A stretch of DNA of 50,423 nucleotides from a virus (Duplodnaviria > Caudoviricetes), in IMG/VR virus record IMGVR_UViG_3300025030_000147, positions 1 through 50,423 of that record. One strand, 5' to 3'. Shown here in pieces: positions 1-50,423 of the stretch. Position numbers and translations under genes: made by a program. Under the pieces are notes generated by a model that saw nothing but the letters and a program-made list of their open reading frames with translations, was not told where the DNA came from and did not search any database. How positions within the stretch are numbered: position 1 is the first letter of the stretch; the number at the start of each line of letters is the position of its first letter.

Positions 1-214
1 GGACCCTCCGGAGCTCCACCTGCCGCCCTGGACCCTCCGGAGCTCCACCTGCCGCCCTGGACCCTCCGGAGCTCCACCTGCCGCCCTGGACCCTCCGGAG
101 CTCCACCTGCCGCCCTGGACCCTCCGGAGCTCCACCTGCCGCCCTGGACCCTCCGGAGCTCCACCTGCCGCCCTGGACCCTCCGGAGCTCCACCTGCCGC
201 CCTGGACCCTCCGG
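1..214. repeat. Perfect tandem repeat, 29-bp unit GGACCCTCCGGAGCTCCACCTGCCGCCCT, 7 copies plus a partial copy (may be truncated by the window edge)
   Basis: Identical units start at 1,30,59,88,117,146,175,204; no spacers; internal palindrome GGAGCTCC. Confidence 0.97.
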
Positions 215-221
215 CCTGGGA

Positions 222-238
222 TTATCCACATATCCACA
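222..238 (+). promoter_or_regulatory. DnaA box TTATCCACA (222-230) plus overlapping 1-mismatch box ATATCCACA (230-238)
   Basis: Exact match to the canonical DnaA R-box. Confidence 0.65.
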
Positions 239-394
239 GGTTGCTACCCGCGCCCGGCCCCCGCTCCCCCGGCGGCTCCCCGGTCTGGTACTATGGCTTT
301 TTGAAAAAGTAACCGAGCCGCGCAGCAAAACGGCCCGAACAGTGGTGAGCTGTCGGACCGTCTGTAACTATGGGTTTTTGCTAGACTAACCGGG

Positions 395-742
395 CTATCC
401 TGGGGTTTGTAGCTCGGGGGCGGACACGTACCGCGAGGTGATGCTATCCGCTACCCCGGGCGCTCCCTGCAGGCGAGCCAGCCTGGCGCATTGCTGTGCT
501 GCCGCACTTGTGACATCCCTGTAGGCAGACTTCATCGCCCGGTCGTAAATCACAGCGGTGACCCTGACCCACGGCGCTTGGCTCTCAGGCGACAGGTTCT
601 CCCACAAAGTGCATGGTTCCCCTCGGGCTTGCCAGTATGTCTCGTACAATTCTTGGGCTAGAGATGGCACAGCCACCTCCCCAGGGCGGCGCCGATCAGC
701 AACCCGACCGCCGCTCCGATCATTGCTCCCCACCGGACCCAC
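395..742 (-). CDS. Hypothetical protein (true start probably GTG near 670 after GGAGG)
   Basis: ORF co-oriented with left-arm operon; RBS-like GGAGG inside the ORF 5' end. Confidence 0.55.
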   Translation of the reverse strand: MGPVGSNDRSGGRVADRRRPGEVAVPSLAQELYETYWQARGEPCTLWENLSPESQAPWVRVTAVIYDRAMKSAYRDVTSAAAQQCARLARLQGAPGVADSITSRYVSAPELQTPG

Positions 743-773
743 CCTGCATTCCGCGCTCTGCCGACATACGCCC

Positions 774-1088
774 TCATATCAGCAACCCCGCGAGCCTACG
801 GTCTGCGGCTGCCAGCGCCTCGGGGCTACCGTCCGACAGGCTGGCGCGTACTGTCTTAATCTCGTCGGCCAGTGTGCGGGTCGTGAGGGCACGGTGGCGC
901 AGCAAGATACTGTCGGACGGATCGCTGGAGATCCCCAAGCCCTCCGACTCGCCGTGGCAGCGCAACGTGGTCAGGTCGACAAACCCCGCACTGGTGCATT
1001 TGCCGCCCAGGCGCTCCAGCATCTCGCCGTGGCTCATACCGCAGTGGAAAAGGACCATCTCGATGTGATTGATTACAATGTATTTCAT
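774..1088 (-). CDS. Hypothetical phage protein (MKYIVINH...)
   Basis: ORF with GGAGG RBS upstream of ATG 1088. Confidence 0.6.
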   Translation of the reverse strand: MKYIVINHIEMVLFHCGMSHGEMLERLGGKCTSAGFVDLTTLRCHGESEGLGISSDPSDSILLRHRALTTRTLADEIKTVRASLSDGSPEALAAADRRLAGLLI

Positions 1089-1174
1089 GTGGTGGTGCCC
1101 TCCAGCCCCAGTGGGGCAAGTAGTAAGGCGCGACAGACCCCGCACCTATGGGTTTTCTGCAAAGTAACCGGGTG

Positions 1175-2056
1175 TTACAGCAATTCGCCTCGCTCGACTT
1201 GGTATTCCCCCCAGGTACGGGTCTTGTAGAGTTGACGGTTGTTCACCCACCGAGCAAGCCGGCGCTGATCGCGGGTCGGCGGCGTACCGTCCATGTCTAG
1301 GTACGGTTGGCAGAAGGGCTCAACGCTGATCCCCTTGAGAAACCGGACCCGCTGCACCGCATCGGCCACATCCTTGACCAGCACGTAGCACCAATAGTTC
1401 CGTGGTGAGACATTGTGCCAACGCATCGTTTCCACGGCCCGGCGGACCGTCTCAATCTGGCTGCTGTCATCACACGCGAGGCGGACGGGGGAGAGCCATT
1501 TGACCTTGGACAGCAACCGGGCCATCGGTGCATCTATCAACCGCGCATCAAGCCCTTGGTTGAAGTCCACCTTGATTCCGAGCCGTGCTATTTCCTCAAT
1601 CTGGTGAATACCGTGCTGGTGAGCCAGCACGTTGTTGTCCATCAGGACCGCTGCGCTGTGGCTCGGGTGCATTATCTGCTGGATCGTGGACGCAGCACGG
1701 ATCTCACCCTCTTTTGCAGGGACGAAGCACCAAGGACACTTACGAGGACAGCCCCTGGTTAAAAATCCCATCGAGTGTGACAGATTGTACAACGAGTAGT
1801 CGGGGAAACACGCCTCGATGTAGTCCGGCAGCACGGCGGTTATATCGTAGCCCGTTCCACCTTTTATGGTGTCGGCGGGCAGCGTATCGTCTGTAGGGGT
1901 GCTGGTGAATACCTTGCTGGAGTACACCCGGTCGTACTCGCTGCCCGGCTGGTACCATTCCACCGAGTCACCGCACACCTTATGGAACGAACTGATTTTC
2001 ATCAGCGCCAGGTTGGGGAAGTCGGTCTTGTCAGCATCGTGCAGTGCGACTCTCAC
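1175..2056 (-). CDS. Radical SAM protein
   Basis: CxxxCxxC motif RGCPRKCPWC, followed by DNN and DFNQGLDARL motifs. Confidence 0.88.
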   Translation of the reverse strand: MRVALHDADKTDFPNLALMKISSFHKVCGDSVEWYQPGSEYDRVYSSKVFTSTPTDDTLPADTIKGGTGYDITAVLPDYIEACFPDYSLYNLSHSMGFLTRGCPRKCPWCFVPAKEGEIRAASTIQQIMHPSHSAAVLMDNNVLAHQHGIHQIEEIARLGIKVDFNQGLDARLIDAPMARLLSKVKWLSPVRLACDDSSQIETVRRAVETMRWHNVSPRNYWCYVLVKDVADAVQRVRFLKGISVEPFCQPYLDMDGTPPTRDQRRLARWVNNRQLYKTRTWGEYQVERGELL

Positions 2057-4452
2057 CCCGCCACCCCCTGCGCCGCGGTGCCCATCACCATGTCAGCCAC
2101 TGTGACCGCCCCCTGTTGTGCCTCGGTGTAGTAGCGCACCACATCCGCCGCACGGGTGAGTCCGCAGGCCAGATGCCCTCGACGGATGAACAGCCGCGGC
2201 TTACCGACCGTTCCGCAATCCATGAATGAATTGTTCACCCGGCCGTCCGGCAGCGCCGGGTGCCAGTCGTATCCGATGGATTGCAGCACCTCGCGGCGCC
2301 TGGAGCGGGGTACCCGGCCGCCCGAGTGTCGCTGGTCCAACAGGCGGTCGAATGCCAAGCTGCTGATCCACCCGCCGGCAAACCCGGGCCGCCCTTCCTC
2401 GATGGCTTCCAGCACTTCCTGCTCGATGCCGCCCATGCTGACGGCCAGCGCCTCGGTCGTGCTGGTGGTTGCCGGCGCGCGGTGGCACATGGTGGTCGGG
2501 TTGAGTTCATCAGGTATGGCGTAGGAGCGCAGGTACCAGTTGACCACCGCATAGCCGCCGTTGTCCAACCAGGTGTAGAGGACCGGGAAGTAATCGCCCG
2601 TCATGCCGTCGCGCTCCAGGTCGCTCTTGTGCTGTTGTGCGGTGAAAAAGATGGCGTACCGGCGGTCATCTTCCTTAACGCGCAGAGCATCCTTGTGGTT
2701 GGTACACATGAAGAAATTGGCCCGGTTGTCGCCCGTCGACTGGTTGGTACCCTTGCCCTGGATGTCGACCCGCTTGTTCGCCACAAGGCGCTTGAGGGTG
2801 TTGACCAGATCCTGTTTCTCAGCCACATAGACCTCTTCTACGCCGATGAACAGCTTGTTGAGAATCCATGAGTTGAATTTATTGCTGATGTCGTCGGGGT
2901 TCGGGTAGTGGGTGTAGCGCAGGCCGACCGCGTAGGTCAGCGCGTTGATGAACAGGGTCTTGCCGTTGCCCTGCACGCCCTGGAGGATCGGTGCCCAAAA
3001 GAATTTCTTGCCCGGGTACTGCACCAGCGCCGCCATGTAGGAGAGCAGTATTTGCTGGTCGCGGGTGTCGGGGAGTAGACGGGCAACGTGATTCAGGAAC
3101 AGCGACGGATCGCCGGGCTGCTGCGGCGTGACCACCGGGACGTAGGTGTTGACCAGCGTGCGGCCCTCTTCCTCGAACATGGCGCCGGGCGGGAGTTCCG
3201 GCCGGAAGCAGGAGGCGTGCGCTTTGGGGAAGGTGTACCCTTGCGACTCGGTGAACACTTCCCATGCGCTCTTGGTGGTCTTGTCGTTCTGCATGTCGAG
3301 GCAGAAGGTGTAGCCACCATACGCCGTGCGGAACTGCTCGGGCTTGAGCAGCGAACCATCAGGAATGAATACCGCATGATCCTCTCGGACGTACACGCAG
3401 CCGGTGAAGTGGGGGATCTGGTTCGGCACGCTCATGAGTTGCATCCCGGTCCGCAATCCGGTGGTCGGGTCGGCGGGGGCTATCACCTCGGGCGGCGGTT
3501 CGACTACCGCGGGCTTGCTGCCCCCTGAGTACACCTCGCGGCACAGGTTGACCGCAGGGAGGATCGCCCTCTTTTCCCGGTAGTCCTGACGGTCGGCCCA
3601 CTTGTCGCGCATGAGCCCTGACAGGCGAAACAGGCGGTCCATCCGCTCGCAATCCTTGCCGGTCCAGAACGCCAGGTGGGCACAGAGGGCAAAGTCCGCC
3701 GCGCTGTGGTCAAACCCCCGGGGGTCCGGCCATACCCTACTCAGGGCATCCATGTCGGCGGTCCATAGCTGCTGGAGGGTTGCCTTGCCGCCCATCACCG
3801 CGCCTGCGCTGGGGCGGCTCGCCAGCATACGGTCGATCAGTTCGGCGTCGGACTCAGGGCCGGACCACTCAGGGCATGGGCCGGTGGTCCATTCCTCGTC
3901 GTGCGCCCCGGCGGCCAGTCCGGCAGACCACCCGGGCAGCGACCGGACGTGCGACAGGTCGGCTACGTGGTGGGCTGTCCCTTGCGCCCCGGTCCCGGTC
4001 AGGGCGACGAAGCGGTTGCGGGTGTAGAGTTCCAGGCCCAGGAGCGGGTTGCGGGTGCCATGCTCGCCAAGCGGCGGCGTGGTACCTATGATGTGCAGGC
4101 CGGTCCCGCTATGGGATACCTCGATGAAGCAGCCTTGCAGGCGGCTGCACAGGTCGGTGGCGAGGTCGGACCAGCGGCCGGGCTGCCCCTCAACAGTGGG
4201 CGCCGTATAGGCGCCGTCGATGTCCAGAAAGAAGAACGGGTCTTGCTCGGTGAACACAAAACCGATGCCGTAGCTGCCCTGGGCGGCCAGGGCTTGCTCC
4301 AGGGTCAGCCGCGCCGCCGGATCGCCGTGGTCGGTCAGCCAGCCGGTCTGCGGGTTGACGGGTATCTTGTCGGTCTTGCCGGGTCGGGCGCTCGGGCGCA
4401 CCGTGTATAGGACGAATTGCGGGTAATCTGCTAGACCTGGATACATGCTCAC
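2053..4452 (-). CDS. DNA primase-polymerase/SF3 helicase fusion
   Basis: N-terminal AEP motifs (FFLDID, EVSHSGTGLH); C-terminal Walker A GVQGNGKT, Walker B IGVEE, MCTNH, DRRY. Confidence 0.9.
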   Translation of the reverse strand: MSMYPGLADYPQFVLYTVRPSARPGKTDKIPVNPQTGWLTDHGDPAARLTLEQALAAQGSYGIGFVFTEQDPFFFLDIDGAYTAPTVEGQPGRWSDLATDLCSRLQGCFIEVSHSGTGLHIIGTTPPLGEHGTRNPLLGLELYTRNRFVALTGTGAQGTAHHVADLSHVRSLPGWSAGLAAGAHDEEWTTGPCPEWSGPESDAELIDRMLASRPSAGAVMGGKATLQQLWTADMDALSRVWPDPRGFDHSAADFALCAHLAFWTGKDCERMDRLFRLSGLMRDKWADRQDYREKRAILPAVNLCREVYSGGSKPAVVEPPPEVIAPADPTTGLRTGMQLMSVPNQIPHFTGCVYVREDHAVFIPDGSLLKPEQFRTAYGGYTFCLDMQNDKTTKSAWEVFTESQGYTFPKAHASCFRPELPPGAMFEEEGRTLVNTYVPVVTPQQPGDPSLFLNHVARLLPDTRDQQILLSYMAALVQYPGKKFFWAPILQGVQGNGKTLFINALTYAVGLRYTHYPNPDDISNKFNSWILNKLFIGVEEVYVAEKQDLVNTLKRLVANKRVDIQGKGTNQSTGDNRANFFMCTNHKDALRVKEDDRRYAIFFTAQQHKSDLERDGMTGDYFPVLYTWLDNGGYAVVNWYLRSYAIPDELNPTTMCHRAPATTSTTEALAVSMGGIEQEVLEAIEEGRPGFAGGWISSLAFDRLLDQRHSGGRVPRSRRREVLQSIGYDWHPALPDGRVNNSFMDCGTVGKPRLFIRRGHLACGLTRAADVVRYYTEAQQGAVTVADMVMGTAAQGVAG

Positions 4453-4456
4453 CCCT

Positions 4457-4756
4457 CTACATCATTGAATTAAAAGCTCTTTCCCTCAACTCCCTCGGTG
4501 CGGCCAGTGCTATGGGGCACCGAGCGGCTATCCCGCTGGCAATCAGCGGCAGGACTTCCCGGCGGACCGCCTCGCGCATCACCTCGTCGCGCATCAGGGC
4601 GGTGGACAGGAAATAGTGGGTGATCAGCCCCCGACTCACGCCGGTCACGGCCGCCAGCCGGGCCGTGGATAGCTGATCGTAGGGGAGCGCCAGGGCGGCT
4701 GCCAGGAGGGCGGCTCGGCGGTCTGCGGCGGGTAAGCGGGCCGGGGTAGTGGTCAT
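4457..4756 (-). CDS. TetR-like HTH DNA-binding protein
   Basis: STARLAAVTGVSRGLITHYF matches the TetR HTH pattern; AGGAG RBS. Confidence 0.7.
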   Translation of the reverse strand: MTTTPARLPAADRRAALLAAALALPYDQLSTARLAAVTGVSRGLITHYFLSTALMRDEVMREAVRREVLPLIASGIAARCPIALAAPRELRERAFNSMM

Positions 4757-4800
4757 CGGGTATGTCTCCTTAACTATGGGTTTGTGGAAAAGTAAGCGGG

Positions 4801-5277
4801 TTATGCGCTAGTCACAAACCGCCCGATGCCGCCGAGCGATATGACCAGGTTGATAAATGCGAGCTGTGCGCGGGCGCGGTCGTCGGACTCACGGTATTTC
4901 CAGTTTGGTGCCTTGATCTCTTCCGCGGTGAAGATCCCGACTACATGACCAACCATCCGCGGCGTGACCACAACCCGTGTGATGCCGATCAGGTCGCTGG
5001 ACTTCATGACCTTGTTGAGTTTCGCGCTGGTGTTGCCGAGCCCGTAGCGGATCAATCTGCCCGTCTCGTCGGTGCAGGCGCCCGAGTTGTTGCGCCACAG
5101 GCGCCCGCCCTCTCTTGCTGCCTGTAGCATCCTTTGCTGTTGAACCGCCGCCTCGCTGGCAAGCGGTGCGTGGGTGGCAGTGGGCGTAGGGTCGGTGTCG
5201 ATCCCCAGGGTCTGCAGAAGGTCCGACATGGCGAGGGGCGATATGTTGTGGCGCGCGGCCCATTGGTAGAGGATCAT
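4801..5277 (-). CDS. VRR-NUC-family PD-(D/E)xK nuclease (probable resolvase)
   Basis: SEAAVQ..LWRNNSG..SSDLIG..AEEIK..AQLAFI motifs. Confidence 0.8.
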   Translation of the reverse strand: MILYQWAARHNISPLAMSDLLQTLGIDTDPTPTATHAPLASEAAVQQQRMLQAAREGGRLWRNNSGACTDETGRLIRYGLGNTSAKLNKVMKSSDLIGITRVVVTPRMVGHVVGIFTAEEIKAPNWKYRESDDRARAQLAFINLVISLGGIGRFVTSA

Positions 5278-5408
5278 TTGGTGGGCTGCTCCCCGGCGGC
5301 CAGGCGCTCGGCCTCACACCGCCCACAGATCATGCAACGGATTTCCGCCTCAGTCGGGTCGCAAATCCTTTCGCCCGTGTGCTTGCAAACGTGACATACC
5401 GGTGCCAT
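5274..5408 (-). CDS. 44-aa Cys-rich (zinc-finger-like) protein, not in ORF track
   Basis: MAPVCHVCKH...CMICGRC; GGAGG RBS; ATGA overlap with next gene. Confidence 0.65.
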   Translation of the reverse strand: MAPVCHVCKHTGERICDPTEAEIRCMICGRCEAERLAAGEQPTK

Positions 5409-5420
5409 ACCCTACCTCCC

Positions 5421-5495
5421 TTATTTCAGTACCGCCCACAGCAGAACAACGACTATCAACGTGTTACAGATTGCCTCCACGCTCGCGTGATCCAT
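5421..5495 (-). CDS. 24-aa single-TM peptide MDHASVEAICNTLIVVVLLWAVLK, not in ORF track
   Basis: Strong GGAGGT RBS; exactly fills the gap between neighbours. Confidence 0.5.
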   Translation of the reverse strand: MDHASVEAICNTLIVVVLLWAVLK

Positions 5496-5498
5496 ACG

Positions 5499-5666
5499 CT
5501 ACCTCCCCTCGGTCAGTGATCTTGCAGCAGTCTCGCAGTCGTCGGCAACGCAATAGCCGTCGCAGGTCGTTTCGTCGTACTCAATGGTCATCTCGGGGCA
5601 GTGCCCCCTAATGAACATCGCAGCTACCCTCAACATTTCGATTGCCCTTTTTATATCCTCGCTCAC
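5499..5666 (-). CDS. Small hypothetical protein (GTG start, MSEDIKRAIEMLR...)
   Basis: GTGA overlap with upstream ORF stop. Confidence 0.55.
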   Translation of the reverse strand: MSEDIKRAIEMLRVAAMFIRGHCPEMTIEYDETTCDGYCVADDCETAARSLTEGR

Positions 5667-5938
5667 GCGCCCCCCCCCCCCCCCCCCCCCCCCCCGATCA
5701 GTGATGGTGTCGCACCGCATGACGGGCAGACAGATTGGTTGTGGACCGTAAGACATTTGACGTTACTGCAAACATGTACCTCTTTGTTAATCTCAATCTG
5801 CCAAGGGCAATCATCGCAGTTCCAACCATATTCGTGAGCGCAGTCATAATCTCCGAAGTAATCGTCCCGATAGCCTCCACACCCGCGGCGGACCACCTTT
5901 TTGTACTTTCTGCTACGTGGATTCTTGGGTGCCCTCAC
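5663..5938 (-). CDS. Cys-rich hypothetical protein ending in poly-Gly
   Basis: ORF overlapping helicase stop; CxxC pairs. Confidence 0.55.
   Translation of the reverse strand: MRAPKNPRSRKYKKVVRRGCGGYRDDYFGDYDCAHEYGWNCDDCPWQIEINKEVHVCSNVKCLTVHNQSVCPSCGATPSLIGGGGGGGGGA
5670..5695. repeat. C26 homopolymer (G26 on the coding strand)
   Basis: Directly counted. Confidence 0.9.
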
Positions 5939-7581
5939 GCGCTGACCCTCCCCATTGCTGAATTGACCCGTGCGGCCAGCGCCTCAGCGTCGGCCCGCCC
6001 GAGTGTCTGTGCTGTCAGAATATCCACCCCGAAGGTATGGTAGAACCGGCGGTGCAGCACGCGGTCCGGCTCGCCCAGGTACCGGCGCCATCCGCCGTAC
6101 CAGCTTATTGCTTCCCGCAACACCGTCTGCGCCCGCTGTCGTTCCTCATGCTGGTTGGCGGCCCCCTTGGCTACAGGGTACGGCTTGCCGGCCATCTGTA
6201 GGCCGCGCATCACCGCGTCAGGGTGGCGGTCTATCCGCTCTATCTCCCCGCGCATCGCCGCCAGCGTCTCGGCGTCCAGCTCACACAGGTCACCATCGAC
6301 CATCTCCGGTGCGGTCCGGCCGGCGGGTACCGGCACCCACCCACAGAATGGGCAGGCCGGATACACAGCCTCGTAGGGCGCCAGGCAGATGGGATTCAGA
6401 CAGTTGCGCAACGGGATAAGCCCATCATCCGTCTTGCTGCCCGACCGCTTTTCCTTGCGGTCCAGCGTCCAGGTGCGAGGGCGGTCTGGTAAACCGTGAC
6501 GCAGCACGTTGCCTACGTGGTCTATGATGATCGCCCGCTCCTTGCCCTCCAACAGCCGCAGAGCACGACCAAACTGCTGGATATACAGTCCGTAAGACTG
6601 CGTTGCGCGAGCCATTGTGACCACCTCGACTGCCGGGATGTCCACCCCCTCGCCGAACAGATCTACGTTGACGAGCTGCAGCAACTCACGGCGCTCGAAC
6701 CGGCGCATGATCTCCACACGCATCTTGTCGGGGGTCTGTGCGGTCACGACCTCGGCCGGTACACCCGCCTGGTTGAACATCGCGGAGAATTGGGTGGCGG
6801 TTTCCACGTCCGGCGCAAAGGTGATCCCGAGGGCGCCCGGGGCGATCCGCAAGTAGTGGTCTACCACATGGCCCATTACGGTGGATTTCTGCGTCTTGAG
6901 AGCGAGCTGGCCGCGCACATAGTCGCCATCCGCCCCGGTCGCTACGCTGGACAGGTCCAGATCGCTCGGTGGGCAGAAGATACGGTACTCAGTGAGGTAC
7001 CCCGCGGTGATCAGGTCGCGCATCCCCGGTCCCTCAACCATGAAGTCGAACAGCCCATCAGCGTGTCGCCCGAGCCCCTTACCGTCCGCGCGCTCCGGTG
7101 TGGCGGTCACACCCAGGCCGCGAGCGTTGGGGAACATGGCGACCGCTTTGCCCCATTGGTTGTTCTTAATGAGGTGATGCGATTCATCTAGTACCCAAAG
7201 CGTCACCTGGTTCGCCCAATGAGCCAATTTGTCGGCCCGGCTGACCAACGTACCGACCCCTGCCACCGCACACGGCGCCTGGGGGTCGTAGAAGTCACGA
7301 CCGAATTTCTGGATGTGCGTGGACACTATATTGCGAACCACATTACTGGGTGCAATGATACGATGCCTGATGCCATAACTACCTAAAGTACGGGACATTT
7401 GACCAACAAGCTCTTGGCGATGCGCGATTGCGACAGAGTGGCCCTGGTGGTTTGACAGAGCCTTAGCAAACAGGACTGTCTTGCCAGATCCGGTCGGGCT
7501 CACCACCAGTCCATTGAGTGCGCCGAGCCACCCGGCGTACAGTTCTATCAGTGCTTTGTCTTGGTAGGGTCGAAGTATCAT
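5935..7581 (-). CDS. Superfamily 2 (DExH, RadD/YejH-like) helicase with C-terminal zinc finger
   Basis: LRPYQ, SPTGSGKT, DESHH, TATP, EGVDIP, QQFGRALR; CxxxxC...CxxC. Confidence 0.93.
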   Translation of the reverse strand: MILRPYQDKALIELYAGWLGALNGLVVSPTGSGKTVLFAKALSNHQGHSVAIAHRQELVGQMSRTLGSYGIRHRIIAPSNVVRNIVSTHIQKFGRDFYDPQAPCAVAGVGTLVSRADKLAHWANQVTLWVLDESHHLIKNNQWGKAVAMFPNARGLGVTATPERADGKGLGRHADGLFDFMVEGPGMRDLITAGYLTEYRIFCPPSDLDLSSVATGADGDYVRGQLALKTQKSTVMGHVVDHYLRIAPGALGITFAPDVETATQFSAMFNQAGVPAEVVTAQTPDKMRVEIMRRFERRELLQLVNVDLFGEGVDIPAVEVVTMARATQSYGLYIQQFGRALRLLEGKERAIIIDHVGNVLRHGLPDRPRTWTLDRKEKRSGSKTDDGLIPLRNCLNPICLAPYEAVYPACPFCGWVPVPAGRTAPEMVDGDLCELDAETLAAMRGEIERIDRHPDAVMRGLQMAGKPYPVAKGAANQHEERQRAQTVLREAISWYGGWRRYLGEPDRVLHRRFYHTFGVDILTAQTLGRADAEALAARVNSAMGRVSA

Positions 7582-7589
7582 GGGTCGCA

Positions 7590-7618
7590 AACATACAGAC
7601 AGTTGGCGGTACTGTCAA
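7590..7618 (-). promoter_or_regulatory. Sigma70 promoter, leftward (TTGACA-17-TATGTT)
   Basis: Perfect -35 and 17-bp spacing, directly upstream of helicase. Confidence 0.75.
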
Positions 7619-7655
7619 TACTCAGATTATTATAAATTTATAACGCAAATAATTG

Positions 7656-7684
7656 TTGACACCTGCGCCAACTGTCTGTATTGT
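7656..7684 (+). promoter_or_regulatory. Sigma70 promoter, rightward (TTGACA-17-TATTGT)
   Basis: Perfect -35 and 17-bp spacing; AT-rich UP region; shares CGCCAACTGTCTGTAT with the leftward promoter. Confidence 0.8.
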
Positions 7685-7721
7685 CCCTCAACACTTAACC
7701 ACCACACGGAGGATATGACAG

Positions 7722-8123
7722 ATGAAACGAGTCCTACAGAGAGTTAAAAACGAAACCTACTATTTTGTAGGTGGTGAAAGAGCGGTAGGTGTTCCTACCG
7801 GTATCGAGGGCAACCTGACCGGTATCCGGGGCGACCTGTCCGGTATCCGGGGCGACCTGTCCGGTATCGAGGGCGACCTGTCCGGTATCTGGGGCAACCT
7901 GACCGGTATCGAGGGCAACCTGTCCGGTATCCGGGGCGACCTGTCCGGTATCCGGGGCGACCTGACCGGTATCTGGGGCAACCTGACCGGTATCGAGGGC
8001 AACCTGACCGGTATCCGGGGCGACCTGACCGGTATCGAGGGCGACCTGTCCGAAGCAGAATTAACCGACGAAGAACGCGCAGCAGGCGTGAACATCACGG
8101 ATCTCATCAAGGAGGAAGTATAG
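7722..8123 (+). CDS. Heptapeptide-repeat protein ([TS]GI[ERW]G[ND]L x12)
   Basis: GGAGG RBS; in-frame 21-bp tandem repeat. Confidence 0.8.
   Translation: MKRVLQRVKNETYYFVGGERAVGVPTGIEGNLTGIRGDLSGIRGDLSGIEGDLSGIWGNLTGIEGNLSGIRGDLSGIRGDLTGIWGNLTGIEGNLTGIRGDLTGIEGDLSEAELTDEERAAGVNITDLIKEEV
7797..8048 (+). repeat. 12 x 21-bp coding tandem repeat
   Basis: WCCGGTATC(GAG/CGG/TGG)GGCRACCTG units. Confidence 0.95.
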
Positions 8124-8125
8124 GT

Positions 8126-9097
8126 ATGAACGACAAAACAATCAGTATCACAGTCAGTGGCGCATTACCGGAAGTAGAAGAGATGTTTCGCAGGTTGGCG
8201 AGGGGAGGGGTGGAGCACAGGTTTACCGCCGAGGATGTGAAAGAGTTTGCGGGGATCAACGGGGTAGATTACAAGTCGGCGCGTGACGCTCTCTCAAACG
8301 CAAGGCTTACCCCTGTGACCACGCCGCCGAGCTTTGACCAGTTCGCTGCTGGCGTGGTGCAACAGTTCGCGGCTGGCACCGGGTTGCCCGAGTGCATTTC
8401 CATGACGGGCGAGCAGCCTGGCCCGACCGTAGACGCAGCGGCTGTATTCGCACCGCCGCAGATCGTACCGGAATTGTCCGGTAGCTGGAACCCCGAAACG
8501 GGTCATGTGCCGCTGGCGCCCCAGGCACCGACCATCCCCGCCGCGGTGCAGCCCACAATTCCGCCCGCACCCGCCGCTGCGCCGGACGGAACCATCGCAG
8601 CAGTTGTGGCAGCCTGTCATGCTTTGCCCGATGCACCCGCCGCCAACGTGGAACTCGACGGTGAGGGTCTGCCGTGGGACCGCAGGATTCACGCCAGCAC
8701 CAAGACCCGCCGCCAGTCCGACAACACCTGGAAGCTGGCGAGAGGCGTTGATGAGGCGTTGGTCGAGCAGGTAAAAGGCGAACTGCGGGTTGCCATGTCG
8801 GCTGGCGCACCGCCCGCACCCGCCGCTGCGCCCCAGGCACCGACCGCACCCGCCGCTGCGCCCCAGGCACCGCCCGCACCCGCCGCTGCGCCCCAGGCAC
8901 CGCCCGCACCCGCCCCGACCACCTTTGCTGAACTGCTCCAGGCGGTCACAGCGATGCAGGCGGCGGACAAGATCGCGTTCACTCAGATCGTAGACGTGTG
9001 CAAGAAGCACGGGTTCGCCAACCTGCCGCTGGTCGCCGCCCGGCCCGACATGATCCCCACCGTGTACGCCGACCTTGTAGCCATAGCGGGGGTGTAG
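8126..9097 (+). CDS. Pro/Ala-rich phage replication-region protein
   Basis: Globular core LDGEGLPWDRRIHASTK...W between low-complexity linkers; located upstream of exonuclease/SSB. Confidence 0.75.
   Translation: MNDKTISITVSGALPEVEEMFRRLARGGVEHRFTAEDVKEFAGINGVDYKSARDALSNARLTPVTTPPSFDQFAAGVVQQFAAGTGLPECISMTGEQPGPTVDAAAVFAPPQIVPELSGSWNPETGHVPLAPQAPTIPAAVQPTIPPAPAAAPDGTIAAVVAACHALPDAPAANVELDGEGLPWDRRIHASTKTRRQSDNTWKLARGVDEALVEQVKGELRVAMSAGAPPAPAAAPQAPTAPAAAPQAPPAPAAAPQAPPAPAPTTFAELLQAVTAMQAADKIAFTQIVDVCKKHGFANLPLVAARPDMIPTVYADLVAIAGV
8807..8914 (+). repeat. 30-bp coding tandem repeat (APPAPAAAPQ) x3.6
   Basis: Direct inspection. Confidence 0.9.
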
Positions 9098-9098
9098 C

Positions 9099-9443
9099 GT
9101 GGCACACAAAGCAATCCTTATAACGGGGCCTGTAGGTTGCGGTAAGAGCCGGTTGGCAAGGGAGCTTGCTGAGTGGTTGGGTGGGACTATTGCGGAAATG
9201 GATGATCACGAACTCATGGGGCATTTTGCCTTTGCAGCGGAGCCCAACGTGGTCATCGTGGAGGAATGCAGGAATCTCGACGCCATCAAAAGAATCGTGA
9301 CCAGCGACATGATTCGGTGTGAGAGGAAGGGTGAAAACCCCAAAGAAATTCCCGTTCCTCACATTATCTGCACGATGCTTGAGCCGCCGGACGAGATTGG
9401 TCGACGGTTCATCCACATCCCTTTGACCGGGGGCACCCGATGA
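9099..9443 (+). CDS. Small stand-alone P-loop NTPase (SF3-helicase-like)
   Basis: Walker A GPVGCGKS, Walker B VVIVEE, IKRIVTSD..ERKG, terminal RRF. Confidence 0.7.
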   Translation: MAHKAILITGPVGCGKSRLARELAEWLGGTIAEMDDHELMGHFAFAAEPNVVIVEECRNLDAIKRIVTSDMIRCERKGENPKEIPVPHIICTMLEPPDEIGRRFIHIPLTGGTR

Positions 9444-10576
9444 CACACAGCCGCTTATCCCCAAGCAAGGCGGTCACATGGGTGAACTGCCCGGGGTCCG
9501 TCAACCTGTCCGCGCTCTTTCCCGACTCAGGGCCGAGCGAGGCGGCTGCGGAGGGTACTGCCTCGCACCATGTAGCGTCCGAGGTGCTGCTGTGCGAGCG
9601 CCCGGCGCCCAAGGTGGGCGACAAGGCACCCAACGGTGTGATCCTCAACATGGAGATGGTTGAGAGCGCCTGGGTGTACATCGATGTGGTTCGGCGGGTC
9701 AGTCTGCGCCAGCCGATGCGGGTAGAGCAGCACATGCAGATCCCCCGTATCCACCCCGAGGTCCACGGAACGCCGGACTGCTGGTTTTACAGTCCGGCGC
9801 AGCGCGAGCTGCACGTGTTCGACTACAAGTACGGGTTCGGCATCGTAGAGCCCTACATGAACTGGCAGCTCATCACCTACGCTATCGGCGCACTGGAATT
9901 GTCCGGCATCGACGGCCACGAAGACCATCAGACCACTGTGGTCCTGCACATCGTCCAACCGCGACCCTTTCACGTTGCCGGCGCACACCGGGAATGGCGG
10001 GTACTGGCGAGCGACCTGAGAGGTCATGCCAACGGTCTGCGCTTCGCCGCGGAAAAAGCCCTCGGACCGAACCCCGAGGTGTCCTGCGGTAAACACTGCC
10101 AGTATTGCAGCGCGCGTCATGCCTGTCCGAGTCTGCAACGCGCCGTGATGGACGCCGCGGATTACGCACTGGCGGCTCGACCCGAGGTGCTGGACCCCGC
10201 AGCAATGGGTCTGGAATACCGCACCCTGGAGCGCATCGAGGCGCTGCTTAAAGCTCGCAAGTCGGGCCTCGCCGCCAGCATGGAAGCACTCATCAAAGCT
10301 GGTACGGCAATCCCCGGCTGGCTGTTGCAGCAGGGCAATGGTCGGGCAGCATGGAACAAACCGGCGGCTGAGATATTCGCCCTGGGGGATCTCATGGGTC
10401 TGGACCTGAGAGCCGCCCCCGAGGCGATCACGCCCGCCGCAGCGATCAAGGCTGGCATACCCAAGGAGGTAGTGCAGGCATTCAGCGAAACGCCGATCAG
10501 CGGTACCAAGCTGGTCGCATCGGAAAGCACACTGGCATCGCGGGTATTCCGCGCTGAGATGCCGTCACTGGTCTGA
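9440..10576 (+). CDS. Cas4-like PD-(D/E)xK exonuclease (DUF2800-like)
   Basis: HSRLSPS..W..CPGS, EGT..H, GTPD, DYKYG, QL..Y, C-terminal CxxC..C cluster. Confidence 0.85.
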   Translation: MTHSRLSPSKAVTWVNCPGSVNLSALFPDSGPSEAAAEGTASHHVASEVLLCERPAPKVGDKAPNGVILNMEMVESAWVYIDVVRRVSLRQPMRVEQHMQIPRIHPEVHGTPDCWFYSPAQRELHVFDYKYGFGIVEPYMNWQLITYAIGALELSGIDGHEDHQTTVVLHIVQPRPFHVAGAHREWRVLASDLRGHANGLRFAAEKALGPNPEVSCGKHCQYCSARHACPSLQRAVMDAADYALAARPEVLDPAAMGLEYRTLERIEALLKARKSGLAASMEALIKAGTAIPGWLLQQGNGRAAWNKPAAEIFALGDLMGLDLRAAPEAITPAAAIKAGIPKEVVQAFSETPISGTKLVASESTLASRVFRAEMPSLV

Positions 10577-10663
10577 GGCATGAGTCTCGCTGACGACTAC
10601 ATAGACCACCATTTATCAAAAAGCCTGCCCTTTGCAGGCTACTTACCACGGAGGCAACAACAC

Positions 10664-11536
10664 ATGGCACTCAAAGGCGATAATCTCGTACTGTCCAACA
10701 ACGCGATCATCCTGTGGGATGGCATCACCCGGCCCGAACTGAAAGACGATGGTAAGGGCGGCAAATTCAACCAGTACAGCCTCAAGGTCGCGGTCCCGGC
10801 CAACGACCCGGTTGTGGCTGAAATCCAGCAGATCGCCACCGTCGCGCTGCAGAACGACAGCAAGTTCCGAGGCACCCTTCCCCCGGGCGGCTCCTGGCCG
10901 ATCCTCCCCGTGGACCCCTCGCAGTTCGAGGGCAAGCTGCAGGGCTACGTGGCGTTCAACGCCAAGTCCAACCGCGCTGTGCAGGTTTTCAACGTGAACA
11001 ACCAGGAACTCGACCCGATGCAGTACGCCACCCAGCTCTATCCTGGCTCGACGGTGCAGGTGCTGGTCCACGCGTTCAGCTTCGATAACAAATCCAAGGG
11101 GATCGCGCTCGGCTTGGACGGTATCCGCATAGTGGACGCCACCAGCCCCCGCCTACCGGTCGGCGGTGTGGACGCAGGCGCAGTATTCGGCACCGCCCCG
11201 GTGGCAGGCGGCCAGGCACCTGCCGCTGCACCGCCTGTCTACCAGGCACCCGCCGCTGCACCGCCCGTCTACCAGGCGCCCGCCGCTGCACCGCCCGTCT
11301 ACCAGGCACCCGCCGCTGCACCGCCCGTCTACCAGGCACCCGCCGCTGCACCGCCTGCCGCCCCGGGCGCGGTCGGCCTGCCGCCGGGTGTTCAGCCCGC
11401 ACCGGATGTCCTCAATCCGCCGGCTGCTCCCGCCCGCCAGATGACCCCCGCAGCAAACGGCGCCACCTATGAGCAGATGATCGCTGCGGGCTGGACCGAC
11501 ACCACGCTGATCCAGCACGGCATGATGATGGCTTAA
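10664..11536 (+). CDS. ssDNA-binding protein (DUF2815/T7 gp2.5-like) with Pro/Ala linker and small C-terminal domain
   Basis: KFNQYSL, LYPGS..V..AF..DNKSKGIALGL motifs; position after exonuclease; GGAGG RBS. Confidence 0.72.
   Translation: MALKGDNLVLSNNAIILWDGITRPELKDDGKGGKFNQYSLKVAVPANDPVVAEIQQIATVALQNDSKFRGTLPPGGSWPILPVDPSQFEGKLQGYVAFNAKSNRAVQVFNVNNQELDPMQYATQLYPGSTVQVLVHAFSFDNKSKGIALGLDGIRIVDATSPRLPVGGVDAGAVFGTAPVAGGQAPAAAPPVYQAPAAAPPVYQAPAAAPPVYQAPAAAPPVYQAPAAAPPAAPGAVGLPPGVQPAPDVLNPPAAPARQMTPAANGATYEQMIAAGWTDTTLIQHGMMMA
11212..11357 (+). repeat. 30-bp coding tandem repeat (QAPAAAPPVY) x4.9
   Basis: Direct inspection. Confidence 0.9.
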
Positions 11537-11553
11537 CAAGGAGGTAACACACG

Positions 11554-11730
11554 ATGTTCAAGTTCAATTTCGACCGAGTGGTGATGATTAAGTGCAGCGA
11601 AGAGATGGGTGAGGTAATCGGACGGAGCGAGTACGCTGCTGACGAAAACCGCTACCTGATCCGTTACATGGCGGCGGACGGTCGCGCTGTCGAACAGTGG
11701 TGGCCTGAAAGCGCCCTGTCTGAACCCTAA
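11554..11730 (+). CDS. 58-aa hypothetical protein (SH3/KOW-like pattern), not in ORF track
   Basis: AAGGAGGT RBS; MFKFNFDRVV...GEVIGRSEY...YLIRY...EQWWPESAL. Confidence 0.75.
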   Translation: MFKFNFDRVVMIKCSEEMGEVIGRSEYAADENRYLIRYMAADGRAVEQWWPESALSEP

Positions 11731-11741
11731 ACCATCCACCC

Positions 11742-11767
11742 GTGGGGCGGCTCGCACAGCGCCCCAC
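11742..11767 (+). terminator. GC-rich stem-loop (weak terminator or processing site)
   Basis: GTGGGGCG...CGCCCCAC inverted repeat, no strong U-tract. Confidence 0.4.
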
Positions 11768-11793
11768 TTACCCCACCACTGGAGGACCACCAA

Positions 11794-11946
11794 ATGTACT
11801 GGATCTACTTCATCGGAGCATTGTTCACCGCCGGGTACATCGAGCGCGACAAAGAGGGGGTTTTCTCTGACCTCTGGACTGTTGCGTTTTGGCCCGCATA
11901 TTGGGGTAAAAAGCTGCGCGGAGAGCAGCCACCGGAGGGTATCTAA
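11794..11946 (+). CDS. 50-aa hydrophobic membrane protein, not in ORF track
   Basis: GGAGG RBS; MYWIYFIGALFTAGY...LWTVAFWPAYWG; abuts next ATG. Confidence 0.65.
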   Translation: MYWIYFIGALFTAGYIERDKEGVFSDLWTVAFWPAYWGKKLRGEQPPEGI

Positions 11947-12240
11947 ATGCTCCACACACTATCCGCCCGAGCGTTCCTTATGGCCGGTGAGGGCGCTCCG
12001 CTGCCCGAGGCAATACGTTGGGTCACCCGTAACCTCCCCGCCAATTTGCGACCCTACTACGCGCGCCAGATCCACTACAACGTCTGCTGCGATCAGCACC
12101 GTGTGGTCAAGCTGATAGGTCGGGTGGCGGTGGTGCAGTGCCAGTGTTGCGGTCGAGGTGAGCAGATCCCGCAGCCGAGGGCCGATGAGGTGATGGATTT
12201 TAGAGCGAGGGTATCGGAGGCGTTATATGCAACAGCTTGA
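11947..12240 (+). CDS. Hypothetical protein with Cys/His cluster
   Basis: ORF in operon, GGAGG RBS. Confidence 0.6.
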   Translation: MLHTLSARAFLMAGEGAPLPEAIRWVTRNLPANLRPYYARQIHYNVCCDQHRVVKLIGRVAVVQCQCCGRGEQIPQPRADEVMDFRARVSEALYATA

Positions 12241-12676
12241 TATGGCACTGGAGTTCGCGGAGGGCGGAGGGTCCGGGGCGGACGAGCCCCCCGTGACCAA
12301 AGACGGGTGGGCAGAGGAACACGCCGCAAAGCAGGGCTGTGTGGTGGTCTACCCGCAGCCGAATCAACTGCAGATAGACATTGACACCGAGGCAGCCTAC
12401 GCCGAGTTCAACAGACGTTTGGGGGATCTGTTGGCCTGGGATAGCTCCATATTCGGTGACTGTTCCAACGCACCCCAGGTAGTTATCCAACCGTCGAAAA
12501 GCGGTCTGCCACATCGGCACATCACCCTAACCTTTCCCGACCGGACCTTTGACCGCTACGAGCGGATCGCCCTGCAGATGCTGCTCGGGTCCGACCCCGT
12601 ACGCGAGAAGATGAACACGCTGCGGACCCTGCGTGGCAATCCGGCGCCGGTCCGGCTGTTCGAGCGCCCAGCATGA
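12227..12676 (+). CDS. Hypothetical protein with AEP-like motifs
   Basis: LQIDID and SKSGLPHRHI; ATGA-coupled to the polymerase. Confidence 0.65.
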   Translation: MQQLDMALEFAEGGGSGADEPPVTKDGWAEEHAAKQGCVVVYPQPNQLQIDIDTEAAYAEFNRRLGDLLAWDSSIFGDCSNAPQVVIQPSKSGLPHRHITLTFPDRTFDRYERIALQMLLGSDPVREKMNTLRTLRGNPAPVRLFERPA

Positions 12677-14526
12677 CCGACTACGTATGGGACATTGAGA
12701 GTTTTCCCAACGTGTTTACCCTGTCGCTCAAGGAGGCGGGTACTACGAACCGTTGGCGGTTTGAAATCTCCCACCGCAGGAACGACTACGACCGTCTGGT
12801 GCAGATGATCCAGTGGCTCGCCTACACCAAAGCGCGTATGGTCGGGTTCAACAACGTAGGATTCGACTACCCGGTGCTGCACTTCATCCTTGAACATCCC
12901 GGGCCGCCGACCGCCGCACAGATCAACCGCAAGGTGGGGCAGATAATCAACGTCGATCACAGTCGGCGGTTCGACCATATCATTTGGGATCGTGACCGCT
13001 ACGTGGAGCAGATCGACCTGTTGAAGATACACCACTTTGACAACGTGGCGCGGTTCACCAGCCTCAAGGTGCTGGAGTTCAACATGCGGTCGGGCAACAT
13101 ACAGGATCTACCATTCGCCCCAGGCTCCGTACTGACCGATAGCCAGATCGACACCTTGATCAGCTACAACGACCATGACGTTGACCAAACCGAGGCGTTC
13201 TACTTTAAGTCCTTGGACCAGATCAGGTTCCGCGAAGAGTTGAGCAAAAAGTACAGCCACAATTTCCTCAACCACAATGACACCAAAATCGGCAAGGATT
13301 ACTTCATCATGGAGCTGGAACGGCTCATGCCCGGGTCGTGCTACACCACCGTGGACGGCAAGCGGACCCCGAGGCAGACCTGGCGCTCCAGCATTGCCCT
13401 GCGCGACGTGATCTTTCCCTACGTCCAGTTCCGGCGCCCCGAGTTCCAACAGGTCCACCAGTGGCTCATGGCTCAGACCATCACCGAGACGAAGGGTGTC
13501 TTTGAGAAGCTACACTGCGTCGTGGACGGCTTTCAGTTCGACTTCGGCACCGGGGGCATTCACGGCTCGGTGAGCAGCCGGACCGTCACCAGCGACGCAG
13601 ACCATGAGATAGTCGACATCGACGTAACGAGCTACTACCCGACCCTGGCAATTGCCAACCGGCTGCACCCCGCCCACCTGGGCGAAGCGTTCTGTGACAT
13701 CTACAAGGACGTGTTCGACCAGCGCGCCATGTACCCCAAGGGCACCCCTGAGAACGCCATGCTCAAGCTGGCCTTGAACGGCGTGTACGGCGACTCGAAC
13801 AACGTCTACAGCCCATTCTACGACCCTGCATACACCATGAGCATCACGATCAACGGTCAGTTGCTCCTGTGCATGTTGGCGGAATACCTGATGGACATAC
13901 CCGACCTGCAGATGATTCAGGTGAACACAGATGGCGTGACGGTTCGCATTCCGCGGACCCGCCGGCCCGACTTGCAGCGGGTCATGGACTGGTGGCAAGC
14001 ATTCACCTGTCTCAAGCTGGAGGAAGCGATCTACAGCCGCATGTTCATCCGTGATGTCAACAATTACCTGGCTGAGTACGCTGACGGCGGTAAGGTCAAG
14101 CGCAAAGGTGCATACGAGTACAAATTGGGCTGGCATCAGAACCACAGCGCCCTGATCATTCCAATGGCCGCCGAGGCCGCGCTGGTTGAGGGGCTGGATG
14201 TCCGGCAGTTCATCCTCAACCATGACTGCCTGGACGACTTCATGCTACGCGCCAAGATCCCCAGGAATAGCCGGTTGGTACTGATTACAGCCGAGGGAGA
14301 GCGCCAGCTACAAAACGTCACCCGCTACTACATCAGCAAGTCGGGTGGGTCACTGGTTAAGATCATGCCGCCACTCGCCAAGGCACCGGACAAGGAGCGC
14401 AGGATCGGCATTGATGTGGGCTGGATGGTCACGGAGTGCAACGACATTCGGCGCGCGGTCGGGCAGGACATAAATTTTGAGTATTACATCAAAGAGGCTG
14501 AGAAGCTGGTCAAACCGCTCAAATAA
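12673..14526 (+). CDS. DNA polymerase family B with 3'-5' exonuclease
   Basis: ExoI DIE, ExoII FNNVGFD, ExoIII YNDHD; DVTSYYP, KLALNGVYG, NTDG. Confidence 0.93.
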   Translation: MTDYVWDIESFPNVFTLSLKEAGTTNRWRFEISHRRNDYDRLVQMIQWLAYTKARMVGFNNVGFDYPVLHFILEHPGPPTAAQINRKVGQIINVDHSRRFDHIIWDRDRYVEQIDLLKIHHFDNVARFTSLKVLEFNMRSGNIQDLPFAPGSVLTDSQIDTLISYNDHDVDQTEAFYFKSLDQIRFREELSKKYSHNFLNHNDTKIGKDYFIMELERLMPGSCYTTVDGKRTPRQTWRSSIALRDVIFPYVQFRRPEFQQVHQWLMAQTITETKGVFEKLHCVVDGFQFDFGTGGIHGSVSSRTVTSDADHEIVDIDVTSYYPTLAIANRLHPAHLGEAFCDIYKDVFDQRAMYPKGTPENAMLKLALNGVYGDSNNVYSPFYDPAYTMSITINGQLLLCMLAEYLMDIPDLQMIQVNTDGVTVRIPRTRRPDLQRVMDWWQAFTCLKLEEAIYSRMFIRDVNNYLAEYADGGKVKRKGAYEYKLGWHQNHSALIIPMAAEAALVEGLDVRQFILNHDCLDDFMLRAKIPRNSRLVLITAEGERQLQNVTRYYISKSGGSLVKIMPPLAKAPDKERRIGIDVGWMVTECNDIRRAVGQDINFEYYIKEAEKLVKPLK

Positions 14527-14532
14527 ATTGTA

Positions 14533-14561
14533 TTGACAAAATATCAAGTGTAAGGTAGATA
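14533..14561 (+). promoter_or_regulatory. Sigma70 promoter (TTGACA-17-TAGATA)
   Basis: Perfect -35 in AT-rich intergenic gap. Confidence 0.6.
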
Positions 14562-14580
14562 TACCTGCATGGAGGTAAGC

Positions 14581-14826
14581 ATGAAAATAGGGACCGAAGG
14601 ACACAAAGAATGGCTCAACACTTTAAAGGTGGGGGATCGTGTTGCCGTATTCCAACTCTGCCCTGAAAAAATGGTTTATCAAGACACGGTGGCGAAAATA
14701 ACACCCACCCGTCGAATCGAGCTATCCAAGGGTAGTACCTTTCACCCTACAGGATGGATCAGGGGAGCTAACGCACCGTGCTATAGAGATAGGCATATCC
14801 GACCCTATAAGGAGATCCAGCCATGA
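14581..14826 (+). CDS. Hypothetical protein
   Basis: GGAGGT RBS, first gene after promoter. Confidence 0.65.
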   Translation: MKIGTEGHKEWLNTLKVGDRVAVFQLCPEKMVYQDTVAKITPTRRIELSKGSTFHPTGWIRGANAPCYRDRHIRPYKEIQP

Positions 14827-15029
14827 CACGCAAGATATGCCCCTGCGGTGAGCGGCTGGTGCAGCGCGACACCGAGACAGATAAGCAATTCGAGGCCCGG
14901 CAGTATTGCAACGCGCAACACGCCGGCAAGTACCGGCCGCGCAAACCGGCGGGTGGGAGTAAGGTGAGGCGGTTAGGCAAGGGATACAAGGCTTATCTTG
15001 AGGGCGTGCGGCCTATGGGGGAGCTATGA
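14823..15029 (+). CDS. Small basic Cys/His zinc-binding protein
   Basis: CPCG...YCNAQH; AAGGAG RBS. Confidence 0.6.
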   Translation: MTRKICPCGERLVQRDTETDKQFEARQYCNAQHAGKYRPRKPAGGSKVRRLGKGYKAYLEGVRPMGEL

Positions 15030-15070
15030 CCGCGCCAGCATCGCAGCGCGGATAACGTAACGGGGGAAGT

Positions 15071-15649
15071 ATGGAAGCAGCAGCGAAGTTTAAAGAGATG
15101 GCCTTGGCGTCCAAAGATGCTATGGAGGAATTCAACGATTTTGCCGAGGACAGAGCGACCTCATGGGCTTTTGACGAAATACGCCGCCTCACCGCCCTCT
15201 GCGAAGAGCAGGGGAAGCAGATTGCTTTCGATTGCAGTAGCCATCAGTGCGACCGTATTTATGATCTTGCTAGCCCTCACATCGAAGCCTGTCTTAAAGC
15301 CGAATCCGCCCTCTCCCAAGCAAGGGAGGAGGTAGCCGCTAAACAGTGGGTAGTTGACGTTCTGGCCGAAGACCTGAAAGGCTGGAAAGCCCGCGCCGAA
15401 GCCGCCGAGCAGCGCGAGAAGGGGTTGAGGGAGGACGCCGAAAGATGGCGGGCGCTCATAGGTTGCGCCAGGGTGCGCGTTCTTGGCAGCGCAGGGATCG
15501 TGACCGCCAACGATCAAGGCTACGCGCACATTGGCTTAGAAATCTGGACGCACCATACAGCGAGCAGCGAGCCGGAAGCAATCGAATGGCTAACCAAGTT
15601 CGCGGACAAGGCCAAAGCCGCCCTCGCTGCGGCATCGAAGATTCCGTGA
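15071..15649 (+). CDS. Hypothetical coiled-coil protein (Ead/Ea22-like accessory type)
   Basis: Helical Ala/Glu-rich ORF with LREDAERWRAL motif. Confidence 0.6.
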   Translation: MEAAAKFKEMALASKDAMEEFNDFAEDRATSWAFDEIRRLTALCEEQGKQIAFDCSSHQCDRIYDLASPHIEACLKAESALSQAREEVAAKQWVVDVLAEDLKGWKARAEAAEQREKGLREDAERWRALIGCARVRVLGSAGIVTANDQGYAHIGLEIWTHHTASSEPEAIEWLTKFADKAKAALAAASKIP

Positions 15650-15819
15650 AGTTAAAGAGGTTTTACATGGTTACACGGGTGGTTAAAGAGACCGCTTGCG
15701 TCGAAGCGACCAGCGCAGCAGAAGCTTTGCTAATCATTAACAACGGCGAAGGTTCGTCCTGGGATGTGGAAGTCGTGAGTGAGAAGGCTAAACGCGCTGT
15801 GGCGAAAGGAGGGGAGTGA
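15646..15819 (+). CDS. Small hypothetical protein (GTG start)
   Basis: GTGA overlaps at both ends. Confidence 0.5.
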   Translation: MKLKRFYMVTRVVKETACVEATSAAEALLIINNGEGSSWDVEVVSEKAKRAVAKGGE

Positions 15820-16058
15820 TGAAAGTAGACCAACCTAAATTTGACGACAACTGCACTGTTAGGTGTTGTGAATGTCCCTTTGCTGACGCAGACGGCTTTT
15901 GTGAGCCTAACACAGCACTTTATCGGCTCTGTATCGATTGGGGTAGATTGCACAAACCCACTTGTCCTACGGTAGAGAACTATGTCGAAGCCTGTGAAGT
16001 AGCAGACGCGGCCATGCTCAAAGCAAGAGCGGCAGGAGGTGGGGAAAATGGACCCTAG
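15816..16058 (+). CDS. Cys-rich hypothetical protein
   Basis: Strong RBS; ends in ADAAMLKAR. Confidence 0.55.
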   Translation: MMKVDQPKFDDNCTVRCCECPFADADGFCEPNTALYRLCIDWGRLHKPTCPTVENYVEACEVADAAMLKARAAGGGENGP

Positions 16059-16587
16059 ATGCGAAGAACAACTGAGAGGGATGGCCGAGAAAGCAGATAA
16101 CCCTGAGTTCACGATGTTAATGTGGCAATCTGCTAAACAGGCTCTGATTAAGATAGAAGCTCTCCGCGCCGAACTCACCCAGGCGCAGGAGAGGGTGAAG
16201 GAGTTGACACAGGGGACGGCGAACTATCTCGAAATAGCGACAGAAGAAGCTGAGAAGCGTGACACGCTTGAGCAAGAGCTCGACCAGCTCAAGAGGGAGA
16301 GGGATGGGGCGGTTGAAAGAGCCGATAGGGTCACGCAGGCGGCTTGGATCCGGACGGAAAGCTACGAGGCAATTCAGGAGATAGAAAACTCCTACCGCCA
16401 AGGCTTCGAGGCTTGCAGGGAGGCGGTACGGGCAGATGTTGGCAAACTACGAGACATCCTGACGTGGGAGCTAACAAATCTCATCAGTTCTCAACGCCGC
16501 GCCCAAGCCCAATCTGGACGCCAACAACTGTGCAAACTGGATGATAGAATCCGCGCTCTGACGGTGCCGGAACGCAAGGAGTTGTAG
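16048..16587 (+). CDS. Hypothetical coiled-coil protein
   Basis: RBS, heptad-rich sequence. Confidence 0.6.
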   Translation: MDPRCEEQLRGMAEKADNPEFTMLMWQSAKQALIKIEALRAELTQAQERVKELTQGTANYLEIATEEAEKRDTLEQELDQLKRERDGAVERADRVTQAAWIRTESYEAIQEIENSYRQGFEACREAVRADVGKLRDILTWELTNLISSQRRAQAQSGRQQLCKLDDRIRALTVPERKEL

Positions 16588-16591
16588 CCCC

Positions 16592-16786
16592 GTGCGACCC
16601 ATCCACGCCGCCCTGGCGCAAGTCAGGTACGACATACAGCAATGCCACACGGGGGATCTGGCAGCCCACCCCCGTGTGGCATTGATACTGACCGAGCTTA
16701 CCCGAAAGCGGGACCGGCTCTACCTGGCTCTGCGCCCCGGGACTAAACCCCGGCGTAAATACATTCAAGTACCGCGATGTTCTTAG
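16592..16786 (+). CDS. Possible small hypothetical protein overlapping the convergent tail-fibre gene
   Basis: AAGGAG RBS before GTG. Confidence 0.35.
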   Translation: MRPIHAALAQVRYDIQQCHTGDLAAHPRVALILTELTRKRDRLYLALRPGTKPRRKYIQVPRCS

Positions 16787-17501
16787 GTCGCGTTTCATTG
16801 GCGGTGCGGACCTGAGTGGATGAATCAAACTCCGTGACAGGTACCCCGGATGAAGTATCACCAGCGGATGTAGCCGTGTCGGTACCCACCGAGAAAGCAC
16901 CGTCTGCCACGTTGGTGTAGGCCGAATTGGCCGAGTTGATCGTGCCCGTGATCGGCTGCATGGCGTCCTCTTGGATGCTACCGAATGCTCGGTCAGGGTC
17001 GACCCCCGCCCCGTGGTCCCATGAGCGCATAAAGTAGCCTCTCGGGGGCAGATCGAAGGTTGTTGCACCGTCACCCACCCCCCATGTGGTCCCGATAGCG
17101 GCGAAGAGTGCCGAGTAGGTGGTCCGGCTGACTGTCTGCCCGAACTCCAGCCATTTTGCCGGCGGGGTCTGGAAAGCGAATGCGCGGATCTCTCCGACGA
17201 TCACCGCCTCGCCGGGCTGCAGGGCGGTGTCGGCCTTTGCTCCCTGCGCCGCGCTGGCGAAGAGGGTTTGCATGGCGGTCAAGTACTGGCTCGCCACCGC
17301 CGTATCGGGTTCGCCCGTGGGTACCACGCTGGCTTCGGTGAGCAGAGCTTGGAGAAAACCGTAGATGTCGTTCGGCCAGGCTTTCTCCAGCGGCGTACCG
17401 TTCCGGCTAGTGGGCGTGTCGGAATTTTTAAAAGAGCCGTAAGGGTAGGCCGCATCGGCCGGTGTTGCGTTGCTGTATTCAACTGAGGGTTTGATCGCCA
17501 T
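16743..17501 (-). CDS. Tail fibre protein with tail-collar domain
   Basis: N-terminal YPYGSFKN..GTPLEKAWPND; collar GEIRAFA...VSRTTYSALFAAIGTTWG.GDG.TTFDLP; C-terminal ETRPKNIA. Confidence 0.88.
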   Translation of the reverse strand: MAIKPSVEYSNATPADAAYPYGSFKNSDTPTSRNGTPLEKAWPNDIYGFLQALLTEASVVPTGEPDTAVASQYLTAMQTLFASAAQGAKADTALQPGEAVIVGEIRAFAFQTPPAKWLEFGQTVSRTTYSALFAAIGTTWGVGDGATTFDLPPRGYFMRSWDHGAGVDPDRAFGSIQEDAMQPITGTINSANSAYTNVADGAFSVGTDTATSAGDTSSGVPVTEFDSSTQVRTANETRPKNIAVLECIYAGV

Positions 17502-17848
17502 TTTGGAGGACTCCTATGTTACGAGTGGTATTATTGCGACCAACAAAAACGACGGTGTAGGAGCTTGCCCCCGCCGCCACGTTTGTCAGTTCAATGCCGG
17601 AGAAATCAGCGGCTACCGCGATGATGTTTGCCACGTCAGAAAGGTCGGTCATGTCGAGAGTGTCAGTGTTTTTGTCGAATATCCCGACAGCCCGGCGGTG
17701 GTTGGCAGATGCGCCACCACCGGACCTGCCAAGGTGCGGACTTGTGCTAGGATGAAGTCTATGCTCTGCGCGTACTCGCTCATGCATTACCCCGCCCGTG
17801 GTCAGTGTTGGCGAATATCCGGTACGTTTGCCCATAAGGCCTCCCGTT
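17502..17848 (-). pseudogene. Probable remnant(s) of tail-fibre/tailspike genes
   Basis: Protein-like fragments in different frames (MSEYAQSIDFILAQVR... 17783-17649; ...GIFDKNTDTLDM...) between two fibre genes. Confidence 0.4.
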
Positions 17849-19975
17849 TTAAAGGCTGGAATGTGCAACAGTGACGTCAAATGTCGCAGCGGTCGTGGAC
17901 AACATTATCTGAACCCCAGTGCTGCCAAATATCCGGATTGCGTAACTGCTGCCGCTGGCGACGATATCATATTTGTACGAAGTGCCAGCGGCGTCCACCA
18001 CAGATAGAACCGGCGCAACAGAGGCACCGGCGCCCCCGCTAATGGTCCGTGGGCTGATGAGCATCGCGTCTCCGGACCTGGATGCAGCACAGGAGAAATT
18101 CCCGCCCCAGAGCTTTGTGGACGTGACAGCCCCACCACCGGCTGCGTTGGATATCCGGAATGTGGCTAGCTGAAAGTCGGTGCGCAGTGCCACAAATCCA
18201 GCGCCCGTAACATTGGGCGAGTTCCGATTGGCGTTAGCGGAAGGGTAAACTATGTTGCCAAAGTACTGATATGACACTGTGTTAGTGGTGCCGTTGGCGT
18301 AAATTCTCATCCCATATTCATCAGTAGTCGCAGCGGTGTTCATGTTGTAGAAAACATTGTTACGGACTGTCACAGGTTCAAGCCCTGGCACATTGCCTGA
18401 AGTTGAAGCCAGGGTGTTTATATAAACCGGCACGTTCCGAACTCTTACCACATTGTTTTCAAAAACTGTACCGGGCAACAAAGTAGCCGTATCTCCGTAT
18501 GTCCCTGTCCCGGCAACGGCGGCGTCTATGGTGTCAATACGTAAAACCCTAGTGTTGGCAGCATAGGCCGAGCGAGAATAATCGTTTCCCCTAATAACTG
18601 CGCTTCCGCCCATGTCGATCTGTACCTGCTGGGTGGAATCAGTGGAGTGGACGTTTCCTGTGATAACGGCCTGCGCGAGATACTGGATATAGATATCCCT
18701 GTTGCCACCAAAGGAACCTTTAAATCTGTTGTTCTTTATCAGCACATTCTGAGAGTACTGGGTGATCAGTATGCCCGTTGAAGACCTGTCGCTTGTGAGC
18801 GTGACGCCCGTGACCTCCGCATCAGGAGAATAATTGTTGATTGCAATGCAGCGGTCAGCGCCAGAGCCAGAAATGTCGATGTATCCCCCGACAACTTTGC
18901 AGCTTTGGCTGTTTATGAGGTACACGCCATATCCGTCCATGACAATGTTTGGGTTCAGTATCTTGACGTTTTTAACCGCGTAAACAGGAACTGCTGTTGC
19001 GTTGCGGGTAATCGAAGTCGTGTCCACAAGTTGCGCGGCAAAATCGCTTGAGGTAGCGCCGTTGAGCCAGATGCCGCGGCACGTAGCATAACCTGACCTT
19101 CCATTTATAACCGGGTTTTCTATAGTGCCGTTTTCAGATCCTGCATAGACCACAATGCCGCCGTTGCTGACGTTCTTCATGTTGGGGTCTTTGATGAGAA
19201 AGTCTTTCATGGATGCAACAAGGATATAGTTGAGATTGTTAACGGTAGAAGGATCGGCTTGCTCAAAATAACCTCCGCTAGTCTTCAATCCGCTGTAAAG
19301 AGGGGTGTCGCTTTGTGTCCCAAAGGTGAAGAGATACCCGGCCCCGCCATTGATAAATTTGGCGCTACCAAAGTCAACATCTACGTTGTTTGCCGCCTTG
19401 GTTACGCCAGTATTCATCCGATAGGTTGTATTTGAGAAAATCCACTTCGTGCTACTGGCGGACATTTTTGCTATCGCACTGCTCATGTCCGTGGTGCCGG
19501 GTACCGTGTTTATACCAAACCACTCAGGCCGGGAAAGATTAAGCCCGGTGACAGCGCCAGTGCCGTTGAATATTTGAGCCAGTGGCCAACGTTCAATACT
19601 GCCTGCATAGCTGATGGTATACGTGGTGTGGTTAATCACAGCCCCATTCATCGGCATTAATTCGATGTTTGCAGGGACGGTAAGGTTAGCGGCCAGCGTC
19701 TGGTCTGTGCTGTATTGCAGCGTAGCAGGGGTGCTGCCAATAGCCGTAACAGCCGCAGCAAGAGAGGCGTAATTGCGAACATCCTTCCAGCCGTTCGCAT
19801 ACTCCGCGATAGCCGACACGCTGGCCGTGTAAGCCGTCGCACTGCCAGCCCGGCCGAGGGGCACCTTATCCGTCCCGAGCAGAGCGCCCGGCACTTGTGG
19901 CGTAGCACTTATCGTGGCAGCACTCGCCACCCCGAACATCAACACCCATGCTACAATAACCCGTAACAGCATCAT
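17849..19975 (-). CDS. Tailspike/depolymerase with parallel beta-helix and N-terminal signal-peptide-like segment
   Basis: Asn/Gly/Ile-rich pectate-lyase-like repeats; DVRNY.SL..AV head motif; position after baseplate; MMLLRVIVAWVLMFGVASA. Confidence 0.8.
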   Translation of the reverse strand: MMLLRVIVAWVLMFGVASAATISATPQVPGALLGTDKVPLGRAGSATAYTASVSAIAEYANGWKDVRNYASLAAAVTAIGSTPATLQYSTDQTLAANLTVPANIELMPMNGAVINHTTYTISYAGSIERWPLAQIFNGTGAVTGLNLSRPEWFGINTVPGTTDMSSAIAKMSASSTKWIFSNTTYRMNTGVTKAANNVDVDFGSAKFINGGAGYLFTFGTQSDTPLYSGLKTSGGYFEQADPSTVNNLNYILVASMKDFLIKDPNMKNVSNGGIVVYAGSENGTIENPVINGRSGYATCRGIWLNGATSSDFAAQLVDTTSITRNATAVPVYAVKNVKILNPNIVMDGYGVYLINSQSCKVVGGYIDISGSGADRCIAINNYSPDAEVTGVTLTSDRSSTGILITQYSQNVLIKNNRFKGSFGGNRDIYIQYLAQAVITGNVHSTDSTQQVQIDMGGSAVIRGNDYSRSAYAANTRVLRIDTIDAAVAGTGTYGDTATLLPGTVFENNVVRVRNVPVYINTLASTSGNVPGLEPVTVRNNVFYNMNTAATTDEYGMRIYANGTTNTVSYQYFGNIVYPSANANRNSPNVTGAGFVALRTDFQLATFRISNAAGGGAVTSTKLWGGNFSCAASRSGDAMLISPRTISGGAGASVAPVLSVVDAAGTSYKYDIVASGSSYAIRIFGSTGVQIMLSTTAATFDVTVAHSSL

Positions 19976-20751
19976 TCAACCCTCCCTAAAACTGCCGTAT
20001 TGTCGTCAAATTGAATTACCGAACCGTCATTGAACGCAAACAGCACCATGCCGTCATCGTCCACCAAGTCAACGCACAGCACGCACCAGGTGTGCATCGG
20101 CTTGTACCGAACTATCATGCTGATCAGTTCCGCCCGGCGGCTGGCCGGTACCAGAGCCCGCGCTACGGCGGTCATCTCCCCGCCCACCGCTCGGGTCGCC
20201 TCACCTCCGACAAAAAAAACCAGCCGACCGTCAGGCTGCGTGCCGTAGGCTATCGCCCGTTGCTCAAAGCTGGCCTGGTTGCCGCACACGGCCAACTCGA
20301 ACCCGGTCACCGCGTCGATGTCGCCCGATGTGACCGCCCCGTAGTAACTGTGTTCGTAGGTGTCACCGTTGACCACCAACTCACCTGGTATCGTCGCCGG
20401 GTCCGTCAGTGGGCTGTTCTCATGCACGTACAGGTCAAACCCGGCGCCCCTCAACGCCCCCTGCAATGTAGCCGCCGAGCCGTCGCTGTTGGTGCCCGAC
20501 TTAGCCACCGCGAGCCGGGCACGCCGGATGTCCTCGCCCAGGGTCAGGTCCGACAGAATGCCGTAATCCCGCTCCAGATCCTCCAGCACGGTGGTCATTG
20601 CCGGACTGCGGACCACCGCCAGGGCGGACAGCGTTTGACGCACCGCCTCGGCGTTACCCGCCATGCCCTCCAGCAACAGGTCCAGCCCTTCTCCGTCAGC
20701 GGGTGACCACATGCTGCCAGGGGGTAGGAGGGCGTCAAGTACCCTACGCAT
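19972..20751 (-). CDS. Baseplate wedge protein (Mu gp48/DUF2313-like)
   Basis: LDALLPPG..W, LERDYGI, YKPMHT motifs; synteny. Confidence 0.78.
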   Translation of the reverse strand: MRRVLDALLPPGSMWSPADGEGLDLLLEGMAGNAEAVRQTLSALAVVRSPAMTTVLEDLERDYGILSDLTLGEDIRRARLAVAKSGTNSDGSAATLQGALRGAGFDLYVHENSPLTDPATIPGELVVNGDTYEHSYYGAVTSGDIDAVTGFELAVCGNQASFEQRAIAYGTQPDGRLVFFVGGEATRAVGGEMTAVARALVPASRRAELISMIVRYKPMHTWCVLCVDLVDDDGMVLFAFNDGSVIQFDDNTAVLGRVE

Positions 20752-21886
20752 AGACCACGCTCGCAAGCTTCACCAGTTCGCCCGGCTCGATGCGGTAGTT
20801 GGTCAGGTATGGCGTCGTGGTCAGCTTGAAGCGTACCCGCGTAGCAGAGGCGCCGACCGCCGCGAGGACATCCTGCACCACACGGGCAACGGTCAGGTCG
20901 GTGATCAGGTCGTTGCGGTCCTGCACCAGATCCACGCCCTCGACGTAGGGCGACAGGGCGGCGAAGTACAGACCAAGGGCCGTCTCGATGTCGGATTTAA
21001 GCGACTCAGCACCGGTGAACCCCGTGATCTCCACCGTGGCTGCCGAGCGGGTCACCGACTCTACCCATAGGTTGCTGTCCGTCAGCCCGAGCGCATGGGG
21101 AGCTACCCCCACGACCGCCCGCACCTCGTCCAGTAGCGCCTGGGGCGCGATGCCGTCAGGGTCCACATCGGGGTCCGCCTCAATGTACACCGTCCGGTCG
21201 CCCGGGAAGCTCACCTGACCAAGCAGATGCGGCTTGCCGGCGTAAGGAAACGCCCTCAACACCCCGACGACCGACTCGGCCCAGGTCTTGTAGTCGGTGC
21301 TATTGCTGCCCCCGGTGACCGCCCGTTGGGCGAACAGTACCCGCGCCCGGTACGCCGAATCGGTTTCTCGGTTGGCCCCGGTGTTGGTCAGGGCGGTCAC
21401 AGTGGCTTGGCCTGTCGCACCGGCTACAGGGCTGATGATATTCAGCACATCGCCTACCTGCAGGTTGCCCACCGTGCCAACTTCCTCGGCGGTCAGGCTG
21501 AGAGTCGCCACCCCCGCAACCGCCGTAACGCTGGCGCTCATGTAGTAGCGCACACCGTTGGCTGCACCGATGAACCCCGTGGTCGATGGTATCAGCGTGT
21601 CGGTGGTGGCTGGCAGGGTGGCGGTCAGCACTGCGGCCTCAGAGGGCTTGCGGACGACGCCCACCTCCGCGCCGAGTAGGTCCAGGTTATCCCCCGTGGC
21701 GGTCATGGCGAGGTTCTGTTTGGCCCGCTCGACAGCGTACTTGCTGAGGGCAGTACCGGTCAGCGCCTCAAGGACTGCCATCACACGGAGAAAAGCCTGG
21801 TCGGCAACGGGGGAGGTTTGCCCCAGGGCGGACTCCAGCCGTGCGAGGTTCTGATCCGCCAGTTCCTGAGTGGTCAGAATGTTCAT
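20744..21886 (-). CDS. Baseplate J-like protein (Mu gp47)
   Basis: TATGDNLDLLG, ETDSAYRAR, GSNSTDYKTWA motifs. Confidence 0.88.
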   Translation of the reverse strand: MNILTTQELADQNLARLESALGQTSPVADQAFLRVMAVLEALTGTALSKYAVERAKQNLAMTATGDNLDLLGAEVGVVRKPSEAAVLTATLPATTDTLIPSTTGFIGAANGVRYYMSASVTAVAGVATLSLTAEEVGTVGNLQVGDVLNIISPVAGATGQATVTALTNTGANRETDSAYRARVLFAQRAVTGGSNSTDYKTWAESVVGVLRAFPYAGKPHLLGQVSFPGDRTVYIEADPDVDPDGIAPQALLDEVRAVVGVAPHALGLTDSNLWVESVTRSAATVEITGFTGAESLKSDIETALGLYFAALSPYVEGVDLVQDRNDLITDLTVARVVQDVLAAVGASATRVRFKLTTTPYLTNYRIEPGELVKLASVVYA

Positions 21887-22254
21887 GCGATGCCTGCCTG
21901 GTAGCTCCAGTTTCCGCCGCGGCGGGTGAGGGAAAGGGCTCTGCCGTAGGGCAAAGTGATGGTGATGAGTAAGTGGCTGCTGGACGGGTTGCTGACCACC
22001 GCCGTGGCGCCGGGTATGGCTCGCTCGGCTGCGTTGCGAATGTCGTTCAGCGCCTTGCGGGTGATGGGCTGGTTGCACGCCTGCTCGAAATCCGAGCCGA
22101 TTGCGGTTTTAATGAATCCATTACCACACCAGCCCGGGGAAGTAAAGAGCGAAATGAGGGCGGCATTTTCTAGCCCATCGTCCAGTAACGGCTGGCCCCC
22201 CGTGAATTGCAGCGCGGACCCGTTGGCGGTCAGTATCATGCGAGGATCGCTCAT
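21883..22254 (-). CDS. Baseplate protein (Mu gp46-like)
   Basis: DDGLENAALISLFT..GW.G...IGS motif. Confidence 0.8.
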   Translation of the reverse strand: MSDPRMILTANGSALQFTGGQPLLDDGLENAALISLFTSPGWCGNGFIKTAIGSDFEQACNQPITRKALNDIRNAAERAIPGATAVVSNPSSSHLLITITLPYGRALSLTRRGGNWSYQAGIA

Positions 22255-22775
22255 GGCGTCGGTACCCCCGTGCTTGCCGGGCCGCTGGTAACGCCCGGGT
22301 GAGTGTGCAGTTCAAGGCTGACCGTACCAGCCGTGACATCCCCTGTGGCCGCCAGTGCGCCGTCCACCGCCACATCGCAGTTGAACATGACTCCCTGACC
22401 ATCGAAGGTGAAAACCCCCTCGGGGCTCATAGTGAAGCTGGCCGCCCCATTGCTGACCTTCACCTCGCCGGTCGGCTCCAGGCGGATCTCAGCCATCACC
22501 TCGCCCTCTGTGCTGGAGTACAGCCGCTTGCCGCCAGGGGTCATCACAGGGGCAATTGTGTCAGTCGAGGCTACCGCTACTTTCAACGACTCACCAAGTG
22601 CCAGCACGGCGACCTGTGAGCCGTCAGGAGGGTTATTTTCTTCCCCGCTCTGCCCGATCAGTTGGACGGTCTGCACGTCCCGCTCGTCGGTAATCATCAC
22701 CTGGAGCAGTCGGACTTCCGTGTTGCCCGCCTGGGCGGTCCGCCGGCCTATGACCAGCCCTGCGCTTATTTCCAT
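22251..22775 (-). CDS. Baseplate central spike (Mu gp45/gpV-like)
   Basis: PPDGSQVAVL motif; C-terminal HTH metal-binding tip (HTHPGV). Confidence 0.85.
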   Translation of the reverse strand: MEISAGLVIGRRTAQAGNTEVRLLQVMITDERDVQTVQLIGQSGEENNPPDGSQVAVLALGESLKVAVASTDTIAPVMTPGGKRLYSSTEGEVMAEIRLEPTGEVKVSNGAASFTMSPEGVFTFDGQGVMFNCDVAVDGALAATGDVTAGTVSLELHTHPGVTSGPASTGVPTP

Positions 22776-22885
22776 ATCAGGCTCCCCAGGTACATCACCA
22801 GCTTGCCGGTCAGGCCAATAATGATCAGCGCCACACCGCCCGTCATCGTGACGGTGGTCTTACGCACCTTTACCGTTATTTCCAT
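22766..22885 (-). CDS. 39-aa single-TM peptide inserted between baseplate genes, not in ORF track
   Basis: MEITVKVRKTTVTMTGGVALIIIGLTGKLVMYLGSLIWK; bounded by 11-bp direct repeat. Confidence 0.55.
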   Translation of the reverse strand: MEITVKVRKTTVTMTGGVALIIIGLTGKLVMYLGSLIWK

Positions 22886-24165
22886 ACGTCACCTATATCC
22901 TTGCCGCTGTATGCCTGCGGGGGTACCAGACTGAGGACCGCATCGCGCTGGCCGTCCAGGTTGAACTCCACCGCTCGTATCATGAAGTCGAATCCCTGCG
23001 GCACCCCGAGGGTAGGACTTATCACCGTCACTTTGGTGTTCGGTCGCCAGGGCTTGCCGTCCGGCGCGATCCACCCGCTGACGGGGAACTCCTGGGTCAG
23101 CGCCTCGATGAACTGCTTGTTCTTACGCCACTTGGCGGCGGTCTTGATGTTGCCCGGCGTGGTATCATCAGCGTGAAAAGTCATCCACCGGCTGCGCGGT
23201 ACGCTATCGTCCGACTCGATGACCACAGAGGGGCCAACGCTGCCCGTCTTACCGTAGTTCGGATCTCGCCAGTTGAGCGACGCGCCAGCCTTGGCACCCT
23301 TGGTGATGCACCGGTACTGGTTGTAGCGCAGCCTGCCGTCGTAGCTCGCTTTCCAGCCGACCGCGAATGGTTCGCCCTCCTGCAGCACCCCGACCGGCTT
23401 GCTGTCCACGGCGGCGCGCAAAAAGAGCATGTCGCCCTGTGGGGTGCTGCTGACCAAGATGCCCCGTTGTGCCGCCAGCTTGGCGAGGAACCCGAATATG
23501 CTGTCACCCTCGCTGGCCGTCACCTTATCGAACGCAGAACCCACAGGGCATTCCCACACACCCTTGATGCCGAGCGGGGGAAGCAGCGCGTCGGCAAGCT
23601 GCTTGAGCGTCACGCCATTGAACTCATAGGGCGGCTGCATGTGACTGTCGATGGCGTCGGCGGTGAAGGAGTATCCGTGCAGCCCCTTGGTCATACCCTC
23701 CGTGGTCATCTCGGGCTCGACGGTGTAGAGGCATCCGCCCACGATCAATTCGTTGCCGATGTAGGCGGCAGCGCGCGGGTAACCGTAAGGCCGGGTGGCT
23801 CGATCCAGTTCAGGGATCTCCCCGGGCGTCCAGGCGATGCGGCCGGACCAGCCATCAGCGCCGGTATCCATCGTGCGGATGATGCGGGCCGACAGCATGG
23901 GCACTTCCAGTCCGTCTATGACCACAGTGAGGTCGTCCGGCTGTTTGCCGGTCAGCCGGTCAGCCGGACGGACCCCGGGAATGATGATCGCCTTACCTGC
24001 TTTGATCTTGCCGCTGGCTGGTAGCCCGGGGTTGGCGCTCCACAAGAGGTTCGCTTTGCTCGGGTCACCGTATGCCTCGGTGGCGACAAGAACTATCTCG
24101 CCGTCATCGTCGGACCGCCTGTAGACGGTGCCCGGCGTGGCCTTACCGCCACCACGGGGGCTCAC
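22876..24165 (-). CDS. Baseplate hub protein (Mu gpP/gp44-like) with N-terminal LysM-like segment
   Basis: AYGDPSKANLLWSANP; GW..PDGKPWRPN motif; synteny. Confidence 0.85.
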   Translation of the reverse strand: MSPRGGGKATPGTVYRRSDDDGEIVLVATEAYGDPSKANLLWSANPGLPASGKIKAGKAIIIPGVRPADRLTGKQPDDLTVVIDGLEVPMLSARIIRTMDTGADGWSGRIAWTPGEIPELDRATRPYGYPRAAAYIGNELIVGGCLYTVEPEMTTEGMTKGLHGYSFTADAIDSHMQPPYEFNGVTLKQLADALLPPLGIKGVWECPVGSAFDKVTASEGDSIFGFLAKLAAQRGILVSSTPQGDMLFLRAAVDSKPVGVLQEGEPFAVGWKASYDGRLRYNQYRCITKGAKAGASLNWRDPNYGKTGSVGPSVVIESDDSVPRSRWMTFHADDTTPGNIKTAAKWRKNKQFIEALTQEFPVSGWIAPDGKPWRPNTKVTVISPTLGVPQGFDFMIRAVEFNLDGQRDAVLSLVPPQAYSGKDIGDVWK

Positions 24166-25412
24166 AGGTACACCACCACTTCGCGGCCGGCGGGCAGCAG
24201 CAAGATGTCATACCCTTTGAGGTTGTTGGCGGCAATGAACTCATCCATGTCCACCCCCTCGGTGATCGCTATCTCGATGGGCGCACGGTCGCGCTCCAGG
24301 GTGAAGCGGCGGGCGGCGGCCAGGTCGAAGGACCGGCGCAGTAGCACGGCGACAGCCTGGTGGATCATCGCACAGGTGCTGGCGTAAGACTCGGATTGGC
24401 TGAAATAGCGGTCCGCCATCTGCGTCTCGGTGTATGCTGCCTGCCCTGCATCCAGCGCGGTAGTGACGGTCGAGAGCGCATCTATGAGGGTCTGCATGGT
24501 GGCAAACGCCGTGTCACGGTCGGTGAGCCCCGTGCTGTCAGGGTCGTTCACTGCATCGACCATTGCGACCAGACAGGCGGTAGCGGCCAGCTCGCGGGTG
24601 GCGAGCGTAGCGCGGCTCGGGCGCTTGGTGTCCTTGGGGAGCAAAGCGGTCAGCAGACCACCATAGAAGTTCAACCGGCTGGTCAGGTCTTTCTCTGCCA
24701 TCCCTGGGGTGGTCACAAAGGCTTGCATCTGGCCGCCGAGCGATACAATGTCCAGCGTGGCGGATTGCAACGCATCGGTGATGCCGCGGTGTTCGCTGTC
24801 GGACTGCGCGTTGATCTCGGCCAGCTTCTGCTTCATCGGCGCCAGGGTGGCGCGTACCGTATCGGCTACCCGCTGGAACACGGATTTCAGTTCGACCGGA
24901 TTCTCCACGCTGGTCGAGCTGGGAACCTGTCGGGAGTAGTATTTAGCCAACGTCTCGAAGGAGTCCAGTTGGTCCGACAGCGCCTGTTCGGTCGGTACGC
25001 GCAACCGGGCCGAGGGGAGCGGTAGGCGCTCGATGCCCTCGATCCATTCGGACTTCATGCGCGTTACGTTGGCTGAGTCGATGGGTTGACATTCTTCGGT
25101 GATGCTGATCAGGTTGAGGCGCAGCAGACCGCGCACGGGATGGTCTATGAGCCAGCTACCCCGCTCTTTGCAGGCGAGGTAAAACTGGTCGGCGGTCAGG
25201 TCGTGGTCCGGCCCCTCAAAGTAGAAATCCAGCGGATAGCGGTTGCCGGCGGTGCCGAGATCCTGCACGACTGACCCGTCCACCTTGGGGTAGTCGAAGA
25301 TCCCCAGTTTCTTATCGAGGGTCCGATCATTCCCGCGCCAGTATGCGGAGAAGGACTGACCAGTGGGGCTGGTAAAATCTATGGTCGGCTTGAGCCGTTC
25401 ACGCCATGTCAC
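24162..25412 (-). CDS. DNA circularisation/tail initiator protein (Mu gpN-like)
   Basis: MTWRERL..., YPKVDG..VQDLG, LIDHPVRG motifs. Confidence 0.85.
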   Translation of the reverse strand: MTWRERLKPTIDFTSPTGQSFSAYWRGNDRTLDKKLGIFDYPKVDGSVVQDLGTAGNRYPLDFYFEGPDHDLTADQFYLACKERGSWLIDHPVRGLLRLNLISITEECQPIDSANVTRMKSEWIEGIERLPLPSARLRVPTEQALSDQLDSFETLAKYYSRQVPSSTSVENPVELKSVFQRVADTVRATLAPMKQKLAEINAQSDSEHRGITDALQSATLDIVSLGGQMQAFVTTPGMAEKDLTSRLNFYGGLLTALLPKDTKRPSRATLATRELAATACLVAMVDAVNDPDSTGLTDRDTAFATMQTLIDALSTVTTALDAGQAAYTETQMADRYFSQSESYASTCAMIHQAVAVLLRRSFDLAAARRFTLERDRAPIEIAITEGVDMDEFIAANNLKGYDILLLPAGREVVVYL

Positions 25413-27229
25413 AGGTTGACTCCTAGCATGTGGACGCTGATACCGGGGGCACCGAACATTTTTTTGGTGGTCAGAGTAGAGCCGGCCGGAGCGTTCACGT
25501 CGAGGACACCGTGGTATCCGCTGGCACGGGCCGCCGCTTCTTGCGCGTTGGGGGCTTGGGCGCCGCGGCTCATGATGTTGCCCTCGCTGTCGGTCTGCAG
25601 CTTGGGTACGATCCCAAGACCCTGTGCCGCCTTACTGATGAAATTGTCTTTCCCCGTGAACAGCGAGTACCCTGCGGCACTGAATCCACCTATTGCGGTC
25701 AGTGAGAGCAATGCAGGAGCCATCGCGGTTAAAGGAGCAGCCATCGCCCACAGGGCCGTGGTCATGGCACCGACCGGACCAAGACCGGCGACCATCGCTG
25801 CGCCGATCTGCCACACCAGCGCAGCTGCTTTCAGGCCAGCAAACACCTTGAGTTGGACATTCCACGCCATCCACCCCAACGCCAACCAGGGGAGCGCGGG
25901 CAGGAACGGACTCATCACTGTCCACATGATTTTGAGCACCTGACCGGTGGCGCGCAGACCGTCCACCAAAGGCTTGACCTTGAAATTATTTATTCGCTGC
26001 GTCAGACCTTCCAGCCCTTTCTGACCGTCGCCGTTGAATGCCTCAAGCACCTGAAAGCCTTTTTCCAGGGCGGCGTTACCGAGCATGATCACCTTGGCGA
26101 ACGTCGACATATTGCGGGCGGCGGAAACATCGTCAGTCACCCCCGTGGCGCTCTTTATCTTCAACCTGTTTTCCTCAATGGTTTTTAGCTCATCCATCAG
26201 CTTGAGGTTACCAGCAAGCCCATACATGCCGAAGATGCGGAATAGGATCTCAGAACGACGATCTTCGGGCAATTTCTTGAGCGCCCCACCGATCTCACCC
26301 AGGATCTGTGGTAGTTGCTTGATCTGTCCGGTTTTTTGGTCACTGATGAAAATGCCGTTTGCCGCAAACTCTTCGGTCATGCGGCCCGAGTAGATATTGC
26401 TGTAAGCACGCTTAATAGCAGTGGCCGCCTCGGTCCCTTTGATACCTGCGTTACTCAAGGCCACGGACATTGACAGCAGTAGTTCCGGCGTGGCCTTGAG
26501 GCGCATTGCTAGCGGCGCGGTCTGCTGGAGCGTTTCATATAGGTCGGTCAGACCGCCAGTAGCGAGCAGACCTGATTTAGTCAGCATGTCGTTCAATTTG
26601 ATCTGATTTGCTATCTGTGTCTGATTATTGCTGCTTTTCATCCCGAATGATCCAAGGATGTCGGACGACATAGTAGTGGCGGGGATAAGGTCTTCGCCGG
26701 CTGCAGTAGCAAAATTCATCATCTTCTGCAGCATACCCATCGCTGCGCCGGACCTGTAACCAGCCTTGGCTAGTTCGTCCATTGACCCTGCCGCGTCCAC
26801 AGCGGAATAACGAGTACCAAGGATTGACTGACGCACATCCTTGTTAAACTTGGACATGAACGCGCCATTGCGGGCTGCGGCGGGACCGAGATCATCAAAG
26901 CGAGCTACCGCTGCAATCATCGTGTCATCAAAATTCAGGAAATCCTTGGTTGTTTTATTCATGCCCTGACCAATAGCACCGATGCCGCCGCGGATCGCGT
27001 TGGCAGCAAGGATGCCTTTAACGATGGTCATGAACTTGTAACCTTCTTTGGTGGAGTTGCGGAATGCTGTGGAGGTGCGGTGACCGAACTGCTGAGAGGC
27101 ACGGCCCGCCCGGTCGAAGGATCGGGCGGCCGTGTTGGAGAAACGACCCGCTGCACGCCCCATCTTGTCGAAAGAATCGGATACGTGGTCACGGGCCGTA
27201 AAGGTTGTGCGGACTGCGTAATCGGGCAT
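25409..27229 (-). CDS. Tail tape measure protein
   Basis: YSAVDAA..MDELAKAG, LSNAGIKGTEAATA motifs; hydrophobic C-terminal segment. Confidence 0.88.
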   Translation of the reverse strand: MPDYAVRTTFTARDHVSDSFDKMGRAAGRFSNTAARSFDRAGRASQQFGHRTSTAFRNSTKEGYKFMTIVKGILAANAIRGGIGAIGQGMNKTTKDFLNFDDTMIAAVARFDDLGPAAARNGAFMSKFNKDVRQSILGTRYSAVDAAGSMDELAKAGYRSGAAMGMLQKMMNFATAAGEDLIPATTMSSDILGSFGMKSSNNQTQIANQIKLNDMLTKSGLLATGGLTDLYETLQQTAPLAMRLKATPELLLSMSVALSNAGIKGTEAATAIKRAYSNIYSGRMTEEFAANGIFISDQKTGQIKQLPQILGEIGGALKKLPEDRRSEILFRIFGMYGLAGNLKLMDELKTIEENRLKIKSATGVTDDVSAARNMSTFAKVIMLGNAALEKGFQVLEAFNGDGQKGLEGLTQRINNFKVKPLVDGLRATGQVLKIMWTVMSPFLPALPWLALGWMAWNVQLKVFAGLKAAALVWQIGAAMVAGLGPVGAMTTALWAMAAPLTAMAPALLSLTAIGGFSAAGYSLFTGKDNFISKAAQGLGIVPKLQTDSEGNIMSRGAQAPNAQEAAARASGYHGVLDVNAPAGSTLTTKKMFGAPGISVHMLGVNL

Positions 27230-27249
27230 TGTGCCTGGGGTCGTTGCGT

Positions 27250-27415
27250 CTAGCCGGACCGGACCGCCGCGACAGCATCGGCCTCGGTCTTGCTGATTAA
27301 GTTATGCCAGCGGGAGTAGTAGCGCAGATCAGAGTAGCACATGCCGGATGGGTCGATACCTCTGTAAAAAATATCGCCCATCCACTGATGCACTCTATCT
27401 ACGCATTGGAAAAAA
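27250..27415 (-). CDS. -1 frameshift extension of the tail assembly chaperone (G-T / E-E' type)
   Basis: T6 run just before chaperone stop; open -1 frame ...MCYSDLRYYSRW... ending before the tape measure gene. Confidence 0.65.
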
Positions 27416-27833
27416 CCGTACTCAGAACCTCGACCACTGCCAAATCCTTGGCGGGCAGTTTTTCGATGGCGGTGGACCCGCAGCTAGCCAGGGAACCCAT
27501 GAGAGCGTACATCTTGGCGTACTGCTGGCCCTGCGGCACCTTGTCCATCACCAGCTTGTGCTTGGCACCGATCTCGGCGTACTGGAGGGTTTGACCGCTA
27601 CCGAGATGCTGTGTCACGGTGCCATTCTCACCCACCTCGACCAGACCGCGCCGCACGTAGTCGGTAAGTTGGTCGAAGGTCTTTTCCAGACTTGCTTCCT
27701 GCAGATCGTTGCCGCCGGCAAGGCGATCAACGTCGATGTCGTAGTAGGTGAGCAGAGCCATGACCTGTTCTACGGCTGATTCTTCGGACAGAACGTACTG
27801 CTGCTCGGTGCGTTTGATCTGATACTTACTCAC
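27399..27833 (-). CDS. Tail assembly chaperone
   Basis: Position between tube and tape measure; GGAGG RBS before GTG. Confidence 0.75.
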   Translation of the reverse strand: MSKYQIKRTEQQYVLSEESAVEQVMALLTYYDIDVDRLAGGNDLQEASLEKTFDQLTDYVRRGLVEVGENGTVTQHLGSGQTLQYAEIGAKHKLVMDKVPQGQQYAKMYALMGSLASCGSTAIEKLPAKDLAVVEVLSTVFSNA

Positions 27834-27834
27834 T

Positions 27835-27888
27835 ATATCCTCCGTGGTGGGGTTAGCCCCCTCACCCATCCACCCCACCACAGGATAG
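27835..27888 (-). terminator. Long stem-loop between tube and chaperone genes, overlapping the RBS
   Basis: TATCCT..GTGGTGGGG / CCCCACCAC.AGGATA inverted repeat. Confidence 0.5.
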
Positions 27889-27914
27889 ACAGGATCAGGG
27901 GCTTGTGTGGCACC

Positions 27915-28289
27915 TTAGACAAGGAACTGCGACCAGGTATCCCGAGGGTGCATCGAAATGGTGGCTTTGTTCTCGGCGGTCTGACGACCCTCGAACTCGA
28001 TCCAGCCGTTTGCGCGGTACACGTCACCGCTGGCATCCTCGTAGCTCATGGGGAAGTCGGTCAGCTTTTCAGCCAGCGACTTGAGCAGGGCGAACCCCGC
28101 GCCGTCACACACCAGCGTCAAGCCCTCGCGGGATTCGGAACGGGCTACCATCTTGCGAAGGTTGGCGCCGCTGGTGGGGATTGACGAGTTTTCGTGCGAG
28201 CTGCCAACCTCTTTGATGTCCGAGTCGGCAAATACATCGAAGGTAACACCGTCCAGCGTGACCTTCCTAAGAGTTCCGCTAATGCTCAT
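27915..28289 (-). CDS. Tail tube protein
   Basis: 124 aa directly after sheath; MSISGTLRKVTLDG, Mu gpM-like. Confidence 0.8.
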   Translation of the reverse strand: MSISGTLRKVTLDGVTFDVFADSDIKEVGSSHENSSIPTSGANLRKMVARSESREGLTLVCDGAGFALLKSLAEKLTDFPMSYEDASGDVYRANGWIEFEGRQTAENKATISMHPRDTWSQFLV

Positions 28290-28303
28290 TGATTCCTACC
28301 TCC

Positions 28304-29857
28304 TTAGTTGGTCAGCACTGCCTGGCTGATGTCAAACTGCACTTCGGTGTCGAGGATGCCACCCTCACCGGAAAGGATCACCGGCATGATGCCGTCGAAC
28401 CCGGTGCTGCCGGCGCGAACCGCTACCGCCAGGTTTTTGATGGTGTAGTCAGCCTCGTAGACCCACGCCTTGTTTTCAAAGCCGCGAGCGAGCGCCACGT
28501 AGTCGTCCACCACGGAGCCGGTGTCACGCGCCTTGATGCGGTCGGTCATGTTGCCGACCCGGGCGGTGTTCCCCACGACGCTGATGCCCTGCCATTTCTC
28601 CTGCTCGAAGTTGTGGCGGATGCTGTTGAGCATGTTCTGGACGATGGCGATGTTACGCATGGACCGGTAGCCGTTGTTCTCGACCGGTACGCTGTCGGGG
28701 CGGTAGAAGCTGACCACGTTCTGCAGGTAGACCACGCCGTTCCGCACGCGGGTCGGGCTGATGCCGGACTTCACGGCGGTGTCCCGGTTGTCATAGTCGC
28801 TGGTCCAGCGGTCGGCCTTGGCACCCGGGCGGATGCCGATCAGCGGTACGTCAATGTAGTTCTGTGCGACCCTCTGCTGCGCGATGCGCGCCATGTGGCC
28901 GATTGCCTGGGCGGCGATCTCGGCGGGGTGGCTCTGACTGCCCGGCACCGCTTCTACACCATTGGCGCGGTCCAGTTTGCGGCCATCCGACAGGGTCACC
29001 AGATCCGCGAGCCCCTGGCTGCCTGCCGCCGTGTCGCCGGTCAGCGCACGGAAAGGACGGGCTACCGTCTTGCCGTAGAGCGCGAGGAAGTCATTGCCCG
29101 CGCCCACGTAGTCCGAAATCGCGTTGAGGGTGGTTGCATCCTGACCGTACCCGTGTACAATGTCGGTGAACCATGCTTCGTTGGCGTCATCGCCGGTACC
29201 GAGAGCCGCCAGTGCATCAGCTACGGTGGGGATACCCGCACCGGCCGCCATGTCGGTGACTGCGCCGGTCACGCCGGCTGGGAGAGCATCACCCGCTTCC
29301 AGGTTGAAGGAGAGGTCAATCGAGTTACCCCACGGACCCTTGGACTTGGCGGTGAAATTCACCTGCCCGGTGGTCACTCCATCTACCGCCGCGTTGATAG
29401 GAAGCTCCTTGCGGGCAGTTATGGCAGCCACAACTGCGGTGGCGATCTGTGCGGCGGTCATACCAGACGTGACGGTGACAGGTACAGCATACCCTGCAAT
29501 GTAGAGCGGCAGGGTGCCCGACGCAGTTGCCGTGGACCCGGTGAAGTCAATATCGCCGGCAGCGGCGACCGCCCCTCCTGCCTCGGCCTGGGGCAAAACG
29601 TAGACAGGGACACCGGCACCGCCGATAAACGCCTGGAGAGCGAGTCGGTGAGCCATCGAGCCGAAACCGAACCTGTTACCTGCGTCCTCGGGACTCAGCA
29701 CCTGAACGGGTACCAGAGGCACCACATCGGTCTTGGCAGGGTCGTAGGTGGCGAGCGCAAGGATCTTGCGGGCCAGGTTGGTCACGCTGGTTGCGAACTG
29801 CGTGTTGCGGACGGCCACCCCGATTCCTGCGGCCAGAGATGTGGCATTAAGAGTCAT
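28304..29857 (-). CDS. Tail sheath protein (Mu gpL-like)
   Basis: FGFGSMAH, VNFTAKSKGPWGN, GISPT motifs; size. Confidence 0.9.
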   Translation of the reverse strand: MTLNATSLAAGIGVAVRNTQFATSVTNLARKILALATYDPAKTDVVPLVPVQVLSPEDAGNRFGFGSMAHRLALQAFIGGAGVPVYVLPQAEAGGAVAAAGDIDFTGSTATASGTLPLYIAGYAVPVTVTSGMTAAQIATAVVAAITARKELPINAAVDGVTTGQVNFTAKSKGPWGNSIDLSFNLEAGDALPAGVTGAVTDMAAGAGIPTVADALAALGTGDDANEAWFTDIVHGYGQDATTLNAISDYVGAGNDFLALYGKTVARPFRALTGDTAAGSQGLADLVTLSDGRKLDRANGVEAVPGSQSHPAEIAAQAIGHMARIAQQRVAQNYIDVPLIGIRPGAKADRWTSDYDNRDTAVKSGISPTRVRNGVVYLQNVVSFYRPDSVPVENNGYRSMRNIAIVQNMLNSIRHNFEQEKWQGISVVGNTARVGNMTDRIKARDTGSVVDDYVALARGFENKAWVYEADYTIKNLAVAVRAGSTGFDGIMPVILSGEGGILDTEVQFDISQAVLTN

Positions 29858-29884
29858 TTACTCACCCTCCTTGAGTTTGCGCGG

Positions 29885-29913
29885 ATTGTACATATTAATG
29901 AGCGACAAGTCAA
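29885..29913 (-). promoter_or_regulatory. Sigma70 promoter for tail operon (TTGACT-17-TACAAT)
   Basis: Near-consensus boxes upstream of sheath RBS. Confidence 0.7.
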
Positions 29914-30195
29914 CTATAAAGCGAACGGGTCGTAAACCTGCAATACAGCGGTTTCACCCCTGCCGGACCAACTCGGCAAGTTGGGCTGCGCCTGTAGCAA
30001 GTATCTCCCGGGTACGTTCAGATCATTAGCCTGTGTGAAGTAAGTCAGCGCCGCGCCATTGCGTTCTGCCGGCCAGGTCGCCTCAGTACCATCCGGCTTG
30101 CGGACGGCAATGGTCGGGTTGACCGCCGTGCTGATGTCGCTGACGCAGAACAACACGATCTCAGTCCCAGTATCCCCTACATACACTTTTCCCAT
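29914..30195 (-). CDS. Small Ig-like virion protein (BppU N-terminal-like)
   Basis: YVGDTGT...RKPDGT..W...Y....DL..PG.Y.LQ pattern. Confidence 0.65.
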   Translation of the reverse strand: MGKVYVGDTGTEIVLFCVSDISTAVNPTIAVRKPDGTEATWPAERNGAALTYFTQANDLNVPGRYLLQAQPNLPSWSGRGETAVLQVYDPFAL

Positions 30196-32237
30196 TAACG
30201 CACCCCCAGGTCGCTGATCCGCTCCACCTTACGGGTAATCTGTGAGATAAGATTTGCCTGTAAGGTGATGGGAGACAGCAAAGCGATAATTTCATGTGGT
30301 CCCGTTTCAAGTAACGCAATCAACATGTCAGTGACGGTGACTTGAGCGGTAGCCGTAGCCGTCACTGATTCCAAGTACTGAGCAACGGCTGTCACCCCGG
30401 CACCGGAATCAGCGACAGTAATTACACCATTGACCATCATTTGTACATCATTAACCGTCGCCAGGGCGGCGGTAGCTGTCAGCAGACTTTCCGCCACTCC
30501 AGCTAGCTGAACGTCGGTGGCCTGCGTGGTGGCCTGCGTGGTGGTGGTGACCGCCTCGATCTGCGCCATCACATCGGCAACGGTCGGAACCGCCTGGATG
30601 ATGGTGATCAACGATTCGATCCGAGCCACTATGTCCTGCAAAGAGGCCGAGACATCAGCATAGCTGGTCACATCGTCGGCCCCGGTGTCCGCCGTGCCGT
30701 AGGCGATAATGCCCCCGTCTCCGGTGAGCATGGACACAGAGGGCTGCGCGGTGAAGATGAACGGTTGCACCACCTTGTCGGCCAAGGTGAGGATGTCGGT
30801 GACGGTGGGGAATGCGGTTATCTGCGCCAGGAGCGATTCAACCTGGGACTGCGTGGTACTGGCGGTGGTAACCGATTGCGCAGCGGTGAAGACGCTTTCC
30901 AGCATCTGCTGCGTGCTGGATGCTGACACTCCTGCAGAGATGATAGCCGTTGCGGCCTCACGGAAGGTAGCGACGGTCGAGGCGCTGGCAAAGCTTGTTG
31001 CTGCTGCGGTCACATCGTCGGCGGTAGGATCAGCAGTCCCGTAGGCGATCACGCCCCCGTCGTCTGTAGGAGCTTGTACGGTTGGATGCGTTGAAAAATA
31101 GAGCGGCGGCAACGGCTCGAAAGTGACTGCCGCCTGTTTCAAAATGGGGGGGCCTGTAAGCCCTGAGCTATCAGGCCACAGTTTTGCTGTACCGCTCGCC
31201 GCATACCCCTGTACGTCAAAATAGATTCCGCTTGCGACTACAGACGAAGCACTAACGGATAGTTGGACCGATGCCGATTGAGAGAAAACGACAGGGTTTG
31301 ACGCCCCTCCTAATTGGCTGCTTGGAACCAAGGAGCCGTCGGATTTGCGTATGGCAACCGTCAAAGTGTTCCCGGCACCTTGACGCAAGCCCGCTATCAG
31401 TTCAATCTTCGAATACTTAAAGCCTGGCGCCGGGGCTATAACTTGGGACTGCATGTTGAAGCTACCCGCAGGGTATGGGGTGGACGCAGTGCCCTGTATC
31501 CATGAATTGGTCGCGCCGTTGGACGGAACTAAAGTCAAGCCGCCCGCCATCGTCAAGTAGTGCTGAACGCCAGCGTCTACGCTTAAATTGTTGTATTCGA
31601 TGCCCCACTCATAACTGGTGTTGGTATGGGTGGGGAAATACCAGTACATGTCGGCGACATCATGAAATTGCCATACTTCACTGCCTGTTACTTCAATTTG
31701 GCCGAATAATGCCGTACCTGATGCCCCTTCTTGGTTTATCTGGAGCGTCGGGTTAACCACCGGCTTAAAAATGAGCGTACCGAGCGTGGACCACGCTGCG
31801 GTGTCGGTGAGATCCAGGTTCCGTGCCTTAAAAACAAAAGTCTCATTACCATCGAACTCCATCTGCAGTTCGACAGCCTGACCGTTCGCAGCAGTGAAAG
31901 TGCCTGGATAGGTGTACGCGGCATTGCAGTAAAACCCTACAGAACCGCTGCTGCTGATGCTGAATCCGCAGTATTCCGCCTCCCCTGCATACAAGGAAAA
32001 CCCCGCCCAGTTGCTACCGTTACGGATGAACCGGATACGGGCGGTTATCGACTCGCTGCGGTCCCATCGCTTTTGAGGACTGCCACCATAAGGTCCGGTG
32101 TAGTAGTTGCCGCCGAGCGTCGCGCTGTAGTGCAGGTTGGACTGCACGAACGGAGTATTGAGCCCATACCCTGACCACGCCGAAGGGTTTGCCCAAGTCT
32201 CGACCCATTTTTTTACTGTGGGGTTGATCTCTGTCAT
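30195..32237 (-). CDS. Putative fibre/whisker protein: globular N-terminal domains plus Ala/Thr/Val-rich shaft with internal duplication
   Basis: Two copies of DGG[VI]IAYGTAD..ADDVT; composition; structural-module position. Confidence 0.6.
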   Translation of the reverse strand: MTEINPTVKKWVETWANPSAWSGYGLNTPFVQSNLHYSATLGGNYYTGPYGGSPQKRWDRSESITARIRFIRNGSNWAGFSLYAGEAEYCGFSISSSGSVGFYCNAAYTYPGTFTAANGQAVELQMEFDGNETFVFKARNLDLTDTAAWSTLGTLIFKPVVNPTLQINQEGASGTALFGQIEVTGSEVWQFHDVADMYWYFPTHTNTSYEWGIEYNNLSVDAGVQHYLTMAGGLTLVPSNGATNSWIQGTASTPYPAGSFNMQSQVIAPAPGFKYSKIELIAGLRQGAGNTLTVAIRKSDGSLVPSSQLGGASNPVVFSQSASVQLSVSASSVVASGIYFDVQGYAASGTAKLWPDSSGLTGPPILKQAAVTFEPLPPLYFSTHPTVQAPTDDGGVIAYGTADPTADDVTAAATSFASASTVATFREAATAIISAGVSASSTQQMLESVFTAAQSVTTASTTQSQVESLLAQITAFPTVTDILTLADKVVQPFIFTAQPSVSMLTGDGGIIAYGTADTGADDVTSYADVSASLQDIVARIESLITIIQAVPTVADVMAQIEAVTTTTQATTQATDVQLAGVAESLLTATAALATVNDVQMMVNGVITVADSGAGVTAVAQYLESVTATATAQVTVTDMLIALLETGPHEIIALLSPITLQANLISQITRKVERISDLGVR

Positions 32238-33658
32238 AGGAATTTCACATCATCTACGGAGTAGTCGAAGAAGCTGCCACCCGTCTGATTTGTGAGCGAT
32301 TGGGCCACAAATCCTAGATCGGTCCCAAGTGTGGCCGTAAAACTTACGGGGGCTATGAGCTGAATCCCATTTCGCAAAACTCTTACTTGACTTGATGACG
32401 TTATTTCCATCCTGTATATCGTCCCAGCAGGATCATCTGTGACAACAATGGACCCCAATGATGTTCCGTTACCCGATGCATCGACGCTTGATAAATCCAT
32501 AGTTCTGCTTGATGCAAAAGAGTTGATGTTGAAATAGATGATATTTTTTTGAGGACGACCTGATGCGGATGGGTTGTGATCCGCCACATTGAAAAGCATG
32601 AACACCAGCAAACTAGCATTTGAAGTGAGCGGTTTTTGCACCGTTTGCTTGAATTCAACATATCGACCTACAGCCATCGGTAATGTTGTCTTTGCTTTGT
32701 ACACCTGTCTTACAAGAGATGCGTTCGCACTGCTCAAGTGAGTTGCGAGAGCACTATTTTGGATATTGAAGTACGACCCGCCAGCTAAACTGCCCTCAGT
32801 TGTCAACGTGTTCCAGTACGTGCTGCTCAACGGATCTCCATTCGCTCCGGTGAAGCTGTCGGTGAACCCAGTATAAGGCACGCCTGTTTTAACCTCACTC
32901 AGCGCAGATTCTCCAACAGCATTGACCGCTGTAGCAGCGTACTTGTAGGTGACACCATTTGTCCGACCTGAGTGAACGTATGGCGAGGTAGCCCCGGTGA
33001 TCTTGGTGCTGGAGAGTGTTGGGGTAGACCCGTCGCTGGTCCAATAAATGTTGTAGCTGGTTGCACCGGATACCGCCCCCCATGTTACGGTATTCTGACC
33101 GTCGCCCGCAGTCACTGAGGTAGCGGGCGCGGCGGGAGCTGCTGCAGCGGGCGTGTAGGTATCCGATACCGTAGCCGCCGCGCTGATCGCCGCAACAACC
33201 TGTTCTAGCATGGTCTGCACATCGGTCACGGTGGCTACTACCTCGCCTGCTGCGGTCACCGTCTCAGCAAATCCGGTCACCACACTGCCTGCCTCGGTGG
33301 CAGACGACAGCAGCGCCTCGTTCATCACCTGGGCGTCGGCGGCGCTCACGGTGACGCCTGCAGCGGCAAGGAGGGTGTCGCGGCGGGTGATCAGTTCGGC
33401 CACGGTGACTTCGGCAGCGGCAAAAGTCTGCACCGGCTCGGAGATTCCCGGAGTGCCTACCTGCATGATGGTTTCGTTGGAGACGATCGGTGTTGTGTCG
33501 CCGGTCAGCGGAACCATGCGGAGCTTAACGGCGTAGGTCCCGGTGGAGAGCCCGGCAACGGTGAGGCTCTTGTCCGGTCCCGGCGTCTCGTCGGTCTTGC
33601 CAGGCAACCAGGGACCACCGTTGACGTTATATTCGAGGTTGTAGTGACGTGCTGGCAT
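32234..33658 (-). CDS. Fibronectin type III domain virion/adhesion protein
   Basis: TAGDGQNTVTWGAVSGATSYNIYW...NGVTYKYAATAVNAVGES. Confidence 0.8.
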   Translation of the reverse strand: MPARHYNLEYNVNGGPWLPGKTDETPGPDKSLTVAGLSTGTYAVKLRMVPLTGDTTPIVSNETIMQVGTPGISEPVQTFAAAEVTVAELITRRDTLLAAAGVTVSAADAQVMNEALLSSATEAGSVVTGFAETVTAAGEVVATVTDVQTMLEQVVAAISAAATVSDTYTPAAAAPAAPATSVTAGDGQNTVTWGAVSGATSYNIYWTSDGSTPTLSSTKITGATSPYVHSGRTNGVTYKYAATAVNAVGESALSEVKTGVPYTGFTDSFTGANGDPLSSTYWNTLTTEGSLAGGSYFNIQNSALATHLSSANASLVRQVYKAKTTLPMAVGRYVEFKQTVQKPLTSNASLLVFMLFNVADHNPSASGRPQKNIIYFNINSFASSRTMDLSSVDASGNGTSLGSIVVTDDPAGTIYRMEITSSSQVRVLRNGIQLIAPVSFTATLGTDLGFVAQSLTNQTGGSFFDYSVDDVKFL

Positions 33659-33667
33659 GGACTCTCC

Positions 33668-33892
33668 TTAGCGAAGCTCGTAACTGTACGAAATGGTCAG
33701 GCTGCTTCCATCCGCAAAATAAGTCGTCACAGGTGCTGGCAATGACTGATGACATCCCGCGCACTGGAAGTTAGTGGCCTTCTGCTTTCGCTCGCTCTCT
33801 AGCCATGATCTTTGCAGCGGCACACCTATGATGGTTGCAAGCGATATTGCGACAGACAGCAGTGAAAAGATAATTGTCAGATTGTTTTTCAT
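33668..33892 (-). CDS. 74-aa membrane-anchored protein with CxxCH motif (possible mono-heme c-type cytochrome)
   Basis: N-terminal hydrophobic helix; CAGCH; GGAGGG RBS. Confidence 0.6.
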   Translation of the reverse strand: MKNNLTIIFSLLSVAISLATIIGVPLQRSWLESERKQKATNFQCAGCHQSLPAPVTTYFADGSSLTISYSYELR

Positions 33893-33960
33893 CTGTTACC
33901 CCCTCCAGTAAGTTGGACAGCGGAGGGGCCTAGACGGACTAGGCCCGACCATTTTGCAGC

Positions 33961-34626
33961 TTACTGTAGACGGATCTTGTAGGTAATCTGGAGCGAGTCA
34001 CCCGCAGCCAGGGTACGGGTAGCGGCCAGGGCGGCGTAGGCTACCAGCTTCCCGGTGTTGTCGCTGGAGGTGGCGAGCGCGGCGTAGGTCACGGGGCCGA
34101 CGGTGCCGGTGGCGGTGATGGTGACGGTCTTGCTGGTGATCTCGTAGTGCGATGAAACGAGCTGCGGCACCAGGGGCCAGCCGGTCGAGTCGCGGGTGAT
34201 ACCCTGGGACGCGGGGGCGTAACCGTTGGCGGTGGTCGGCTCACTTGCCGACAGTGTGGTAAGGGTGGAAGTCAGGCCCGGCGTGGTGTTGTAGAGGCGT
34301 AGGTAGTACCCGGTCGGCGGGGTGTTGCCGCGGAACATCACGTCTTCGATCAGGTACTCACCCTCGTTGGCAAGGGCGTTCGGAACATCATGCTCTTCCC
34401 AGATCACGTCGCCGTGGGAGTTGCGGGCCACCAGGTCGAAGTAGCCGTGCTCCTGGATCTGTGCCGCGACCTTGACCGGAGTGTCAGCCTGCCTAAGAGT
34501 GTCGAGCGCGACGGCGGCTGCGGCGGGATTCTGGATCGAGGCGGTGACAGCCTCCTTGTGGACGGTCGAGCAGGCCGTAAGACAGACCAGCACGGTGAGC
34601 AGGACAAGCGAGTACAATTTTTTCAT
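33961..34626 (-). CDS. Lipoprotein-signal-bearing virion-type beta-sandwich protein
   Basis: MKKLYSLVLLTVLVCLTA-C lipobox; body resembles phage fibre-attachment proteins (YLRLY...GY...GKLVAYAAL...LAAGDSLQITY). Confidence 0.7.
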   Translation of the reverse strand: MKKLYSLVLLTVLVCLTACSTVHKEAVTASIQNPAAAAVALDTLRQADTPVKVAAQIQEHGYFDLVARNSHGDVIWEEHDVPNALANEGEYLIEDVMFRGNTPPTGYYLRLYNTTPGLTSTLTTLSASEPTTANGYAPASQGITRDSTGWPLVPQLVSSHYEITSKTVTITATGTVGPVTYAALATSSDNTGKLVAYAALAATRTLAAGDSLQITYKIRLQ

Positions 34627-34640
34627 TTCACAACTCCTTT

Positions 34641-35264
34641 TTATGGTGTGGTTACTCCAGTTTTTTCTACGTTATCGCCCACCAGGTCCAGCACGGTGGA
34701 CACGCCGCCTACCGCGGGTTTGCTGACCTCGCCGCCTACCGGCTCGACGGTTTGACAGCTAAATTGGACGGTACCATTGAGCAGCACCAATTCGCCCTGT
34801 GGCAGAGGATCTTCTTTGCTGATCGCGTCCACCCAACGATCTGACACCAGACCTACCCGCAGCCCCAGGTCGGCGTTACGCGGATCCATGAGAATGTTGC
34901 GGACCGCTGCCGCAGTGTCGTCCCAAAGGTCGTCCGCTATGCTGCTGGCATCCCGGGCCGCAGCCAGCGCCGCAGCTTTTTGGGTGGGGAGCGCGTCTGC
35001 CATGTTAATGGCGGCGAGGTTACATTTTGCCGCGGCGCTGGCGGTCACGCCGATGGCGTAGATCATCGCGTGCTGCACATCGCCGTACTGAGCACCCCGG
35101 CTCTTGGGAAAGTTACCCTGAGAGAAGAAAACCTGCACCGTAGGCCGGTCTTTCGACTCACGGGCGTCCTGTCCCTGCCCCTGATAGCCGACGACCGTAA
35201 AACGACCCTCTGCGGCGGCTCCGAGGGTATCCACGATGGCTTTTTTGACTATCTGGAAATTCAT
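34641..35264 (-). CDS. Neck/tail terminator protein
   Basis: Synteny and size. Confidence 0.6.
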   Translation of the reverse strand: MNFQIVKKAIVDTLGAAAEGRFTVVGYQGQGQDARESKDRPTVQVFFSQGNFPKSRGAQYGDVQHAMIYAIGVTASAAAKCNLAAINMADALPTQKAAALAAARDASSIADDLWDDTAAAVRNILMDPRNADLGLRVGLVSDRWVDAISKEDPLPQGELVLLNGTVQFSCQTVEPVGGEVSKPAVGGVSTVLDLVGDNVEKTGVTTP

Positions 35265-35611
35265 TCAGTCTGCTCCACTGCCTGCAGGTAGAGGCGGATG
35301 AAACCAAGGGACTCACCACCCTCGGGCGGGCGGGTCGGGGAGATGACATACTGCCCGTCAGACAGCGTCACAAGCCACGTTTCACCAGCAACCGGTATGC
35401 GTGGTAGGCTGGACCGGCGCAAGGACACAATGGGATTGCGGCAGACCGTCCGCTCGCCGTTCTCGGGGTTCATCCGCACCAGATCGTAGAGCACCTGACC
35501 TTTCAGGTCGGTGTACTCTGCTCCGTCAGGTGCAACAAGGGCGACTGGCGTTGACCAGTCGCCCTCAAGAGTTACCGCGAGATCCTGCTCTGCGAGGTCG
35601 CGGAGATTCAC
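35261..35611 (-). CDS. Head-tail joining protein
   Basis: Synteny and size. Confidence 0.6.
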   Translation of the reverse strand: MNLRDLAEQDLAVTLEGDWSTPVALVAPDGAEYTDLKGQVLYDLVRMNPENGERTVCRNPIVSLRRSSLPRIPVAGETWLVTLSDGQYVISPTRPPEGGESLGFIRLYLQAVEQTE

Positions 35612-35718
35612 GCCGGCTGTTCGGTGATGGTCTTACCGCCCTTGGGTGCAGGGGCAGGCGCCGCTACCGGCTCGGACTTGACGGTACACTGACCGCCCAC
35701 GTAGACGCGAGTTGCCAT
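35608..35718 (-). CDS. 36-aa hypothetical protein, not in ORF track
   Basis: AAGGAGG RBS; GTGA overlap with next gene. Confidence 0.45.
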   Translation of the reverse strand: MATRVYVGGQCTVKSEPVAAPAPAPKGGKTITEQPA

Positions 35719-35720
35719 TT

Positions 35721-36086
35721 TTACTTGCCCTCCTTGACCTTGGGACCAGCGGTGTTCATGGCTGCGTTGGTCATCTCAGTGATGGTTTTCTGCGCCTGGA
35801 CCAGTTGGGTCGCCAAGTCATCGTTCTCGGCGGTGAGGGCTACCACACGGGCCTGCTCGGCGGCTACCTGCGCCGACAACTCCCCTATCTGCGCCAATGC
35901 GTCGTCCAGGCGGTTGTCCGGTGCAGCCGGTGCAGCGGCGACAATCTCGCCCACCTTGCCCTTGCGTGTCAGCGCAGTGAGGGTATCCTCGTCCACGCCT
36001 TTAGGCATCTCTTCACCTACCTTGTAGTCTTTACCGCCGAAGGAATACACCCCCGGTCCGAGCCATTTAGCCATATCGTCCTCCAT
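35721..36086 (-). CDS. Post-capsid accessory protein (gpFI-like position) with coiled coil
   Basis: GKDYKVGEEMP...LTRKGKV motif; synteny. Confidence 0.6.
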   Translation of the reverse strand: MEDDMAKWLGPGVYSFGGKDYKVGEEMPKGVDEDTLTALTRKGKVGEIVAAAPAAPDNRLDDALAQIGELSAQVAAEQARVVALTAENDDLATQLVQAQKTITEMTNAAMNTAGPKVKEGK

Positions 36087-36109
36087 TTTATGTGGTGAGG
36101 CTTACACCC

Positions 36110-36139
36110 AAAAAGCCCCCCTGCTCTTGACAGGGGGGC
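36110..36139 (-). terminator. Rho-independent terminator after capsid gene
   Basis: GCCCCCCTG/CAGGGGGGC stem followed by U-tract on minus strand. Confidence 0.8.
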
Positions 36140-36162
36140 CGGTTCTGATACGCTTTTAACCG

Positions 36163-37374
36163 TTACGGCTCGGTGTCGAGGACCACGAATGCGTCGGTCT
36201 GCGTGGTAGCGAAGATCGGCGCGCACTGAGTCTCGATGCTGACGCGCTTCCAGTCGCTGCTGACGAACGCCTGGCAGTAGAACGCCTGCGCCGGAATGCC
36301 CTGGTCGGTGCCGCCTTTGACATTGGGGGGCATCATCGGTGCGCTCGGGTCGAAGCCGAACAGTTCGCGGTAGAGCTGTGCGCGCTGCGGCAGCATGGGC
36401 AGACCCTCGTTTGGGCCGAAGTAGCGGTCACACCTGGCTGCGCTGGAGGTGAGCAGCACCTTGTCGGCGGCGATATAAGGGGTTGCGGTGCCGTTGGTCG
36501 CGGTGTAGTATTCCGGGTAGGTGAACAGGTAAAGCTGGTAACCCTGCGGGGTGCGAAGCTCGCCCTGATAGACCATGCCGCCCGCGACGAAGCGTGCAAA
36601 CTTGGCCGGCATGACCGACCCGTTGCCCAGGCTGATGTAGGTGTACCGGCGGTTGTCCGCCAGTTTCTGCACCGTTGCATCCCTGATGAAGCTGGACATT
36701 GCGCCGGAACCGAATACCCCCATATCGAAGGTGATGTGACCGTTCTGCCTGCCCTTGGCATTACCGCCGTCGATGTCGCCCAGGATGTCCGCCGAGCCGC
36801 CCGCCCAGGAGGTACCGCACTGGATGGTGTGCGCGGAGTTCCTGCGGAAGTCGTACTGGAGGTCGGTGTTGCTGGTACCGAGAATGGCATCCTGCTTGCC
36901 GGTCATGATGGACTGCCACGCCAGCACTTCACCCAGGCGCATGATGCGGCGGATGTTCTCGTTGTGGATGCGGGCCGCATGGTGACGGAAACGCTGCATC
37001 TGAGTGATGCCCGAGTTGACGGATGCCTCGCCGGCCACGCGGGTGGTCAGGTTTTCAGCGGTGATGTCACCAGTCTCGATAGCGAGCGGGAACTTACGGG
37101 AAAACGAGGTAAACTGCTCGGTCCTGGCATTCTTCTGGAGCGACCCGAGCGACTTGCTGAAAGTGCCGCGGGGAACCAGTGCAGCTACCCTCTCGTCGCC
37201 GCGGATGATGTCGATGTCCACGGTGTTGGCGTCGGGCATGTAGATGGTGCGGGAACCGCCTGCGGTGTTCCCAAAGAAGCTCAAGCCTGCGGTGGGCACG
37301 CCGATGATCTGTTGCTCATCGTACATGCCGGCGGCAAACCGGCTGAAAAGATCCTGCGGTAACGGAGTACTCAT
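36163..37374 (-). CDS. Major capsid protein (lambda gpE family)
   Basis: TVDIDIIRG...AALV, E.LAWQ...TGK, YDFRR motifs; synteny. Confidence 0.88.
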   Translation of the reverse strand: MSTPLPQDLFSRFAAGMYDEQQIIGVPTAGLSFFGNTAGGSRTIYMPDANTVDIDIIRGDERVAALVPRGTFSKSLGSLQKNARTEQFTSFSRKFPLAIETGDITAENLTTRVAGEASVNSGITQMQRFRHHAARIHNENIRRIMRLGEVLAWQSIMTGKQDAILGTSNTDLQYDFRRNSAHTIQCGTSWAGGSADILGDIDGGNAKGRQNGHITFDMGVFGSGAMSSFIRDATVQKLADNRRYTYISLGNGSVMPAKFARFVAGGMVYQGELRTPQGYQLYLFTYPEYYTATNGTATPYIAADKVLLTSSAARCDRYFGPNEGLPMLPQRAQLYRELFGFDPSAPMMPPNVKGGTDQGIPAQAFYCQAFVSSDWKRVSIETQCAPIFATTQTDAFVVLDTEP

Positions 37375-37387
37375 TTTACCTCACCTC

Positions 37388-37864
37388 CTAGTTTTCGAGT
37401 TTGTTGATGTCAGTGGTAGCTTCCACGAAGATGCCGATTCTTGCCAGGTCATCCTCGATGCGACGGACGTTGACCGCGCCGTTGTCGGCACCAGCCGGAT
37501 CGTCCGAGCAGACGCTGTTGATGGTCAGGCTGTTTTCCAGCACCAGCAGCGAACTGTCGACCGAGCAGCCGTCATACCCGCCTACCACGATGGGGCAGTT
37601 TGCTACGTCACCTGCCACGATGGTGGCTGCTGCGATGTCCTCGCCGATATAGATGCCGCGAGCCGCATTGGAGCCGTCCAGTGCGGCCACATCGGTGAGC
37701 GGAACCCACTTCCTCGATGCTGCGACCTGGGCCATGACGGTACCGAATTTGAGCGCAGCGGCGCGGGCGCCGTCGGTCAGGATGGTTTCGGCATCCTTGA
37801 TGATGGTGGAGCCCCCGGTGAAAAAGGGGAAATTGGTGAAATCAGTTCTTCCCTGTACGGCCAT
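37388..37864 (-). CDS. Head decoration protein (gpD-like)
   Basis: LKFGTVMA...KW....DGS..ARGI pattern; between protease and capsid. Confidence 0.78.
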   Translation of the reverse strand: MAVQGRTDFTNFPFFTGGSTIIKDAETILTDGARAAALKFGTVMAQVAASRKWVPLTDVAALDGSNAARGIYIGEDIAAATIVAGDVANCPIVVGGYDGCSVDSSLLVLENSLTINSVCSDDPAGADNGAVNVRRIEDDLARIGIFVEATTDINKLEN

Positions 37865-37866
37865 TG

Positions 37867-38943
37867 TTAGTTACCCCCTTTGGCGAGAGCGATGGCGGCC
37901 TGCAGGTCGTCCTCGCTGGCTACCGGCTGTGCCGGGTCGTACTGCGCCTGCTGCTGTGCCGGCGTAGCACCCTGCTGCTCGGTAGCGGTCTGCGCGGCGG
38001 TCTGAGCGTTCATCTGCTTCACGGCATCCACAGCGGCGACGGACGAGGTCAGTTCCACCTGGGACGCCTCACCCTTGAGCACCTTGAGGGCGGTCTGCCC
38101 GATGATCGGCGGGTACTCGGTACTCGCCATGATGGGAGCGACGGAGTTGATCACCGCCTGCAGCTCCTGTTTCCCCTCGGTACGGGCGGCATTAAGCGCC
38201 TGGTCGTACTCGGCCTTGGCCGCGGGGTTTGCATCCAGCAATTCTTTCAATGCCATCTGCACTTCCTCCTTTTTGGGTTTTCCCGCGGCCACTGCTGCGG
38301 GGGGTTGAATCGACGGCATGATTGCCATCGCTTGTGCGAAGTCTTTACGGGCCTCTGCCGGGTCAGCAGACCATTTGGCGTATGCCTCATGGTAGATCGC
38401 CTGTGCGGCGGCGAGGCAAGCCTCCTGATCGCCGTCATCCTCGGTTTCGATGATCTCATCCACAAACCCGTGGGTGAGCATTTCGTCACCGAAGAAAAAC
38501 GTCTCCTTGTCCATCATTTCAGCGAGTTCATCCACCGACTTGCCGGTGCGCTTGGCGTACTGCTTGGCGAGCAGACCGGAGAGCCCTTTGGTAAACTGCC
38601 CGTAGGCGAGTATGTCGTTGTGGTCACCCCACACGCCGCCGCGGGCGTTGTGGATCATGTACACGGCGTTGTCGTGAGCCTTAACCTTATCGCAGGCCAG
38701 CGGAATGTAGCTCGCCATGCTCATGGCAAAGCCGGACAGGACCGCCGTGGTTTCCCCACCGTAGTTGCGAATCAGGTTGAAAATCTCCAAACCCTGAGAG
38801 ATAAAACCGCCCGGGCTGGACACGTCAAACTCGACAGCTTCACCGTTGGCGGCCTGCAATTCCTCCCGCACACCCCTCGCAGTGGTATCCCATCCGATGA
38901 TGCCGGTAATTGCTATTTTCTTCGCCAAGGCTACCCCCTTCAT
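37867..38943 (-). CDS. ClpP-like prohead protease with C-terminal scaffold (start may be TTG 38928)
   Basis: SSPGG, AMSMASYI, YMIHNA, GFVDEI. Confidence 0.9.
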   Translation of the reverse strand: MKGVALAKKIAITGIIGWDTTARGVREELQAANGEAVEFDVSSPGGFISQGLEIFNLIRNYGGETTAVLSGFAMSMASYIPLACDKVKAHDNAVYMIHNARGGVWGDHNDILAYGQFTKGLSGLLAKQYAKRTGKSVDELAEMMDKETFFFGDEMLTHGFVDEIIETEDDGDQEACLAAAQAIYHEAYAKWSADPAEARKDFAQAMAIMPSIQPPAAVAAGKPKKEEVQMALKELLDANPAAKAEYDQALNAARTEGKQELQAVINSVAPIMASTEYPPIIGQTALKVLKGEASQVELTSSVAAVDAVKQMNAQTAAQTATEQQGATPAQQQAQYDPAQPVASEDDLQAAIALAKGGN

Positions 38944-38948
38944 AAAAG

Positions 38949-39070
38949 TTATCCACAGGGTTAAAAGGCAAATTTGGAGCTTGGTTTTTCGCTAGTAATA
39001 CCAGCTAATTACACCGCTCGACCTGTGGATAACCTGTGGATTCGTGTGGATAACTTTTTATTTATCCACA
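38949..39070. promoter_or_regulatory. Cluster of DnaA boxes: 4 perfect (38949-57 +, 39024-32 -, 39045-53 -, 39062-70 +) and 1 imperfect (39035-43)
   Basis: Exact TTATCCACA/TGTGGATAA matches. Confidence 0.85.
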
Positions 39071-39095
39071 AAATGCTATTTCTAGGCTCGCGCGC

Positions 39096-39124
39096 ACGGT
39101 ACAACCGACTCATTAAAAAGTCAA
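39096..39124 (-). promoter_or_regulatory. Putative sigma70 promoter for head operon (TTGACT-17-TACCGT)
   Basis: Same architecture as the promoters at 29885 and 43140. Confidence 0.55.
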
Positions 39125-39127
39125 GTC

Positions 39128-39289
39128 TTATTTCAGTAGCGGTATGGTATTGCCGCTTGCCGCCGGAGATGTCGTCACGGATTTGGGTTGCTCGATGGTC
39201 AGATTGTTATCGTTGCCCGATACCGTGACGTTGATGGTCGAGCATCCAGCTAGCGCGACGCCAAAAATTAACAGTAAAAGTTTTTTCAT
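39128..39289 (-). CDS. 53-aa lipoprotein, not in ORF track
   Basis: MKKLLLLIFGVALAG-C lipobox; AGGAG RBS. Confidence 0.75.
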   Translation of the reverse strand: MKKLLLLIFGVALAGCSTINVTVSGNDNNLTIEQPKSVTTSPAASGNTIPLLK

Positions 39290-39524
39290 TTTTCAGTCTC
39301 CTGTATCGCCTGCTCCAACATCTCATCGCACGCATTGGACCAGTATTCGTATTCCGCATGGACCGCGCCGTACCAGGGGTCGTACAAACTGATTGAGTTT
39401 TGCAAATCACCCCACAACTTAGCCTGCTCACAGACGGCGATATGTATTTCTACGTCCATGTAGTCGTGGGCGGAACTATCGTGGGGGAAAGCAGCATGAC
39501 GACGATCATCAGGATAATTTTCAT
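39286..39524 (-). pseudogene. Frameshifted small secreted protein
   Basis: Signal-like MKIILMIVVMLLSP stops after 24 aa; one extra C in the C5 run would join it to a frame ending at the next ATGA. Confidence 0.5.
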
Positions 39525-39688
39525 TTTCGCAGCTCCCATAAGACCTTGACCGCCACCGTGTTGACCTTGGCGGGTGACTCTCCTACTTCATGCCGGACAC
39601 TGGTACCTGCTTCAAGACCCACCGTTTTGGGGCAGGCAACTGACGTGCAGCCGGTCAACAGCAGACACCACACAGCTAACCACCGCAC
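39521..39688 (-). CDS. 55-aa lipoprotein, not in ORF track
   Basis: MRWLAVWCLLLTG-C lipobox; GGAGG RBS. Confidence 0.72.
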   Translation of the reverse strand: MRWLAVWCLLLTGCTSVACPKTVGLEAGTSVRHEVGESPAKVNTVAVKVLWELRK

Positions 39689-40236
39689 GCAGCGAGCCTC
39701 CTGATATAAACGTCGATACCATGATCCTTCACGTCGATACCGCCATCACGGTCGTGGAGGACTACCGCATCGCAGGTATGTTTGTAGAGTATCCTGGGGA
39801 CCATTGTCACGGGGTCGTCGTCACAGACTATTCGAGTGTGCTCGATGGTGGGTGGCGGCGCTCCAAAACGGTAGTCATTTCTGAGGCACCCGAAGGTGGT
39901 CACGGGGAGGCGCAGCGCCCGGGCAAAATTCAGCGCAAGGCCGCCACCGAAAGAATGCCCGGTGACATGGACGTTATTGAGGGAGGCGCCGTACAGTTTT
40001 GCGATAACGTGGTCCCAAAGGACGTGTTCGGCCCGCGCTACACCGCCGTGCGAGAGGTATCCCGATCTACTGCGAAGCGGCACCACGAACAGATCACGCA
40101 TGACGTTGCGCCAGTTAGCCGTGCCACGAAAGACAAGGGTGCTGCCGATCAAACCAAAACGCAGATCCCCGACAGTAGTAAATCGAGGGTCTGCGTCATT
40201 GTAGCTCGCCTTGCACAGAATCGCTTTTTGCAGCAT
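39676..40236 (-). CDS. Class 3 lipase (alpha/beta hydrolase)
   Basis: LVFRGT, HGG, VHVTGHSFGG (GxSxG), TFG, DPVTMVP, terminal DH..Y: full Ser-Asp-His triad. Confidence 0.88.
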   Translation of the reverse strand: MLQKAILCKASYNDADPRFTTVGDLRFGLIGSTLVFRGTANWRNVMRDLFVVPLRSRSGYLSHGGVARAEHVLWDHVIAKLYGASLNNVHVTGHSFGGGLALNFARALRLPVTTFGCLRNDYRFGAPPPTIEHTRIVCDDDPVTMVPRILYKHTCDAVVLHDRDGGIDVKDHGIDVYIRRLAACGG

Positions 40237-40360
40237 CGGTCCGCTCCTTTTCAAGTCGATCACGTTTGGTCCGGCAGGCTACCGCTGGCACCTTAACGCA
40301 CGCATTAAATTTTCCAGCATGTTCGCACGTTCCACCTATGAAGTTGCAGTGCCCTGGCAT
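40196..40360 (-). CDS. 54-aa Cys-rich hypothetical protein, not in ORF track
   Basis: GGAG RBS; bridges endolysin and lipase. Confidence 0.4.
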   Translation of the reverse strand: MPGHCNFIGGTCEHAGKFNACVKVPAVACRTKRDRLEKERTDAAKSDSVQGELQ

Positions 40361-40974
40361 GACAGTATCTCCGTGATCCGGTTGTACCGTGCTTTACGGT
40401 CGTCCAAGCCCATCAGACCACCGTTGATCCTCACCGTGAGCGTTTTCATGTCGACGACATCAGCTAGAGCATTCAATTCTCGTGTTTTCCAGTACCAGCA
40501 CGCCGACTCGACGGCGCCCTGTTTGGTCTTGAGGTAATCGAGTGTTTCGTCTAAGGTCTTGTTGATGCTGCGGGCAAAGTCGGACTGGTTACCCTTACCT
40601 GTGAGTTGGATCAGACCACGGCCACGGTGGCGGTAGCCGTCACCGGACTCTTCAGGACCATTGCCCATCCTGTTGGCGTAGGCGCGGTTACCGATCCGCT
40701 CGGGCTGGCGGGCGTACTTAGCCGCCACATCGGCGGGAAACCGTTTGGGCCAGGTGCGGGTCAGCGCCTCGGCCGAGTAATTAAGGTTTTCCACCAGCTT
40801 GGTAAACCCGATGCTCTCATGACCGCACTGCGCGAGGAATGCGGCGATACGCAGCTTGCTGTCGATGTGGTAGGTGGGCAGGACTGCGTTCAGCGCAGCG
40901 GCCCACTCAGTCGGCTCCTGTGCGGCCGGGAAACATTTATGGAACTGCTCGGCGCTGATCATTGCACCTGACAC
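40336..40974 (-). CDS. Endolysin, glycoside hydrolase family 19
   Basis: AAFLAQCGHES, ENLNYS, YANRMGNG, RGRGLIQLTG, INGG..GL.DR. Confidence 0.93.
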   Translation of the reverse strand: MSGAMISAEQFHKCFPAAQEPTEWAAALNAVLPTYHIDSKLRIAAFLAQCGHESIGFTKLVENLNYSAEALTRTWPKRFPADVAAKYARQPERIGNRAYANRMGNGPEESGDGYRHRGRGLIQLTGKGNQSDFARSINKTLDETLDYLKTKQGAVESACWYWKTRELNALADVVDMKTLTVRINGGLMGLDDRKARYNRITEILSCQGTATS

Positions 40975-41171
40975 TTTTTACTGCAGCGCCGATGCTCTAT
41001 GAAGCAGAGCATACAGGTGTAGACTTTCGGACCCTGGCGAAGTATCTGAATCAAGGTGTAAATTGCAGTGAGTATGTAGACCCAAATCTGCCACTCAATG
41101 CCAAAAAAGCTGGTCGCTGTGATAAGCGCCGGGGGTACTACTTTCACACTCTCGGTAACGACTTCACGCAT
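40959..41171 (-). CDS. Holin (T7 class II-like)
   Basis: PPALITATSFFGI...WVYILTAIYTLIQI; directly upstream of endolysin. Confidence 0.78.
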   Translation of the reverse strand: MREVVTESVKVVPPALITATSFFGIEWQIWVYILTAIYTLIQILRQGPKVYTCMLCFIEHRRCSKKCQVQ

Positions 41172-41186
41172 CAAACACCCCCAATA

Positions 41187-42851
41187 TTATTCATGATCAT
41201 TCAAAAAAGACTCAAGGCGGTCCATCAGATCGTCCACCCGCGAACGCGCCTGCTGCTGACCGGCGGGGGCAGGGGCAGCCTCGGCTACAGCCGCCTGTGT
41301 CCACGGGGCGTTGACGAACCCCTTGTAGAGCGACTTATTCTTTTCGATGTTTGCCGATGCACTGGACCCGTTCAGATCCCTCGCCTCGCGTTCTAGGTTG
41401 CTGACCCCGATCTCGATGTTCTCGCGGCGGGCCTTTGCGGTCTTAGCCGGGTCGATGTCGGGCGGCGGTGTGCCGATCCAGTTTTTCTTGAGCCAGGCGG
41501 CGCGCAGGCGGGGGTCGGACCACCCTGGAGCGACGATACGTCCGGCGGCAATCTCGCCCGACAGCCACATTTCCACGCACGGGTCCAGATAGTCGCTCGC
41601 CATCTCGTTGCGCCAGATCTGGCAGACGCGCCAGAACAGCAGCAGGGTGGCGCGGGAGGCCGAATAGTTCTGGTTGAACTTCATCAGCACGACTTCCAGC
41701 GGAATGCTCAAGCTGGAGGACAGGTGGCTGGCAAACGCATCCACAAAGGTGTCGAACTTATCGCCCGGTGCCGAGTTGGGGAACGGTTTAAGGGTGGACC
41801 CTTTGGTGAGGTTGGCAACGACCATTGACCCCGGTGTGTTACTGGTCGCCTCGGGTATCCTTGACACCGCCGTGACGCCCGGGTACAATTGTTCAACTGG
41901 CTCGGATGGTGTCACCTGACTGACCGGCGGCGCGGCAGGGCCGGCTCCCTGACCGGTCAGGATGCCCTCGAACACGTTGACAGCATCCTCGTCCTCGGAC
42001 GGCTCGATGAACGCCACGAAACCAGCTTGGTTGATCGCCTTTTTGATACTGGCCGCCGAGAAATCGGTGATGTTCTCGAACTCCTGAATTGCGTGCGCCA
42101 GGCGGGAGTATCCGCGGCCTTGACCGGCGTACTCGGGGCGGAACCCGTGCAGCATGAAGATCCTGCCGGACTTGTCGGTGGCGGGGATGGTCACAGGGGT
42201 GAAATTGCCCTCAGTGTCCCTCACCCAAATCTTGTAGCCCGTCTCTCTACCGTTGGCGTCCCGCTCGATGCCGTCCTTTCCGAGTTGGAAACCCCAACTG
42301 GAGGTGTAAGCATCGCCGCGCACCTGGTCGGGGTCAATGAACTCCCACTGCAGGGGATTCTGGAGCCCGGGGTCGTTACTGTAGAAGAACCGCACGAAGA
42401 TGTCGTTATCGCGGTGCTGGAAAAGCTGGTAGAGGTTCTGTGACTGGTACCAGGTCAGGTTCCCTGCGCGGTGCTGTTTCTTGTCGCGCGCCCACAGGTC
42501 GAACCGCTCACCGACATCGTGCGCCCACTCGGCGGCACGCTCGGGAGTGATGCCTAGGATCTCGCAACAGGGGGTAAGTTCTAGGCGCAGACCGGTATCG
42601 GCCACGGTGTCTGCGAACCGCTCCACGATGGCACGGGCCTGCATGGAGTCGTTCATGGCAGCGCGGGCGTTCCGGCGCGCCTCGGTGTGGCTCACGTAGG
42701 TGGTGCGACCGCTGGCTGACAGACCGGCGGGCCACTTGCTGCCCCCGCGGTCGCGGATGGTGAAGGTCGATGCATCGTCATACGCCTGGGGCGCTGCGGG
42801 AGTGCCCGCCCAACCAGACATTTTGCCGGCGAACCAGGAAATGATGCTCAT
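41187..42851 (-). CDS. Portal protein (lambda gpB family)
   Basis: DGIE.D..GR..GY, GQGRG, NYSASRA..L, IDPAK motifs. Confidence 0.92.
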   Translation of the reverse strand: MSIISWFAGKMSGWAGTPAAPQAYDDASTFTIRDRGGSKWPAGLSASGRTTYVSHTEARRNARAAMNDSMQARAIVERFADTVADTGLRLELTPCCEILGITPERAAEWAHDVGERFDLWARDKKQHRAGNLTWYQSQNLYQLFQHRDNDIFVRFFYSNDPGLQNPLQWEFIDPDQVRGDAYTSSWGFQLGKDGIERDANGRETGYKIWVRDTEGNFTPVTIPATDKSGRIFMLHGFRPEYAGQGRGYSRLAHAIQEFENITDFSAASIKKAINQAGFVAFIEPSEDEDAVNVFEGILTGQGAGPAAPPVSQVTPSEPVEQLYPGVTAVSRIPEATSNTPGSMVVANLTKGSTLKPFPNSAPGDKFDTFVDAFASHLSSSLSIPLEVVLMKFNQNYSASRATLLLFWRVCQIWRNEMASDYLDPCVEMWLSGEIAAGRIVAPGWSDPRLRAAWLKKNWIGTPPPDIDPAKTAKARRENIEIGVSNLEREARDLNGSSASANIEKNKSLYKGFVNAPWTQAAVAEAAPAPAGQQQARSRVDDLMDRLESFLNDHE

Positions 42852-43132
42852 CGGCTGTGCCTCCGCAGGTTCATGTTGATCAGACCACGGCCATAGAGTC
42901 GATTGGTGAGCCTGTTGATTTGGGATTCGATCAGGGAAATTTCGCGGGAGAGTTCTTCGGGCGACCGCCTCTTGGTCATCTGTTTTCCCTCTCCACTATC
43001 AAAACTGTAGGTTTCCACCTCAGAATGAGAAAGCGCAGCCAGATACGCCGTGTTGGCGGCGTCTAGCTGCGCTTGTTTGGCTGCGATCTGTGCCGCAATC
43101 TGCGCTTTCTCTGTGGTGGACAGGTAGCTCAT
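42848..43132 (-). CDS. Head completion protein (gpW-like)
   Basis: Size, helix-hairpin-helix pattern and position before portal. Confidence 0.7.
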   Translation of the reverse strand: MSYLSTTEKAQIAAQIAAKQAQLDAANTAYLAALSHSEVETYSFDSGEGKQMTKRRSPEELSREISLIESQINRLTNRLYGRGLINMNLRRHSR

Positions 43133-43139
43133 GGCGCGC

Positions 43140-43168
43140 AGGGTACAGTGCGCTCATGAGAAAGTCAA
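43140..43168 (-). promoter_or_regulatory. Putative sigma70 promoter (TTGACT-17-TACCCT), 7 nt before ATG
   Basis: Spacing; AT-rich upstream; no SD before gene. Confidence 0.55.
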
Positions 43169-43184
43169 GAAATTAATTAAACAT

Positions 43185-43319
43185 CTACCAGTTGATCTTC
43201 ATGTCGATCTTGCGACCCTTCCATAACAGATAAAGGAAAAGTACCCCAAGTGCAATAAGGAACACAATCACGGTGCAACCAAAAACTTGCAGCAGAGTGA
43301 TAACCTTTTCGGGTATCAT
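43185..43319 (-). CDS. 44-aa single-TM protein, not in ORF track
   Basis: Long hydrophobic stretch followed by basic tail. Confidence 0.5.
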   Translation of the reverse strand: MIPEKVITLLQVFGCTVIVFLIALGVLFLYLLWKGRKIDMKINW

Positions 43320-43324
43320 TACCG

Positions 43325-43477
43325 TCACGACGCCTCCCTTGTAGCCGCCGCGGCACGCATGATCGCCGCCTTGCGCCTAGCCTGGCAGTCCTCTACCATC
43401 ACCATGAACTTCATCATCAACCCGTTGTATCCAATACACCCGCATGTCGACATATCCCGCCACGTTTTACGCTCCAT
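43325..43477 (-). CDS. Small hypothetical protein (MERKTWRD...)
   Basis: AGGAGGT RBS. Confidence 0.45.
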   Translation of the reverse strand: MERKTWRDMSTCGCIGYNGLMMKFMVMVEDCQARRKAAIMRAAAATREAS

Positions 43478-43781
43478 CACCACACCTCCTGACGAATTTT
43501 CCGTTGATGTGCGGTATCGTGCCGCACTGGTACGCCGCCCCCGACTGAGTCGACCCGCAGTACGGACAGACGGGCGGTATGGGTGTCTCTTCCGGCTCAA
43601 TGCCGCTGATACACCGGTCCTTGACGTACTCGCTGATCGACATCTTGCGCCGGAATGCGCGCCGCCGGAACTCTTCCTTTTCATGGGTGGTCACCCTGAT
43701 CTGGAGTTGCGAGTCGGCGGTATCATCCTTGCTGGTTCCTGACGGACGACCTGCCCCCTTTCTTGCACCGCCGCTAGGCAC
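43467..43781 (-). CDS. Ribbon-helix-helix-type DNA-binding protein with C-terminal zinc ribbon
   Basis: GGARKGAGRP, LQIRVT..EKEEF...MSISEYV, CPYCG. Confidence 0.7.
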   Translation of the reverse strand: MPSGGARKGAGRPSGTSKDDTADSQLQIRVTTHEKEEFRRRAFRRKMSISEYVKDRCISGIEPEETPIPPVCPYCGSTQSGAAYQCGTIPHINGKFVRRCGDGA

Positions 43782-44376
43782 TGTTCACCTCCAATTTGTT
43801 GTGTTTACTCATATTTTCGGATGCGGTTATCACTTGAAGATTCCAAGGTACGTGCAACCCGCTTACGTTTTCACCCTGTAGCGGAACTATGTGATCTACA
43901 TGGTACTGTACCCCCAAAGCATCGCTCAACATTTTTGAATAGAGATAAAAAGCCTCTATCTGAACTAAATGATCTTCCGTAAGCCATTTAGGGGTACGTT
44001 GTATCTTAGATAATTGATATTTACGGGTGTAGTGCAACATTTTATGAGAGTTTTTACTACGCCACTCACGATTAACTTCAAGTATCCTATCCTTATTTTC
44101 CTTGTATATTTTCTGATGACGTTCTTTTTCTTTATCCTTGTTTCTGGCGTACCACTCTTTTTGGGCTTTTAACTGCTTTTCTTTATTCTTAGCAGTCCAC
44201 GCATCGCTGGCAGCTTTTCTTTTTATTTTACAACGCCTTGCATCAATTTCTTTTTTCTTTTCCTTGTTATTAGAAGCCCACGCTTTATTTCTAGCACGTA
44301 GGCAAGTTTTACATGTGCCGTTTTTGTAGACGTTTTCAGGAACCAAAGGATGACCGTTTACGCAGTGTGTTTTCAT
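43774..44376 (-). CDS. HNH homing endonuclease
   Basis: HVDHIVPL.G..VSGLHVPWNLQVI...N..K.N; AT-rich. Confidence 0.9.
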   Translation of the reverse strand: MKTHCVNGHPLVPENVYKNGTCKTCLRARNKAWASNNKEKKKEIDARRCKIKRKAASDAWTAKNKEKQLKAQKEWYARNKDKEKERHQKIYKENKDRILEVNREWRSKNSHKMLHYTRKYQLSKIQRTPKWLTEDHLVQIEAFYLYSKMLSDALGVQYHVDHIVPLQGENVSGLHVPWNLQVITASENMSKHNKLEVNSA

Positions 44377-44383
44377 GGATTAC

Positions 44384-44412
44384 AAAATAATTTATTTTAG
44401 ATTTAATGTCAA
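44384..44412 (-). promoter_or_regulatory. Sigma70 promoter (TTGACA-17-TATTTT), 7 nt before HNH ATG
   Basis: Perfect -35, spacing. Confidence 0.6.
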
Positions 44413-44421
44413 TACTTATTT

Positions 44422-46341
44422 TCACCGAGGACCTGCACCTTGTTTCGTCATCATGTCGAGGACCATGATATGATTGATCTGCTGGATCTCGATATCCGAT
44501 GCGCCCGCCTGTTTGGCAGCCATTCGCATAGCGTTCACCTTGCTATCCAGGTACACGTCGCCAGCACATAGGGCGTACACGCGGCAGTCCAGCGCCTCAT
44601 TACGACGCCCCCCTGCGTGGAAACTCCCATCGACGCGCTTTTCCTCCGCAGCAAGCTGAACAAAGTATTTTTCTGCGCGGTCACGGGGGAAATTGCAAAA
44701 GCCAGGGCGCTGCGGCTCCACGTCCCTACGTTGGATCTGCAGGTTCGAGTAGGTCCGGCTTTTGTAGTAGTGGGTGGATATGTCGTAGAAGGTCACGTCG
44801 CCGGCGCGGTTACTGCGGACAGCACGATAGCGGATGAAGTCGTGGGGGCCGGCCTCGTCGCCAGTTTCATCACGCCGTTTCTTGAGCGCCCCCACCCCCT
44901 TGATAGGAAAGGTATTTTGCCACCGGCTTGTGAACGCATACACGATGTCCACAAGGTTGCCGTCACCGCTGTCGATAAAGATCAGACTGACCGGGCGACC
45001 CTGTAACATCAGACCACCCTTGAGCGCCCATTGATGCATGTCCTCCCAGGCGCCCTCGAACGCGCTCTTACCGGTATCCCCCTCGAACACCTTGTAGCCG
45101 AGCGACCAGGTGCGGAAACCGGCGCCGTGACCGAGTATTTCTGCCTCCAAGCGCGGTGGATTGAGCGGGTCGCCGGCAGAGCCCCGTTGCACGTCCACGC
45201 CCATTGTGATGAACAGCACGCCGTCCGGCACCTCGCCCTCACGATACTCGCCACGTAGCTCGATGATCTTCTCTACCTTGGGCCTGCTGCCGATCTCCTT
45301 GTAGGGCATACCGAGGTACAGGTTTGTGAACGACCTCATCTTAGCAGGATCGTCCTTGGCATCCAGATACTTCTGATATAGCTCATACCAGGAGAGCATA
45401 CCCGGGGCGCTGTACATCGAGCTGATCCAGTAGCTCCGGTGGTTCTTGTTGTTCGGAGTGGCGGTCGCCTCCCAATAGCCAGCGGCGAACATCTCCGCTT
45501 TTTGGTGATTATGGATCTGGCCGGCACAGTGGGGGCACTCGTACCAAACCTTGTAGAGATGGCCGCCCTTCATCTCATGCCGCAGGTTGCGGAACTCCAA
45601 GTGGTCGAACACGCCGCAGCACGGACAGGGCACCTTGAACTTGCGCCGGTCGCCCATCTCATAGCGGTCGCGGATCAAACTGGCTTCATGTGTGGTGGGT
45701 GTGGAAAACTCCATGATCTTCTTGCGTGCACCCCAGGCGGCGGTTCGACCGTGGGCGACATCCAACCAGTTACCCTCGCCGGTGGTGAGCAGAGCAGGGG
45801 CACCGTCGACCTCATCGAGTACCAGGACGCGCTTGCTGTCGGACCGCAGACTGCTCGCGCTGCGGCTGGACGCCATGTTGAGGGTACCACCAGCGTACTC
45901 CTTACTGAAAGTCTTATCCCCAGTGCGTCGGCTTTTAGAATTTTCGATCTGCGCGAAGATTTTGGGCCGCATCCCGATAGAGTCGATCAGCGGCTCCAGG
46001 CGTTTGGTAGCCCACTTCTCAAGCAGTTCCTCGTTGGCGCTCACGTACAGGATCTCAGCCGGCACGCAATCCATGAAATACGCGATAACGTTCTCCGCAC
46101 ACGCGGTCAGGCCCAACTGAACACCCTTCATCACGCTGACAATCTGAACGGGTGAGAAAGGGCTCATCGAATCCATCAGTTCCACCATATATGGGGTCTT
46201 AGCATTATCCCAAAAGCCCGGGAATGGCGTGTTGGTGGGCATAAGACGATGACCTTGTACATAGTCAGAGATTAGAGCGGGAGGAGCAGTGATAGGTTTA
46301 AGATTATTCTGTTCAAGCAGAAATTGGATGTCGGAAATCAT
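44422..46341 (-). CDS. terL: Terminase large subunit (lambda gpA family)
   Basis: TPY..E.MD, KGVQLG, LDEVD, STPT, CPCC/CPHC, GVDVQ, IDSG, RNEALDC. Confidence 0.93.
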   Translation of the reverse strand: MISDIQFLLEQNNLKPITAPPALISDYVQGHRLMPTNTPFPGFWDNAKTPYMVELMDSMSPFSPVQIVSVMKGVQLGLTACAENVIAYFMDCVPAEILYVSANEELLEKWATKRLEPLIDSIGMRPKIFAQIENSKSRRTGDKTFSKEYAGGTLNMASSRSASSLRSDSKRVLVLDEVDGAPALLTTGEGNWLDVAHGRTAAWGARKKIMEFSTPTTHEASLIRDRYEMGDRRKFKVPCPCCGVFDHLEFRNLRHEMKGGHLYKVWYECPHCAGQIHNHQKAEMFAAGYWEATATPNNKNHRSYWISSMYSAPGMLSWYELYQKYLDAKDDPAKMRSFTNLYLGMPYKEIGSRPKVEKIIELRGEYREGEVPDGVLFITMGVDVQRGSAGDPLNPPRLEAEILGHGAGFRTWSLGYKVFEGDTGKSAFEGAWEDMHQWALKGGLMLQGRPVSLIFIDSGDGNLVDIVYAFTSRWQNTFPIKGVGALKKRRDETGDEAGPHDFIRYRAVRSNRAGDVTFYDISTHYYKSRTYSNLQIQRRDVEPQRPGFCNFPRDRAEKYFVQLAAEEKRVDGSFHAGGRRNEALDCRVYALCAGDVYLDSKVNAMRMAAKQAGASDIEIQQINHIMVLDMMTKQGAGPR

Positions 46342-47078
46342 ACCGCACCCGGAGCAAAACAATTATGCTTCTTTCTGTTTTCTTCGGCGGGAATTACTTG
46401 CAGATTCCAGGGCACATGCAGTCCGCTAACCAATTTACCGCGGAGCGGTACAATGTGGTCTACATGATGTTCTATGCCTGTTTCTTTTGTCATCTGTTTG
46501 GACGAAGTATAGAATGATCGTATTTCCAAGATTTGTTCATCGGTTAGCCACGATGGGGTACGGTTAGCCTTTGCTGCCTTACGTTTTGATACATTAGAAA
46601 GTATTTTGTCCATGTTTTCTTTGGCATATCTGACAGAATATGCTGATCTTGACTCTTTACATCTGGCATGACTCTTTCTATTTTGGGCATAAACTTTATC
46701 TCTATTTCTATCTATCCAAAGTTTTCTAGCAGCTTTAACTTTATCCGCATTTGATTTTCTGTATCTCTCAGAGGACTCCTTTACCTTTTCGGGATTATTT
46801 TGCCGATATTTTTTTCCTTTTTCAGCAGCTTTTTTTGGATCGTATCGTTTTCTTGCATTTTCTCTCGAACAGATCTTACACCCTCCTGATTTATTCACGT
46901 TTTCGGGGGTTCTTTCATGCCCACGAACACAGTGAGTTTTATGTGGAGAATCCTTTTTTAGATTATTTTTGTACCACTCTGCGGAGCGTATACGGGCACA
47001 GATTCTGCAATCGCCTTTGTTTGTAGTGGTTTCTGGTGTTCTTTTATGCCCCTGTTTACAGTGAGTTGACCGCACCAT
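46338..47078 (-). CDS. HNH homing endonuclease
   Basis: Two THCxxGH..CxxC repeats plus HVDHIVPLRG..VSGLHVPWNLQ; AT-rich. Confidence 0.9.
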   Translation of the reverse strand: MVRSTHCKQGHKRTPETTTNKGDCRICARIRSAEWYKNNLKKDSPHKTHCVRGHERTPENVNKSGGCKICSRENARKRYDPKKAAEKGKKYRQNNPEKVKESSERYRKSNADKVKAARKLWIDRNRDKVYAQNRKSHARCKESRSAYSVRYAKENMDKILSNVSKRKAAKANRTPSWLTDEQILEIRSFYTSSKQMTKETGIEHHVDHIVPLRGKLVSGLHVPWNLQVIPAEENRKKHNCFAPGAV

Positions 47079-47710
47079 TACCCGATCACCTCTGTACCTT
47101 GTTTCACCAGAAAGTCGTCCATCAGGCGTTTGATGTGCGCCAGGATGCGGACCACCTCCGTGTCTATCTTCTGCTCGACCTTCAACATTAGCTCCACATC
47201 CTCGACACCGAAGATGCCGGCGATATCGGCGGACAACTTGCCACCCAGAGTACGAAGCTCGTTGGAATCAATCTGATACAGCTTCCCGAACACGGTACGG
47301 ACCAGCGTGCGGTCGATCAGCTCCCCGCGCTTCGCCTCACGCTCGACGCGGATCTTGAGCAGACCTTCCAGCTTGTGCAGTTTGTCGATGTCGGACTTGG
47401 TGAGTTTTTTGAAATCGAGGTCGGCCGCCGCGGACAGGACCGCCTCGGCGTCGAAGCCCTCTGTGTCGTCTGAGGGCGGGGGGATCTCGCCGCGCTTAAT
47501 GGCGGCGACGGTGCGGGCGTTGACCGCGCAAGGGTGAAGGGGCTGCCCTTGACGAGCAGCGATCCATTCGGCGTTCTTTGGATCTTCCGTGTCAATCTTT
47601 CCGTCTACACGGTTCAGGTAGCCGCGCTGCACCAACGACTGTATCGCCTGCCGGCTGATGGCAGGTTTGATGAAGTTGGTGGCAAATTCTTTGACGGTAA
47701 GTTTCGGCAT
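47078..47710 (-). CDS. terS: Terminase small subunit (Nu1-like)
   Basis: N-terminal wHTH (LTVKEFA...ISRQAI), coiled coil, RGELI motif; position. Confidence 0.78.
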   Translation of the reverse strand: MPKLTVKEFATNFIKPAISRQAIQSLVQRGYLNRVDGKIDTEDPKNAEWIAARQGQPLHPCAVNARTVAAIKRGEIPPPSDDTEGFDAEAVLSAAADLDFKKLTKSDIDKLHKLEGLLKIRVEREAKRGELIDRTLVRTVFGKLYQIDSNELRTLGGKLSADIAGIFGVEDVELMLKVEQKIDTEVVRILAHIKRLMDDFLVKQGTEVIG

Positions 47711-47717
47711 GGCGGCG

Positions 47718-47747
47718 ATGCTACCACCGTGCAACAGATGTTGTCAA
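47718..47747 (-). promoter_or_regulatory. Sigma70 promoter (TTGACA-18-TAGCAT, extended -10), 7 nt before terS ATG
   Basis: Perfect -35, TGn extension. Confidence 0.65.
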
Positions 47748-47755
47748 GCCTATTG

Positions 47756-48478
47756 CTACCTGCGGCCCGGTCGTCCCATCAGGGCACCCGCTGTCCTAGC
47801 CCACAGCTTATCGAGGCTAGTACGGCGGAAGTACGCCGCCCGAGCGTCCTTCATCCAGTGGTTCATGCCGGGCTGTCGGGCGCCTATGCCCTGCACCTGA
47901 ACCAGCTTGCGGTGCATCATGCCTTGGCGCCCCTGTTTCGGCCCGGCGATCTCTCCCTTGATAGCGGGCAGCTTGTAGAACTTCCCCTTGATGCGGACCA
48001 GGCGCTTTTCCTTCTTGCGGAACAGCATGGCGACGAAGTTTGCCAGCGATCCGCCGCGGGGCTTGTAGTCCTTAATCGTCACCACCTCCAGACCGGGCTT
48101 GAGGCGCACACTGGGCCTGATCTTGCCCGCCTGAGAGCCGCCACGCCCCGCCAGAGTGGCAAAACGCTTGCGGGCCTGGGGTACCCCCTTCTCTTGCTCG
48201 GTCCACCCGCTGAAACGCTCGGCGCCGACCGATCCCGCGTGGCTGACTTGCTGGTTGATGGGGGTGGTGCTGGACGCCTTCGTGTAGCGCATCCGGCTCG
48301 ATACGAACCCCGGGCTGCGGACGGTCATCGTCTTGTCGATCTGCTTGATGGACGACTCACGGGTGCCCCGGGCGTAGTGGTTGAGCATCTGGCTACACGC
48401 CACCCGCATCAGGCGGGGTTGCTTACCGTACCAGTTTCGTAGTCCGTTTACTTCGGTGAGGTCGATTTTGTAGTCCAT
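47756..48478 (-). CDS. Basic phage protein, possibly tail-completion (gpZ-like)
   Basis: Very basic; N-terminal helical pattern like minor tail Z; homology not certain. Confidence 0.5.
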   Translation of the reverse strand: MDYKIDLTEVNGLRNWYGKQPRLMRVACSQMLNHYARGTRESSIKQIDKTMTVRSPGFVSSRMRYTKASSTTPINQQVSHAGSVGAERFSGWTEQEKGVPQARKRFATLAGRGGSQAGKIRPSVRLKPGLEVVTIKDYKPRGGSLANFVAMLFRKKEKRLVRIKGKFYKLPAIKGEIAGPKQGRQGMMHRKLVQVQGIGARQPGMNHWMKDARAAYFRRTSLDKLWARTAGALMGRPGRR

Positions 48479-48484
48479 GAGTGC

Positions 48485-48514
48485 TTAATACCACAGTGGG
48501 GGCGGTGGTGTCAA
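48485..48514 (-). promoter_or_regulatory. Putative sigma70 promoter (TTGACA-18-TATTAA), 6 nt before ATG
   Basis: Perfect -35, TGn extension. Confidence 0.5.
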
Positions 48515-48526
48515 GTTTTTAGACCG

Positions 48527-48821
48527 TAACCCCGAACAAACCATTGGGGGTAAATTGGGTATTATAGTGATTTCAATCATTTGCGAGAAAACCTTGTTAT
48601 ATCACTAATCAGTTCCTTTCTCCTAAAGGAATACCGTTTTGTATTGTTGTAAGTAAGTTAGTTTTTATGTATTTATATTACTTACTATATTACCATTTAC
48701 TTTACTTTCTATTAGAGTATGACTCTTTAAGAGTATAAGAAGAATAGTAGTATAACTTATTGAATTATCAACAGAAAACTTAAATAAAATTTTTGGGTAA
48801 TTCTTGGTTAGTTCGGGGGTA
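48527..48821. other. AT-rich non-coding region bracketed by a 14-bp inverted repeat; candidate replication origin or cos/packaging site
   Basis: CCCCGAACAAACCA (48530-43) vs TGGTTAGTTCGGGG (48805-18); two inverted IHF-like sites. Confidence 0.55.
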
Positions 48822-48832
48822 TGCAAAAAGAC

Positions 48833-48861
48833 TTGACTCTACGGTTTTTAGGTTTTATAGT
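48833..48861 (+). promoter_or_regulatory. Sigma70 promoter (TTGACT-17-TATAGT)
   Basis: Near consensus, upstream of AAGGAGG RBS. Confidence 0.7.
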
Positions 48862-48885
48862 TCAACAAAAGGAGGGACCACCAGC

Positions 48886-49224
48886 ATGAAAAGGTGCAAC
48901 AACGTAACACTTGGTAAGCTGCGAAAAAAACTCAGCAAAACGGCAGCAGATGCTCGCCGCAACAACGGTATGAAAGGGGGTAGGCCGAGTCCTGGGACAA
49001 TGATAATGCATGTTGCTCCAGACTCGGTAGTAACACGGGAGGCCGCCCTTGCGATGGGGTACACCGTCTACCGTACAGGTAAGAAATGTAAGTTCGGTCA
49101 CAAGGGCTGGCGGCGCACTGCTACTACCAGGTGCATAGACTGTGAACGCATCGCCCGCATCAAGAAGGAAATCTTACACGTAGAAACTACTATCGTAGAA
49201 AATTGGAGGCTAGAAAATGCGTAG
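48886..49224 (+). CDS. Basic protein with one YxTGKxCxxGH..R..CxxC zinc module
   Basis: NGMKGGRP motif and Zn module; strong RBS. Confidence 0.7.
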   Translation: MKRCNNVTLGKLRKKLSKTAADARRNNGMKGGRPSPGTMIMHVAPDSVVTREAALAMGYTVYRTGKKCKFGHKGWRRTATTRCIDCERIARIKKEILHVETTIVENWRLENA

Positions 49225-49930
49225 GCACGGCGATTATCATGACGTATACAACCCTGTAACAGACGAATATGTTAAAACAGAATACCCCCAAACCCGTGAA
49301 CAGGCATTGCAGGAAAATATTGTTCTTTACCAACCTATCCCCACCATAGAACATTGTCCTGACCCCATGCACCGCGCCGCGTATTATGTCACCTACACAA
49401 AGACGGGCATACGGAAGTGCTGCGCTTTCCGAGAGGCGGGCATAGCATACCACAAAGCGATAGCTGCGGGGGAACCGACCAGCGCCCACGCTGCCAGAGA
49501 GAGGGGGCTGGATTATTACTGGAGGGGCACGCACGGCCCCGATTGTGGTCACGTAGGTAAGGTCACCCTGACCGGTCGATGCTACGAGTGCGCCACCACA
49601 ACCAGCCCCAGGCAAGAGGCAATCGCGCGCGGTGATAAATGGTACCTTCCGCTCGAACACGATCTGTGCCCCGAGGGTCATCACGCCCCCCGCCGGGTCG
49701 TCAACGGATCGTGCAAACAATGTGAAGAGGACAAGAAGGGTGGACCGATCACCGACCAGGCACCACCCCTGTGGAAGTCGGCGCCGGATCTGATCATCTC
49801 CAGGGAGTCGGCCCGCGAACTCGGGTTCAACGTGTTCCGCACCGGCAAGCCCTGCCGCTACGGCCACACGGGATTCCGCTACGTTTCCACCGGAGGGTGT
49901 CTGGTCTGTATGGGGAGGGAGTGCTTATGA
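49217..49930 (+). CDS. Protein of tandem C..H..CxxC zinc modules (putative DNA binding)
   Basis: Four related modules, e.g. FRTGKPCRYGHTGFRYVSTGGCLVC. Confidence 0.72.
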   Translation: MRRHGDYHDVYNPVTDEYVKTEYPQTREQALQENIVLYQPIPTIEHCPDPMHRAAYYVTYTKTGIRKCCAFREAGIAYHKAIAAGEPTSAHAARERGLDYYWRGTHGPDCGHVGKVTLTGRCYECATTTSPRQEAIARGDKWYLPLEHDLCPEGHHAPRRVVNGSCKQCEEDKKGGPITDQAPPLWKSAPDLIISRESARELGFNVFRTGKPCRYGHTGFRYVSTGGCLVCMGRECL

Positions 49931-50286
49931 AAAAGTTGGACATACGCATATCAGATCTTCGGGACATTCCGATGAAGTTGTGGGGTCGGGCCGTGGAGCA
50001 GAAGATTCGCCACGCGGGGATTGAGCTTAGCAAACCTTTTAGGAGGGAGTACGTTACTCCTTCGCTTGTGAGGTATGAACAGGAGGACTACCCCGAGTGG
50101 CGGCCTATCGAAACTGCTCCGAAAGACGGTACGGAGATCCTGTTGTGCAACTCTGAACTCAGGTTAAAAGGGGTCGGGTTTTACGGCTGTTTGCCCGAGC
50201 ATAGTACACCAGAATTTCTTCAACAAAATGGTATCAGTGTTTTCCTTAAACCGACTCACTGGTACCCGCTGCCCGGCTGGCCGTAG
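49927..50286 (+). CDS. Hypothetical protein with DUF551-like C-terminal domain
   Basis: WRPIETAPKDGTEILL...PTHWYPLP. Confidence 0.75.
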   Translation: MKKLDIRISDLRDIPMKLWGRAVEQKIRHAGIELSKPFRREYVTPSLVRYEQEDYPEWRPIETAPKDGTEILLCNSELRLKGVGFYGCLPEHSTPEFLQQNGISVFLKPTHWYPLPGWP

Positions 50287-50304
50287 CCACCCATCACCCC
50301 ACCC

Positions 50305-50341
50305 AAAAAGCCCTACCAGCCCACCCGCTGGTAGGGCTTTT
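50305..50341. terminator. Bidirectional rho-independent terminator
   Basis: AAAAAGCCCTACCAGC-loop-GCTGGTAGGGCTTTT. Confidence 0.85.
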
Positions 50342-50423
50342 CTGCGTCCTGGCTAAGTACCTGATAGGACAAGCAGTTTGAAAAATCCGGCAACACGGAA
50401 AGCCCGGGCGGCGCGACACTACC

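What the first reader, a model, noticed from the sequence alone, without database searches (positions are those of the whole stretch)
38949..39124. oriC-like DnaA-box array in the leader of the phage head operon
Seen: four perfect DnaA R-boxes plus one imperfect box within 122 bp, three of them phased 10-11 bp apart, lying between a putative promoter (39096-39124) and the protease-decoration-capsid genes. Established: TTATCCACA clusters mark bacterial oriC, datA-type DnaA sinks and DnaA-repressed promoters. This phage encodes its own primase-helicase and PolB, so it has no obvious need for DnaA initiation. Inference: (a) a copy-number timer in which host DnaA blocks capsid transcription until replicating phage genomes titrate it; (b) a decoy that drains DnaA from host oriC and stops host initiation; or (c) a DnaA-dependent origin for a plasmid-like carrier state (no integrase is visible).
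Basis: partly seen in the sequence, partly recalled or inferred. Interest (0 to 1): 0.85.

Follow-up and report, generated by a model that had tools for sequence, protein, structure and literature searches.

The report
Host DnaA sites gating phage head genes
An uncultured groundwater phage carries a tight cluster of perfect binding sites for the host's replication starter protein DnaA just after a promoter and just before its capsid-building genes, so capsid production is probably tied to that host protein, though no binding has been tested.

Summary
There are four perfect TTATCCACA boxes and one 7-of-9 box within 122 bp (38949-39070). The window holds 5 perfect boxes against 0.26 expected. 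The window is a complete 50.4-kb orphan myophage from groundwater. Two other assemblies carry the same junction with no differences, so it is not a chimera.

TTGACT-N15-TGTACnnT plus a GC-rich discriminator occurs exactly three times, always in a gene gap on the gene strand: before portal, head protease and tail sheath. Only the head copy has a long leader, and the boxes fill it at about +19 to +65 and +132 to +140.

The array includes the window's only tandem "double box" with a 2-bp gap, the form E. coli DnaA binds in vivo.

It is not oriC-like. It has no AT-rich unwinding element, no origin-type skew switch and no IHF site. Relatives lack the array.

Best reading (0.4): DnaA controls the head promoter. 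A DnaA sink or an auxiliary origin remain possible. This scan has noted phage DnaA-box arrays before on other DNA, and T5 has them in print.

The parts
39096..39124 (-). Head promoter (P_head): -35 TTGACT at 39124-39119, 17-bp spacer, -10 TACCGT at 39101-39096. A GC-rich discriminator follows at 39095-39089. The start of transcription is predicted near 39089 and has not been mapped.
   Evidence: One of exactly 3 matches to TTGAC[TA]-N15-TGTACnnT in the window. All three are on the minus strand in gene gaps. None occurred in 200 shuffles. The simple sigma-70 scan did not call it because the -10 matches only 3 of 6.
39062..39070 (+). DnaA box E, perfect. It lies at about +19 to +27 of the predicted transcript and forms an inverted pair with box D across an 8-bp A/T spacer.
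39045..39053 (-). DnaA box D, perfect, at about +36 to +44.
39035..39043 (-). DnaA box C', GAATCCACA (7 of 9). It is the upstream half of the tandem double box with box B (2-bp gap).
   Evidence: This is the only such pair in the window; 5 of 300 shuffles had one or more.
39024..39032 (-). DnaA box B, perfect, at about +57 to +65. It is the downstream half of the double box.
38949..38957 (+). DnaA box A, perfect, at about +132 to +140. It lies 6 bp before the ATG at 38943 and 21 bp before the TTG at 38928.
37867..38943 (-). Head maturation protease (ClpP type). The start is either ATG 38943 or, more likely, TTG 38928, which follows the ribosome site AAGGGGG.
   Evidence: phrog_94 at 2e-50. Pfam CLP_protease at 2e-23. 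The N-terminus lines up with the L006 homologue from the TTG.
36163..37864 (-). Head decoration gene (37388-37864) and major head protein gene (36163-37374), downstream in the same unit.
   Evidence: phrog_49 and phrog_29
39128..41174 (-). Lysis cassette lying between portal and protease: holin, endolysin, a Lipase_3-like protein and two small lipoproteins. The P_head-plus-box gap follows it.
   Evidence: holin phrog_920 at 3e-13; endolysin phrog_181 at 5e-75; Lipase_3; lipoboxes in the translations. The cassette is absent in 3 of 3 metagenomic relatives, where portal abuts protease.
43140..43168 (-). Sister promoter before the 94-aa gene and portal. It has almost no leader and no DnaA box.
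   Evidence: No box with 2 or fewer mismatches within about 200 bp.
29885..29913 (-). Sister promoter before the tail sheath gene. It has a short leader and no DnaA box.
222..238 (+). Second DnaA site: a perfect box overlapping a 1-mismatch box, 8 bp after a 29-bp x 7.4 tandem array (1-214) at the contig start.

Best explanation
The cluster is a binding array for the host initiator DnaA, built into the first 140 bp transcribed from a host-type (sigma-70) promoter. That promoter drives the head protease, decoration and capsid genes.

Shown:
- the boxes and their spacing;
- a canonical tandem double box;
- a promoter motif that the phage uses three times;
- the fact that only the head copy carries boxes.

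Inferred:
- DnaA sits at +19 to +65, with its first box abutting the downstream edge of a polymerase bound at the promoter, and again at +132.
- There it changes how much transcript reaches the head genes. The most likely mode is hindering promoter escape or acting as a roadblock, which would also stop read-through from the lysis genes upstream.
- Each new phage genome adds seven boxes, so free DnaA per site would fall as phage DNA accumulates. Head gene expression would then rise with genome copy number or with the state of host DnaA.

The sign of the effect is open. Activation, as reported for lambda pR, is also possible.
For: - Box statistics: 5 perfect boxes against 0.26 expected, all in non-coding DNA.
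- Promoter class: found 3 times, all on the gene strand in gene gaps, with none in 200 shuffles.
- Specificity: there is no box with 2 or fewer mismatches near the other two promoters.
- Leader length: the head promoter has a leader of about 158 nt, while the others have short ones or none.
- Double box: C'-gg-B is the only tandem double box in the window. E. coli DnaA binds in vivo mainly to such pairs spaced 2-3 bp apart, and that paper's introduction cites DnaA as a roadblock to elongating polymerase (PMC11317965, passages).
- Phage precedent: lambda pR is listed as regulated by DnaA, and boxes downstream of lambda pO were footprinted (PMC2777414 and PMC3985674, passages).
- Relative: Shewanella phage SppYZU01 has a promoter-like TTGACG-N17-TAATAT in the 60-bp gap before its protease, without boxes. 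An internal head promoter may therefore be ancestral and the boxes an add-on.
- The junction is real in two other assemblies.
Against: - No binding, transcript start or expression data exist. The promoter is a motif inference with a weak -10, and the simple scan missed it.
- Portal and tail promoters lack boxes, so a timer would act on head genes alone, which is odd.
- No relative carries the array, so selection on it cannot be shown.
- In a survey of 80 viral loci with perfect double boxes, none had a head protease, capsid or portal gene as a neighbour. Eleven had replication or recombination genes and seven had small terminase. This position is therefore atypical for phage DnaA arrays.
- The host is unknown.
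Confidence: 0.4

Rival explanations
1. DnaA sink. The boxes do nothing locally. As the phage genome multiplies, its seven boxes per copy soak up host DnaA and stop new rounds of host chromosome replication. Non-origin DnaA-box clusters such as E. coli datA work on this principle.
For: - High-affinity boxes sit at two separate non-coding sites (38949-39070 and 222-238).
- The array lies in a lineage-specific stretch with accessory genes.
- This reading is compatible with the best explanation rather than exclusive of it.
Against: - No IHF consensus site lies in or near the array; the window has 2 matches, both elsewhere. From recall, datA needs IHF.
- A sink could sit anywhere, so the exact placement between a promoter and a ribosome site is left unexplained.
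- The benefit to a lytic phage is untested.
Confidence: 0.2
2. Auxiliary replication origin. DnaA bound at the array, helped by transcription from the adjacent promoter, opens the DNA so that the phage helicase-primase can load.
For: - A helically phased DnaA-box array lies next to a promoter.
- On the minus strand, four NAN triplets lie 2 bp from box E. This formally fits the box, spacer (0-16 bp) and three-or-more-trios pattern of the bacterial unwinding system (PMC8287927, passages; sequence).
- Other phage double boxes often lie by replication genes (11 of 80 loci).
Against: - The triplet pattern is loose. By my rough estimate it arises by chance in a tenth to a half of such flanks.
- What follows the triplets is a GC-rich discriminator, not an AT-rich element. 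The most AT-rich 40-mer in the gap (75%) is boxes D and E themselves.
- Cumulative GC skew has its minimum at 13854 and a flat maximum near 38149, the opposite of an origin signature, and it is noisy.
- The phage has its own primase-helicase, second helicase, polymerase and ssDNA-binding protein.
- The array sits in the late unit, far from the replication genes.
- Relatives replicate without it.
Confidence: 0.15
3. RNA-level leader element. The inverted box pairs form hairpins in the head mRNA leader that set its stability or translation, and the match to the DnaA box is incidental.
For: The 170-nt leader folds to -50.5 kcal/mol with a z-score of -3.38. No shuffle out of 200 folded as well.
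Against: - Any two opposed copies of a 9-mer must pair, so the fold follows from the repeats.
- Two different stems have no reason to use the same 9-mer, to match the DnaA consensus exactly four times, or to recur at 222.
- The tandem set B, C' and D cannot pair with itself.
- No U-tract follows either hairpin, so there is no terminator.
- There is no Rfam match.
Confidence: 0.05
4. Tether or pause site of the kind proposed for T5, or a site for an unknown phage protein. Under the T5-style reading, membrane-bound DnaA holds this part of the genome during entry or organises replicating DNA.
For: T5-like phages keep 8 ordered DnaA boxes in the injection-stop region although they replicate from elsewhere (bioRxiv 10.1101/866236, passages). 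The second box pair of this phage lies beside a repeat array at the contig end.
Against: - The T5 role is itself only a proposal.
- The 39-kb array is internal and lies between genes.
- The physical ends of this genome are unknown.
- No protein with a DnaA-like DNA-binding domain turned up in the PHROG or Pfam scans.
Confidence: 0.07

Closest known systems
DnaA-regulated promoters and DnaA roadblocks of E. coli (dnaA, nrdA, mioC, rpoH; double DnaA boxes, PMC11317965)
   Same: Consensus boxes lie within tens of bp of a sigma-70-type promoter. There is a tandem pair with a 2-bp gap in which the downstream box is perfect and followed by G, as in several sites of that paper's Table 1. The boxes lie inside a transcribed region.
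   Different: This array is on a lytic-type phage, in front of capsid genes. It has four perfect boxes rather than one pair. No binding or regulation has been measured.
Phage lambda pR and pO with DnaA sites downstream of the promoter (PMC3985674, PMC2777414)
   Same: A phage promoter carries host DnaA sites downstream, linking transcription to the host initiator.
   Different: In lambda the promoters serve early and replication functions and the sites are weak matches. Here the promoter serves head genes and the sites are perfect and clustered.
DnaA-box sets in the injection-stop region of T5-like phages (bioRxiv 10.1101/866236)
   Same: It is a virulent phage with its own replication genes that carries an ordered set of host DnaA boxes in non-coding DNA away from any mapped origin.
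   Different: The T5 boxes lie in the terminal repeat, come in pairs 3 bp apart inside large inverted repeats, and are conserved in 25 relatives. Here the array is internal, sits between a promoter and a gene, and is not conserved.
E. coli datA and the DnaA-box clusters of Bacillus subtilis (PMC2533591, seen in a search listing only)
   Same: It is a non-origin cluster of high-affinity boxes that could hold DnaA.
   Different: No IHF site was found. It is on a multicopy viral genome, and it has a promoter-proximal layout.
Bacterial oriC with the basal unwinding system (PMC8287927)
   Same: Clustered, phased boxes are present, and a formal box-spacer-triplet match exists at box E.
   Different: There is no AT-rich unwinding region, no skew switch and no neighbouring replication genes.

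Membership tests
DnaA binding site cluster | Matches to the 9-mer TTATCCACA | tested here: met
   Four perfect boxes and one 7-of-9 box lie within 122 bp. The window has 5 perfect boxes against 0.26 expected.
DnaA binding site cluster | Tandem double box with a 2-3 bp gap (in vivo binding rule, PMC11317965) | tested here: met
   GAATCCACA-gg-TTATCCACA at 39043-39024 (-) is the only such pair in the window. Five of 300 shuffles had one or more.
DnaA binding site cluster | Binding by the host's DnaA | not testable with these tools
   The host is unknown and no protein-DNA assay is available.
DnaA-regulated promoter | A promoter next to or overlapping the boxes | tested here: met
   The motif class TTGACT-N15-TGTACnnT occurs 3 times against none in 200 shuffles, and the boxes begin about 19 bp after the predicted start. 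The start has not been mapped.
DnaA-regulated promoter | Expression changes with DnaA level or box mutation | not testable with these tools
   This needs a reporter assay.
oriC-type DnaA-dependent origin | AT-rich unwinding element beside the boxes | tested here: not met
   The 66-bp spacer between boxes A and B is 56% A+T. The richest 40-mer (75%) is boxes D and E themselves. The flank beyond them is GC-rich.
oriC-type DnaA-dependent origin | DnaA-trios within 0-16 bp of a box | tested here: inconclusive
   Four NAN triplets lie 2 bp from box E on the minus strand, but the pattern is loose enough to arise by chance. Beside box B the best run lies 19 bp away, outside the rule.
oriC-type DnaA-dependent origin | GC-skew minimum or switch at the site | tested here: not met
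   The cumulative minimum is at 13854 and a flat maximum lies near 38149.
oriC-type DnaA-dependent origin | Autonomous replication | not testable with these tools
   This is a bench test.
datA-type DnaA sink | IHF site within the cluster (requirement recalled, not read here) | tested here: not met
   WATCAANNNNTTR has 2 matches in the window, at 5454 and 12230, and none near the array.
T5-type injection-stop DnaA boxes | Location in a terminal repeat, inside large inverted repeats, conserved among relatives | tested here: not met
   The array is internal and lies between genes. Relatives lack it. The genome ends are unknown.

The most novel reading that the evidence does not exclude
The phage reuses the bacterial initiator-titration principle as a genome counter. 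Host DnaA bound in the leader keeps the protease, decoration and capsid genes off early in infection. Each newly made phage genome adds seven high-affinity boxes, so free DnaA is diluted and capsid synthesis switches on in step with the amount of DNA to be packaged. As a side effect, the host origin is starved of its initiator.
Probability: 0.2. Interest if true: 0.8.

Novelty: new variant of a known kind. Interest (0 to 1): 0.5.

Why it matters
How phages without a dedicated late activator delay their structural genes until DNA has been copied is often unknown. A host-initiator site array placed in the leader of the capsid genes would be a simple, testable coupling of late expression to replication or to host growth state.

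It would also give a function to a class of elements that is widespread but unexplained. Perfect double DnaA boxes occur in at least 123 uncultured viral contigs, and T5 has carried unexplained DnaA boxes since 1987 (as stated in bioRxiv 10.1101/866236).

The claim can be tested with a 200-bp fragment in a laboratory strain, without growing the phage.

Tried and rejected
**Chimeric join with host DNA: rejected.**
- A 35-kb contig of run X1 covers 31000-50423 with 0 differences.
- A 5.2-kb contig of run X2 covers 37553-42750 with 0 differences.
- Both runs come from one study and may be the source of this DNA.

**Conservation test: no close relative exists.**
- The protease query gave at best 64% identity in viral contigs, and nothing closer in metagenome or genome contigs.
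- The capsid query found nothing.
- The promoter-motif pattern found nothing in viral contigs.

**DNA similarity searches.**
- Region 36000-42000 against phages gave only endolysin matches to Pseudomonas phages at 72-76%.
- Region 38931-39300 against plasmids gave nothing.
- Region 1-400 against phages gave nothing.

**Other checks that gave nothing.**
- Rfam found nothing in 38700-39500.
- A simple terminator scan found none between the lysis genes and the protease.
- The small ORFs inside the gap (34 aa on the minus strand, 84 aa on the plus strand) were dismissed. The first starts upstream of the predicted transcript start and has no ribosome site. The second is antisense.

**Plasmid-prophage reading.** No integrase, partition or Rep gene was found. 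The named relatives I fetched are deposited as isolated phages; that they are lytic is my reading and was not checked.

**Polymerase family.** A PDB sequence search gave no hit. The family rests on 45% identity to PEAT2 gp05, as annotated by its depositors.

**Not available.** Relatives cannot be drawn for a virus record.

Full report
**What the window is.** The window is a whole IMG/VR virus record of 50,423 bp. It is classed as linear and CheckV rates it 100% complete. PHROG and Pfam scans give the following map.
- Minus strand, 395-7590: a replication block with a radical-SAM protein, an NrS-1-like primase-polymerase fused to a DUF5906 helicase, a TetR-like protein, a nuclease and a helicase.
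- Plus strand, 7722-16587: a block with an exonuclease, a gp2.5-like ssDNA-binding protein and a DNA polymerase.
- Minus strand, 48478 down to 16743: one long structural arm. It carries large terminase flanked by HNH genes, portal, a lysis cassette, head protease, decoration protein, major head protein, sheath, tape measure, baseplate and fibres.

The polymerase is 45% identical to PEAT2 gp05, which its depositors annotate as B-family. No integrase, partition or Rep gene was found.

The primase is 47-53% identical to those of Shewanella phage SppYZU01, Acinetobacter phage Scuro, Klebsiella phage FZ14 and Pectobacterium phage PEAT2. SppYZU01 has the same overall gene order.

**The observation.** Perfect TTATCCACA boxes lie at 38949 (+), 39024 (-), 39045 (-) and 39062 (+). 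GAATCCACA lies at 39035 (-).
- The window holds 5 perfect boxes against 0.26 expected, and none of 100 shuffles reached 5.
- Boxes B, C' and D are head to tail with gaps of 2 and 1 bp.
- D and E form an inverted pair across an 8-bp A/T spacer.
- Box A lies 66 bp further on, just before the protease ribosome site.
- The gap 38931-39127 has GC 0.42 in a genome of 0.585.

**It is not an assembly artefact.** Logan contigs from two runs of one groundwater study cover the junction with no differences. One is a 35-kb contig over 31000-50423 and the other a 5.2-kb contig over 37553-42750. These runs may be the source of the record, so this is re-assembly and not independent sampling.

**The promoter.** Reading the gene gaps of the structural arm on the gene strand showed three near-identical promoter-like elements. 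A regex for TTGAC[TA]-N15-TGTACnnT finds exactly three matches, at 43168, 39124 and 29913. All are on the minus strand, all lie in gene gaps, and none occurred in 200 shuffles.
- The copies at 43168 and 39124 also share TGTACCnTGCGCGC, a GC-rich discriminator.
- They stand before the portal unit, the head unit and the tail sheath.
- The portal copy runs almost straight into its ATG. The sheath copy has a short leader.
- Only the head copy has a leader of about 158 nt, and that leader is where the DnaA boxes are.
- No box with 2 or fewer mismatches lies within about 200 bp of the other two promoters.

With a start near 39089, box E is at +19 to +27, D at +36 to +44, C' at +46 to +54, B at +57 to +65 and A at +132 to +140.

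**Are these sites DnaA could use?** Stringer, Fitzgerald and Wade (PMC11317965, passages read) report that E. coli DnaA binds in vivo almost only to tandem pairs of boxes 2 or 3 bp apart. Their introduction cites DnaA acting as a roadblock to elongating polymerase. The C'-gg-B pair fits that rule and is the only such pair in the window; 5 of 300 shuffles had one or more. The host is unknown. The endolysin is 72-76% identical at DNA level to endolysins of Pseudomonas phages, which is a weak hint of a pseudomonad-like host.

**Relatives.**
- In 3 of 3 metagenomic relatives with sequence upstream of the protease (L006 at 64%, L009 at 58% and L007 at 42% protease identity), portal abuts protease. 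They have no lysis cassette, no gap and no boxes.
- The four named relatives have 0, 0, 0 and 2 perfect boxes. The two in Scuro are single and scattered.
- SppYZU01 has a promoter-like TTGACG-N17-TAATAT in the 60-bp gap before its protease, without boxes.

The array is therefore a lineage-specific addition, and conservation cannot be used for or against function.

**Tests of the origin reading.**
- No AT-rich unwinding tract lies beside the boxes.
- Cumulative GC skew has its minimum at 13854 and a flat maximum near 38149, and gene-to-gene noise is as large as any trend.
- No IHF consensus site lies near the array.
- The box-spacer-triplet rule of the bacterial unwinding system (PMC8287927, passages) is formally met at box E. 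However, the pattern is loose and GC-rich DNA follows it.

**RNA reading.** The leader folds well, with a z-score of -3.38. The stems are simply the opposed box copies. No U-tract follows them and Rfam has no match.

**How common are such arrays in phages?**
- The triple-box pattern occurs in 10 other viral contigs. By eye these fall into 4 sequence types, all low-GC and unrelated to this phage.
Eighty loci were fetched and were not de-replicated.
- In 75 of those 80 loci the match is not inside a long ORF.
- I scanned 125 flanking ORFs from 75 loci. Eleven loci have a replication or recombination neighbour, 7 have small terminase, 3 have a ParB-like gene, 3 have a methyltransferase, and 0 have a head protease, capsid or portal gene. 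Most neighbours have no known function.

Phage DnaA arrays are therefore common, but this position is unusual.

**Literature.**
- T5-like phages keep 8 ordered DnaA boxes in the injection-stop region. The author proposes a membrane-DnaA stop (bioRxiv 10.1101/866236, passages).
- Lambda pR is listed as DnaA-regulated, and boxes downstream of pO were footprinted (PMC2777414 and PMC3985674, passages).
- Phage Mu couples late transcription to replication through the sliding clamp, not through boxes (PMC12867686, passages).
- My searches found no report of a DnaA-box array in the leader of phage head genes. The library lacks most subscription journals.
- Earlier notes of this scan describe DnaA-box arrays on other uncultured phages. 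I used them as leads only.

**Verdict.** This is a real, statistically strong, well-assembled DnaA-site array. It is not oriC-like. It is best read as a host-initiator input on the head-gene promoter (0.4). A DnaA sink (0.2) and an auxiliary origin (0.15) are live rivals. The sink and the timer readings are not exclusive.

Noticed in passing
window 1-240: The contig starts inside 7.4 perfect copies of a non-coding 29-bp GC-rich tandem repeat. Eight bp after the array come a perfect DnaA box and an overlapping 1-mismatch box. This lies in the convergent gap downstream of the replication operon. The repeat occurs nowhere else in the window. The Logan contig of run X1 also stops at window end 50423, so the assembly probably broke in this array. 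It may be an iteron-type origin or an end structure.
   Followed up: partly
window 7590-7684: Divergent promoter-like pair between the two replication blocks: TTGACA...TATGTT on the minus strand and TTGACA...TATTGT on the plus strand. Both share the inner word CGCCAACTGTCTGTAT. This may be an operator for the conserved TetR-like protein encoded at 4457-4756.
   Followed up: no
window 39128-41174: The lysis cassette sits between portal and protease. It comprises a holin, a GH19-like endolysin, a 195-aa Lipase_3-like protein and two small lipoproteins with lipoboxes. One lipoprotein gene overlaps the 3' end of the lipase-like gene. A lipase-like gene in a lysis cassette is unusual.
   Followed up: partly
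window 5670-5695: A run of 26 C lies inside the 85-aa ORF 5499-5756. It may be a slippage-prone tract or an assembly artefact.
   Followed up: no
window 7797-8052: Twelve copies of a 21-bp repeat lie inside ORF 7722-8123, giving a 7-residue repeat protein with no family match.
   Followed up: no
window 43774-44376 and 46338-47078: Two HNH / endonuclease VII-like genes of low GC (0.39 and 0.41) flank the large terminase gene. They look like homing endonucleases.
   Followed up: no
window 48479-48886: A 408-bp gap with GC 0.33 lies between the structural arm and a small plus-strand block. It has strong divergent promoter-like sites (TTGACA-N18-TATTAA on the minus strand; TTGACT-N17-TATAGT on the plus strand) and one 1-mismatch DnaA box at 48765. 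It is the most AT-rich part of the genome and another origin candidate.
   Followed up: no
L052-L131 (viral contigs): Perfect tandem double DnaA boxes are widespread in uncultured viral contigs. They are mostly intergenic, and where the neighbours are known they are most often replication genes or small terminase. Many loci hold 3-11 perfect boxes within 300 bp.
   Followed up: partly
window 48886-49930: Two adjacent genes encode proteins with repeated Cys-rich motifs (phrog_1081, function unknown), placed at the start of the small plus-strand block.
   Followed up: no

Follow-up and report, generated by a model that had tools for sequence, protein, structure and literature searches.

Results

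Gene content of the block between portal and prohead protease

The window analysed here is a complete virus record of 50,423 bp (50.4 kb) from an uncultivated groundwater phage, with 100% completeness according to CheckV. The lysis block lies on its minus strand, flanked by the portal gene on one side and the prohead protease gene on the other. It consists of eight open reading frames on a single strand, the first of which begins 13 nt past the portal stop codon. From that side they encode a holin, an endolysin, a Cys-rich peptide (cys54), a compact class 3 lipase, a mini-lipoprotein (lpp55), a 24-aa hydrophobic peptide, an acidic protein (orf57) and a second mini-lipoprotein (lpp53). The frames overlap one another; by the ORF coordinates, neighbouring frames share either an ATGA or between 10 and 41 nt. 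All the reading frames named in the preliminary description of this DNA were recovered at their positions on the minus strand in the ORF list and translations, and the junctions bear out its statement that the genes are overlapping or coupled. Logan contigs from two runs, which represent two samples of one study and possibly the record's own source, showed no differences from the window over positions 38900-41300. Since the contigs of both runs were identical to the window, the frames are not an obvious assembly error. There were no RNA runs among the listed holders of the sequence.

The first gene of the cassette encodes a small membrane protein of the T7 holin family (40959..41171, minus strand; 70 aa from the ATG at 41171) with a hydrophobic core at residues 29-43. 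The Pfam scan matched it to PF10746 (E 2.5e-9, 37.2 bits against a cut-off of 25.4) and the PHROG scan to the holin family phrog_920 (3.2e-13). The holin stop codon overlaps the start of the endolysin gene (40336..40962, minus strand) in an ATGA. The endolysin is a soluble, GH19-type protein of 208 aa with a low maximum hydropathy and neither a signal nor a SAR segment. It was assigned to phrog_181 (endolysin, 5.3e-75), is 46-49% identical to annotated phage endolysins and reached 24.6 bits with Pfam GH19, just under the 25.5 cut-off. The scans thus showed a T7-type holin and a soluble GH19-type endolysin, which are standard lysis genes. A tblastn search with the endolysin matched 731 phage records, and the ten commonest organism names were all Proteobacteria genera, including Pseudomonas (n = 431). 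Together with the T7-family holin, the endolysin matches point indirectly to a probably proteobacterial host, whose outer membrane would contain LPS.

A compact class 3 lipase

The lipase gene (39676..40236, minus strand) starts 99 nt past the endolysin stop codon on the same strand, with its ATG behind an AGGAG sequence, and encodes a signal-less protein of 186 aa. The Pfam scan listed Lipase_3, Abhydrolase_6 and Thioesterase only; PF01764 covered residues 43-157 with 25.1 bits against a cut-off of 22, and the PHROG scan returned phrog_21992 (esterase/lipase, 3.3e-10). The nucleophile elbow reads GHSFGG, and S95, D141 and H172 were invariant across 42 aligned relatives; the alignment with Rhizomucor miehei lipase spans this elbow. 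The AlphaFold2 model (pLDDT 93.2, pTM 0.91) gave 63 Foldseek matches in the PDB at E≤1e-3, and the best of these were feruloyl esterase A, fungal lipases and plant PLA1 (E ~5e-7). In a 331-nt soil-metagenome contig that is 94% identical, 8 of the 11 listed lipase-gene differences, counted by hand, fell at third codon positions. Sequence and model show an intact class 3 lipase of the alpha/beta hydrolase fold, predicted to be lipolytic. The full triad claimed in the preliminary description was corroborated by Ser95, Asp141 and His172, the PF01764 score and the modelled fold, and the position of the gene inside a lysis cassette was likewise upheld. The same description had the lipase released by the holin, which agrees with the missing signal peptide: a protein lacking such a signal would require the holin for access to the envelope.

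No match to the lipase was obtained by tblastn against 50,697 isolate phage records. Scanning species-representative genomes with patterns drawn from close relatives yielded 19 pattern matches, none of which was confirmed. A viral scan queried with the single lipase protein found nothing; the viral scans used smaller lipase alignments as queries, rather than the full set of 42 sequences.

Lipoproteins and small reading frames

The gene that follows the lipase, lpp55 (39521..39688, minus strand), starts with GTG, preceded at 8 nt by AGGAGG, and encodes a mini-lipoprotein of 55 aa with the lipobox LLTGC and a mature part of about 41 aa. It belongs to a conserved, unnamed family of 19 clusters, in which the lipobox Cys and nine other positions are invariant; lipobox and family confirm the 55-aa lipoprotein reported earlier. 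Homologues of lpp55 adjoin the lipase gene in L117 (3.4e-18) and L134 (2.9e-13), and the lipases beside them are only 40% and 49% identical to that of the phage under study. In L134, the lpp55-like gene, together with the lipase, comes directly after a homologue of the holin (phmmer 1.2e-10). When the search was run from the lipoprotein side, a class 3 lipase was found next to the lpp55-family gene in L194/L195, and a phrog_1158/DUF1353 relative in L193 (4.6e-9), L192 (4.3e-5) and L196 (a weak match, 0.005). A further lpp55-family locus, L191, showed no lipolytic gene in a contig that begins only 811 nt upstream. DUF1353 is the TtaP family, for which phospholipase A2 activity has been measured (PMC11525133). 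These neighbourhoods support a pairing of the lpp55 family with two unrelated types of lipolytic enzyme, the class 3 lipase and a relative of DUF1353, the TtaP-type phospholipase A2. The AlphaFold2 model of lpp55 is a beta-hairpin of moderate confidence (pLDDT 72.5), and its amphipathic pattern was read from the residues of the family alignment. Complex prediction for the lipase and mature lpp55 gave a score of 0.00, uninformative in either direction.

The second mini-lipoprotein, lpp53 (39128..39289, minus strand; 53 aa, mature part of about 38 aa), has AGGAG 8 nt upstream, an ATGA overlap and the lipobox LAGC, which verifies the 53-aa lipoprotein of the preliminary description; its mature part contains no further Cys. 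One homologue was found: a lipoprotein of 63 aa encoded in the lysis cassette of L121 (phmmer 6.3e-6); a further scan returned the L121 contig again and nothing else. Of uncertain status as a gene, cys54 (40196..40360, minus strand; 54 aa, four Cys) overlaps the end of the endolysin gene and the start of the lipase gene. It has GGAG 8 nt upstream of its ATG and a weak coding signal, with a codon-usage score that barely favours the frame and a GC3 of 0.47. No homologue of cys54 was detected among 173 loci or in Atlas; Cys-rich ORFs of 44 to 52 aa, unrelated to it, occupy a similar position in L006, L034 and L011.

The hydrophobic 24-aa ORF (39450..39524, minus strand; hydropathy 2.85), also of uncertain status, is ATGA-coupled to lpp55 and has GGGAG 8 nt upstream; in its region both its own frame and that of the next ORF score as coding. 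The next ORF, orf57 (39286..39459, minus strand), encodes an acidic orphan of 57 aa (pI 4.05, two Cys) without a signal peptide. A Shine-Dalgarno sequence is missing, and the gene begins before the 24-aa ORF has ended; its own frame scores best. The sole database match of orf57 was itself, on six contigs, and Atlas gave nothing usable. Because orf57 has no signal peptide of its own, the label of a small secreted ORF, used in the preliminary description, could apply only to the 24-aa ORF or to a product in which both ORFs are hypothetically fused by a -1 slip. Such a slip, on the C5 run, would yield a product resembling a signal peptide, and nothing supports it; a simple sequencing or assembly error linking the 24-aa and 57-aa ORFs is unlikely, given the identical Logan contigs of two runs.

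Neighbourhoods of related lipases

In many viral contigs besides this one, members of the compact lipase family (23 clusters at 90% identity) adjoin genes for endolysins, holins and lipoproteins. In 16 of the 23 clusters a Pfam peptidoglycan hydrolase is encoded within 1.5 kb on the same strand, and these cell-wall hydrolases are of five unrelated types (GH108, 5; M15/VanY, 5; CHAP, 4; GH24, 1; GH19, 1). Thirteen lipobox ORFs were counted in the 44.7 kb lying within 1 kb of the lipase, compared with 5 in 121.5 kb at 1-4 kb, an approximately 7-fold higher density close to the enzyme. By rule, a lipobox ORF was present in 10 of the 23 clusters, to which L004/5 were added by eye. The comparison with other viral contigs supports a lysis role for the compact lipase. 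Counting against it, a cell-wall enzyme could not be recognised near the lipase in seven of the 23 clusters, and in about half of the clusters a lipobox ORF is missing. PHROG and Pfam scans of small neighbour proteins in the related loci gave almost no names.

The interval between portal and protease differs between relatives. In L011, whose portal is 61% identical, it holds a GH108 gene, then a lipoprotein gene, then DUF1353 (1.6e-21); in L013 it is empty, and in L014 a 157-aa protein of unknown function adjoins the endolysin. Another set of class 3 lipases, group B (38 of 80 clusters), consists of larger proteins fused to a lipobox and encoded among T4-like genes, and there were no lysis PHROG matches among the 85 proteins scanned of the 125 collected as their neighbours. 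Given this setting, phage class 3 lipases are not always cassette genes.

Search for spanins

An inner-membrane spanin (i-spanin) was taken to be a protein with a TMD at its N terminus, followed by a largely helical domain of about 80-150 aa in the periplasm. None was found by heuristic hydropathy screens of every ORF in the whole 50,423-bp record, where the sole ORF with an N-terminal TMD is one of 74 aa in the tail module (33892-33668). A unimolecular spanin (u-spanin), that is, a lipoprotein with a C-terminal TMD, was also found nowhere in the record, and both lpp55 and lpp53 end without a hydrophobic segment. With respect to the outer-membrane subunit (o-spanin), two small lipoproteins are present and no i-spanin gene precedes them; lpp53 follows the TMD-less orf57. 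A scan of all start codons in six frames brought up no additional lipobox ORF that was convincing, and within the cassette no TMD ORF was nested. Spanin genes nested as in LambdaSo were considered, and the endolysin and lipase genes contain no lipobox or TMD ORF; a u-spanin arising from a frameshift fusion of lpp55 and the 24-aa ORF was dropped as unsupported. Spanins are diverse.

The preliminary description saw no coiled-coil i-spanin, which held across the whole record in these heuristic screens, and it put the lipase and lipoproteins in place of Rz/Rz1. The record agrees with the latter claim to the extent that it contains no canonical spanin, but relatives qualify it: in at least 4 of the 23 clusters (L006, L034, L121 and L008), the lipase lies beside a spanin-like pair, composed of a protein with an N-terminal TMD and a lipoprotein. 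Because these clusters carry both, the lipase appears to be generally an addition and not a replacement, and judging from such relatives its presence is insufficient evidence for a spanin-free mechanism.

Discussion

We interpret the block as the late lysis cassette of a myovirus-like phage, in which the signal-less lipase and lpp55 would act on the outer membrane of a proteobacterial host; on the sequence evidence, this joint reading has about an even chance of being correct. The lipase would fold in the cytoplasm, pass through the holin lesion to the periplasm together with the endolysin and then cleave ester-linked acyl chains of envelope lipids. The simplest substrate would be phospholipids in the outer membrane's inner leaflet, in a phospholipase A-like action, and the resulting free fatty acids and lysolipids would weaken this membrane after the cell wall is gone. 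lpp55 would have been exported beforehand; lacking an Asp at position +2, it is predicted by enterobacterial sorting rules to be directed to the outer membrane. As a local partner of the lipase, it may dock or activate the enzyme, or perturb the membrane through its amphipathic beta-hairpin, while lpp53 and the small ORFs may be further, less conserved parts of the cassette. Since no spanin is recognisable, the module may cover the outer-membrane step in the phage under study; in several relatives it would work alongside a spanin-like pair.

The cassette appears to be a variant of lipolytic lysis accessories, an already known sort of system. The openly available literature that was searched contained no account of a class 3 lipase in phage lysis. 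LysB is a serine esterase encoded beside the endolysin in the cassette, and it carries out a third lysis step on the lipid layer outside the wall (PMC5707550). Like this mycolyl-arabinogalactan esterase of the mycobacteriophages Ms6 and D29, the lipase adjoins the endolysin in a lysis cassette; unlike LysB, it is a Pfam Lipase_3 protein without a cutinase or PE-PPE match, is paired with mini-lipoproteins, and would act, as the endolysin matches suggest, in a probably proteobacterial host with LPS in its outer membrane, not in a mycolic-acid host. In a siphovirus of Pseudomonas syringae (Nickievirus), a GDSL lipase is encoded next to the genes for holin and endolysin, and the authors of that study proposed outer-membrane perturbation (PMC12173070). 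There, too, a lipase/esterase gene lies in the presumed lysis cassette of a phage with a Gram-negative host, but the enzyme is of the SGNH/GDSL family with a carbohydrate-binding domain, and that report describes no lipoprotein partner. In the typhoid toxin islet, the phospholipase A2 TtaP (DUF1353) is encoded beside the phage-type muramidase TtsA; possible outer-membrane perturbation is discussed by the authors, who found no role in release (PMC11525133). The likeness lies in a lipolytic enzyme that has no signal and is encoded alongside a cell-wall hydrolase of phage origin, and a link is provided by the DUF1353 relatives that adjoin lpp55-family lipoproteins, whereas TtaP has an unrelated fold with a His/Asp dyad and belongs to a bacterial toxin-release system rather than a phage.

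The spanin genes of lambda (Rz/Rz1), T7 (18.5/18.7) and T1 (gp11) resemble the genes described here in several ways: they occupy the end of the cassette, they are small and coupled with overlaps, and among their products are lipoproteins of the outer-membrane type, here with mature parts of about 40 aa. Unlike two-component spanins, the cassette encodes no subunit that would sit in the inner membrane with a coiled coil in the periplasm, and the gene for an enzyme intervenes; unlike the unimolecular T1 gp11, its lipoproteins have no C-terminal TMD. Membrane fusion by a spanin-like route cannot be assumed for them. To our knowledge, the disruptin is the sole spanin alternative that has been demonstrated, and we know of neither an enzyme nor a lipid anchor in it. 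The disruptin phiKT gp28 is a cationic antimicrobial peptide (bioRxiv 10.1101/515445); no comparable peptide is evident in the present cassette.

The mini-lipoproteins alone might open the outer membrane, either as a spanin of a non-canonical kind or as a membrane-active hairpin with a lipid anchor; the lipase would then work after lysis, digesting membrane debris or vesicles that would trap progeny, or freeing nutrients. This is unlikely in our judgement. In its favour, lpp55 shows higher conservation than the enzyme beside it, whose place an unrelated enzyme can take; the mature part of lpp55 is predicted to form an amphipathic beta-hairpin; lpp53 has the size of an o-spanin; and for other phages, authors have discussed enzymes that are released at lysis and act outside the cell (PMC12173070). 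Against it, lipoprotein and lipolytic genes are tightly coupled in locus after locus, which points to a joint function; the inner-membrane partner and the C-terminal TMD are both missing, and the hairpin model itself is of only moderate confidence.

We regard it as quite unlikely that the lipase is non-lysis cargo, serving host lipid remodelling or metabolism from a variable slot, and that a divergent spanin escaped the screens. Hidden nested spanins have been found experimentally in a phage first thought to be spanin-less (bioRxiv 10.1101/2024.01.23.576932), the portal-protease interval does vary (empty in L013, another protein in L014), and the group B lipases lie outside recognisable lysis cassettes. 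However, the compact lipase family tracks five types of cell-wall hydrolase as well as the holin, and the six-frame scan of all starts offered neither a further lipobox ORF that was convincing nor a nested TMD ORF in the cassette.

The classic layout of the Tle/Tli pairs of type VI secretion is a lipase gene adjoining a periplasmic lipoprotein gene. An effector-inhibitor pair of this kind, with a lipoprotein that restrains the periplasmic enzyme until lysis or protects against it, would match the gene order, and translational coupling would suit a fixed stoichiometry, but we consider it improbable: the lipase immunity proteins known to us are all far larger than a mature peptide of 41 aa, a phage would gain little by inhibiting a late lysis enzyme, and one lipoprotein family would need to inhibit two unrelated enzyme folds.

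The reading of lipase and lpp55 as joint agents on the outer membrane can be extended, tentatively, to lipoprotein-guided lipolysis as a third route, after spanins and disruptins, through the outer membrane of double-membraned hosts. In it, a conserved lipoprotein with a beta-hairpin of 40 residues, pre-placed in the outer membrane, would recruit or potentiate a holin-released class 3 lipase or DUF1353 phospholipase A2, and the spanin would be wholly replaced in this phage; so strong a version is probably not correct. Two unrelated lipolytic enzymes swapped beside one lipoprotein family provide a sharp hypothesis, testable by complementation. If confirmed, small signal-less lipolytic enzymes with a lipoprotein partner could become tools for controlled lysis or endolysin-based antibacterials. 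About 15% of phages of Gram-negative hosts have been reported to have no recognisable spanin (bioRxiv 10.1101/515445). An enzyme-based outer-membrane step, if true, would fill part of this gap and would explain the recurrence of lipases, PLA2-like proteins and small lipoproteins in phage lysis cassettes.

Organization of the lysis cassette

The set of ORFs that the preliminary description had assigned to a lysis cassette proved to be real. Eight tightly packed ORFs are present on the minus strand (41171-39128), the first beginning 13 nt past the portal stop codon. In order, the first two encode a T7-family holin (41171-40959; PF10746 above cut-off and a match to phrog_920) and a soluble endolysin (40962-40336), which hit phrog_181 at 5.3e-75 and Pfam GH19 just below cut-off. 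A 54-aa ORF with four Cys residues (40360-40196) comes next, then the genes for a class 3 lipase of 186 aa (40236-39676) and the 55-aa lipoprotein lpp55 (39688-39521; lipobox LLTGC), a hydrophobic ORF of 24 aa (39524-39450), an acidic one of 57 aa (39459-39286) and the gene for the 53-aa lipoprotein lpp53 (39289-39128; lipobox LAGC). At the junctions, neighbouring ORFs overlap either as ATGA or by 10 to 41 nt, and a clear Shine-Dalgarno sequence lies 7-8 nt upstream of five of the eight ORFs. When codon usage was scored against a training set of 12 long genes from the same phage, every cassette ORF scored best in its own frame, with a thin margin for the Cys-rich ORF; two frames scored as coding in the region of the 24-aa ORF. 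The stretch is present in two runs of one groundwater-metagenome study, and positions 38900-41300 were identical (zero differences) in Logan contigs from two runs, which represent two samples of one study and are possibly the record's own source. A C5 run at 39486-39482, unchanged in two assemblies, lies where a -1 shift would fuse the 24-aa and 57-aa ORFs, and the hypothetical product would be signal-peptide-like with a small-residue cleavage site.

The interval between the portal and prohead protease genes is a variable cargo slot among the portal relatives of the window (L011-L027; L-numbers denote loci on other viral contigs). In L013 it is empty, in L014 it holds GH108 and a 157-aa protein, and L011, L018 and L021/L022 have full lysis cassettes there.

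The lipase and its family

The lipase scored above the Pfam Lipase_3 cut-off, its nucleophile elbow reads GHSFGG, and S95, D141 and H172 were invariant in an alignment with 42 relatives. The AlphaFold2 model was confident (pLDDT 93.2, pTM 0.91); its best structural matches were fungal lipases, feruloyl esterase A, plant phospholipase A1 and class 3 lipases from giant viruses and uncultured tailed phages. Neither a signal peptide nor a transmembrane domain (TMD) was found in the lipase, so a membrane lesion would be needed for its exit from the cytoplasm. The start region of the gene was 94% identical to a 331-nt soil-metagenome contig from a different study, and eight of the 11 listed differences within the gene fell, when placed by hand, at third codon positions.

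Searching 1.84 billion representative proteins with HMMER gave 202 relatives at E<=1e-3, 43 of them at E<=1e-10, and most of these top 43 are 180-210 aa long. There was no match in isolate phage records, and none was confirmed in species-representative genomes. Scans of IMG/VR gave at least 499 and at least 461 class 3 lipase relatives, and the 80 best from each scan were retained. With the earlier loci added, there were 173 loci, of which 171 contain a lipase ORF; at 90% identity these fall into 103 clusters, which separate cleanly into two groups. Group A, the compact family without signal peptide to which the window's lipase belongs, comprised 23 of the kept clusters (profile score >= 188), and group B, the longer lipases, 80 (scores 65-130). 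In 16 of the 23 kept group A clusters, the same strand encodes a Pfam cell-wall hydrolase no more than 1.5 kb away, and the hydrolases belonged to five unrelated types: GH108 (5), M15/VanY (5), CHAP (4, one of them below cut-off), GH24 (1) and GH19 (1). None was found within 1.5 kb in L002, L003, L005, L008, L035, L128 and L134; in L134, a homologue of the window's holin lies directly upstream. Lipobox ORFs were concentrated around group A lipases, with 13 in 44.7 kb (up to 1 kb away) versus 5 in 121.5 kb (1-4 kb away). At least one occurred in 10 of the 23 kept clusters under a strict rule, and L004/5 has one by eye.

Proteins of 190-218 aa with the motif SGKSGWSFG..QFD fill the endolysin position beside a lipase or lipoprotein gene (L002 4275-4931, L035 2761-3333, L196 2797-3402). 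They matched no Pfam or PHROG family and may be an undescribed cell-wall hydrolase.

Group B lipases were neighboured by T4-like and cyanophage-like genes, and no lysis PHROG was detected at E<=1e-5 in the 85 neighbour proteins scanned (125 collected). This group adds no support for a lysis role of the lipase. Of its members, 35 have a lipobox of their own by rule and another three by inspection, which shows that class 3 lipases of phages frequently sit outside the cytoplasm on a lipid anchor. The lipobox-bearing enzymes (L009, L010, L042, L051 and about 34 more loci; 240-270 aa) occur commonly on marine contigs of T4-like or cyanophage-like type, where they often directly follow the gene for a 94-aa protein with two TMDs.

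The lpp55 family accompanies two lipolytic folds

Judged by its homologues, lpp55 is no orphan. Related genes adjoin the lipase in L117 (phmmer 3.4e-18; a 102.7-kb contig) and in L134 (2.9e-13), the latter on one contig with the portal relative L014, and the lipases of these two loci share only 40% and 49% identity with that of the window. A profile search of a 5.8-billion-protein collection yielded 19 clusters of 53-74 aa, all with a lipobox and none with a name or Pfam domain. Conservation extends over the mature part, whose last residues are W-E/R-L-R. AlphaFold2, run with the family alignment, predicted with moderate confidence (pLDDT 72.5) a signal helix followed by a two-stranded hairpin (residues 19-32 and 40-52), and the alignment shows hydrophobic/polar alternation in the predicted strands. 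lpp53 has one homologue, encoded in the L121 cassette as a lipoprotein of 63 aa.

Searching IMG/VR outward from the lpp55 family gave six loci. Two of the six, L194 and L195, are of the L117 type and have a class 3 lipase next to the lpp55-like gene. The adjoining gene matches phrog_1158 in L193 and L192 (4.6e-9 and 4.3e-5) and does so weakly in L196 (0.005; Pfam DUF1353 0.0049, below cut-off). In L191, whose contig starts 811 nt upstream, no lipolytic gene was seen beside the lpp55-like gene. The portal relative L011 (61%) encodes a solid DUF1353 protein (1.6e-21) as the last lysis gene in the portal-protease slot, and its best PHROG is phrog_1158. The DUF1353 protein TtaP has measured phospholipase A2 activity and adjoins the phage-type muramidase TtsA (PMC11525133). 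The lpp55 family stands beside both class 3 lipases and DUF1353 relatives and so accompanies two unrelated lipolytic folds; nothing else in the analysis argues as strongly for a putative functional lipoprotein-lipase unit.

Although PHROG calls phrog_1158 a 'tail assembly chaperone', DUF1353 (TtaP-type phospholipase A2) proteins in lysis cassettes match it best (L192 363-767, L193 3657-4019, L196 3745-4257, L011 7060-7428); for these members the label looks wrong. A second conserved mini-lipoprotein (...PVPVCD...CLKLSD..Y.W; L117 3795-3992, L196 3605-3832) sits between the lpp55-like and lipolytic genes of two loci with different enzymes. A family of holin-like, Gly/Ala-rich small membrane proteins with a basic tail is encoded 3' of the lipase or lpp55-like gene in many loci (L002 5561-5875, L003 5625-5933, L004 5500-5784, L118 4560-4994, L134 4543-4926, L117 4561-4746, L191 546-815, L192 900-1103) and is absent from the window.

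Spanin candidates

All ORFs of the record were screened heuristically in six frames from every start codon. Beyond lpp55 and lpp53, only a 221-aa tail-module lipoprotein was convincing as a lipobox ORF, and only one ORF, of 74 aa and adjoining it, combined an N-terminal TMD with a hydrophilic remainder. None of the record's lipoproteins has a C-terminal TMD, and neither the endolysin nor the lipase gene contains a nested ORF with a lipobox or TMD; nested spanins were later shown in a phage first thought spanin-free (bioRxiv 10.1101/2024.01.23.576932). The 221-aa lipoprotein gene (weak PF23140 Gp80 match, 4.3e-6) and the 74-aa ORF, which also has a CxxC motif, lie amid head-tail genes (34626-33668) in the inverse of the spanin-pair gene order. 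A fourth lipobox match, a TM peptide of 44 to 47 aa (43328-43185), looks spurious.

The proposal that the lipase and lipoproteins stand in place of Rz/Rz1 is only partly supported: these screens found no canonical spanin in the record, but in the relatives L006, L034, L121 and L008 the lipase adjoins a protein with an N-terminal TMD, behind which comes a lipoprotein of some 150 aa. Because this layout is spanin-like, the lipase is no general spanin substitute.

The phage, its likely host and the proposed mechanism

The window, the whole of a 50,423-nt IMG/VR virus record, is rated 100% complete by CheckV and has the gene content of a myovirus-like phage: a replication module (primase-polymerase/helicase protein, DEAD-box helicase, DUF2800), packaging and head genes (terminase, portal, ClpP-type prohead protease, decoration protein, major capsid protein) and tail genes (tail sheath, tape measure, baseplate, fibres). 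No integrase was seen in it. Two paralogous HNH/endonuclease VII-like genes (47078-46338 and 44376-43774) lie on either side of the large terminase gene. Four perfect boxes of TTATCCACA, which we take to be the DnaA-box consensus, fall inside 122 bp (38949-39070) of the 185 nt that separate lpp53 from the prohead protease gene; in the window as a whole there are just five perfect copies, and 18 matches with one mismatch allowed versus 6.8 expected by chance. This cluster may mark an origin or a promoter under DnaA control.

Endolysin matches were found in 731 phage records, whose ten commonest organism names were all Proteobacteria genera, Pseudomonas being the top one (431). Along with the T7-family holin, these names make a double-membraned proteobacterial host likely.

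In such a host, the lipase would leave the cytoplasm by holin-dependent release. The similar size of lipase (~21 kDa) and endolysin (~23 kDa), both without a signal peptide, fits this route, as does L134, where the holin, lpp55-like and lipase genes form a separate module far from the phage's exported GH108 endolysin. In our literature search, no description was found of a class 3 lipase in phage lysis, nor of the lipoprotein pairing. A GDSL lipase adjoining the holin and endolysin of a Pseudomonas syringae phage is a proposed cassette member (PMC12173070). The nearest functional analogue is mycobacteriophage LysB, which differs in enzyme family and host envelope, and TtaP/TtsA offers a bacterial parallel. 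The reading of the cassette as a putative lysis-linked lipolytic module is supported by the comparative evidence.
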